Assembly (NCBI GenBank): GCA_964621585.1 | Contig: CAZULU010000003.1 | Location: 1 to 28,227 of the forward strand | Length of the DNA stretch: 28,227 nt | Reading direction: 5' to 3' | DNA from: an uncultured Pseudomonadales bacterium | Lineage (GTDB): Bacteria; Patescibacteriota; Microgenomatia; UBA1400; PJMF01 | Part shown: piece after piece, positions 1-28,227 of the stretch | How positions within the stretch are numbered: position 1 is the stretch's first letter | Layout: every line of letters begins with the position of its first letter | Notes under the pieces: generated by a model | What the model was told of the DNA's origin: nothing | Databases searched by the model: none | What the model saw: only the letters and a program-made list of their open reading frames with translations | Program-made: the position numbers and the translations under genes

Positions 1-478
1 AATCACATTTTTCCCATAAAGTTATTCTTTCTTGACATGTGTTCAGATCAGCAAGTTTTTGATTTAGTTCTCTTGCTCTTTTATCAATATCAATTGCATG
101 AACATTTGACTTAGGGAGCATTCTGGCAAGTCCAACGGCGTAATATCCTTCCGCTGCCCCAATGTCAATGATTGTTTCGGTTTTAGTGTTCATTACTTCG
201 TAAAACCATTTATGAAGAGGTTCTTCATATGTACCTACAATTTTGGGAAGAAGAGCACTTCCAGCTGAATAATCAAAATATTTCATTCCTGAAAAGGGAC
301 CATACAAAACTTTGGTCTTATTTTTAAAGTACCTTTCTAAAAGCTTTTGATCTTTTTGTTGTTTTGCCTTGTTCCTGATCTGTATTGCTTTATAAGAAGG
401 AGTATAGGAGTACAATCTTTGTAATGCCTTATAAATAATTGGGAAATTACTATAAAGGTAAGGTAAGTATCTATCCAT
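1..478 (-). CDS. SAM-dependent methyltransferase, partial (3' end runs off the left edge; not in the supplied ORF track)
   Basis: Hand translation from the ATG at 478, which lies 5 nt after the stop of the previous gene, stays open to the window edge: MDRYLPYLYSNFPIIYKALQRLYSY...GPFSGMKY...KIVGTYEEPLHKWF...TIIDIGAAEGYYAVGLARMLPKSNVHAIDID. It has class I MTase motif I (IIDIGAAEG) and an acidic end of beta2 (AIDID). Confidence 0.8.
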   Translation of the reverse strand, partial: MDRYLPYLYSNFPIIYKALQRLYSYTPSYKAIQIRNKAKQQKDQKLLERYFKNKTKVLYGPFSGMKYFDYSAGSALLPKIVGTYEEPLHKWFYEVMNTKTETIIDIGAAEGYYAVGLARMLPKSNVHAIDIDKRARELNQKLADLNTCQERITLWEKCD

Positions 479-483
479 GGCTA

Positions 484-1197
484 TTAGAACTTTCTAAGTG
501 AGTAAAAAATGTGGTATGGATAAAAGATTCGACTATCAACTTTAAGGATTTCAAGGTTAACAGACTTTAAAGTTTCGGCAAATTTCTTCTTAGAATAGCC
601 TTTTCTACCAAGCTCCCATCCATGACTTGAATGCATTCCTTGCCTTTTCAAGAAAAATAATGGAAAAGCAATATTAAAATATGTTGGTTGATTTTTCTGG
701 AGATTAAGAAAATCAAATATAAATTCTATTTTTTTAAAGTAAAAGAACTGAAAAGCTATTGAGAGATATAGGCAAGCATACGGTAATGATATAACAACAT
801 GCTTTCTGCTAACTCTTCTTAATTCACTTAATGCTTGTGGAACTTCACTATAATGTAAGTGCTCTAACACTTCAAAAGCGCATACTACGTCAAACGAATT
901 ATCAGGAAAAGGTAAACTAGTAATATCAGCAACTACATCTGGAGAAAGATCGGGATTGTTATCGACTGTTACGTACTCATACCCTCTCTTTTTCATTGCA
1001 AACTCAGTAACTCCGGTACCTTTTCCTATTTCTAAGAAAGATACACCATGAGTTTTTTCTAAGATGTTAACGTGATACCAATAATCAATCCATCTGTTTA
1101 AACTGTCGTAGGTTTTTGCCAGGCTTTTATCACTAGCTTTTGGTTGTTTTGGCCGATGTTTGTGAACTTTATTCAGAATTTGGATTGCTTTTTTCAT
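484..1197 (-). CDS. Class I SAM-dependent methyltransferase (Methyltransf_11-like), probably glycan-modifying
   Basis: Motifs [39 protein letters not shown] and ELRRVS. Overlaps the end of fcl by 29 nt. The glycan substrate is inferred from context only. Confidence 0.85.
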
Positions 1198-2137
1198 ACC
1201 ACTCCACTGTTTTCTTTAATCCTTCAGCAAAACTCGTCTTCGACTCAAAGCCAAACTCTTCTTTGGCTCTACTGACATCAAGTTTGCGGCGAGGTTGGCC
1301 GTCGGGTTTACTTGTATCAAAGGTAATAGTCCCTTCATAGCCAACTACCTTCGCCACCGTTTCGGCTAGTTCTCGGATACTGATTTCAAAACTTGAGCCC
1401 AAATTGATGGGTTCTGCCCCATCATAGCGCTCTGCTGCCAATACGATCGCTTCTGCAGCATCCTCGACATACAAAAACTCCCGGGTAGGCTTGCCCGTGC
1501 CCCAGACTGTCACTGAAGAAAGTCCTTGTTTTTTGGCTTCCACAAACTTACGAATCAACGCTGGAATGACGTGGGATGAGTCAGGATCAAAGTTATCCTT
1601 CGGACCATAGAGATTTACAGGCAACAGATAAATCGAGTTAAAATCATATTGTTGACGATATGCTTGGCCTTGCACCAACATCATTTTCTTTGCTAAGCCA
1701 TAGGGAGCATTGGTTTCTTCTGGATAGCCATTCCACAACTCATCTTCATGAAATGGGACAGGAGTAAACTTAGGATAGGCACAGATAGTGCCGATAGCCA
1801 CAAATTTACTGACACCTGCTTTACGAGCTTCTTCCATCAGGTGAACACCCATCAGTAAGTTGTCATAGAACAACTCGCCGGGATGCTCCTGGTTGTACCC
1901 TATACCACCCACATTTGCAGCCAGATGGATTACCACATCTATATCCTTCACTACTTCTGCACATACTTCCTGTTGACGAAGATCATGGGTTGATGAGCGA
2001 GGAATACGCAACTCCGTCAGCTCAAATTGTTGGAGTATCTCCACAATATGAGAGCCCAAGAAACCGGCGCCTCCTGTCAACAATACCCGTTTACCTCGCC
2101 AAAAAGTGGGATCATGAAGTTCATTGAGACTTTGCAT
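1169..2137 (-). CDS. fcl: GDP-L-fucose synthase (GDP-4-keto-6-deoxymannose epimerase/reductase)
   Basis: TGGAGFLG Rossmann motif; [12 protein letters not shown]; GTICAYPK; [12 protein letters not shown] (YxxxK); [12 protein letters not shown]; [15 protein letters not shown]; [11 protein letters not shown]. These are the hallmarks of the Fcl/WcaG family. Confidence 0.9.
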
Positions 2138-2142
2138 AATGA

Positions 2143-2415
2143 TTATTCTCCCTTAGAAAAAGTTGCAGCATCAATTCCATCAGGCCCGCTTAACGGGGTG
2201 TTCTTAGTGGTTTCTCCAGTACCTCCATCCAGTAGTTCAGCCTCACGAAGGGTCTGATAGTCTCTGGCAACAAACACCGCACGAAAAACATCTTGATCAC
2301 TTATTCTGTGCTTTTCAGCTAACCGACTAATTTCTGACAAATTGGGATGATCGAAGGATCCTACTGATTCGGTAATATCACGCACAAGATTTTTGTATTG
2401 TTCTTCGGAGAGCAT
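2143..2415 (-). CDS. Hypothetical protein, 90 aa
   Basis: Fills the space between two genes exactly (13 nt and 5 nt gaps), co-oriented, ATG start with AGGTG 7 nt upstream. No motif recognised. Confidence 0.6.
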
Positions 2416-2428
2416 AGTGGGGCACCTA

Positions 2429-3277
2429 TTATTTAATTAATCCGTACACAAATTGTATCAATCTGTTGTGTAGAGAGTGTAAACCAATCAGAACAGGATT
2501 GGAAGTATAACGCTGAGCAACTTGAAGCTCTTCTTGAAATTGTTTGGTAAACTGCGAACCACCTTTGGACAAGCCATGAATTCGAAATGCTGCTAATGGT
2601 TGTGCGAGAAGGATTGGCTCACCAGCAGTTTTTCTGAGGCGTAGCCAGTACTCGTAATCCATCGTGTAGCGAAGGGCTGTATTAAACAAACCAATCTGTT
2701 GGATAGCTTCCCATTTAATGAATGTCGCTGGTTGGGGATACGGATTGAGGATAAACAGAATCCAAGACGGAAAGATTGTGCGAAAAAACTGCTTATACCA
2801 ACGAACTGGTCGCTGGATTTCTTTGTTGTGCTCATCGATGATCACTGCGTCCCCGACTACCCATTGTTTGTCTGGGTTCTGTTGAAACGCCTCAACTACT
2901 TTTGTAAAAGCATCCGGTAGATAGTAATCATCAGAATTGATATACGCAAAGACTTCTAAAATGTCATCCTCGCGAAGGCGGGGATCCATATTGGGAAGTG
3001 AATCAGGCATGGATTCCTGCCTTCGCAGGAATGACGAGAGTCCTTTATTTATTGCATCAGTTTGACCTTTATCCTTTTCTGACTTCCACCGTACCTCTTT
3101 TCCATATGTCCTAAGGATCTCCACACTCTCGTCAGTCGATTTGGCGTCCATCACCACATATTGCACCTCAATCTGCCTAGAATGTTGTGCGAGAACCGAA
3201 TCAATTGTTTGTTTCAAAAACTGAGCCTGGTTAAAGGAAGGAGTGACAATATAGAAGATTGCAGTAGGTTGTGACAT
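2429..3277 (-). CDS. Glycosyltransferase family 2 (WfgS/WcaE-like), carrying an in-frame REP-like insertion
   Basis: IVTPSFNQAQFL, VMDAKSTD, DKGQTDAINKG, AYINSDD, PQPATF, YTMDYEYWLR, AAFRIHGLSK. Confidence 0.9.
   Translation of the reverse strand: MSQPTAIFYIVTPSFNQAQFLKQTIDSVLAQHSRQIEVQYVVMDAKSTDESVEILRTYGKEVRWKSEKDKGQTDAINKGLSSFLRRQESMPDSLPNMDPRLREDDILEVFAYINSDDYYLPDAFTKVVEAFQQNPDKQWVVGDAVIIDEHNKEIQRPVRWYKQFFRTIFPSWILFILNPYPQPATFIKWEAIQQIGLFNTALRYTMDYEYWLRLRKTAGEPILLAQPLAAFRIHGLSKGGSQFTKQFQEELQVAQRYTSNPVLIGLHSLHNRLIQFVYGLIK
2962..3036. repeat. Inverted doublet of CGTC-type REP-like palindromes (REPIN/RPE-like), in frame within the GT2 gene
   Basis: Left arm 2963-2989 GTCATCCTCGCGAAGGCGGGGATCCAT matches the reverse complement of right arm 3009-3035 (GTCATTCCTGCGAAGGCAGGAATCCAT) at 22/27 positions, with a 19-nt spacer. 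Each arm is itself an 8-bp hairpin with a GAAG loop. The outer tags are TGTC and CGTC, and the tag-to-tag length is 75 nt. Confidence 0.85.
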
Positions 3278-3280
3278 GGC

Positions 3281-3619
3281 TTATTTTCCAGTAGATCTAG
3301 CGTCATCAATAGCCTGTTTGCGCACCGTCCGTTCGAGCTTCTTTTCTAGTTTTTTGATGCTGATCCGATTAAAGATAGTAATGGTTCCTAAGATCATAAA
3401 CGCCAAAATAACGATAGCATCAAACACTCGACCAATATGCAGCACTTCAGCCACATAGGACATCGTTTGAGGAAATATTGATAAAAATATAAAGCCAATC
3501 CAAATAGCAATCCATGCACCATACTCGAAACTGTCAAACACGTCTTTGTTTCGATGTATCCGAATAACATACATCATGAAAATGGCAAATAAAATCGTGA
3601 AAATTTGAAAAAGTATCAT
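3281..3619 (-). CDS. Small membrane protein, DUF2304-like (3 predicted TM segments plus C-terminal helix)
   Basis: Family-like pattern WIAIWIGFIFLSIFPQ...AEVLHIGRVFD...KKLEKKLERTVRKQAI. Start moved from 3634 to the ATG at 3619, which makes an ATGA overlap with the upstream GT2 stop and has GGAGG upstream. Confidence 0.8.
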   Translation of the reverse strand: MILFQIFTILFAIFMMYVIRIHRNKDVFDSFEYGAWIAIWIGFIFLSIFPQTMSYVAEVLHIGRVFDAIVILAFMILGTITIFNRISIKKLEKKLERTVRKQAIDDARSTGK

Positions 3620-4308
3620 AAACCTATCCTCCATTGTAGCAGTGAAAGCAAAATCTTAAGAGCTTCAATGCCATTCATACCTTTTTCTGTATCGTGATAA
3701 ATTGTTTCAATTTCTAGCACTTTATACGGAATCTTGGCTTTGGCAACTTTGGCGGCAATTTCTGTTTCTACTTCATATCCCAGCGAAGTCCAACGAACTG
3801 CTTGATACGCTTTTTTTGTAAGCCCTTTATAGCCAGAAGGGATATCCGGAACATACGAACCATACAGTACGTTAATCAAGACTGAAATACTCTTGTTGCC
3901 TAGAAAACGCAAAATCGGCATGCTCGCGGATGAAAACTTTCTGACTCCAAAAACAACCTCATTCCCTTCTGCAAAGGCTTTCACAAAGCGCTGGATTTCT
4001 TTGGGATCGTGCTGATCATCACTGTCCATAAAAATAACAGCACCTGCCTGAAGTTGTTTAAAAGCATACTCACACCCTGTTTTTAAGGCTGCTCCTTTAC
4101 CAAGGTTAATTTGATGTATAAGTACATGTTTAAGGTACTTATGAGCAATGGTTGAGGTCTTATCCGTTGAACCATCATCCACAAATACGACATTTGGTGT
4201 GAACTGTAGAACTTTTTTTAAAACAGATGCTAAGTATTTTTCTTCATTTAAACCAGGAATGATAACCCACACATCTTTTGCTGAGATGGTTTTAGTTGGT
4301 GTTGTCAT
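3616..4308 (-). CDS. GT2, polyprenyl-phosphate sugar synthase-like (DPM/DPG-synthase-like)
   Basis: VIIPGLNEE, VDDGSTDKT, NLGKGAALKTG, FMDSDDQHDP, VVFGVR, DIPSGYK, YEVETE. Confidence 0.85.
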   Translation of the reverse strand: MTTPTKTISAKDVWVIIPGLNEEKYLASVLKKVLQFTPNVVFVDDGSTDKTSTIAHKYLKHVLIHQINLGKGAALKTGCEYAFKQLQAGAVIFMDSDDQHDPKEIQRFVKAFAEGNEVVFGVRKFSSASMPILRFLGNKSISVLINVLYGSYVPDIPSGYKGLTKKAYQAVRWTSLGYEVETEIAAKVAKAKIPYKVLEIETIYHDTEKGMNGIEALKILLSLLQWRIGL

Positions 4309-5224
4309 GTTTTTTCCAATACTCTACAAAGTACTCCACAACTTCCTTAACACCATCTTCTAGCTGCACATGCGCTCGCCACCCCAGCTGTTCACGAGCT
4401 TTTGAGGCATCTGCGTACAATAATAGTGGATCTCCAGGGCGGGCAGGAAAATGTGTTACTTTGGCTGATTTTGCCATCGCTTTCTCGATTGCGTGGACGA
4501 TGTCGAGAGTGGAACTTGGCTGTTCCGTTGACAGATTGAAGTAGTGGTACTTCTCTGGTTCTCGATGACAGAGTTCAAGTGCTTTGAGATGAGCATCAAC
4601 AATGTCTCGTACATGAATGTAATCACGTTTATGCTCACCACTGCCCCATACGGTAACCTCTTGATCATTATAAATTTGTTCGATAAAACGAGGCATTGCA
4701 TGAGACTCAGGCTCATGATGTTCTTCAGGGCCATATAAGTTGAAATATCGAAGTCCGACCCCGGTCATGTTATGTGAAGCCACATAAGAATTAATCAACC
4801 CTTCCATGGCGAGTTTGGTCATACCGTATGGATTAATGGGCAAGGTTCGATCATCTTCTTGAATGGGCACTCGTTGAGGCTCACCATACACAGCTGCGCT
4901 TGAAGAGAAGATAATAGTACCAATGCCGTTGGTTTTCATTGCTTCCAAGATGTTTACTGTAGCTGACACATTAGAATCTATGAATTTTTGTGGAAATTTG
5001 ACTGATTCTCCAGCCTCAATCAAAGCTGCCAAATGAAAGACCACATCAGCATCCGTAATTTCTCTATTCATTGCTTCTAGATCACGAATGTCTGCAATGC
5101 TGGTGGGAAACTCAGGATTTTCTCTCAGATCGATGACTTTTACATCATATTGCGCGTGGTGTAATGCTCGACAGAGATGTTTGCCAAGAAATCCTGCTCC
5201 TCCAGTGACGATCGCTTTTGCCAT
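4292..5224 (-). CDS. galE: NAD-dependent UDP-sugar 4-epimerase, GalE family
   Basis: TGGAGFLG; HLAALIEAGESV; FSSSAAVYGEP; PINPYGMTK (YxxxK); LRYFN; HEPESH; RPGDP. Start moved from 5236 to the ATG at 5224, with GAGGT 6 nt upstream. Substrate (Glc or GlcNAc) cannot be determined here. Confidence 0.75.
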   Translation of the reverse strand: MAKAIVTGGAGFLGKHLCRALHHAQYDVKVIDLRENPEFPTSIADIRDLEAMNREITDADVVFHLAALIEAGESVKFPQKFIDSNVSATVNILEAMKTNGIGTIIFSSSAAVYGEPQRVPIQEDDRTLPINPYGMTKLAMEGLINSYVASHNMTGVGLRYFNLYGPEEHHEPESHAMPRFIEQIYNDQEVTVWGSGEHKRDYIHVRDIVDAHLKALELCHREPEKYHYFNLSTEQPSSTLDIVHAIEKAMAKSAKVTHFPARPGDPLLLYADASKAREQLGWRAHVQLEDGVKEVVEYFVEYWKKHDNTN

Positions 5225-5246
5225 ACAACACCTCATTTCTACTTGA

Positions 5247-6449
5247 TTATGAAATCCAGTATCCTTGAATAAATAGCATAATATTCACGATTAGTACTAT
5301 ACCGGATATTCCCAGGTAAGTATAGAATACCGGTTTTTTTTCGAACAATTGTGGAATGATGAAAAAGATTGGGAAGCAGACGAGCACGTATCTAGGCATG
5401 CTGGAGAATGTGCCCGTCAATGTAGGTAACAAAAACGCGGCAAAACTAAAGACTAATTCAGACACTTTTATTTTTAGTGAACGTTTGACGACTCCAACAC
5501 CAAGCAACACTAATACACCAATAGTCAAAAATAAATCTTGGACATACGAGAAGTATTTCCAATCAATCGGTCGAACTGTCAGTAAAATTTTGAGATATCG
5601 ATACATAACCTGAGGTAAAGTTACGATAGACTCTGATCGATTTGCGCCAAATTCAGACTGCACATGGAAAAAATAGAGCGGATCTTTAAAATCAATCCAT
5701 AGAAAAAGCATATAGAGAGAGAGTCCCGTCACACCTACGCTAATCCCGAGCAGCGCACGCCAACTCTTTCGGATAAAGGTAATAATAATTCGCAACACTT
5801 CGTTGATTGGCGTTGATCGCGTTATTTGGTATTGCTGGAAAAACAAATCAACAGCAAGCGCTGGTACCAAGAAAACACCAACTAAGCGAGTTGCAGAAGC
5901 AATTGCCACGCAGCACCCCGCCCAAAACCACCTCTTATTGCGAGCAAGTAAAAATGACAAGATTACCAGAAAAAGAAACAACGATTCTGTGTAGATACCT
6001 ACTAAGAAAAATGATGTGGGATACAGTAAAAAGGTAAGTACTGACTTCCACGCTATCTTTTGATTGAAACGCTGAGCCACATATTGAAAGAAAACGACAA
6101 TAAACAGTATGAAAAACAGATGAGAAATGATAAGACCAGTTGTTACATACGTGAAGCCTGTGGCAGCCTGGATCAAACGCATTAATAATGGATATACCGG
6201 GAAAAATGCCTGAGACAAACCCGCAAAATTGTATCCTTCCTGCGCAATCGTTATATAGTGGACCCCATCAAAATTACCCCAACTGTACAGCCACTGTGGC
6301 AACTGAGTCGAGTGTAAAAAGCCTTCAGCATACGGGAAAGAGGGAGCATATTCAAAAAAAAATTGAGAAGACTTACCAATAAAAAACAGCGCACATCGCC
6401 AGATAACTAACAAAATAATCAACTGTAGAAGTGTGCGTTTTGCTATCAT
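5247..6449 (-). CDS. GT-C-fold membrane glycosyltransferase, PIG-V-like mannosyltransferase family
   Basis: Polytopic hydrophobic pattern; WGNFDGVHYITIAQEGY, AFFPVYPLL, YTESLFL, ASATRLVG, SMPRYVLVCFP. Start is the ATG at 6449 or the GTG at 6455. Confidence 0.8.
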   Translation of the reverse strand: MIAKRTLLQLIILLVIWRCALFFIGKSSQFFFEYAPSFPYAEGFLHSTQLPQWLYSWGNFDGVHYITIAQEGYNFAGLSQAFFPVYPLLMRLIQAATGFTYVTTGLIISHLFFILFIVVFFQYVAQRFNQKIAWKSVLTFLLYPTSFFLVGIYTESLFLFLVILSFLLARNKRWFWAGCCVAIASATRLVGVFLVPALAVDLFFQQYQITRSTPINEVLRIIITFIRKSWRALLGISVGVTGLSLYMLFLWIDFKDPLYFFHVQSEFGANRSESIVTLPQVMYRYLKILLTVRPIDWKYFSYVQDLFLTIGVLVLLGVGVVKRSLKIKVSELVFSFAAFLLPTLTGTFSSMPRYVLVCFPIFFIIPQLFEKKPVFYTYLGISGIVLIVNIMLFIQGYWIS

Positions 6450-6459
6450 GAGCACTTCT

Positions 6460-6467
6460 ATTGTACA
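6460..6467 (-). promoter_or_regulatory. Putative -10 element (TGTACAAT)
   Basis: TACAAT hexamer ends 10 nt before the ATG at 6449, in a 46-nt intergenic gap. The same 8-mer occurs at 20734 and 28183. No -35 box at 17-nt spacing. Confidence 0.4.
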
Positions 6468-6495
6468 ACTGAAATGTCATTTTTTTGAAGGTGTG

Positions 6496-7116
6496 TTATT
6501 GGTGGTGTTGTAGGAGGAGGAGCTGTAAGCGTCGTATTTGATTCTCATTACTAAAATATGACTCTACCCAGTACATTTCTTCGAGTGTTTTGTGATAGAT
6601 TGCGGTATCCTTCTTCTCTACTTCTCCCAATTTTTTATTCAGTCTTTTGAACGCACGTTTTGCTAACCGTTGAATTTGGTCAACAAGTTCTTCAAACACA
6701 ATCAACTGATGGTAGGCATGTTGATACCGCTGTTCTATCCGTTCATCATCGCCAATATATGGCATAAACTGTGGCCATGCACTCTGACTTTGCTCATATT
6801 CCCTTTTTTGTTTTTCAAATACTTCTTTTGCTTTCTTAAGTTCTTGTTCCGCATCAATCAATACTTTGACAATACTTACTGCTACACAATAATTTAATAC
6901 ACAATCAGCAATAGATGGATGCATAAACTGTTTTTGAAAAATACTTACAATCATACTATTCTCTAGTGCCGTAACAGGGACTTCAAAATCATCGTCTTCT
7001 AAGAGAAAATCATCTTTGAGCGAATACAGCTGGGACAAAAAAGAAGTAAAAAGAACTGGGACATGTGAAGTTTGCCCCAACTTATAGAGTTGAGAAAAAG
7101 AAGTGTACTGTTTCAT
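6496..7116 (-). CDS. Hypothetical soluble helical/coiled-coil protein, about 206 aa
   Basis: Long co-oriented ORF filling the gap. Start moved from 7194, which overlaps the upstream gene, to the ATG at 7116 (MKQYTSF). Charged amphipathic run EQELKKAKEVFEKQKREYEQ; no TM segment or motif recognised. Confidence 0.7.
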   Translation of the reverse strand: MKQYTSFSQLYKLGQTSHVPVLFTSFLSQLYSLKDDFLLEDDDFEVPVTALENSMIVSIFQKQFMHPSIADCVLNYCVAVSIVKVLIDAEQELKKAKEVFEKQKREYEQSQSAWPQFMPYIGDDERIEQRYQHAYHQLIVFEELVDQIQRLAKRAFKRLNKKLGEVEKKDTAIYHKTLEEMYWVESYFSNENQIRRLQLLLLQHHQ

Positions 7117-7145
7117 ATTCAGAACACTTTTTAATCTTAGTCTGT

Positions 7146-8201
7146 CTAGAGAGATTTGTATACAGTGAGGGTATCTTGTGCAGTCTTTTGCCAACTAAAT
7201 TGTGACAGATGCGTATCGATTTTCTTTTGCCATGTGCTGTTGTTAAACAAATGCTGGTTATTGATTACATGTTGGACAGCTTGACTAAGTGATTGGGCAT
7301 CTGTGGCGGCATACTCAACCACATTTCCTCCCACTTCACTCAATGAAGAATTTTTCGTGCACACCACTGGTGTGTAGCACTGAAGGGCTTCTAAAACTGG
7401 CAATCCAAAACCTTCGTAAAGTGACGGTTGAACATAGCAGATAGCCTGAGAATATAGCGCCGATAAATCAGCAGTTGCTTCTGTCCCTAAGTTCGCTATG
7501 AAATGGATTCGGTCTGCAAGGTTATGCGTAATAACAGCTTGGTGAATACTGTGCCACTCAGGTATATCATGCGGATAAAAATTCTTACCAACACAGACAA
7601 GATGTACATCTTCGTCTATAAAACGGAGTGCTTCTACTAATTGCGGGATATTCTTGTTGTAGTTGATATCCCCAACATACAGTATATACGTTGAAGGCAA
7701 CTCATATTTTTGAACAACTTTTTGTAATACTTTCTCTTCTGATACTTGCTGAATTTGAGGATTGCCAGCTAAATAGACCACATGTACTTTAGAAGCTGGC
7801 ACACCCAGCAAGCGAACAATATCTTTTTTGGAAGCATTGGAATCAGTAATGACGGCATCTACTTTAGCTAATGATCGCTTTTGCAACCAAAAGTTGATTT
7901 TGCCTTTGATGCCTACTGGATATTTATCAGGATACAACAAGGGAATAACATCATGAATAGTAACCACAGCCTTACTATTCTGAAAGTTTGAATACTGAAG
8001 GGTATGAAAAAAAAGATCAAAAAAAGGGTAATGAATAATATCTGACACGTCTTTCGTTTCAGCTTCTTGGTGAGTGCTTACCAACTGAAAACTATCAGTT
8101 TCCAATCTGTGAAGTTCTTGAGCCAGAAATCGTGTATAGGCCCCGACTCCACGGATCGCGTTGGCGTTTTGTAATGGTGTTGTATCTAGGAGTACTTTCA
8201 T
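7146..8201 (-). CDS. Glycosyltransferase family 4 (GT-B, MtfB-like)
   Basis: GVGAYT, VVTIHDVIPL, VITDSNASKKDI, ILYVGDINYNKN, QPSLYEGFGLPVLEA, SSLSEVGG, FSWQKTA. Confidence 0.9.
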   Translation of the reverse strand: MKVLLDTTPLQNANAIRGVGAYTRFLAQELHRLETDSFQLVSTHQEAETKDVSDIIHYPFFDLFFHTLQYSNFQNSKAVVTIHDVIPLLYPDKYPVGIKGKINFWLQKRSLAKVDAVITDSNASKKDIVRLLGVPASKVHVVYLAGNPQIQQVSEEKVLQKVVQKYELPSTYILYVGDINYNKNIPQLVEALRFIDEDVHLVCVGKNFYPHDIPEWHSIHQAVITHNLADRIHFIANLGTEATADLSALYSQAICYVQPSLYEGFGLPVLEALQCYTPVVCTKNSSLSEVGGNVVEYAATDAQSLSQAVQHVINNQHLFNNSTWQKKIDTHLSQFSWQKTAQDTLTVYKSL

Positions 8202-8210
8202 GAAAATGAA

Positions 8211-9068
8211 TTATTTGTTTGTGTTTTGTAATCGTTCAACCTCATACATTTCCCAGAGCTTCAAATAGGCAACGCAATGATGTAAGCCACTATATACCGC
8301 AAAGACAAATCCTGGATAACCATCAACAAATCCTTTGTGACGAATAAATAAACTAAACCAAGTACTAAATGGCTTAAAAAGCATGAATCTTAACGAATTG
8401 TAGAAAGAGATGGTAACTCTGGCATCTCTAAGCTGAGTAGCTTTAAAACTAGTATACGTATTCCATTTACGGAGATACTCTTCAAAAGTTGGGTTGCCAT
8501 AATGGAGTAGATGTCCGTTAGCCCATCCTACTTCTCCATCGACTACCATTTGCTCGTGTACATCCTTTTGTGGTAAGCGCGCTTTTCCTTTTTGATACAA
8601 CCTGATGACAGGATCCGGATACTGTCCACCCTTTTTTAAGAATGAGCCTAAAAACCAATTTTTGCGTTTCAGCCACCATGCAGCGGGCAAAGTGATATTA
8701 TCAATGTGTTTGTCATTCTTGACAGTCTCGTCATCCTGAACAATCCCGTCATCCTGAACTTGTTTCAGGATCTGACTATGCGTCTGCTGAATAAACAATG
8801 CTAATTCTTCGTCCACAATTTCGTCAGCATCAAGTTGCAATACTAGATCTCCTTTGGCTTTATCCATCGCCATTTGCTTATTGATATGAAAATTTGCCTT
8901 ATTGGTAGTTGAGTGTACTTTAGCCCCGAGTTTTTTGGCTAACGTTATAGTTCCATCAGTGGACTCGCCATCCACGATAATGATTTCATCAGCAAAACTT
9001 TTTACAGACTCTAAGCACTTCTGTAAATTTTTTTCTTCATTGTGAGTAGCAAGTACAACTGAAATCAT
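8211..9068 (-). CDS. GT2, WaaE/KdtX/LgtF-like beta-1,4-glucosyltransferase family, carrying an in-frame REP-derived insertion
   Basis: ISVVLATHNEEKNL, DEIIIVDGESTDGT, LQLDADE, RKNWFLG, YPDPVIRL, VHEQ, LLHY, GFVDGYPG. Confidence 0.9.
   Translation of the reverse strand: MISVVLATHNEEKNLQKCLESVKSFADEIIIVDGESTDGTITLAKKLGAKVHSTTNKANFHINKQMAMDKAKGDLVLQLDADEIVDEELALFIQQTHSQILKQVQDDGIVQDDETVKNDKHIDNITLPAAWWLKRKNWFLGSFLKKGGQYPDPVIRLYQKGKARLPQKDVHEQMVVDGEVGWANGHLLHYGNPTFEEYLRKWNTYTSFKATQLRDARVTISFYNSLRFMLFKPFSTWFSLFIRHKGFVDGYPGFVFAVYSGLHHCVAYLKLWEMYEVERLQNTNK
8711..8773 (+). repeat. CGTC-type REP-like hairpin plus two truncated or degenerate 18-nt tandem copies, in frame (antisense) within the GT2 gene
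   Basis: 8747-8773 is CGTCATCCTGAACTTGTTTCAGGATCT, with a perfect 8-bp stem ATCCTGAA/TTCAGGAT and loop CTTGT. It is preceded at an exact 18-nt period by CGTCATCCTGAACAATCC (8729) and TGTCATTCTTGACAGTCT (8711; 12/18 identical to the 8729 unit). Confidence 0.75.
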
Positions 9069-9086
9069 AGTGATCTTTCTTGAATG

Positions 9087-9095
9087 ATTATAGCA
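9087..9095 (-). promoter_or_regulatory. Putative extended -10 promoter (TGCTATAAT)
   Basis: Perfect TGnTATAAT consensus in the 35-nt gap, ending 18 nt before the ATG at 9068. Confidence 0.55.
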
Positions 9096-9103
9096 AGTTT
9101 CAC

Positions 9104-10750
9104 CTAGTATTCCTTAACTTTCCATGAGTTACCATTCCAATACAATAGCACTTGTTCATTGAATCGATCATTTTCGTCTTTAATAAATCGATATCTACTC
9201 ACTTGTTCTCCATACCGGAAATTAATTGTATCTGAATTTTGCTTTACAACGGAATTGAAAAAATCTTGCGGAGGGATCTGCAGATACCAGGCTGTCAGAA
9301 CATAATGAAATCCTCGAGTATCAATGACGGCAACCGGCTCGCCAGGATAATCTTGCTCGATCTGTTGTAACACGTCGTCATATCCAGGCTGTAATATTGA
9401 TTGGTATTTCGTACTATCCTTGTACTGCAAAAAGTAAAACTGTAGATACGAACTGGCTTCCCAAACAAGAATCATCATGAAAAATCCCATCCATAGTATT
9501 CTCGTTATCTCTGGGTGAGAAGCTACTTTACTCAGCATGTAGCCGATAAGTTTTACGCCTTTGATACTTACTATTGAAAGGATAATGAAAAAAAGTAGTG
9601 TGCGCGTTGCATGAGGAGCGTTCACAGTGATGCTGGCCGGAAATAAGGATACTACTAACACCCAGAGTAACAGCAAGTCATTCCACTGCAGTATTGGTTG
9701 CTGCACTTTTCGATGGTGCACCAGTCCAATGACCACATGAATGAGATTGTATAAAACTCGGCCCAACAATACCCCTATCCCAAGTAATCCAAAAGCGAAA
9801 ATAGAGACATAGACATATCCCCTATCTGGTACGGCATGCCACGGATGTCCACCAGTGTTGTACAAAAGAAAAGAAGGATCAAAACTTGCAATATAATTTC
9901 TTGAGATTTTTGTAAGATAGAATACATACTGGTTACCGAAGATTGTTTGCCAGATACCGGAAAATGATGATCGGTAAGGAATATATTCTGCTATAAATGT
10001 GCTTTCTGAAAAGATGGTGATTTGACTTTTTTGCTGATTAAATGACTGAAGTGCTACAAAGCAACTCGACCAAACTCCAAACATTATGAACAATGTGATC
10101 AACCACTTTTGCCAGTGCTTTACTCCGCGCAAAAATGGTAAAGGCATTACCACTAAGGGAATCAATAAGAATGGAGCATTGTAGGTAAAGTATGATACTC
10201 CAACCAATATGACAGCTAATCCATCATATAGATATTGTTTTGGTCGTACCTTGTAGAGTAAAACCATTACGGCCATAGTCAACGCCAATGCGACCATTGC
10301 TTCAAAGGCTACGCGTGAATAAAAAATAAATACAGGGAGCAAGGCTACTACGGCTGCTGCAATTCCGGATTGTCGACGAGAAAGCAAGAATAGTGAACTC
10401 AACTTATAGGTGAGAAAAATGATAGCTGTACCAGCTGCTGCTGCCCAGAATCGAACTGCAAAATCACTATAACCGAAAACTAAAAAAGCTACAGTTGTTA
10501 ACAGAGGATATACAAAGGGTTTTTGATCTCCAAATGCTTCAAGAATGATAGGCCACCGTCTCCCCCATTCATCCGTTCCAGTCTCGCGTAGCAGATAGGC
10601 GTTATATGCAATTGAAGCTTCATCTGGGTTAAGTATAGCGGGGATCGCTCCGAGTTTATAAAAACGGCTAATAACAGCGACAACAATAACAGCTGCTATA
10701 AACCATGGAAATAATTTGATGATAGAGTCAAATAGTACTTTCAATCGCAT
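9104..10750 (-). CDS. GT-C membrane glycosyltransferase (ArnT/PMT_2-like), array member 5 in transcription order
   Basis: Polytopic; PAILNPDEASIAYNAY..TGTDEWG..FGDQKP..FGYSDFAVR; late motif APHATR; soluble C-terminal domain. Start moved from the GTG at 10762 to the ATG at 10750, 1 nt after the upstream stop. Confidence 0.85.
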   Translation of the reverse strand: MRLKVLFDSIIKLFPWFIAAVIVVAVISRFYKLGAIPAILNPDEASIAYNAYLLRETGTDEWGRRWPIILEAFGDQKPFVYPLLTTVAFLVFGYSDFAVRFWAAAAGTAIIFLTYKLSSLFLLSRRQSGIAAAVVALLPVFIFYSRVAFEAMVALALTMAVMVLLYKVRPKQYLYDGLAVILVGVSYFTYNAPFLLIPLVVMPLPFLRGVKHWQKWLITLFIMFGVWSSCFVALQSFNQQKSQITIFSESTFIAEYIPYRSSFSGIWQTIFGNQYVFYLTKISRNYIASFDPSFLLYNTGGHPWHAVPDRGYVYVSIFAFGLLGIGVLLGRVLYNLIHVVIGLVHHRKVQQPILQWNDLLLLWVLVVSLFPASITVNAPHATRTLLFFIILSIVSIKGVKLIGYMLSKVASHPEITRILWMGFFMMILVWEASSYLQFYFLQYKDSTKYQSILQPGYDDVLQQIEQDYPGEPVAVIDTRGFHYVLTAWYLQIPPQDFFNSVVKQNSDTINFRYGEQVSRYRFIKDENDRFNEQVLLYWNGNSWKVKEY

Positions 10751-10751
10751 A

Positions 10752-12554
10752 TTATTGAGCACGTTTGTTCGTCATTTCGCCGTCTGATTCAGTAGGCATT
10801 GATTCATATATCCCTATTTCAAAGCGGAGATTTCCAACACTGTCAAAAATCTCCATCCTTTTTGAAGGAACAACTTGCAGATTTCCTGGTGTTGCAATCA
10901 CCATGGTGGGTTTGGGCAAGTTTTGTAGGTTCTGCCATTGCATGGTTCGAAATTTAACCTGGTCTAAGTGTCCCAAGCCATTGTCTACGTACTCAAAAGA
11001 CTGATAATCCTCACCAGTGTAGTCACCATATATCATTAACCATAGATAAAAACGACCATCATTAACATCAGCAATAATACTCGGGTAACTGTCCTTTTCT
11101 TCATGGATAAAGCGTGCCAATTCTGAGTATCCACTCTGCCAATATTGAGCACTGCGTTGTGGATAGTGACCAAAATAGTCATGTAAAAACAAGCCAGTTT
11201 GCAATCCCACTGTGAACAGTATCATCCCAATAAATATTTTTTGATACATGGCATTCTTTTGAATAAATAGTTTGTGCAGCATCACCGCCAAACCAAAACC
11301 AATCATAAGCACGAGTGGTGTAAGCGCATTCAGGGAACGCAGTGCATGGGGAACTTCCTCTGGAACTGAGGCCGGCAACAAGGCAATTATCCACCACAGT
11401 GTAAGTACGGCCAAAACTCTCCAATGAGACCGTGCAAGGGTGAGTAAACCAAAGATCAAAACAGGCAGTAAACTGAACACAAACAAACCATGTTGGCCAG
11501 TACCGTGACGAAGATTTTGATCACCTGTCATAAATAAAAACTCAAAACGTACGTTTTCTGCATAATTTCCCAATAATTCTCGAAGAAGTAAAAAGTGTCG
11601 ATGATAAAAAACTCTAGACAGTGGTCCATTCCCCGCCCACTCACGATACATGTTGGACTGCATGGGAAGGTCAAACACATTTAAAATAGATTTTGCACTT
11701 AGCCGCATCGCTTGACTGGGCTGATAGTGAACAGATGTGTACAAAGGTGTCAAGAGTACTCCCCACAACACAAGCGAAAACACGATAACAAGCAGCTTTT
11801 TGATCATGCTTTTTCTTATTATTTGACGAAGAAAATCACTCCAGTTTTTTTGCGTCCAGAAAGGACTCAATACTTTGATACCATCAGGGAGATAGGACAG
11901 TACCACTATGGCTACGAAAATCACAGGCCACACAAAACGTACACTATAATAGCTGTACACACTGATTGCTCCGAGTAGTGCACTGAATGGATATAACCAC
12001 ATACTTCGCTGAGCCTTAAGAAGGAATAATACAGACAATGAAACAAAAAACTGTCCCAGGTGTCCTTCAAAACCATTACGAGAAAACATCACTGACCAGG
12101 GGGAAATGGTTACAATAAGTGCGGAAGATACCATCCATAATTTCTGAAGAAAGAGAGAAGCTCTTTTGCGAGTCGACCACCACCAAAGCTCCTGAGCAAG
12201 AAAGAAGAGTAAGAGAATTTGGGCAGTCCCAAAAACTGCACTGGGTAACCGGAGCGACCACTCACTCGTCCCAAACAACCAAACACTGATTGTACTGAAC
12301 ACAATATATGTAGGCAATTTAAAGTCGCCGTAAGAAAAAAACATTGGCTGAATTCCTGGGTCCCCATGCATGTCTTTGCCCGTTTCTGCAATTGACTTCG
12401 CGTCAACAAGCATAGCAATCTCATCCCAATATAATGAGACTGGTACTTCACCGAGTTTATAAAAACGTATCAATGTTCCAACAAGAATGAGACTGAAAAT
12501 CGTACATTGTAACCAATATTTTCTGATAGTCGTTGTGTGGAGAAGCTTTTTCAT
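10752..12554 (-). CDS. GT-C membrane glycosyltransferase (ArnT/PMT_2-like), array member 4
   Basis: PVSLYWDEIAM..TGKDMHG..YGDFKLP..FGTSEWSLRLPSA; GDQNLRHG; VPHALR. ATGA overlap with the upstream paralog. Confidence 0.85.
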   Translation of the reverse strand: MKKLLHTTTIRKYWLQCTIFSLILVGTLIRFYKLGEVPVSLYWDEIAMLVDAKSIAETGKDMHGDPGIQPMFFSYGDFKLPTYIVFSTISVWLFGTSEWSLRLPSAVFGTAQILLLFFLAQELWWWSTRKRASLFLQKLWMVSSALIVTISPWSVMFSRNGFEGHLGQFFVSLSVLFLLKAQRSMWLYPFSALLGAISVYSYYSVRFVWPVIFVAIVVLSYLPDGIKVLSPFWTQKNWSDFLRQIIRKSMIKKLLVIVFSLVLWGVLLTPLYTSVHYQPSQAMRLSAKSILNVFDLPMQSNMYREWAGNGPLSRVFYHRHFLLLRELLGNYAENVRFEFLFMTGDQNLRHGTGQHGLFVFSLLPVLIFGLLTLARSHWRVLAVLTLWWIIALLPASVPEEVPHALRSLNALTPLVLMIGFGLAVMLHKLFIQKNAMYQKIFIGMILFTVGLQTGLFLHDYFGHYPQRSAQYWQSGYSELARFIHEEKDSYPSIIADVNDGRFYLWLMIYGDYTGEDYQSFEYVDNGLGHLDQVKFRTMQWQNLQNLPKPTMVIATPGNLQVVPSKRMEIFDSVGNLRFEIGIYESMPTESDGEMTNKRAQ

Positions 12555-14245
12555 CGTTGGTATACCCGCCAGATAATTTGACCATGCAAATCAATAACAG
12601 TATCTAATAATTTGCCACCAATCTCTTGGTATTTTTCATCTGAGCTGGCAATCAGTCCGCGAGTCCCACTATGTATTGCATCAGAAAAAGTAATATTCTC
12701 GAATTCTAGGAACTCACTTTGATCCTTATGGACTGTTTGTGATGCATTCTGAACAAGTTTAGGATTAGTTTTGGAATAAAACCAGTAATACATAGCTGGA
12801 CGACCCTCTTCTCGAGAGATAGTTACAGCCTGATTAGGTTGCATATGTTGCTGAACACTGGAAACCATTTGTTGATAGCCGAACTGCCAAACTTGAGCTG
12901 CTTCTCGAGGATAAATTCTATAGTAATAATGGCTAAACATTGTAAATTGTAGAATATAGAGCCCCGTCACTCCAATGATTATGAAGCACTGCATACGCTT
13001 GTTTTTAAAGAATTCTACTACGCCTACTACTCCCGTGGTAATTGTGAACATCCACACAGCCAATGAGGGTAAGATTCGTAACGCATGTGGTGATCCAAAC
13101 GTTATCGATGCTGGAAGTATCGCAACAACTAACCAGAACCCTAAAAACAAGTATTCTTTCATTCTGTATAGTTTATAGAACCAAATAACATACACACCAA
13201 TCACCAGAAAAATAAATTCAATGTGATAGAGCTGTCCCATATATTGTATGGAGTGTCGAAGATTTGCATCACCGGCAAGAAATAAAAAGGACGGATGAAA
13301 GTGAGAAATAAAGTTTCCCAGAATTTCTTGGCCAAACAATATATATCGATGGTGAACAAGCCGTGCTAGTTGTGTATTTCCATCCTCAGCTATGAGTTCA
13401 TTACTTTTTTCAATGACAGAAATATCGGAAAATATACTAGTTTCTGCAAACCGCTGAGACGTCTGCTTTTTCCCAAGCGAGAGTAGCAACGGAGTCAGCA
13501 ATACTAGAGAAATACCTAATACTCCTAACAGCTTTGGCAATGTAGCAGCAAAATGCGACTTGAGGTGTCCTAGCCATGGCAAGCTAATAGCAATCCCCAA
13601 CATAGGGGCAATAATTCTCGTGGCATGATACGTATACATCGACAGAATAAAAAGAACTGCTGAACCCATCAATAAAAGTACGCTTCTAGTACTGTTACCC
13701 TTCCAACTTTTCAAGCCCAACCAAACTCCCCAAGTAATAAAACATGTGGCTAGGTTCACTTCCCATCCTGCTCTCGAAAACTGCACTGCCCAAGGCGAAA
13801 TAGTTGTTACTAGCATTGCAACAATCATCGCCAAATTTGACCGTACAGCTTGTTTTTTCGCTGGTGTTGTTTTTTGAAGCGAAAACAGATGTTGGGTGAG
13901 TAGACCAATCGCCAGAACAGACAGCGTGCCTGCTATCGCTGAGGGCAGTCGTACTGCCAACGTAGATAAACCAAAAAGTTTGATAAACGGAATAATTGCA
14001 TAAAAATACAACGTGGGTTTATAGTCTCCAAATGACTCAAAAGCTACGATCGGAAAAGCATTTCCATGATGATCCTTGCCGGTCTGTAAAATAGAATACG
14101 CATCATACCCCAGTGCAACTTCTTCCCAATACGGTGATGGTGGTACCTGATCGAGTTGATAGGTACGAATAATAAACGCACATAATACAATTAGGCTCAC
14201 GCTGAACCAAATAATCCAATGGTGATTTTTTATCCAATTGTGCAC
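12551..14245 (-). CDS. GT-C membrane glycosyltransferase (ArnT/PMT_2-like), array member 3
   Basis: PPSPYWEEVALGYDAY..TGKDHHG..FGDYKP..FGLSTLAVRLPSA; GDANLRHS; SPHALR. GTG start 2 nt after the upstream stop. Confidence 0.85.
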   Translation of the reverse strand: MHNWIKNHHWIIWFSVSLIVLCAFIIRTYQLDQVPPSPYWEEVALGYDAYSILQTGKDHHGNAFPIVAFESFGDYKPTLYFYAIIPFIKLFGLSTLAVRLPSAIAGTLSVLAIGLLTQHLFSLQKTTPAKKQAVRSNLAMIVAMLVTTISPWAVQFSRAGWEVNLATCFITWGVWLGLKSWKGNSTRSVLLLMGSAVLFILSMYTYHATRIIAPMLGIAISLPWLGHLKSHFAATLPKLLGVLGISLVLLTPLLLSLGKKQTSQRFAETSIFSDISVIEKSNELIAEDGNTQLARLVHHRYILFGQEILGNFISHFHPSFLFLAGDANLRHSIQYMGQLYHIEFIFLVIGVYVIWFYKLYRMKEYLFLGFWLVVAILPASITFGSPHALRILPSLAVWMFTITTGVVGVVEFFKNKRMQCFIIIGVTGLYILQFTMFSHYYYRIYPREAAQVWQFGYQQMVSSVQQHMQPNQAVTISREEGRPAMYYWFYSKTNPKLVQNASQTVHKDQSEFLEFENITFSDAIHSGTRGLIASSDEKYQEIGGKLLDTVIDLHGQIIWRVYQR

Positions 14246-14247
14246 TG

Positions 14248-16008
14248 TTACAGTGTATCTGGTGTAAATTTAATTAGGTACCAGATATCCTTAGAGAATT
14301 CTGAAGAGAATTCTTGTATAAATTTATATCGTTGATCTCCATCCATAAAATCTTTCAATTCTTTTTTTTCAAGCACATAGTATATTATTGAACTCTGCTT
14401 CTTATCTTCATCCCATTCTATCTCACCAAATGTAAGATTTCTCAATTGCTTTACATGAACAAAACCTTCGTCTGTGGGAGGATAGAAAGTAATGTGCTGA
14501 TCAATAGGTGAGAAAGTACGGGGATAGTAGAACAAGAAATAAATATATGGAGAGCTCGCTTCTCCTTGAAAACGTACTATTTGCTTCTCATCAAAAGATT
14601 GCATTACAGTATGTGTAATCTCTTTCATATGCCACGGCCAGCGATCAACATCCATTTTTGGAAAAATATAAAAGTAGGTAATCACAAATTGAAAGACCGA
14701 ATACACACAAACAAAAGACAAAGCAACAAATGAAAGTCTCTTGAGTAGATTTCCTTGAAATGTGTTCCGAAAGAGCGTCGCTGCTCCAAAGGCTGAAACA
14801 ATAACTAGCGGTACAAGTGCGGGAATAAATCGAATTGAGTGATCAGGAGTAATAGTAATAATTGGGGCTAGCGAAGCTATCACTAACCAAGCCAACAAGA
14901 ATTTTTGCCAGTATACCCTACTTTTTACCCACGTATATAACCCGACAGTAACAAATAGTACTTCAATGAGATAAAAATTGGCAATGTAACTAATATTATG
15001 TAAATTGCTGGAGTTACCGACAAAGAGAAATGTTGGATTCCATAATGTTAAAATGTTTCGAGTTACTGAAGTAATGTATATCGTGGCTCTATTTGAGTAG
15101 AGTTTGGCAAGAAATGGATGCAGCTCCCCGACTATCTGTCGTTTGGTGAATAATTCCTCTCGGTAGCGATGTTCAGCAAATGGAGAAACTCCTCCAAACT
15201 TGGTGGCATTTGCGCTGCCACTGCGTGCTATCAACACCATCATCATACAGGCTATCACTATTACCCCCGACATAAAAAAGACTGTTTTGTGATGTTTGAA
15301 CAGGTCAATTAAATGATCACGGTATAAATACAGAAGGTAAAAACCCATTACTGGGGTAAAGACTTGAAAAGAGTGATAGCCAAACAATGTAATACCAAAA
15401 CACAAAGCTGCAAGAGGAAACAACCATACTAAGTATTTTCTCATCCATCGTTCAGCTGACAAATTTCTCTGCAGTGCCATCAAAAAGAATGTGAGACCTA
15501 AAAGAAAAAATGCGAGAGTGACATTAGCTTCATACGCAACTCTAGATAGATGTACTGCCCAGGGATTAACGGCTAAGAAACCTCCGACTACCACTGGCAT
15601 CCAGCGAATTAACGGAGTTTGTTTCTCCTTCTCCAATAACAATCTCGTCACAATCACAGACAGTACCACTATCGCGATCCCCGCTAGAGCAGATGGTAAT
15701 CGCACACTCCATTCATTGAGCCCAAATGCTGCAATTGAGGGAATTGTTAGGTACACATATAAAGGAAGTTTCCAGTCTCCAAATGACTGAATGTTGATTG
15801 GAAAGGCTATCCCATGCTCTTCTTTTCCAGTTGTAAGTATTGAATAGGCAGTGTATCCCAAAGAAGCTTCATCTCGATTCAGCGCTATAGGAATTTCCCC
15901 TAGCTTCCAAAACCTTAAAATGACGGCTATACAAAGAACAAAAAATACTATGACAATCTGAAATCGAGAAAATGGAGTGTGCTGAAGTCGTAGTAGAAAA
16001 TTTCTCAT
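14248..16008 (-). CDS. GT-C membrane glycosyltransferase (ArnT/PMT_2-like), array member 2
   Basis: PIALNRDEASLGYTAY..TGKEEHG..FGDWKLP..FGLNEWSVRLPSA; PDHSIR. ATG 2 nt after the upstream stop. Confidence 0.85.
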   Translation of the reverse strand: MRNFLLRLQHTPFSRFQIVIVFFVLCIAVILRFWKLGEIPIALNRDEASLGYTAYSILTTGKEEHGIAFPINIQSFGDWKLPLYVYLTIPSIAAFGLNEWSVRLPSALAGIAIVVLSVIVTRLLLEKEKQTPLIRWMPVVVGGFLAVNPWAVHLSRVAYEANVTLAFFLLGLTFFLMALQRNLSAERWMRKYLVWLFPLAALCFGITLFGYHSFQVFTPVMGFYLLYLYRDHLIDLFKHHKTVFFMSGVIVIACMMMVLIARSGSANATKFGGVSPFAEHRYREELFTKRQIVGELHPFLAKLYSNRATIYITSVTRNILTLWNPTFLFVGNSSNLHNISYIANFYLIEVLFVTVGLYTWVKSRVYWQKFLLAWLVIASLAPIITITPDHSIRFIPALVPLVIVSAFGAATLFRNTFQGNLLKRLSFVALSFVCVYSVFQFVITYFYIFPKMDVDRWPWHMKEITHTVMQSFDEKQIVRFQGEASSPYIYFLFYYPRTFSPIDQHITFYPPTDEGFVHVKQLRNLTFGEIEWDEDKKQSSIIYYVLEKKELKDFMDGDQRYKFIQEFSSEFSKDIWYLIKFTPDTL

Positions 16009-16010
16009 AG

Positions 16011-17702
16011 TTAGGGTTGCAGTTGCTTCGGAGTAATAATCACAAACTTGACTTCACCATTGGGAGCAATAACTACATCATCAGCTTTTGTTGGCGAGAT
16101 TTGCTGAGGAGTTGCAATAATCAACGTGTTATGACGGAGCAAGTCTGCTTCAGAAATTCTATCTGTAAATTCATATTTAATAAGTGATCCACCTTGGTAC
16201 CAAATTGGATTTGTTTTTCGAGCAAATAAAGCATAAATATACGGTTGACCATACGAAGAAGTAAACAGAATTTTGTCAGCTGTATCTTCGTATTGTTTGG
16301 CATATTCCATAGCTTGCTCATAACCATAGTAGAAATCTGTTGAAGAATCTTGATAAAACTGTGAAAAATAGCGATGGCGGTAACTTAAGAATAATACGCT
16401 ATGCAGTAAGAGGGTCATACCAACGATACTCCTGAAAATATTTAGAACATCATCATTGCTAACGTGAAAACCAAGTATCTTAATGTGGGGGAGCCTTTTT
16501 TCTGAGATAAATGAAAGCAGTCTCTCAACAGCGACTATACTTGCCAACAGAAAACCAGGATATGCAATGAGCGCTCTAATAGAGTGCGGAACTTCTACTC
16601 CAATTGCAGCGGGAACTATTCCCAAAATTATCCACCCCACAATGAAAACTAGACCCTGATTTTTGAAACTTACCGGCACTCTATTTAGATATTTTTGCAA
16701 GATAGTCGCAAGAAAAATCAGCAACAACAGCGCTTCAGTAATCAATAAGACCCCCCAGTGACCGTCACCATGTCTTAGCGAAGTGGTTTGTCCCCAAATT
16801 AAAAACTGTGGTGATAGATGACGCCAGAAGTTCCCAAATGCAATTCCTAACTGAGAGTACCAATAAGAATCTGAATGAAATATTGAGGTCTGTGTAAAAC
16901 GGTCGCCACCACTCCCCCACAGTGTATCTATTATCATTGGACGCAAAAGGATAAGGCCAACCACTGTAGCAGTCATCACTGGAAGTCGGTGCTTCCAAAA
17001 AGTCTTAAAATGAAGAACAAACACGAAGAGTAAAAACAAGGGCACAAATACTTTGGCACTATGATAAGCGTAAAGAGAACATACAAAATTCACACTCGAG
17101 AAAAAAAGTATTGAGAAATGTAGAAATGGCTTCTTGAACTTCTGCTGTAAGAAAAGAATTAAAAATAAAGTTCCCCAAATAATAAAAAATAATGAGATCC
17201 CTGCTTCAAATCCAGCTCGCGAAAAATGAAAATGCCACGGAGATGTTGTTAATAGAAAACCACTCATAAGCGACAAAACTTGCACTCTTCTTTGAGCAAG
17301 CTCTGGAGCATAAAATTCCAGAAATGACTTTGTTAACAAAATCACTCCCAGCACACTTCCTACTCCTGCTAAAGCAAAGGGTAATCGCACTGCCCACAAA
17401 TTTAGTCCAAACACAAAAGTAAAAATACCACTCATGTAAATTGCTAACGGTGCTTTGAAATCACCAAAGGATTTGAATGAAACTGGCAATCGAACCAGCC
17501 ACTCGTCTCGCCGTGTCGTGACAATAGCATGTCCATTGTATCCGATTGCAGCTTCATCCCAAGTCATACCGGCCGGAACAACACTCAACCTATCTAGGCG
17601 TAGAAATAGCGCAATTGCCATCAATATTGCAGTAACTATGACAAACCAATGGCGTACAATGAAGGGAGGAAATACAGAGGAGGGTGATATTTCTTTTGAC
17701 AC
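16011..17702 (-). CDS. GT-C membrane glycosyltransferase (ArnT/PMT_2-like), array member 1
   Basis: PAGMTWDEAAIGYNG..TRRDEW..FGDFKAP..FGLNLWAVRLP; TSLRHG; VPHSIR. GTG start, so the exact start is less certain. Confidence 0.85.
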   Translation of the reverse strand: MSKEISPSSVFPPFIVRHWFVIVTAILMAIALFLRLDRLSVVPAGMTWDEAAIGYNGHAIVTTRRDEWLVRLPVSFKSFGDFKAPLAIYMSGIFTFVFGLNLWAVRLPFALAGVGSVLGVILLTKSFLEFYAPELAQRRVQVLSLMSGFLLTTSPWHFHFSRAGFEAGISLFFIIWGTLFLILFLQQKFKKPFLHFSILFFSSVNFVCSLYAYHSAKVFVPLFLLFVFVLHFKTFWKHRLPVMTATVVGLILLRPMIIDTLWGSGGDRFTQTSIFHSDSYWYSQLGIAFGNFWRHLSPQFLIWGQTTSLRHGDGHWGVLLITEALLLLIFLATILQKYLNRVPVSFKNQGLVFIVGWIILGIVPAAIGVEVPHSIRALIAYPGFLLASIVAVERLLSFISEKRLPHIKILGFHVSNDDVLNIFRSIVGMTLLLHSVLFLSYRHRYFSQFYQDSSTDFYYGYEQAMEYAKQYEDTADKILFTSSYGQPYIYALFARKTNPIWYQGGSLIKYEFTDRISEADLLRHNTLIIATPQQISPTKADDVVIAPNGEVKFVIITPKQLQP

Positions 17703-17708
17703 ATAGTA

Positions 17709-17717
17709 ATAATATCA
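17709..17717 (-). promoter_or_regulatory. Putative extended -10 promoter (TGATATTAT)
   Basis: TGn plus TATTAT (5/6 match to TATAAT), ending 6 nt before the GTG at 17702, in the 92-nt gap. Confidence 0.35.
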
Positions 17718-17794
17718 CGAATTAGTAGCTCAGCTAGAGAAAGTTTCCATAGAAAACGGCCGTGTTGATAATGTCGTACCTACTATTCAACTAT

Positions 17795-19873
17795 TTAGTC
17801 AAGCAGTTGAGTAATACACAACCACATACCTTTCCGAAAAGTCCCGTTCATTTTCCTGTTGGTTATAGTCAGGTGATATGGTAGCCACATCAAGAATTGT
17901 AGCTTTTGAACGAGTGTGCCATTTTTTAGAGTAAACACAATAGCGTTTTTGATTGACATGACTTGCATGCGTTGTTCACCAAACGCAGTCTTATTTGTTG
18001 TTTCATGATTGTGATCAACCAAGGCGTCTACATCAAACCAAACACTCCATCCCATCTTCTTAGCACGATACGAAAGATCTGTATCTTCCCAGTAGGCAGG
18101 CTTGAACTTGGGGTCAAAACCTTTTAATTCCAACCACTTTCGCTTATCAAACATTGCACTCCCACCACTTGCCCATGCCGTCTCTCCAGTACTATAACGT
18201 TTTGCTCGACTATGATGAAATAATCCTCGCTCAAACCACAAACGATTCTTACCCCCAGATATCTGTTTTCCTTGACTGTCTTTTTCTATTTCATGACACC
18301 CAACTGCAAACACGTTTCGCGGTTGTTTACGATTTTCGGACTCTGTAAAGTAGGGCACCAAAACATCTAAGATTTCTTTGTGTGGTTTGACATCAGAATT
18401 CAGAAGCAAAATTAGATCATGACTTGCCTGTTTGACACCACGATTAGAAGATATTGCGAACCGTTGGTTGTCCACGTTTTTGAGAACAGTGATATCAATT
18501 TTTCTATTCTCGTCACTAAAACTTCCCTTAAACAAATCAAAATAGATGACTGCTCGATCTTCTACTCTGTCTAAAGAAAAGTATTGCACCAACCATTCGA
18601 TAGAATTATCTGTGCTCGCATCATCCACAATCACTATCTCATCATTATTTCGCAGACAGCGTAAAACTGCAGGCAAATGTTTCTCGAGTAATCTCTGTCC
18701 ATTATAATTTGGAATAACTACTGATACGTGGGGACTAATTTCATCCTTTTCAATTGGTTCTATGTCTACCATTGTGTCGAGTTTACGATAAAAATTTTCT
18801 GGAGAAAAAGTACTCGCTCTCTCGCGAGCATGCTGAGCAATATCTGCCATATCAACTTCTTCTTTTATACATGCCAACGTTTTTTCTATTAAAGCGTCTC
18901 TCTCATTCCAAAGATAACCAGAAACCCCATGTTCAATAATCTCTTTTTGGCCTCCCTTGTTGATGACAATCGGAACACACCCACTTGCCATAGCCTCAAT
19001 GGTAGTTATTCCAAAATGCTCCATTTTTTCCGGATGCAAGTATTCGTCTACCTCATATCCTGTTGCATGCCAATATATTTTTGCTCGACTAAATAAATTC
19101 TTTAAAGCCTCTTGTGAGGCATTATGAATAATTTGAATTGGAAACCCTTGAGCCATCTCTTGTATTCGGTCTGCATATTCTTGATCTTCTACTGGACCTA
19201 CCAGAATCAATCGCCATCCGGCCATTTCTGATGGATAGTCCTTACACATTTTTTTGAAAGCTTTTACTAATACATCTTGTCGCTTAGTGTGCAAACCTGT
19301 AAAAAATCTTCCAACATTCAGGATAATTTTTTCCTTCCGTTTACCAGGCAAGAACTGATTAGTATCAACAAATGGTTGGTGGACTTTAGAAACTTTAGTT
19401 TCCCATACTCTTTCAATCACTTGTTTAGTAAAAATCGAATTGGTATTTTTGATTTGCCAATTGAGCAATTTTAGCCGATCAAAGAGTGAAAGCTGATGCT
19501 TGAATGGAACCTGAATGTGTAAAATGTTTCTTTTCGCCAGGGAAAAGAAAAAGCTGCCATCAGTGACGTAGTACATTACATCAAATTGGCTGGTCCATTT
19601 CACCTTGTCGAGAAATTTTTGAGAAGTAAACAAAGGAGTTGCCACAAACTCTACAAACTGGAGATCCAAATCAAGAAAACGCTCATAAGCTTCTCGGATA
19701 AGATGTTGGTCATCAACACTCAACTCAGTCTCAGAGGGAATTCCCACCACTACACGATGCCCTTTAGAAAGGTACTCTGCAACGGAGAAAAAATATCGTT
19801 CTCCTCCTCCAAAGTGCTTGGGAACATACGGAGAAATTAAACAGACTGATAATATTTTGCTCGTTGCTGACAT
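17795..19873 (-). CDS. Bifunctional glycosyltransferase: N-terminal GT4 (GT-B) fused to C-terminal GT2 (GT-A, WbbL/RfbF-like)
   Basis: GT4 part: HFGGGERY, ILNVGRF, HTKRQDVL, EHFGITTIEAMASGCVP. GT2 part from about 18740: VSVVIPNYNG, VDDASTD, LLNSDV, SGGSAM, GFDPKFKPAYWEDTDLSYRA. No stop between the domains. Start moved from 19963 to the ATG at 19873. Confidence 0.9.
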   Translation of the reverse strand: MSATSKILSVCLISPYVPKHFGGGERYFFSVAEYLSKGHRVVVGIPSETELSVDDQHLIREAYERFLDLDLQFVEFVATPLFTSQKFLDKVKWTSQFDVMYYVTDGSFFFSLAKRNILHIQVPFKHQLSLFDRLKLLNWQIKNTNSIFTKQVIERVWETKVSKVHQPFVDTNQFLPGKRKEKIILNVGRFFTGLHTKRQDVLVKAFKKMCKDYPSEMAGWRLILVGPVEDQEYADRIQEMAQGFPIQIIHNASQEALKNLFSRAKIYWHATGYEVDEYLHPEKMEHFGITTIEAMASGCVPIVINKGGQKEIIEHGVSGYLWNERDALIEKTLACIKEEVDMADIAQHARERASTFSPENFYRKLDTMVDIEPIEKDEISPHVSVVIPNYNGQRLLEKHLPAVLRCLRNNDEIVIVDDASTDNSIEWLVQYFSLDRVEDRAVIYFDLFKGSFSDENRKIDITVLKNVDNQRFAISSNRGVKQASHDLILLLNSDVKPHKEILDVLVPYFTESENRKQPRNVFAVGCHEIEKDSQGKQISGGKNRLWFERGLFHHSRAKRYSTGETAWASGGSAMFDKRKWLELKGFDPKFKPAYWEDTDLSYRAKKMGWSVWFDVDALVDHNHETTNKTAFGEQRMQVMSIKNAIVFTLKNGTLVQKLQFLMWLPYHLTITNRKMNGTFRKGMWLCITQLLD

Positions 19874-19901
19874 AATGAAAATGAAACCAGTTGATACATG
19901 A

Positions 19902-20726
19902 CTACTTCTTGTGTTTATCCCATTGCTCCAAAACTGTTTCGTCAATTTTTTGATAGGTTTCATTTAAAGATGGTTTACGCTGAAGTTCCCACAGCCGTTC
20001 ATACACAATAAACTTATTCATTGCCTGAGTCATAGCCTCAATCCATCCTTCTATGCCATCCTTACGTCCTTTTTTAAAAAATGCACGTCGAATAAACTCC
20101 ATGACACTTTTTCTCACTAATGTTTTTACTGTGACCTGCGGATGCCCTCCGTCAAAGAGTAGTTGTGCTTCAATGCCAGTCCACTCAATCGTTTTTTTTA
20201 AACCATCTACCATATTACGGTGAGTAAGATGGACAAGTGGTTCTTTTAATGCAACTACTGGGCCTTCAACATGTGGTGTTTCATGGACTTCGCCTGTCCA
20301 TTTATTGAAAGCAGATTTTCTAAAGACTCTTTCCACCCAATCATTGTGCCACCCACCGTGCTCCATCCACTTACCATAATGAATATTATTCCGTTTCAGT
20401 TTACCTGCAACACTATCTGGTTGTTTCATGAGGTTTTGTATCTCTTTTGCTAGTTGGGGGGTTACTCGCTCGTCTGCATCTATATATACAATCCAATCAC
20501 TTGTTACATACCGAAGGGCTACATTTCTACGTTCTGCGAATGAACCAGTCTTCACTTTGATTACTTGTGCACCCGCACGCTCAGCTAAACCAATTGTCAT
20601 GTCTTTAGAACCAGAATCAACCACAATTATCTCATCACACCATTTTAGTGTTTCTAGACAGTTAGCAATCATCAATTCTTCGTTGTAAGTGAGGACGACA
20701 GCAGAGATTGTTGAAGATGTTCCCAT
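19902..20726 (-). CDS. GT2, WaaE/KdtX/LgtF-like family
   Basis: ISAVVLTYNEE, DEIIVVDSGSKDMT, YIDADERVTPQL, VHETP, LVHL, GRKDGIEG. Start moved from 20774 to the ATG at 20726. Confidence 0.9.
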   Translation of the reverse strand: MGTSSTISAVVLTYNEELMIANCLETLKWCDEIIVVDSGSKDMTIGLAERAGAQVIKVKTGSFAERRNVALRYVTSDWIVYIDADERVTPQLAKEIQNLMKQPDSVAGKLKRNNIHYGKWMEHGGWHNDWVERVFRKSAFNKWTGEVHETPHVEGPVVALKEPLVHLTHRNMVDGLKKTIEWTGIEAQLLFDGGHPQVTVKTLVRKSVMEFIRRAFFKKGRKDGIEGWIEAMTQAMNKFIVYERLWELQRKPSLNETYQKIDETVLEQWDKHKK

Positions 20727-20733
20727 ACGGATG

Positions 20734-20741
20734 ATTGTACA
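20734..20741 (-). promoter_or_regulatory. Putative -10 element (TGTACAAT), leaderless-type spacing
   Basis: TACAAT ends 7 nt before the ATG at 20726, in a 79-nt gap. Confidence 0.45.
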
Positions 20742-20764
20742 CCAAAGTGAGGAATCACAACATG

Positions 20765-20789
20765 AGCTTCTCAAGTTTATTGAGGAGCT
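20765..20789. terminator. Intergenic hairpin, possible weak terminator or processing site
   Basis: AGCTTCTCAA-GTTTA-TTGAGGAGCT: 10-bp stem with one imperfect pair, 16 nt downstream of the stop at 20806. There is no clear U-tract on the coding strand. Confidence 0.25.
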
Positions 20790-20805
20790 TTACTACAAGA
20801 TCAAT

Positions 20806-21720
20806 TTAGACATGAAATAACTCTCTTAAGAGCAAAATTTTTGTTTTCCAGGAAGCGTACTTCATTGCAAATCGTATTCTATTACGACGCAAATACTTAT
20901 TATGAATAGATGAACCTGAACCACCAGATGACCCAGCGTTTTTATGCCAAATTACTGCAGTAGGACAAAATACTAAAGAGTATCCTGCGCGCTTGATTCT
21001 TTCACTTAAATCAACATCTTCCCAATACAAGAAGTACGCTTGGTCAAACACGCCAACTTGTTCAACAACTTTTGCAGGTATGAACATGCAACATCCTGTG
21101 GCAAAATCCATTTTTCTAGTTGAAATATATGGTACAGTCAAAGGTTTAGGCTTGAGAGATTTCTCGAGTTTAGATCGTTTCTTGTCCAGTACTTTCCAAT
21201 TAAACTGTCCTCGGTCAACCTGGTCAACTCCTCGGTGAAAAGCAAACATATTTTTCCAGTCAATCGATCCACCTGCAAACCAAATTACCTTTCCTAAATC
21301 CTCCTTCGAATAACTCTCTTTGTGATACTCATACCCTTTTGCAAAGTAGATCATAGGATTTACAATTCCAACATTCTTTTCGTTTTCAGCACACTGCATC
21401 AACTCTTGAAGGAAACTTTTTTCTACTAAAGTATCGTTGTTCAATAGTAAAAAGAAATCAGGACGAAAGCTTTCTTTAGCATAGAAAATGCCTTGATTAT
21501 TACCCCCTGTAAAACCTGTATTCGTTTTTGAATACACAATCCTCAATGAAAAATTCTTATAGGTGTCTTCTCTCAATAGAATCTGCTCTTTGGAACCATT
21601 ATCAACTACTACAACTTGAACATCCACTTCAGTAAAGTCTGCCTGATTCAGAGAATCTAAACAGTCTTTGGTGTGCTGATGCGAATTATAATCAACAAGA
21701 ATAATCGATACTTTTTTCAT
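20806..21720 (-). CDS. GT2, WbbL/RfbF-like (rhamnosyl/hexosyltransferase-like)
   Basis: VSIILVDYNS, VDNGS, NTGFTGGNN, LLLNNDT, DFATGCCM, FDQAYFLYWEDVDLSER, IWHK. Start moved from 21747 to the ATG at 21720 (ATGA overlap). Confidence 0.9.
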   Translation of the reverse strand: MKKVSIILVDYNSHQHTKDCLDSLNQADFTEVDVQVVVVDNGSKEQILLREDTYKNFSLRIVYSKTNTGFTGGNNQGIFYAKESFRPDFFLLLNNDTLVEKSFLQELMQCAENEKNVGIVNPMIYFAKGYEYHKESYSKEDLGKVIWFAGGSIDWKNMFAFHRGVDQVDRGQFNWKVLDKKRSKLEKSLKPKPLTVPYISTRKMDFATGCCMFIPAKVVEQVGVFDQAYFLYWEDVDLSERIKRAGYSLVFCPTAVIWHKNAGSSGGSGSSIHNKYLRRNRIRFAMKYASWKTKILLLRELFHV

Positions 21721-22403
21721 AGGTGTGAAACCGGCCAAAATCGCCATTTAAGAATAACTTTTACTGCTGAAATACCATCTTTCCAAGTTACTTTTTTTCC
21801 TTGACTGAAATCTCTGCCCACATAACTGATGGGTACTTCATATATTCTAATGCCGCGACGCAATATTTTACAGGTAATTTCAGGTTCAATATCAAATGTA
21901 TTTGACTCTATATCTAGCTGTTTAAATAATGCTGTGGGTATCAATTTGTAACATGTTTCCATATCTGACAGCGTGGTGTCATATAAAATATTCACAACAA
22001 AATTCAAGAATTTATTTCCTACTAAGTGCCAGAAGAACAAATTTGAATGTGGACCCAAAAAGCGTGATCCGTACACCACTTCCACATTTCTTTTTTCTAC
22101 AGCTTCAGTCAGGTACTGGATATCGTCAGGGTGGTACTCCAAGTCCGCGTCTTGGATCAAAACATAATCTCCTTGTACATATTGCAACCCTTCACGAATA
22201 GCACTTCCTTTCCCTTCATTCTTTTTGTGAAAAATTTTCACCTTTTTATTCTTAATATTTTGAAGAATATTTTTAGTAGCATCAGTTGATCCATCATTTA
22301 CAATGATAATCTCATGGACTTTGGCAACTTTCAGTAGCGCTGTAATAATTGTTTTTACAGTAGTTTCTTCGTTATAGACTGGAACAATCACAGACAGGCG
22401 CAT
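21717..22403 (-). CDS. GT2, polyprenyl-phosphate sugar synthase-like (DPM1-like)
   Basis: LSVIVPVYNEE, VNDGSTD, NEGKGSAIREG, IQDADLEYHP, VVYGSR, SDMETCYK, FDIEPEIT, YEVPISYVGR, GKKVTWKDG. Confidence 0.9.
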   Translation of the reverse strand: MRLSVIVPVYNEETTVKTIITALLKVAKVHEIIIVNDGSTDATKNILQNIKNKKVKIFHKKNEGKGSAIREGLQYVQGDYVLIQDADLEYHPDDIQYLTEAVEKRNVEVVYGSRFLGPHSNLFFWHLVGNKFLNFVVNILYDTTLSDMETCYKLIPTALFKQLDIESNTFDIEPEITCKILRRGIRIYEVPISYVGRDFSQGKKVTWKDGISAVKVILKWRFWPVSHL

Positions 22404-22404
22404 A

Positions 22405-23298
22405 TTAAATCTTCATTTTTCTTCGAATAATCCATATTGTCTTAGCTAACCCACTACTCTGCTTCACCTTTAAATCTGCTATCCAGTACGCAAGATCCTG
22501 ATGCAATGCTTGGACTTCAGCTAGTGTTTGATTCATGTTTTCTGTTTTCTCTTCAAAGCCTTGGGCTTGCCATTGTTTCAATCGAACGGTTAATTCGTAA
22601 GTTGCCTGCAAAAATGAGACTCCCACACCTCGATTTCCACCACTAATACCATCTTGATAGAATAAACGAGACATGAGTTCCGTTCGAAATCCACCAATCA
22701 AAGTACTAGGTCGGATATCTGATAGTTTTCTCGCCTCAACTTCCTTCGATGTATATCTATTGAGACGTTCAATAAAATCTTCTACGCTCTGATAGTTGTG
22801 ATGAAGAATTGCGAAACTGTCACTCGCCGGTAACCGACGAATTTTCCCTTCAACTTTTGGTGTCGAGTGAATAGTATCTTGCCATGTCACTGCGCCGCGT
22901 TTAAAGAGTCTAAGTTGATAATCTGGCCACCAACCTGCTGTTTGTAACCAATCTCCCAATACAATATTTTTTCTGGGTAATGCAAAGCAGCTGATGTCAG
23001 TGTGCTCAATGATTGTTAGAATTTCAGATTTCAACGCACTCGTTATTTCTTCATCTGCATCTACTACCAGTATCCATTCTCCAGATGCTTTGCCAATAGC
23101 AAAGTTTCTGGCAGGTTCTACAAATCCCACATCTTTAAAACTATATACCTTGTCAGTGTATTTTTTAGCAATCTCCACTGTGTCATCGAGACTATGCATG
23201 TCTACTACAATAATCTCATCTGCCCATGTCACTGATTGCAAACATTTCTTCAATGTTGAAACAGAATTCTTTGTATTGATTACAACTGATATTTTCAT
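22405..23298 (-). CDS. GT2, WaaE/KdtX/LgtF-like family
   Basis: ISVVINTKNS, DEIIVVDMHSLDDT, FVEPARN, VVDADEEI, PRKN, WWPDYQLRLF, IHSTP, ILHH. Confidence 0.9.
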   Translation of the reverse strand: MKISVVINTKNSVSTLKKCLQSVTWADEIIVVDMHSLDDTVEIAKKYTDKVYSFKDVGFVEPARNFAIGKASGEWILVVDADEEITSALKSEILTIIEHTDISCFALPRKNIVLGDWLQTAGWWPDYQLRLFKRGAVTWQDTIHSTPKVEGKIRRLPASDSFAILHHNYQSVEDFIERLNRYTSKEVEARKLSDIRPSTLIGGFRTELMSRLFYQDGISGGNRGVGVSFLQATYELTVRLKQWQAQGFEEKTENMNQTLAEVQALHQDLAYWIADLKVKQSSGLAKTIWIIRRKMKI

Positions 23299-23299
23299 A

Positions 23300-24802
23300 C
23301 TATACCGCTTTATGTGAACGCAAGCTCTGTATTTCTAAAAGTAGCTTGTGCTTACCTAATAATAAAGTCATGATCGCATATACCACAACACTGCTCATCA
23401 TCCCGATCAGCAACCATTCTAAACCTCTTGTCCAGAAATTCATCAATAGTATACCAAATCCACCCATAACACCGGCTGAAACCCCGTGTCTCCACACTTG
23501 TTCCAGTACACTAATATCAACGATCTTCTTCACCATAAATACTGGAATTATTGAGCTAAAAGCAATCAAGAAGGATCCAATTGCTACTCCATGATATCCA
23601 AAAAATCTCAAGCATAATGGCGTAACAACCCAAGTTAGAACTGTCCACATTACCATTAATTTCAAGGTTTGATTAACTTTTCCTACAGCATTGAGTGTGT
23701 TTGTCAGCGGTGAAGAAATAGCACTCCACCCAATACTCAGACTAAAAAGAACAAAACTTAAAATTGTTGGTTCCCATTTATTGTATTTTTCAACCACTTG
23801 AGTTAACGGATAAATAAAAACGCTCATTCCAACAATGATTGGGAAGATACCAAGTGTAATGAAATATAGCGATTTTTCTATTGCCTTGCGCAATGCTTCC
23901 TTATTCCCTTGGAGGCGAGAAAAGGTAGGAAAGGTGATGGCCATGACGTTTTGTACAGTTAGATTATAGGGGTACATAGACCACTGCTTCGCCCAACTCA
24001 TATATCCATAGTGTTGTGGAGTCATCATCGCTCCAATGACTATGAAAAACAAATTATCTTTTACGCGAGCAATTAAATCATTTAATTGAAACTTTAGACC
24101 AAAATTCATCAATTTTCGTAACGAATTGACATCAATACTTATTCCAATAGCCCACGGCTGAATCATAAACATAAGCACTGTCCCTACTACTGATCGTGCA
24201 AAAATCGCGTAGGCAAAGGAAATTGCCCCAAAGCCTTTGAGTGCAAGTACTATTAAAATCACATTAAACGCTATTTGTTCAAAAATCTGTGGAACCACTA
24301 ATTTAGGAAAATCTAGTTTTCTCTCAATTTGAATAGCAGAAATTGTTTTGAATGAGGCAAGTGGAAAAGCAATCCCTGAGGCCAACAATATCCAGACACC
24401 AGTCATCCCAAACTGTTGTTGAATGATTCCACTCCATACGATCACCAGGACCACTGCAAAAATTAACCACGATAGCAACTGTTGTACCGTAAATGCAGTT
24501 CGGTAATCCTTTAATGTTGGGTGTTCTTTCTTTTGAATTAGGGATGCTGCTAATCCTATATCTGAAAAAAAAGTTAACAATCCTATAAATTGAAGTACAT
24601 AGCCATACACCCCAAAATCTTCAGGTGTAAAGTACGCACTTAAAACAAGTTGCGCACCAAGTCCAATTGCTTGAAGAAAAATTGTACGACCAAAATAAGA
24701 GGCTGCACCCGATACAGACTTTTTCTTTATATCTTGTAATTCCTGATCACCAAGAACTTCTTCCAGTTCATCAGTAGTATCTGTGGGAGTTTGATGAATC
24801 AT
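23300..24802 (-). CDS. wzx: Wzx-type oligosaccharide flippase (MOP superfamily, WzxC-like)
   Basis: Polytopic; PEDFGVYG, FSDIGLAASLIQK, IERKLDF, KLMNFG, GYMSWA, FPTFSRLQ, KWEP. Start is the ATG at 24802; the track used the TTG at 24808. Confidence 0.8.
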   Translation of the reverse strand: MIHQTPTDTTDELEEVLGDQELQDIKKKSVSGAASYFGRTIFLQAIGLGAQLVLSAYFTPEDFGVYGYVLQFIGLLTFFSDIGLAASLIQKKEHPTLKDYRTAFTVQQLLSWLIFAVVLVIVWSGIIQQQFGMTGVWILLASGIAFPLASFKTISAIQIERKLDFPKLVVPQIFEQIAFNVILIVLALKGFGAISFAYAIFARSVVGTVLMFMIQPWAIGISIDVNSLRKLMNFGLKFQLNDLIARVKDNLFFIVIGAMMTPQHYGYMSWAKQWSMYPYNLTVQNVMAITFPTFSRLQGNKEALRKAIEKSLYFITLGIFPIIVGMSVFIYPLTQVVEKYNKWEPTILSFVLFSLSIGWSAISSPLTNTLNAVGKVNQTLKLMVMWTVLTWVVTPLCLRFFGYHGVAIGSFLIAFSSIIPVFMVKKIVDISVLEQVWRHGVSAGVMGGFGILLMNFWTRGLEWLLIGMMSSVVVYAIMTLLLGKHKLLLEIQSLRSHKAV

Positions 24803-24804
24803 AC

Positions 24805-26556
24805 TCAACTTTTTCTACTATATTTATTTTCCAGCAAGATAATCGTAATTAGCACAAATACTGCTAATAAGGTCACGAAATCAGCGACAGCTCGGACTTG
24901 AGTGTTTTCCAAGGAAACTTCAACTACTGATGTTCCAGCGGGTACTATAAACTCTATTAACCCAAGTTCATTCACACGATATGGAGTATTATCACTATTG
25001 ATAAATACCATCCACCCCGGGAAATATGCAACATTTGCTTGTAACACGGCCTCGGACATAGCTGCTATCTTTAATTGAATGCTGTGTGTTTTATGATGTA
25101 CTACTTCGACGTTTGCCTCTCCATTTTTTACTTCATACGTGCTTTCACCCCGAGGTAAAATATCTTCAGACAAATCAGTAGGAATATAGTCGGGCAGAAT
25201 ATCACTCATTTCTGTCTGAATACGATACTCATCAGAATAGTAGAGTGCCTGACTATCTTCCAAGAAAGACTCCGGAACAAAGTACTTCCAACTCAATACA
25301 GAAGTAGCAAAGATCACTATCAAAACTACACCGGTTTGTATTTTTTGAGTATGCAAATAACTTATTCCCCATGCTCCCAACAATGCTAGAAAGAAGATTG
25401 TGAGAGACAAGAATCGCCATGGAAACTGGGTCACCTGAAGTGGAGCGAGTGTTTGCCACAGTACTTCAGAGCGCTGAAGTGACATAAAACAACTTACAAT
25501 GAAAAATGGAAATAGCAGCGCCAAAATAACTGTTCGCTCATAGATGTGTGAAAATAAATTAGTAACTTTTTCGATCATTGTGCTCTTTTGGATTACTTTG
25601 GAAACATCCTTCATATAACGAATACCGTAATACACAAGCATCACTGAAGTGAACACCAAAACAATCAGTTGTACATGTCCTAAAAAGAAGCTCATGTCAT
25701 CACCGGGCCCCCACTGAGAACCACCGTATTGCCAGTTTTCTTTAAAAAATTGCCGAAGATATAAAAAGTGTTGAGAATAATGGAAATATCCAGTCAAGAT
25801 TCTTTCTTCGACTTGGGTATAGTGTTTTTCCAATAAGGCTGGGACAAGATAAAAGGTTGCTAAGCCTACCGGAATGGTAAAACCAATAATATATTGTAAT
25901 GATATTTTTAGACGCTCTTTAAAAGTTATTCTCGGCACTCTACTTAACCATACGAAAAACGCGGTAAGTGCCGCAAAGGGGAAGAATAGCATGGTCATCA
26001 GATTATGACTAAGAAATAATCCTAGTAAACTTGCTGATAACGCCTTCCAACTCCAACGTTCATTCTTTGCTATTCCCAAAATTCCATCAAATACCCAAGG
26101 GAAAAATGCCATTGCCCATACTTCTCCAATAGCTCCTCGAATATATAAATCCACCGCTCGATATGGCGCCAGAGTAAACAGTATCGCAGCCACTATCCCA
26201 CCATGTACTCCAAACAATCGTTTGCCTAATATAAACGCTCCCCAGAAAGAAATAATTGAAGGAACTAACCACAAAGACTTCACTGCTAATAAAATATTAT
26301 TTGTAAGCAGGTAGACAATGCTACCGAAATAATATGGAAGTGGAGCATAAAATTCAAAAAGAGGCATACCATAGCCATAAGCAAAATTAGGGCTCCATCT
26401 GACTGGAAAGTGTCCATCTCGCAATGCTGTAGTCATTTCAACAATTCGAGCACCATGCACGAAATCATGCACTCTAAAAAATTCGGGGTGAAGTAAACTT
26501 CGGCTAGTAACAGTTATAGCCGCTAAAAAAGATAAAATAATCAGTGCGCGTTTCAT
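24805..26556 (-). CDS. GT-C-fold membrane protein, PTPS-related/YfhO-like family
   Basis: HDFVHGAR, GHFPVRWSPNFAYGYGMPLFEFYAPLPYY, APYRAVDLYIRGAIGE, SHN, QFPWRFL, and a C-terminal YfhO-like beta domain (YFPGW, GLIEF). The family name is historical; I do not claim pterin synthase activity. Confidence 0.75.
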   Translation of the reverse strand: MKRALIILSFLAAITVTSRSLLHPEFFRVHDFVHGARIVEMTTALRDGHFPVRWSPNFAYGYGMPLFEFYAPLPYYFGSIVYLLTNNILLAVKSLWLVPSIISFWGAFILGKRLFGVHGGIVAAILFTLAPYRAVDLYIRGAIGEVWAMAFFPWVFDGILGIAKNERWSWKALSASLLGLFLSHNLMTMLFFPFAALTAFFVWLSRVPRITFKERLKISLQYIIGFTIPVGLATFYLVPALLEKHYTQVEERILTGYFHYSQHFLYLRQFFKENWQYGGSQWGPGDDMSFFLGHVQLIVLVFTSVMLVYYGIRYMKDVSKVIQKSTMIEKVTNLFSHIYERTVILALLFPFFIVSCFMSLQRSEVLWQTLAPLQVTQFPWRFLSLTIFFLALLGAWGISYLHTQKIQTGVVLIVIFATSVLSWKYFVPESFLEDSQALYYSDEYRIQTEMSDILPDYIPTDLSEDILPRGESTYEVKNGEANVEVVHHKTHSIQLKIAAMSEAVLQANVAYFPGWMVFINSDNTPYRVNELGLIEFIVPAGTSVVEVSLENTQVRAVADFVTLLAVFVLITIILLENKYSRKS

Positions 26557-26571
26557 AATGGTTTACAATCT

Positions 26572-28173
26572 CTACAGTGTACGCATGTTTGTACTTAGCT
26601 GCAATTGGTATACATCCAATGTTGGGGCTCCTGGGATACGCTCAAAACTATACAGTTTTTCAAATTCCACTCCTTGATCATCTTCTAAGAAAAAGCGGTG
26701 GCTGTTTACAACTAACAGGATAGTATCTGCTTCTGATAATTGTTCATATATTGTTTGCGGAATTACTCTAACCGGAGCGCCTATTCCATGAATTGCAATA
26801 TTTTCTACATTCTTGTTGTGGAAATACATAAGTAATGCATCTGGCAAGGTTCCAAAATACCCCTCAGTTAGAACCATAACTCTGCCCTGCTTTGAAAGAT
26901 CCTCAATTATTTCTACGGTTTCAGGTATTCCATATCCTGCAGACCACTCTTCAACGTACTGTTGTTTATCAACCCAAGGAAACGGAGCAAATTGTGGGTG
27001 TTGCAGTGAAGCTATAAGAAATCGTCCACTCACAATCACTACAGGAGTAATGAATACTGTCAATACAAGATAACGATATTTTTGCCGATTCCAAATATGT
27101 TCAAAAAACATGGCTGCTAAGACTGTAAGAGAAATCATGACAGGTAATAAGTATCTCGGAAAGATTGTTTTACCTAAAATGATAAACGGTGCTAAAAAGA
27201 TTAGTCCTGAAAAAAGAATCACAAGCAGTTGTCGCTTATTTTTTGATATCAATGGACAAAGTGCTACGATAATCAACAGTGAATATGAAACATATGAGGC
27301 AAACCAATCTGTGACCCATAAGCCATTTTGTATAATTGAGGCACCTTGCAAGCTAATAATTTCTGAAACTGATCTAGTAAAATCTCCTCCCCGGGAAAAT
27401 AGCTGGCCAAATGCTGGATGTATTCTTAAAGATAAAAAAATTAACACTCCTATCGCACCAGCTATACCAATAGGCAAAGAACGTTGTAATACAGAATTCA
27501 CCCACTTCTTGCCAAGAGGTGTATACAAAATGAACACTGGAAATACAGGAGCAAAAAAAATAGCGGGTAACTTACTTAAAAATGCTAAACCATAGAACAA
27601 TCCTGTCAGACCTACCCATTGCCAGAGTTTTTTTTGCTTCGGTTCAAACAATACTTGTATGTGTCCTTTTATGTTTGTTGATACTGGGATAGCATCTAAG
27701 TATTGTGCAATCCTAATTAATCCAAGTAGGGTCAACGATAAGAATAACGTAAATAGTCCATCAATAAGCGCCAATCGATGGTGAAAATACCAAAAAGGAA
27801 GTAACACTACCATCAGCATCCCCAGTGTCTGAGCCAGCTGCTTTCCACCAATTTTCGATATTATTTCTCGTATCACAAATACTTGTCCCCATCCCACAAG
27901 CACAGACAACAGTCTTCCAGCCAAAAGTGGATCTGGAATAAGCTTAAGAAAAGGAATCATCAACCACATATGAAGCGGTGTTTTCCCATCATTTAAAGGA
28001 AAAAAGAGATAACGACGCCAGTCTTCCATAATTAGCTGAGACCAGCGAATATAGATGGCTTCATCTGCAAATACTGGCAACAGTGTAAGTGATACGAGGT
28101 GGGTTACAAAATACAGCAGACTGATAGCAGCTAAGATCAAAAATCCAGGGTTCTTGAGAGGTACTCGTTGCAT
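26572..28173 (-). CDS. GT-C membrane glycosyltransferase (ArnT/PMT_2-like), divergent from the array members
   Basis: LPVFADEAIYIRWSQ, DGKTPL, DPLLAGRLLS, HHRLALID, LSKLPA, FPRYLL; C-terminal soluble domain with WSAGYG. Confidence 0.85.
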   Translation of the reverse strand: MQRVPLKNPGFLILAAISLLYFVTHLVSLTLLPVFADEAIYIRWSQLIMEDWRRYLFFPLNDGKTPLHMWLMIPFLKLIPDPLLAGRLLSVLVGWGQVFVIREIISKIGGKQLAQTLGMLMVVLLPFWYFHHRLALIDGLFTLFLSLTLLGLIRIAQYLDAIPVSTNIKGHIQVLFEPKQKKLWQWVGLTGLFYGLAFLSKLPAIFFAPVFPVFILYTPLGKKWVNSVLQRSLPIGIAGAIGVLIFLSLRIHPAFGQLFSRGGDFTRSVSEIISLQGASIIQNGLWVTDWFASYVSYSLLIIVALCPLISKNKRQLLVILFSGLIFLAPFIILGKTIFPRYLLPVMISLTVLAAMFFEHIWNRQKYRYLVLTVFITPVVIVSGRFLIASLQHPQFAPFPWVDKQQYVEEWSAGYGIPETVEIIEDLSKQGRVMVLTEGYFGTLPDALLMYFHNKNVENIAIHGIGAPVRVIPQTIYEQLSEADTILLVVNSHRFFLEDDQGVEFEKLYSFERIPGAPTLDVYQLQLSTNMRTL

Positions 28174-28182
28174 GATCGATTA

Positions 28183-28190
28183 ATTGTACA
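28183..28190 (-). promoter_or_regulatory. Putative -10 element (TGTACAAT)
   Basis: TACAAT ends 9 nt before the ATG at 28173. This is the third copy of the same 8-mer directly ahead of a start codon. Confidence 0.4.
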
Positions 28191-28227
28191 GGAATTATTA
28201 CTGGGACGGTAGAGACTAGAGATCAGA

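Follow-up and report, generated by a model that had tools for sequence, protein, structure and literature searches.

An in-frame doublet of CGTC-tagged hairpins related to the Neisseria NTS/SRM system inside a glycosyltransferase gene of a CPR-like genome

The window analysed in this study, a whole stretch of 28,227 nucleotides, belongs to contig C3 of an 898-kb assembly with 125 contigs, 40.9% GC and 84% completeness. The genome looks CPR-like, as the first-pass annotation had supposed from the window: it amounts to 0.9 Mb, and relatives of the same family range from 0.7 to 1.5 Mb. Positions 2429-3277 on the minus strand of the window hold an open reading frame of 282 aa, which matches Glycos_transf_2 (PF00535) with E = 6.5e-17 in Pfam. 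It represents a GT2 glycosyltransferase of the GT-A fold with its SDD (DxD) motif at residues 115-117, and 45 invariant columns of the homolog alignment are kept. This gene is the host of the element described here.

A repeat search revealed two inverted arms inside the gene, located at 2963-2989 and 3009-3035, each 27 nt long, 19 nt apart and complementary at 22 of 27 positions (81%). By direct reading, each arm is part of a hairpin unit, and the two units face each other head-to-head with their tags outermost. Unit A (3009-3036, minus strand) is an NTS-like motif that consists of a CGTC tag, a perfect 8-bp stem ATTCCTGC/GCAGGAAT, the loop GAAG and a following CCAT. Unit B (2962-2989, plus strand) exhibits a TGTC tag, the stem ATCCTCGC/GCGGGGAT with one G.T pair, and again the loop GAAG followed by CCAT. 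The 19-nt spacer between them (2990-3008) was found at no other locus in the repeat search and the comparison of doublets. The full span 2962-3036 measures 75 nt, a multiple of three (the hairpin pair itself being given as 73 bases). Repeat search and direct reading thus bear out the inverted units, outermost tags, 22/27 identity and 75-nt length described initially. Folded as single-stranded DNA, the segment 2950-3050 reaches -23.2 kcal/mol, compared to -10.8 +/- 2.4 kcal/mol for shuffled sequences (z = -5.2), and 0.00 matches to unit A, exact or with up to 3 mismatches, are expected in the shuffled window.

In the protein, the element covers the third base of codon 81 plus the whole of codons 82-105 and yields SFLRRQES-MPDSLPN-MDPRLREDD, between the motifs AINKG and YINSDD. 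Unit A is translated as S-SFLRRQES-M and unit B, on the gene strand, as MDPRLREDD, while the spacer encodes part of PDSLPN. Hairpins of this kind leave five of their six reading frames open, and as the length is divisible by three, the doublet is simply translated. Codon differences to the ortholog L007 comprise 73 synonymous and 30 non-synonymous exchanges, which indicates purifying selection on the GT2 with the insert in place. The in-frame translation within an intact glycosyltransferase, as originally proposed, is therefore in good agreement with our data.

A hairpin system of this kind has been described by Chenal et al. (Nat Commun 2025, PMC11893778). In Neisseria, the NTS forms a hairpin of 28 nt that contains dRS3; NTS and its relatives, named "Ssn-related motifs" (SRM), flank the genes of SsnA, 94-aa single-domain GIY-YIG nucleases (cd10448). 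SsnA binds the hairpin as single-stranded DNA only and cuts a few bases upstream, where the three bases before the palindrome are critical for cutting and the C right after it for binding (PMC11893778). Here, both unit A and unit B retain the GTC tag and the C that immediately follows the palindrome, and the frame GTCAT...ATC is shared by both units of the doublet and all 12 genomic units of the A, B and NTS types. Unit A deviates from the published NTS consensus by three mismatches, of which two compensate each other as a C>T / G>A pair in the stem. The published degenerate SRM pattern is matched by unit B, and unit A fails it owing only to this compensatory pair. The likeness to dRS3 and CGTC-tagged REPs in geometry, already pointed out in the first-pass annotation, is confirmed.

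Genome-wide, the published SRM regex yields four matches (B units only) versus zero to five in shuffled sequences, so scans combining tag and hairpin were used instead. A scan for GTCAT, an 8-bp stem and C gives 20 matches, as opposed to 0-2 (mean about 0.5) in 20 shuffles. In total, about 18 hairpins were found at 12 loci. The A, B and NTS types account for 12 units at seven loci (searches with up to 6 mismatches): five A/B-type doublets on C3, C16, C22, C25 and C45, a pair of units on C18 that is 346 nt long, and one lone NTS-type unit on C54, one mismatch away from the Neisseria NTS consensus. Every doublet (n = 5) as well as the C18 pair combines one A-type with one B-type unit, tags outermost, the partner unit on C16 being a longer-stemmed variant. 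The spacers of the doublets comprise 9-20 nt and are mutually unrelated in sequence; as they differ from doublet to doublet, nothing points to a recent duplication of complete doublets. A target-site duplication was visible at none of the six loci inspected.

The tag-plus-hairpin scan also uncovered a third hairpin type with the stem ATCCTGAA, which is present in six units at five loci. One of them lies in the window itself (8748-8776, plus strand), where a CGTC tag, the stem ATCCTGAA/TTCAGGAT, the loop CTTGT and a following C are found in frame within a second GT2 (ORF 8214-9113, minus strand). Further sites are C4:23167, C16:11341, C18:7309 and the only head-to-head doublet of this type in the genome, C22:599-676, again with the tags pointing outwards. 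Three of the 12 loci are located inside genes and the other copies are mostly intergenic; the dispersed palindromic family that had been postulated from a single copy does exist. The single NTS-like unit on C54 (positions 108-132, locus L130) resides in the N-terminal substrate-binding domain of a SpoU/TrmH-type methyltransferase (PF22435) and is translated as LDSRLRGNDG. Orthologs of this methyltransferase (39-69% identity) have the same length at this site within one residue and carry no hairpin, from which it follows that the C54 hairpin replaces about nine native codons and adds none.

The pair on C18 encloses a gene. Unit A (3345-3369, plus strand) ends shortly before, and unit B (3666-3690, minus strand) begins shortly after, an open reading frame at C18:3372-3659, leaving gaps of 2 nt to unit A and 6 nt to unit B. 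It encodes a 95-aa protein that matches the GIY-YIG domain PF01541 over residues 3-78 with E = 6e-18. In an alignment of 20 homologs, Y7, Y18, R28, H32 and E65 are invariant, and Y7/Y18/E65 correspond, with an offset of one, to the catalytic residues Y6/Y17/E64 of N. meningitidis SsnA (PMC11893778). Homologs of similar length (about 95 aa) with 60-79% identity number more than 5,000 and occur in unrelated phyla, and neither the PDB sequence search nor NCBIfam returned an informative relative of the protein. By its sequence and the published description of N. meningitidis SsnA, the gene is assigned to the SsnA type and probably belongs to the Ssn family. It is the only repeat-flanked gene in this genome.

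Four other small GIY-YIG genes of a different subfamily were noticed on C17 (9890-10105, L004), C23 (1915-2121, L003), C87 (218-436, L001) and C93 (1829-2029, L005). Each adjoins a tRNA gene (Glu, Leu, Ser and Arg, respectively), and partial tRNA copies are found on the far side of the gene, as if it had been inserted into or beside the tRNA.

Among 61 genomes of the same family, the hairpin pattern is present in five, with 12, 31, 37, 2 and 1 copies, i.e., four genomes with at least two copies, while a reversed control pattern gives zero matches in all 61. An ssnA homolog at E < 1e-20 was detected in four of the 61, three of which carry at least two hairpins. B-type units recur in two relatives of the family, and heterotypic A+B doublets are found again in G006. 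In G066, 37 hairpins occur without an ssnA match at E <= 1e-8. In G006 and G066, 50 units were examined, and about 2 of them lie well within long open reading frames. As a separate observation, G066 also contains three B-type hairpins repeated in tandem every 34 nt, close to the 3' end of an open frame of 373 aa (C14:32323-32414, L190).

Beyond the family, the exact A-type 24-mer of unit A was retrieved from at least 120 loci in Bacteroidota, Chloroflexota, Nitrospirota, Proteobacteria, Planctomycetota and several CPR lineages. The layout of an SRM on the plus strand, a gene and an SRM on the minus strand is also seen in Pirellulales, Ignavibacteria and at other loci. In other genomes, 48 of 143 units form tags-out doublets at most 60 nt apart. 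An estimate of the in-gene fraction for other phyla, made by a crude ORF-spanning scan of 120 loci, was discarded as unreliable, because high-GC genomes yield spurious open reading frames.

The loop of the GT2 that hosts the element is hypervariable and varies in length. From AINKG to the (Y/F)xNSDD motif it counts 32 residues in the host GT2, compared to a median of 17 and a range of 10-45 in 109 homologs. The loop of about 9 residues assumed at first as usual was thus too low, and the net excess is roughly 15 residues rather than 22. Without the 25 codons of the element, only seven residues would be left, fewer than in any homolog, and the entry of the element therefore probably deleted part of the native loop. 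We infer that the element partly replaced this loop. In an AF2 model (overall pLDDT 89.2), the GT-A core exceeds 90, the helix 72-89 runs on into the insert, and the insert itself has a pLDDT of 54-77. Residues 90-102 are of low confidence, with a mean of 54 in one 10-residue block. Structural comparison with GT-A enzymes reaches Z scores of up to 24 (Z 24 for K4CP and Z 23 for WrtF). Whether the insert forms a surface loop had been proposed as a question for modelling: the position in the hypervariable loop stands and the insert is modelled as an excursion from the fold, with low confidence in exactly that part (pLDDT 54-77).

Syntenic orthologs with the gene order GT2 - DUF2304 - GT2 were recovered. 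In L007 (P0002), where the gene is 85% identical, the element persists, and a 134-nt tract (2919-3052) that includes it is identical to the window. The next longest identical run has 39 nt, and none of 20,000 permutations reaches 134. Within the 25 codons, about 6.5 synonymous differences are expected and none is seen. Along the synteny block of 5 kb, L007 diverges from the window in a mosaic fashion. Over window positions 1171-6300, stretches of near-zero difference alternate with stretches of 10-40%, e.g., 2160-2400 and the GT2 gene. Contigs from the metagenome runs X1, X4, X7 and X14 (sludge, bioreactor) all carry the element and show no variant at 2961-3069, so that the element and its locus-specific spacer are invariant in five independent assemblies, or six alleles counting the window.

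A different picture is obtained just outside unit B. The flank 2882-2961 is hypervariable, with many substitutions between the strains of the population contigs, and the allele of run X1 has a 27-nt in-frame insertion at 2950-2961, immediately outside the unit. The outer edge of unit B is precisely where both the divergent block of X1 and this indel stop. Enzymes of the SsnA type cleave on this side, a few nt upstream of the tag (PMC11893778), and the cleavage geometry may be tied to the variation of the flank. That an indel hot spot and one boundary of the mosaic both fall on the side of unit B where cutting is predicted is suggestive, on the basis of few alleles.

The ortholog L008 (P0004), at 58% identity, carries an A-B doublet that has decayed and that occupies the identical codon position, together with 20 extra residues at the same outer boundary as the X1 insertion. 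P0004 was left unplaced by the tree, and a grouping of the element-bearing genes in one clade, i.e., a single origin, is not rejected by the AU test (p = 0.36). Loops of L009 and the relatives L137-L140 are unalignable, and GT2 orthologs at 51-63% identity have unrelated loop sequences. An empty site, as had been suggested to look for, was found neither among the syntenic orthologs nor in the contigs of the four metagenome runs, and no recent transposition event was seen in either set. Two "skip" joints in run X14 had been considered as empty sites and were rejected as unreliable, since their sides span no more than 28-32 letters at 80% likeness. In P0064 (L204:1501-2379), the same GT2 loop holds a different GC-rich palindrome, read as FPARGWSALGGK, which swaps 10 residues of the sister protein's loop for 18. 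The loop appears to be a permissive site that is hit repeatedly.

With a probability of roughly 85%, we interpret the element as a head-to-head dimer of CGTC-tagged NTS/SRM hairpins, a gene-less version of the SRM-ssnA-SRM unit, that resides in a permissive loop of a GT2. SRM hairpins are recognised by Ssn nucleases as single-stranded DNA and nicked a few bases 5' of the tag (PMC11893778). According to this model, the doublets would be gene-less (MITE-like) derivatives of the SRM-ssnA-SRM unit; this is the best way to read them because they show the same A+B composition and geometry as the pair around the C18 gene. One such doublet would have landed in the permissive loop of variable length that connects helix 3 to strand 4 in the GT-A fold, and would be translated as 25 extra, probably disordered residues, with the enzyme remaining functional. 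The SsnA-type enzyme encoded on C18 presumably recognises these copies and acts on them, and the doublets may spread by single-strand nicking combined with host recombination or repair. As the genome encodes ComEC and DprA, single-stranded DNA taken up from outside could plausibly serve as a substrate, as it does in Neisseria. GIY-YIG enzymes hydrolyse DNA and are, to our knowledge, not known as strand-transferases, and a mobilisation driven by SsnA is for this reason unproven. Points that speak against our interpretation are the missing empty site and target-site duplication, the unconserved spacers, the deviation of unit A from the SRM regex, and the lack of an ssnA match in G066.

The doublet could also be kept as a cis element useful to the host and not as passive selfish DNA, if SsnA cuts incoming single-stranded DNA there and thus limits or bounds recombination tracts in a surface-glycan locus. 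The invariance of element and spacer in six alleles amid varying synonymous sites (0 differences versus about 6.5 expected in the comparison with L007) would fit this idea, as would the mosaic divergence from L007, the X1 block and 27-nt indel that stop at the outer edge of unit B, and the presence of ComEC and DprA. It would also agree with the situation in Neisseria, where the SsnA/NTS system modulates transformation and genes adjacent to dRS3 are more variable (PMC11893778). However, the argument relies on a handful of alleles, a recent spread of the segment by recombination could equally produce the invariance, the doublet is decaying in P0004, and most copies, here and in the relatives, are intergenic without an obvious pattern. 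We consider a selected cis function possible but rather improbable. A more far-reaching and more doubtful variant of these ideas combines both processes: SRM hairpins would enter coding loops by short-patch replacement instead of clean insertion and then act as fixed SsnA nick points, where indels and ends of recombination tracts pile up directly outside the tag and diversify the surface loops of glycan enzymes in competent CPR bacteria.

The first-pass annotation had named another enzyme and regarded the element as possibly mobilised by a RAYT (REP-associated Y1 transposase), in the manner of a REPIN. Doublet geometry, short GC-rich hairpins and several genomic copies would be compatible with such a mobilisation. 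But no PF01797 match (Y1_Tnp/RAYT) was obtained in the whole, 84%-complete genome, the tag is (C/T)GTC and not GTAG, CGTC-tagged REPs have, according to Di Nocera et al. (BMC Genomics 2013, PMC3733652), never been found around RAYT genes, and the sole repeat-flanked gene here encodes the 95-aa GIY-YIG protein of SsnA type. This makes a RAYT origin very improbable. Just as improbable is that the hairpins are attachment sites of an IS110/Piv-type recombinase or a filamentous phage, with the doublet as a scar of integration or excision: dRS3 is a known target of such elements in Neisseria (PMC11893778), but no IS110/Piv-type transposase was found in the genome and nothing phage-like beside any of the 12 loci inspected. 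A native loop shaped by protein selection, or a chance inverted repeat, is refuted by the additional copies: the length and variability of the loop in several orthologs are outweighed by both units recurring with identical tags and stems at six other loci of the genome, by the A-type 24-mer at no fewer than 120 loci across many phyla, by B-type units in two family relatives, and by orthologs at 51-63% identity with unrelated loops and shuffled sequences without matches.

From a biological point of view, the locus is a clean example that the Ssn/NTS hairpin system, as we interpret the element, reaches ultra-small genomes of the CPR type, and that its dimers can ride in frame in a working enzyme. 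The companion enzyme of CGTC-tagged REPs has been a question since 2013, and for this genome the answer is a GIY-YIG nuclease and not a RAYT. Some details may be worth further work, each resting on few alleles: the invariant element next to a hypervariable flank on the cut side, the decayed copy that a distant ortholog holds in the same position, and the replacement of a patch in another gene.

The element type, the pairing of hairpin and nuclease, and the in-frame occurrence are already published, and what is new is a member in a CPR-type genome. The initial remark that an element of this kind had not been described has to be corrected: intragenic CGTC-REP dimers are reported in PMC3733652 and the association of hairpins with a GIY-YIG gene in PMC11893778. 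In comparison with the NTS/SRM-SsnA system, the GTC tag, the AT...AT stem ends and the C after the palindrome are the same, a 95-aa single-domain GIY-YIG gene is flanked by hairpins on both sides with the C54 copy one mismatch from NTS, and hairpins and gene are patchy yet co-occurring. The host is different, being CPR/Patescibacteria-like and absent from PMC11893778. Furthermore, there are about 18 hairpins here and hundreds in Neisseria, the pairs are consistently heterotypic (A+B), and 3 of 12 loci lie in genes versus 2% reported for N. meningitidis. Chenal et al. left the mobility of NTS/SRM open (PMC11893778).

CGTC-tagged REPs, which mostly occur as head-to-head dimers and include Neisseria dRS3 as well as RPE-4 and RPE-6 of Rickettsia conorii, encode 20-30 aa in frame where their dimers are intragenic (PMC3733652). 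Our element agrees with them in the short stem-loop with a CGTC tag, the head-to-head dimers, the in-frame intragenic position and the lack of a RAYT. In contrast, the 2013 survey dealt mainly with Proteobacteria and named no dedicated enzyme, whereas here a partner gene is found in the same genome, and unit B carries TGTC next to the CGTC of unit A. REP/REPIN-RAYT systems resemble the present case in their doublets of short hairpins and in a single-copy gene flanked by its own repeats (REPtron-like), but differ in the tag, which is (C/T)GTC here instead of GTAG, and in the enzyme, a GIY-YIG hydrolase instead of an HUH/Y1 transposase, with no RAYT found. Rickettsia RPE-1 is likewise selfish palindromic DNA that is translated in frame and tolerated at protein surfaces; by its description it spans about 100-150 bp and is conserved as a whole unit, while here only the two 28-nt hairpins are conserved and not the spacer. 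Finally, with regard to a possible MITE nature, the inverted ends of the doublet are the same as those that flank ssnA, but no target-site duplication is visible at any of six loci.

Follow-up and report, generated by a model that had tools for sequence, protein, structure and literature searches.

A selfish CGTC-tagged REP has very probably been tolerated in frame within a permissive loop of a GT2 protein, after which 18 nt were duplicated locally with a neutral outcome for the enzyme. Under this scenario, the REP would have become fixed, in frame, in a conserved GT2 of Patescibacteria, at the point where a helix ends and a permissive surface loop begins. Later, in the lineage of the window (the whole 28,227-nt stretch of DNA analysed here), an 18-nt piece consisting of the tag, its adjoining arm and 5-6 bases of flank would have been duplicated twice in tandem. 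The loop would have gained 12 repeat-derived residues in this way, and a unit of 18 nt, being divisible by three, would have left the frame intact. Either hairpin-promoted slippage or repair after a nick may have caused the duplications, and the extra residues are most likely neutral for the enzyme. Taken together, orthologs and strains offer a series that runs from an unoccupied site through a single copy to two and three units, and the locus suggests that unstable tandem repeats, in frame within a conserved enzyme, can start from a selfish hairpin.

The tagged hairpin and its tandem units

The CGTC tag and perfect 8-bp stem reported in a first-pass annotation, made from the sequence letters, were recovered on the + strand at 8747-8773 (Table 1). 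The hairpin folds at -12.4 kcal/mol (z = -3.1), and its tail reads CTG both in the source genome and in a relative, G097, agreeing with the consensus CCA at the first C alone. Half-units 2 and 3 lie upstream of the full REP on the + strand at a spacing of exactly 18 nt. On the coding (-) strand, units 1, 2 and 3 read GTTCAGGATGACGGGATT, GTTCAGGATGACGAGACT and GTCAAGAATGACAAACAC, respectively. Units 1 and 2 are identical at 16/18 positions and units 2 and 3 at 10/18 in exact register, in keeping with the earlier description of two progressively decayed 18-nt copies. Also as described, the antisense reading is a peptide with a six-residue period, QVQDDG-IVQDDE-TVKNDK, which translation of 8211-9068 (-) places in frame at residues 103-120 of the encoded protein (P0001). 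Units 1 and 2 differ at two positions, and each difference is non-synonymous, which is what a recent duplication of DNA would give rather than a conserved peptide repeat.

Table 1. Positions of the host gene, the hairpin element and the tandem units within the window.
Feature	Position	Strand	Sequence and remarks
GT2 host gene	8211..9068	-	Intact frame; 285 aa (P0001); PF00535, E 6.6e-19
Low-confidence coil, residues 107-129	8684..8752	-	AlphaFold2 model; contains repeat-derived residues
Tandem half-unit 3, decayed	8711..8728	+	TGTCATTCTTGAC (8711-8723) + spacer; tag TGTC (8711-8714); encodes TVKNDK
Tandem half-unit 2	8729..8746	+	Tag + 5' arm + C (CGTCATCCTGAAC, 8729-8741) + 5-nt spacer; tag CGTC (8729-8732)
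Complete CGTC-tagged REP	8747..8773	+	CGTCATCCTGAACTTGTTTCAGGATCT; read as (Q)ILKQVQDDG on -
REP tag	8747-8750	+	CGTC
REP 5' arm	8751-8758	+	ATCCTGAA; 8-bp stem with the 3' arm
REP loop	8759-8763	+	CTTGT
REP 3' arm	8764-8771	+	TTCAGGAT
Base after the stem	8772	+	C

A period scan of the 898-kb genome found the array to be the sole 18-nt triple passing the scan thresholds, and shuffled sequences gave 0. Tandem Repeats Finder, run over 8500-9000 with a minimum score of 30, reported no array because this one is too short and too diverged. By itself the third unit, with its 10/18 identities, is unconvincing, and it is the register and the comparative data given below that lend it weight.

The number of units differs between strains. 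Contigs from four public DNA runs, from four studies, were placed on 8300-9100. Run X6 (sludge, a different study) gave a 1270-nt contig over 8550-9100 with 7 other letters over 551 nt (roughly 99% identical), from which exactly 18 nt are absent at 8729, corresponding to one unit fewer with the frame kept. Run X7 (aquatic) gave a 416-nt contig over 8590-9005 with 4 other letters, no gap and three units. The length polymorphism that the first-pass annotation had proposed to look for was thus found in contigs of public runs, with two units in X6 and three in X7. Head-to-tail units of 18 nt (3n) whose copy number differs between strains constitute an in-frame variable-number repeat, and the array is still unstable, two- and three-unit strains coexisting in nature. 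A query of JGI metagenome contigs with the left flank and the REP gave no match and hence no further alleles from there.

Contigs from run X1 break around 8717-8746, which might reflect co-existing alleles. The same breaks could be taken as a sign that the three-unit array is a mis-assembly of the repeat. However, this is extremely improbable given that the array, at 54 nt, is shorter than the read length and that independent studies give three units (X7) and two (X6), both in frame.

The GT2 loop, its orthologs and dispersal of the element

The neighbourhood of the GT2 gene is an envelope glycosylation cluster encoding GT4, GT2, PMT_2-like and PIG-V-like transferases and an epimerase. All of the columns invariant across 65 orthologs (62/62) are kept in P0001, and judging from this alignment the gene therefore looks functional, with the insert decorating a surface loop. 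The DADE-to-RKN spacing is indeed 51 residues in P0001 versus 25 in both paralogs in the window, as first annotated. The 26 extra residues deduced from that spacing stand in comparison with the paralogs but not with the orthologs, against which the excess is about 16-20 residues, the preceding IL being part of an ancestral helix. From DADE to RKNxFL the span is 61 aa in P0001, 45 aa in its nearest relative (P0005) and 40-42 aa in most orthologs. Among orthologs the span varies from 36 to 89 aa; the loop sequence is likewise variable and the number of conserved residues in the loop is 0.

Modelling of the loop, suggested at the outset as a check, was carried out with AlphaFold2 from the 65 orthologs (mean pLDDT of 89.3 for P0001). 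In the model a helix at residues 87-106, which the first arm of the REP lengthens, is followed by a coil at 107-129 with a pLDDT of about 55 and by a strand at 130-139. The repeat-derived residues are accordingly predicted to form an acidic, disordered surface loop.

The left arm of the REP overlaps the codons of the ancestral I-L, and therefore the boundaries of the insert are not sharply placed. The Q-I-L closing the preceding helix is itself ancestral, as it is found in REP-less orthologs too, one of which carries ATTCTGAAAC at the helix end, and in single-copy carriers the loop is only 3-5 residues longer than the modal loop length. Both features would suit a reading without any mobile element, in which the palindrome and the period came about by chance or by template switching off ancestral ATYCTGAAA (I-L-K) codons. 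Such a reading is very improbable, however, as the identical tagged 25-mer is present at 4 other places in the source genome and in 8 other genomes of the family, occurs in Bacteroidota, Alphaproteobacteria and other phyla, and stands on both sides of a nuclease gene, while reversed controls gave 0.

The source genome (898 kb, 125 contigs, 84% complete, 41% G+C) is that of an ultra-small, Patescibacteria-type bacterium, whose relatives carry the label Patescibacteria in public records. It has 5 copies of the 25-mer at <=3 mismatches versus 0 for the reversed control. The first-pass annotation was right to describe a dispersed repeat, and the frames given there, RHPELVSGS and VILNLFQDL, are what the 27-mer encodes. 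About 28 elements of this genome have the common frame GATCC-stem...stem-GGATGAC with several stem classes, including that of the element at 2962; most are intergenic and in most cases no ORF spans them. The element in the GT2 gene and the one at 2962 differ in stem and agree in architecture, as had been noted, since they are of different classes sharing a CGTCATCC...GGATC frame. Within the same family the 25-mer is found in 9/140 genomes (the source genome and 8/139 others), in 8/57 genera and in 1-22 copies each, with reversed controls at 0 throughout. Stem variants in the family genomes are compensated (GATGCTGAA..TTCAGCATGAC, GATTCTGAA..TTCAGAATGAC and GACCCTGAA..TTCAGGGTGAC), and the CGTC tag is retained in genomic and foreign copies of the 25-mer. 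The exact 25-mer is also present in one Lutibacter and one Sphingomonadales genome. In one sludge metagenome the 29-mer at 8745-8773 has a depth about 40x that of its flanks and is found on separate short contigs. Literature searches by element sequence and by peptide strings returned unrelated primer matches only.

Among the orthologs, P0005 (269 aa, with 91% identity in the aligned columns) carries a single copy, ATCCTGAAgCAAGTTCAGaATGAC, that shows slight decay and occupies the same codons, and its gene is 48 nt shorter than that of P0001, while P0009, which is 68% identical, has a perfect single copy, AAGATCCTGAAACAAGTTCAGGATGACGGG, also at the same codons. At the same site P0006 and P0007 carry decayed or compensated hairpins, ATTCTGAAA...GTTCAGGAT and ATTCTCAAtcaagTTGAGA. 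The first-pass annotation had proposed aligning orthologs for the empty site. Neither hairpin nor tag is present in the loop in 29 orthologs from other genera (0/29), and the loop REP is missing from the 5 orthologs of the REP-rich carriers G097, G153, G091, G154 and G095 (0/5). The number of REPs in a genome thus does not by itself account for whether the site is occupied. Different REP types are found in the same loop in P0040, P0010, P0012 and P0016, and the loop is a recurrent landing or tolerance site.

In an ortholog tree built with the loop masked, P0001 and P0005 group together (100/95) and, with P0008, are weakly placed as sister to P0006 and P0007 (84/23), whereas P0009 falls elsewhere at an unresolved position. 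A single origin of the REP at this site may be compatible with the tree, the position of P0009 being unresolved. Parsimony says that one copy likely came first and that two half-units were then added in the window lineage, the choice of gain here versus loss in relatives being one of parsimony over a weakly resolved tree. This order, REP first and tandem amplification second, is the one the first-pass annotation had put forward, and it agrees with the single copies at the same site in P0005 and P0009 and with the X6 strain that has one 18-nt unit fewer. As the gap between P0001 and P0005 is 48 nt and not 36, a further 12-nt difference must be assumed. In addition, a single ancient insertion evolving neutrally would hardly leave perfect consensus copies in both P0001 and the 68%-identical ortholog, and these copies suggest re-insertion, conversion or a constraint on pairing.

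Half-unit arrays in other genomes and a candidate nuclease

Arrays of tag-side half-units are not restricted to the GT2 gene. When a collection with a single genome for each species was scanned for TTCAGGATGACG-N6-TTCAGGATGACG, with the spacer fixed at 6 nt, 27 stretches were found in many phyla, the hosts including Legionella, Lutibacter, Pedobacter, Sulfurimonas, Sphingomonadales, Armatimonadota, Gemmatimonadales, Acidobacteriaceae, Oligoflexales and others. A typical array consists of a full hairpin with, on its tag side, 2-7 units that each comprise the 12-mer and a spacer. Spacers agree with one another inside any one array but not from array to array, a pattern that marks local duplication of the tag together with its arm and flank. 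When five of those genomes were scanned with a variable gap, periods of 17-21 nt with the same 12-nt core were found, and a period of 18 nt is therefore not intrinsic to the element; inside genes, only a period of 18 or 21 nt would survive. Most arrays are intergenic and some are in frame in real genes, such as those for a MiaB-like radical-SAM enzyme and for a Pyr_redox-Rhodanese-TusA-DsrE fusion, in the latter case in a linker. Legionella quateirensis has 16 tag-side arrays and 0 on the tail side. Four REP-carrying relatives of the source genome have one tag-side array in total, and G097, which is rich in both REPs and Ssn genes, has no arrays. In 9/10 arrays from other genomes, the last base of the spacer is the same as the last base of the loop. 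Tag-side half-unit arrays are not described in PMC3733652 or PMC11893778, and their presence across phyla provides a testable handle on how the repeats are processed.

Since other phyla have half-copy arrays both in intergenic DNA and in genes unrelated to this one, the tendency to expand seems to belong to the element and not to be an adaptation of the GT2 protein. For this reason we part from the view, taken in the first-pass annotation, that the repeat is at a later stage of domestication than the element at 2962: the residues lie in a low-confidence coil, vary between strains and come from a kind of array that is also intergenic and found in unrelated genes. A domesticated loop, for example a variable acidic one that tunes partner binding or provides variation between strains, would fit with the repeated uptake of different REP types by the loop of orthologs (P0040, P0010, P0012 and P0016), with a hairpin kept in P0007 via compensatory changes and with the existence of a copy-number polymorphism. 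It is nevertheless improbable that the loop is a functional part of the enzyme in this sense. The loop is disordered in the model and highly variable in length (a span of 36-89 aa) and sequence, with 0 conserved residues, and the two non-synonymous changes between units 1 and 2 bear the apparent signature of recent DNA duplication. Even the compensatory changes point to a constraint on DNA or RNA pairing and not on the peptide. A selfish REP tolerated in the loop and then locally duplicated thus remains the favored explanation.

The 2013 survey described CGTC REPs as having no enzyme of their own (PMC3733652). Y1 transposases were considered as partners and rejected. A RAYT is not a suitable partner as the tag is CGTC and not GTAG, and PF01797 (Y1/RAYT) is found in 0/9 carrier genomes, the source genome included, while 24/131 non-carriers have one. 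A Y1 gene adjoining the P0009 ortholog is not flanked by the REP and has no homolog in the source genome and the five carrier genomes searched.

Small single-domain GIY-YIG proteins, termed Ssn, bind CGTC-tagged hairpins (NTS/SRM) as ssDNA, which they cleave a few bases to the 5' side of the tag, and ssn genes are typically flanked by the repeats (PMC11893778). For the SsnA of N. meningitidis, the cleavage site on ssDNA falls within the variable flank, about 3 nt before the tag, and the C that follows the palindrome is critical for its binding (PMC11893778). In G097, which has 22 copies of the repeat, a 94-aa GIY-YIG gene (L094:887-1171; PF01541, 53.7 bits) has the exact 25-mer on both sides in inverted orientation, at L094 803-832 and 1189-1217. 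The source genome encodes a 57%-identical GIY-YIG homolog at C18:3372-3653, the sole Ssn detected there, bracketed by CGTCATTCCTGCGAAGGCAGGAATCC and TGTCATCCTCGCGTATGCGGGGATCC. These are other CGTC stem classes, the same two that form an in-frame dimer at window positions 2962-3033, and no Ssn gene flanked by the stem class of 8747-8773 was found in the source genome (84% complete). A GIY-YIG homolog is present in 6/9 carriers versus 4/131 non-carriers (Fisher p = 1.7e-6, which is overstated since related genomes are not independent). The exact element bracketing an Ssn-type GIY-YIG gene in a relative makes that nuclease a candidate partner for CGTC REPs, and would extend the Ssn/NTS pairing described in 2025 to A+T-rich stems and to a Patescibacteria-type lineage. 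The published degenerate string for SRMs, used as a regular expression, has no match in 8700-8790 on either strand; its matches are the sister-class element at 2962-2989 and 3 further sites. By analogy, then, the A+T-rich element would work like an SRM, yet by the search-string criterion it is not filed as one.

Given the position of the Ssn cut, the half-units could be footprints of the partner nuclease, with Ssn nicking 5' of the tag and faulty repair duplicating the DNA from the nick as far as the stem-loop junction. If so, the element would make expandable arrays wherever it lands, genes included. The cut by SsnA of N. meningitidis about 3 nt upstream of the tag (PMC11893778) is close to where the units begin, as these start about 5 nt ahead of the tag and extend to the first base of the loop. 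The shared last base of spacer and loop in 9/10 foreign arrays, the restriction of arrays to the tag side (16 versus 0 in Legionella quateirensis), the periods of 17-21 nt with a common 12-nt core and the co-occurrence of Ssn with the repeat all point the same way. On the other hand, the source genome (84% complete) has no Ssn flanked by this stem class, REP- and Ssn-rich relatives such as G097 have no arrays, and the scan, with its spacer fixed at 6 nt, gives no reason to regard a unit of 18 nt as special. Hairpin-promoted slippage, moreover, is an equally good account of the data. We therefore regard nuclease footprints as a possible but doubtful origin of the half-units.

A broader and still more tentative proposal is that tag-side half-copies, each consisting of the tag, one arm and 5-9 bases of flank, might be a general, so far undescribed by-product of Ssn action on CGTC/NTS-like hairpins, and that units of 18 or 21 nt could then become fast-evolving coding minisatellites. 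We think this unlikely, although if true it would give bacteria with tiny genomes a built-in source of variation in the surface loops of envelope enzymes.

Comparison with known systems

The CGTC REPs of Di Nocera, De Gregorio and Rocco (2013, PMC3733652) have a CGTC (or TGTC/CCTC) tag, a stem of 8-9 bp, a loop of 4-5 nt and the tail consensus CCA. The element of the GT2 gene shares with them an unpaired tag, an 8-bp stem starting with A/T and a 5-nt loop, along with multiple, dispersed and mostly intergenic copies that are unevenly distributed among relatives, and no Y1 transposase (PMC3733652). Its short tail starts with C, the one base in agreement with the consensus. As in some published examples, it lies in frame, where it encodes loop residues; intragenic CGTC REPs were already known, including RPE-4 and RPE-6 of R. 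conorii (PMC3733652). Unlike them, it occurs in a Patescibacteria-type genome, a phylum outside that survey, has an A+T-rich TGAA stem and is accompanied by tandem copies of its tag-side half, whereas the grouped, dimeric or clustered REPs published before are whole hairpins (PMC3733652).

The element is also like the NTS/SRM repeats of Chenal et al. (2025, PMC11893778) in its CGTCAT-stem-loop-stem-ATC layout, including the C after the palindrome. It is unlike them in that the 27-mer misses the published SRM string and in that the Ssn gene of the source genome is flanked by other stem classes. With regard to the features by which the Ssn system was recognized (PMC11893778), G097 has a GIY-YIG gene of <150 aa with the repeat on either side of it, and nuclease and repeat co-occur. 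Tandem or intragenic copies and Patescibacteria are not mentioned in the Ssn paper (PMC11893778).

Two further comparisons are with REP/REPIN sequences mobilized with a RAYT and with coding minisatellites. The former are likewise short dispersed hairpins with a 4-nt tag, but their tag is GTAG where ours is CGTC, and PF01797 is found in 0/9 carriers. In-frame coding minisatellites also have units that are a multiple of three and copy numbers that differ among near-identical strains; here, however, the unit derives from one half of a mobile hairpin, and the arrays observed to date have only 2-3 units.

The palindromic elements of Rickettsia (RPE), which Ogata and colleagues reportedly described in 2000 as inserted in frame in proteins, are a further parallel. 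In both cases a selfish palindrome is tolerated in frame at surface positions of a functional protein in a small genome. RPE-1 is much longer, at about 100-150 bp, and we know of no report of tandem half-unit expansion or of strain-level unit polymorphism in RPE.

Given the above, the CGTC REP kind and the insertion of REPs in frame, as in Rickettsia (PMC3733652), are already known, while the expansion of tag-side half-units is apparently undescribed. To these the locus adds strain-level variation in copy number and a link to an Ssn-type nuclease in a Patescibacteria-type lineage.

In-frame REPs in the window and in other genes

The CGTC-tagged REP at 8747-8773 is not the only one read as coding sequence in the window, as a second GT2 gene (2429..3277) reads in frame through a dimer of two further classes, TGTCATCCTCGCGAAGGCGGGGATCC and CGTCATTCCTGCGAAGGCAGGAATCC, to give RRQESMPDSLPNMDPRLREDD. 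In P0040 (L038:37-960), an ortholog of the host GT2 product, two or more REP types other than the 8747-8773 type have lengthened the loop homologous to the REP-bearing one to 89 aa; among them is a GATCCCCGC...GCGAGGATGAC element that itself contains an insertion. The 8747-8773 type itself, with one or two 18-nt half-units, lies in frame in two Armatimonadota genes (L067:3577-5118 and L081:5900-7999); one encodes a MiaB-like radical-SAM enzyme, and in the other, which encodes a Pyr_redox-Rhodanese-TusA-DsrE fusion, the insert falls in the linker. Two further candidates for in-frame insertion in the genome under study are the CGTC-frame elements at C8:9103-9141 and C95:1434-1500, which sit in long open reading frames of 207 and 439 aa.

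Five genes of 552-600 aa each stand in a row on the minus strand (window 9104-17702). Apart from one match to PMT_2 below threshold, none of them matches a Pfam family; by appearance they are paralogs of one another, encoding GT-C-like membrane proteins.

Nested variants and neighboring nuclease and transposase genes

Five elements in the genome are a nested or MITE-like form of the 8747-8773 type, in which the outer arms are unchanged and a second, inner hairpin stands in place of the 5-nt loop.

Features in the window, its genome and relatives
Feature	Location	Strand	Remarks
CGTC REP, first half of head-to-head dimer	window 2962-2989	+	class differs from 8747-8773 REP
CGTC REP, second half	window 3005-3033	-	class differs from 8747-8773 REP
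Long variants, 8747-8773 type (49-70 nt)	C52:4777-4826		own genome
	C82:1417-1466		own genome
	C16:5676-5745		own genome
	C73:3985-4033		own genome
	C95:1434-1500		own genome
Ssn-type GIY-YIG gene	C18:3372-3653 (L099)		own genome, outside window; single-domain, 94 aa
Exact 25-mer of 8747-8773 REP	L094 803-832, 1189-1217 (G097:C5)		both sides of GIY-YIG gene
GIY-YIG gene	L094 887-1171 (G097:C5)		94 aa; bracketed by exact 25-mer
Y1 (IS200-like) transposase gene	L037:7054-7578		174 aa; PF01797, 36 bits

The Y1 transposase gene lies immediately upstream of the gene for P0009, a REP-bearing ortholog of the host GT2 product. It has no flanking copies of the 8747-8773-type REP, and no homolog was found in the carrier genomes searched; its position is probably a coincidence.

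Ssn-type nucleases and their flanking repeats

The REP-rich relative G097 carries 22 copies of the 25-mer along with 7 paralogs of the GIY-YIG nuclease. Four more small GIY-YIG ORFs in the genome under study (on C87, C23, C17 and C93) belong to a different subfamily from the C18 gene and are without REP flanks of its type. The C18 gene is bracketed by the two REP classes that make up the dimer at window 2962-3033. A CGTC REP lies directly against its ATG and inverted TGTC REPs lie 35-60 nt past its stop, the arrangement of the NTS-ssnA-NTS layout.

Follow-up and report, generated by a model that had tools for sequence, protein, structure and literature searches.

Five anciently diverged GT-C paralogs in a conserved glycan locus of Microgenomatia as putative steps of one extracytoplasmic pathway

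Five adjacent genes of a MAG that was recovered from activated sludge and belongs to the Microgenomatia (Patescibacteria) are predicted from their sequences to encode non-redundant, catalytically competent GT-C glycosyltransferases of a family restricted to Microgenomatia. As to their role, we lean slightly towards the view that the five enzymes carry out different steps of a single extracytoplasmic glycan pathway, in the full form set out below, which builds on their fold, the conservation of polar residues, positional orthology, the conserved envelope-glycan locus that surrounds them and their co-inheritance. The window analysed is the whole contig of 28,227 nucleotides (28 kb), all of which is taken up by one glycan locus. 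The genes of the array are named A to E in the order of their transcription:

16011-17702, minus strand: paralog A, an ArnT/PMT-like GT-C of 563 aa with the motifs WDE, FGDFK, TSLRHG and PHSIR
14248-16008, minus strand: paralog B, a GT-C of 586 aa with RDE, a Glu replacing the family's D58, and DHSIR
12551-14245, minus strand: paralog C, a GT-C of 564 aa with EE replacing DE in the first outer loop
10752-12554, minus strand: paralog D, a GT-C of 600 aa (clade support, 100)
9104-10762, minus strand: paralog E, the most divergent GT-C, of 552 aa, with the loop GHPWHA

The ORF calls bear out the five consecutive genes of about 550-600 aa reported in the preliminary description of this DNA, and place all of them on the minus strand. 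The array spans 8.6 kb, so that about 1% of the genome's DNA is devoted to a single membrane enzyme in five paralogous forms. The first three junctions measure +2, +2 and −4 nt, as previously given, while the fourth is of −11 nt if E starts at the GTG at 10762 and of +1 nt, the value reported before, only from the ATG at 10750, on which that figure was evidently based. The shared motifs also needed small corrections. In the proposed P-x4-(D/E)E the acidic pair is present, with an invariant second Glu, but its spacing from the conserved Pro is x5 rather than x4; in (F/Y)GD-x-K-x-P the (F/Y)GD-x-K portion is found in the alignment of the five, whereas K-x-P holds for 3/5, C and E having K-P. T-x2-(D/E)-x-(H/W), FG-x5-(V/L)R and (P/D)H(A/S)xR are each found in the same alignment, and the five mid-protein loop strings (TSLRHG, SSNLHN, ANLRHS, QNLRHG and GHPWHA) occur exactly as quoted. 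Pairwise protein identity among A-E is 24-32%. The lack of long nucleotide identity between the copies is confirmed, the best pairwise gene match being of only 110 nt at 70%, so that the duplications can be taken to be old.

Residue E42 (C numbering) is kept in 100% of 308 family members, and R27, D58, D74, K76, R99, R158, E162, Y206 and R390 in 95-99% of them. All five paralogs retain the family-wide polar residues, B with the conservative D58E replacement, and none of them looks degenerate. The first-loop pair is DE in A, B, D and E, and EE in C, with E41 and E42 invariant across 41 C orthologs. The ratio of within- to between-orthogroup identity reaches 2.25 in the C-terminal domain and 2.0 in the loop at 324-341, as compared with 1.4-1.6 in the membrane core and the first loop. 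Thus, the extracytoplasmic loop and the C-terminal domain are the orthogroup-specific parts of these proteins, in keeping with the earlier suggestion of sub-functionalised enzymes.

Paralogs C and E were modelled confidently with AlphaFold (AF2; for C: pLDDT 95.9, pTM 0.94; for E: pLDDT 94.6), both with the GT-C fold. With the C model, the top Foldseek match was ArnT (E 1e-7), which also dominates the AFDB Swiss-Prot structural matches, and VIA-align gave Z values of 26.3 for ArnT (5f15), 25 for STT3, 24 for Pmt4 and 14-18 for ALG9, Emb and AftA, unrelated chains reaching at most 4.5. The alignment of C with ArnT covers model residues 10-564, including the C-terminal domain, with 425 residues aligned. 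The E model scored Z 21.7 with Pmt4 (best together with Pmt1/2) and 20.5 with ArnT. The strong structural matches of C and E are all GT-C enzymes (ArnT, STT3/AglB/PglB, PMT, ALG9/12, Emb/Aft and PimE; Z 9-26), against Z values of 7 or less for unrelated folds. Since the models match ArnT, STT3 and PMT at Z 20-26, C and E are GT-C enzymes, and their initial assignment to the ArnT/PMT/STT3 structural class stands. The models predict a family architecture with approximately 13 membrane helices, a first outer loop that carries the acidic (D/E)E pair, and an outer domain of small size at the C-terminus. The pair lies 12-13 residues past TM1, and the first loop is placed outside by the helix order of the model and by the K/R-rich loop 123-131.

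Although the fold is clear, no sequence search links the family to any solved structure. A phmmer search gave no match to ArnT, profiles of 5 and 70 sequences did not retrieve any of its PDB chains even at E ≤10, the NCBIfam ArnT models matched none of the five proteins, and the identity to ArnT in the structural alignment is only 11-13%. In searches with Pfam PMT (PF02366) and PMT_2 (PF13231), A-D gave no match and E a single sub-threshold one (PMT_2, 24 bits versus a gathering cut-off of 26.1); since some homologs and orthologs in other genomes pass PF13231 or PF02366, the family sits at the edge of the reach of PMT_2. No MIR domain was found in the Pfam search of the five, the corresponding region of the model consisting of short helices and an 18-residue loop.

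The other features of the glycan locus are the following:

3616-4308 and 3281-3634 (together 3281-4308), minus strand: GT2b and a small membrane protein with DUF2304, which form a candidate polyprenyl-phosphate-sugar synthase pair
5247-6455, minus strand: a PIG-V/GT87-like membrane glycosyltransferase of the GT-C type (Pfam Mannosyl_trans2, 1.3e-8), syntenic in relatives
8211-9068 and 7146-8201 (together 7146-9068), minus strand: GT2c and a GT4, the conserved downstream flank of the array, by synteny
17795-19963, minus strand: a GT4-GT2 fusion gene, by Pfam, directly upstream of A
21717-22403, minus strand: GT2f, a second candidate polyprenyl-phosphate-sugar synthase
23300-24808, minus strand: a Wzx-like flippase (Pfam Polysacc_synt_3, 6.6e-49)
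24805-26556 and 26572-28173, minus strand: two GT-C-like membrane proteins of other families (Pfam PTPS_related and PMT/PMT_2, respectively)

A profile built from the five paralogs matches neither of the last two proteins at 1e-5. The GT4-GT2 gene corresponds to separate GT4 and GT2 genes in most relatives, and over residues 413-696 it has 46% identity with the GT2 domain at the N-terminus of an 826-aa A ortholog (that of genome G008). With regard to donor synthesis, GT2b matches NCBIfam AglJ (7.8e-30) and PpgS (6.7e-28) and, over its full length, DPM synthase 5mlz (2.3e-11), and its small neighbour matches Pfam DUF2304 (1.1e-18). Sequence comparison makes the two a candidate pair of the GacI/GacJ or PpgS/Rv3632 type, as in the GT2 plus DUF2304 synthase paradigm set out in 10.1101/180810. 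GT2f matches AglJ (1.4e-36), PpgS (1.6e-17), and GtrB 5ekp and DPMS 5mlz (both approx. 6e-13). The genome also encodes UppS, a phosphoglycosyl transferase of the Bac_transf type, a protein with a GtrA domain and two LCP ligases. In PMC6801728 the GT-C superfamily is defined by polyprenyl-phosphate-linked sugar donors, and from the two DPMS/GtrB/PpgS-like GT2 genes in the locus and UppS in the genome we infer donors of this kind for A-E.

In the phylogeny, each paralog falls in its own supported clade with the genes found at the same position elsewhere, a case of positional orthology by which the trees date the duplications as ancient. Across families of the order, each copy has one-to-one orthologs (35-50% identity) in conserved order, the arrangement GT2e-GT2d-GT4/GT2-A-(B)-C-D-E-GT2c-GT4 recurs, and A-C-D-E is an old syntenic block. 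The clade of B has 4 members (G000, the genome under study, G004, G005 and G025) in an unbiased set of 31 genomes, and B-type genes are carried away from the array in other genomes. Among 113 genomes of the same family, the pattern is ACDE in 63, A only in 22, AC in 5 and none in 10. Most of the 13 genomes with non-nested patterns are MAGs with 50-130 contigs or have a divergent A below the cut-off, which may account for their patterns; the cut-off is tight for this orthogroup (356 bits for true members versus 342 for others). A is the most widely retained (100/113); D is present in 72/113, with E in 71, the two being both absent from 37 and discordant in 5, and in G007, G010 and G333 C is present while both D and E are missing. 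According to the orthogroup profiles of the 113 genomes, those possessing C, D or E have exactly one copy of the gene concerned, and the loss states are polymorphic in at least five genera. The co-loss is weaker evidence than the counts convey, because C, D and E adjoin, so that one deletion removes all of them, and because related genomes are not independent. In 5/5 D/E-loss genomes examined, 3 of them also without C, the GT2c/GT4 orthologs still adjoin the remaining GT-C. Finally, in G007, G008, G011 and G016 the upstream GT2 is fused to the N-terminus of the A ortholog; since the fused GT2 is not of the DPMS/GtrB subtype, the fusion is silent on whether it concerns the donor or the acceptor of A.

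The preliminary description also had candidate promoters bracketing the array and the five genes behaving as one unit, and on both points the data speak otherwise. Promoter-like sites number 33, as against 28.1 ± 5.5 in shuffled sequences, which is chance level, and the scan found no minus-strand site within the 92-nt spacer upstream of A. One site was read by eye from the sequence, the promoter scan being overall at chance level:

9087-9095, minus strand: an extended −10-like TGCTATAAT (TGnTATAAT type) within the 35 nt that separate E from GT2c

Since all 25 real genes of the contig point the same way (25/25), the array is part of a longer cluster rather than a unit of its own. Furthermore, many more genomes have retained A than C-D-E, and only in a few is B inserted between A and C. 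Metatranscriptome contigs touch all five genes at low depth only, at which DNA carry-over is possible. At the level of translation, the −4 and +1/−11 nt junctions suggest coupling.

In the pathway that we propose, cytoplasmic GT2/GT4 enzymes would assemble a polyprenyl-linked glycan, and the Wzx-like protein would move it to the outer face. GacI/PpgS-like GT2s, one with its DUF2304 partner, would supply polyprenyl-phosphate-monosaccharide donors, from which each GT-C paralog would add its own sugar or linkage to one glycan at the outer face of the membrane. A would be the core step, coupled to the upstream GT4/GT2, with C, D and E as a co-dependent elaboration module and B as an accessory step; the completed polymer would probably be passed to the wall by LCP ligases, or would remain lipid-anchored. 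Of the two alternatives originally offered, namely enzymes acting in sequence on one glycan or each serving a different surface protein, the co-inheritance and the GT2::A fusion would favour the former. Because the ancient one-to-one orthologs are inherited as A, A+C or A+C+D+E, an order of action can also be hypothesized, in which a colinear, Microgenomatia-specific outer-face line would start with A, in physical or genetic coupling with its cytoplasmic GT2/GT4 partners, laying the first residue on a flipped lipid-linked glycan, C and then D/E would extend it roughly in gene order, and B would be an add-on. This stricter version is put forward tentatively and is rather doubtful. If it were true, these ultra-small bacteria would make a major glycopolymer of the wall or membrane, functionally the counterpart of arabinogalactan or lipoarabinomannan, and in lineages without C-D-E the polymer would be truncated, perhaps in connection with a different host or lifestyle.

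Several known systems share part of this layout. In mycobacteria and corynebacteria, EmbC-EmbA-EmbB, AftA-D, PimE and Mpt each have their own acceptor and linkage, and draw on few shared polyprenyl-phosphate-sugar donors at the outer membrane face. The Emb/Aft sets resemble the present array in being tandem, anciently diverged GT-C paralogs in a wall-glycan locus, and a PpgS/Rv3632-type GT2 with DUF2304 is common to both; however, Emb proteins are of about 1100 aa with carbohydrate-binding C-terminal domains, reach Z values of only 14-17 and come from an unrelated phylum. GacI/GacJ/GacK/GacL of Streptococcus pyogenes, GtrA/GtrB/GtrC and CsbB/GtcA/YfhO have a set of parts that is recognizable by sequence in the window as well, namely a GT2 making sugar-P-undecaprenol, a DUF2304 helper (in the Gac/PpgS type), a Wzx- or GtrA-type flippase and a GT-C for transfer of the sugar to a wall polysaccharide, but with one GT-C for one side-chain sugar, whereas at least five GT-Cs of the same family and three of other families are found here, which implies multi-step outer-face assembly. 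The ER-lumenal ALG3/9/12/6/8/10 are successive GT-C paralogs that extend a flipped lipid-linked glycan with dolichol-phosphate sugars. Successive action on one glycan is what is proposed here, and ALG9/ALG12 match at Z 17-19; the ALG series differs in being eukaryotic with dispersed genes, and ArnT, STT3 and PMT match the models better.

The structural likeness to PMTs raises the alternative that the paralogs O- or N-glycosylate proteins in a PMT/TMEM260-like manner, each serving its own class of surface proteins, such as pilins, S-layer proteins or adhesins, which we consider unlikely. PMTs (GT39; Pmt1/2/4, 6P25, 9I5L) have an invariant catalytic DE motif in the TM1-TM2 loop (PMC12705809), where the (D/E)E pair of the present family is also found, and their membrane domain matches at Z 21-24. 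The best matches of E are Pmt4 and Pmt1/2, the Pfam PMT_2 signal of E and the hits of some homologs to PF13231 or PF02366 point the same way, and the orthogroup-specific outer domains would suit differing protein acceptors as well. However, the MIR domain that PMTs have between TM7 and TM8 is absent, all five proteins remain below the PMT/PMT_2 gathering cut-offs, and C has EE. Moreover, the genes lie among those of cytoplasmic GT2/GT4 enzymes and of a Wzx flippase, as is typical of polymer assembly rather than of protein secretion, A is joined to a cytoplasmic GT2 in several genomes, and C, D and E are mostly kept or lost jointly, whereas separate targets predict independence. Joint retention, with D and E nearly perfectly co-distributed, would also be expected of obligate hetero-oligomers like Pmt1-Pmt2 or EmbA-EmbB, with C/D/E especially as one complex and the array as the subunits of one or two enzymes. 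The tight junctions, and known relatives that are dimeric according to the titles of the PDB matches, agree with such an arrangement, but it is improbable given the occurrence of C without D or E and the full set of conserved catalytic-loop residues in all five, because of which none looks like a purely structural subunit.

Similarly low is the probability that the enzymes decorate a membrane lipid or glycolipid head group in the manner of ArnT (GT83; 5EZM/5F15), rather than a polymer. ArnT is the best overall match of C, C-terminal domain included, dominates the Swiss-Prot matches, and shares with the family the full-length GT-C fold, the size of about 550 aa, the small C-terminal outer domain, outer loops with conserved acidic, Lys and Arg residues and, presumably, a polyprenyl-phosphate-monosaccharide donor. 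It is, though, a single gene of the arn operon rather than one of five paralogs in a row, has no sequence-level match to them, and 5-8 GT-C genes with about 10 cytoplasmic GTs far exceed the needs of head-group decoration. A search for LpxC was negative both in G000, which is 84% complete, and in two closed relatives, G010 and G020 (one contig each, 99-100% complete), control genomes being positive, so that lipid A is not the acceptor in a host that lacks it, and the function of ArnT itself (transfer of L-Ara4N to lipid A) is ruled out. The least probable reading is that the copies are redundant or fast-diversifying and kept for surface variation, for example to escape recognition by phages or hosts. 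Copy content does differ among genomes, and a strain variant in one sludge metagenome has 51 differences clustered at 12111-12222, inside D; this reading is nevertheless largely refuted by the trees, with one-to-one orthologs at 35-50% identity in conserved order across families, single C, D and E genes in the genomes possessing them, and neither recent duplicates nor nucleotide identity between copies.

To our knowledge, next to nothing has been established about the chemistry of the patescibacterial envelope. The genomes of these bacteria are small (approx. 1 Mb) and they presumably live in attachment to other cells, which makes the surface the place where their biology happens. The lineages that have lost part of the array are natural ‘knock-outs’ available for comparison, and the family has been overlooked by standard sequence tools despite its clear fold. 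The chemistry itself is of a known kind, as is the enzyme type, and the array is common to relatives; it is the joint retention or loss of the copies that suggests one surface-sugar pathway in these bacteria.

The array lies in a contig (C3, 28,227 bp, all of it covered by the window) of a 0.9 Mb metagenome-assembled genome (MAG) that is 84% complete. The minus strand carries all the real genes of the window and, among these, five contiguous open reading frames encode the GT-C paralogs, lettered A to E in the order of transcription:

16011-17702, minus strand, paralog A, 563 aa ORF
14248-16008, minus strand, paralog B, 586 aa ORF
12551-14245, minus strand, paralog C, 564 aa ORF
10752-12554, minus strand, paralog D, 600 aa ORF
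9104-10762, minus strand, paralog E, 552 aa ORF

The first three junctions are of +2, +2 and -4 nt, and that between D and E is of -11 nt if E starts at its GTG, or of +1 nt if it starts at the ATG at 10750. Full-length alignment of the five proteins yields 30 invariant columns with pairwise identities of 24-32%, and the top nucleotide match among the gene pairs spans 110 nt at 70%, confirming the preliminary description of five diverged paralogs that originated from old duplications. The motifs listed there are all present, with the corrections that the spacing between the Pro and the (D/E)E pair is x5 and that K-x-P is found in only three of the five proteins.

Pfam returned for A-E a sole, sub-threshold match (PMT_2 on E), NCBIfam gave nothing meaningful for the five paralogs, and PDB searches with profiles of 5 and 70 sequences led only to chance matches (ISG15, TetR), with no solved structure of kin. 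Models were obtained for C (from 70 sequences; pLDDT 95.9, pTM 0.94) and for E (from 49 sequences; pLDDT 94.6, pTM 0.93). With the former, ArnT was the top Foldseek match (E 1e-7), and VIA-align gave Z values of 26.3 for ArnT, approximately 25 for STT3, 24 for Pmt4 and 14-18 for ALG9, Emb and AftA, the next, unrelated, chain scoring 4.5; with the latter, Z was 21.7 for Pmt4, 20.8 for STT3 and 20.5 for ArnT. Because both models match ArnT, STT3 and PMT, the predicted structures are decisive in assigning to both ends of the paralog spectrum the GT-C fold common to these enzymes, and bear out the enzyme class originally proposed. The order of the model helices and a K/R-rich loop (123-131) place the N-terminus inside the cell in the predicted topology, with loop 29-94, comprising two amphipathic helices and a beta-hairpin, outside. 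Matches in the AFDB Swiss-Prot set were ArnT proteins and two uncharacterised Aquifex proteins. A-E are not ArnT orthologs. Lipid A is the substrate of ArnT, and LpxC was not found in the genome itself or in two closed relatives, so that lipid A would not be available in this organism. UppS is present in the genome.

Residue conservation was evaluated on 308 family members from 88 loci, using the C numbering. The second position of the (D/E)E pair, E42, is invariant (100%), and R27, D58, D74, K76, R99, R158, E162, Y206 and R390 are each kept in 95-99%; all ten are retained in A-E, save for a conservative D58E substitution in B. C carries EE where the others have DE, and EE is invariant in 41 C orthologs. 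PMTs carry in this loop an invariant DE motif that serves inverting transfer (PMC12705809). Judging from these residues, the five copies appear intact, and the degeneracy considered as a possibility in the preliminary description is seen in none of them.

A strict search for specificity-determining positions (conservation of 75% or more in each of the A, C, D and E groups, and three or more residue types between groups) was passed by only three columns (77, 210 and 389), and was replaced by a region-wise ratio of within- to between-orthogroup identity. The ratio is 2.25 for the C-terminal outer domain, 2.0 for the 324-341 loop containing the variable TSLRHG, ANLRHS or GHPWHA strings, 1.8 for the outer helices preceding this loop, and 1.4-1.6 for the membrane core and first loop. 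The paralogs have the catalytic and donor side in common, and their outer parts, which presumably face the acceptor, are orthogroup-specific and conserved within each orthogroup, the pattern expected if the copies had sub-functionalised by acceptor or linkage.

The paralogs have more than 1,000 homologs, of which the named ones are nearly all from Patescibacteria, Pacebacteria or Woesebacteria MAGs and labelled 'ArnT-like' or 'GT39'; the named contigs carrying the C ortholog are of Pacebacteria, Woesebacteria, Beckwithbacteria or Microgenomates. Many public MAG records containing the locus are entitled 'uncultured Pseudomonadales bacterium', and others Methylococcaceae or Limisphaerales, labels that look wrong. 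When 200 high-quality Patescibacteria genomes were sampled evenly, 9 of the 12 from the same class had strong matches, versus only 2 of the approximately 188 others.

In a first tree of 79 members, from the window and the arrays of 16 relatives, every window paralog falls in its own supported clade with the same-position genes of other genomes (13 rows for A, 14 for C, 13 for D, 10 for E and only three for B), and these clades cross several families of the order. A second tree, of 149 members from all 31 unbiased relatives, agrees with the first, with support of 93 for A, 99 for B, 95 for C and 100 for D; for E, the core clade is clear and the wider one weak. The 88 loci were ascertained through C, which all of them therefore contain; A-C-D-E is their recurrent gene order, with C-E-D in genus g11 and some others. 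ABCDE was observed only in the window and one relative, the B-type genes being elsewhere kilobases upstream or absent. The flanking genes are also syntenic, with the order GT2e-GT2d-GT4/GT2-A-(B)-C-D-E-GT2c-GT4-PTPS_related-PIG-V-like. The trees reject a recent lineage-specific expansion and, together with gene order, settle the alternative posed in the preliminary description between independent expansion and positional orthology in favour of the latter. Two partial E-like GT-C fragments at contig ends of the same genome (C72:3295-4179, N-terminal half, L145; C36:14-664, C-terminal half, L144) group together in the tree as mutual closest relatives and are probably one further paralog split by assembly; yet another family member is encoded at C36:7118-8605.

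The promoters that had been proposed to bracket the array are unsupported, since a promoter and terminator scan of the window gave counts at the level of shuffled sequences, and the idea was dropped. The 35 nt separating E from the following GT2 gene contain an extended -10-like element, TGCTATAAT (9087-9095, minus strand), which could act as an internal promoter. In two sludge metatranscriptome runs, contigs of 150-300 nt at least 95% identical to the window lie on each of the five genes, and some of them span the A/B and C/D junctions. Depth is low (2-6), the runs offer assembled contigs only and no silent control stretch, and DNA carry-over is possible, so that transcription of A-E can be taken only as likely. 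Window DNA is present in activated-sludge and bioreactor metagenomes. A contig of one activated-sludge DNA run (X1) is near-identical to the window except for 51 differences, mostly clustered in a 110-nt patch at 12111-12222, in the N-terminal variable insert of D, which may reflect recombination between strains or a loop of high variability.

The window constitutes a single glycan locus, with seven standalone GT2 genes, one GT4, one GT4-GT2 fusion, two epimerase/dehydratase genes, two methyltransferases and a Wzx-like flippase. GT-C-type proteins of other families are encoded at 5247-6455 (PIG-V/GT87-like), 24805-26556 (PTPS_related) and 26572-28173 (PMT/PMT_2), so that the 28-kb contig carries eight GT-C-like genes in total. 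Similarity to polyprenyl-phosphate-sugar synthases (AglJ, PpgS, DPM synthase 5mlz, GtrB 5ekp) is seen in two small GT2s. The gene of one of these two overlaps a DUF2304 gene by 19 nt (3281-4308), the same arrangement as in GacI/GacJ and PpgS/Rv3632, where a polyprenyl-phosphate-sugar synthase is paired with a small membrane protein that activates it. The DUF2304 proteins GacJ and Rv3632 activate GacI and PpgS, and outer-face GT-C enzymes use what these synthases make (10.1101/180810). Elsewhere in the genome are a Bac_transf phosphoglycosyl transferase, one MraY/WecA-family gene, a GtrA-domain protein and two LCP ligases. Taking these genes together with the locus enzymes and donor synthases, all the predicted parts required for a wall-linked glycopolymer elaborated at the outer face are present.

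The inheritance of the array was followed with orthogroup-specific profiles (A4-A7), the cut-offs of which were calibrated on tree-classified proteins. Scoring was confined to the window's own family (f1), as profile scores are continuous beyond it and cut-offs would be arbitrary, and covered all 113 genomes, namely 112 at least 90% complete and the window's own; the ACDE set includes one unpublished genome (G394).

Array orthogroups present in the 113 same-family genomes
ACDE: 63/113
A only: 22/113
None: 10/113
AC: 5/113
All other combinations: 13/113

Nearly all of the 13 exceptions come from MAGs split into 50-130 contigs or from genus g19, where a divergent A falls below the cut-off (G018 has A by tree). 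Of the 113 genomes, 71 have both D and E, 37 have neither and five have only one of the two. At least five genera (g2, g9, g11, g205 and g208) are polymorphic for the loss state and some whole genera are A-only, which indicates repeated loss events. In the five loss genomes inspected in detail, the remaining family matches are weak, distant relatives (at most 102 bits versus at least 265 for real D and E), and the GT2c and GT4 flank persists directly beside the remaining GT-C. The resulting hierarchy, A, then C, then D and E together, follows the sequence of the genes and is consistent with dependent steps acting on one product, with the important caveat that C, D and E are adjacent, so that single deletions favour joint loss whatever the function, and that related genomes are not independent. 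Genus g11 (e.g. G322:C5:140088-155031 and G010:C1:464047-481546) has the order C-E-D, with A approximately 10 kb away beside GT2c-GT4; within it, losses comprise E and D in G010 and all three of C, E and D in G288, making the genus a useful natural loss series. The preliminary interpretation was right in kind as to GT-C enzymes, old duplications and sub-functionalised copies. It needs refinement in that bracketing promoters are unsupported and that the array is not one unit but is made up of A as its core, C, D and E as three genes inherited together, and B as an accessory.

A orthologs of approximately 830 aa, with a GT2 domain N-terminal to the GT-C module, are found in four relatives:

L097:3018-5522, GT2::A fusion in G007
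L098:1226-3706, GT2::A fusion in G008
L100:1070-3514, GT2::A fusion in G016
L104:128-2638, GT2::A fusion in G011

The fused domain is orthologous to the GT2 half of the window GT4-GT2 gene (17795-19963), which lies directly upstream of A, and shares 46% identity with that half. This GT2 thus occurs joined to GT4 in the window and the relative G004, free in most relatives, and joined to A elsewhere, from which a Rosetta-stone argument places GT4, GT2 and A in one pathway. The fusion favours a role of A in a glycan pathway over that of a free-standing protein glycosyltransferase.

Literature searches, of partial coverage, yielded nothing published about arrays of GT-C enzymes in Patescibacteria. 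What the present analysis adds is the loss hierarchy across the family and the GT2::A fusion. The most likely mechanism is that the paralogs would carry out the stepwise elaboration of one envelope glycan at the outer membrane face from polyprenyl-phosphate sugars, in a way that would resemble the mycobacterial Emb/Aft enzymes or an expanded GacIJKL system.
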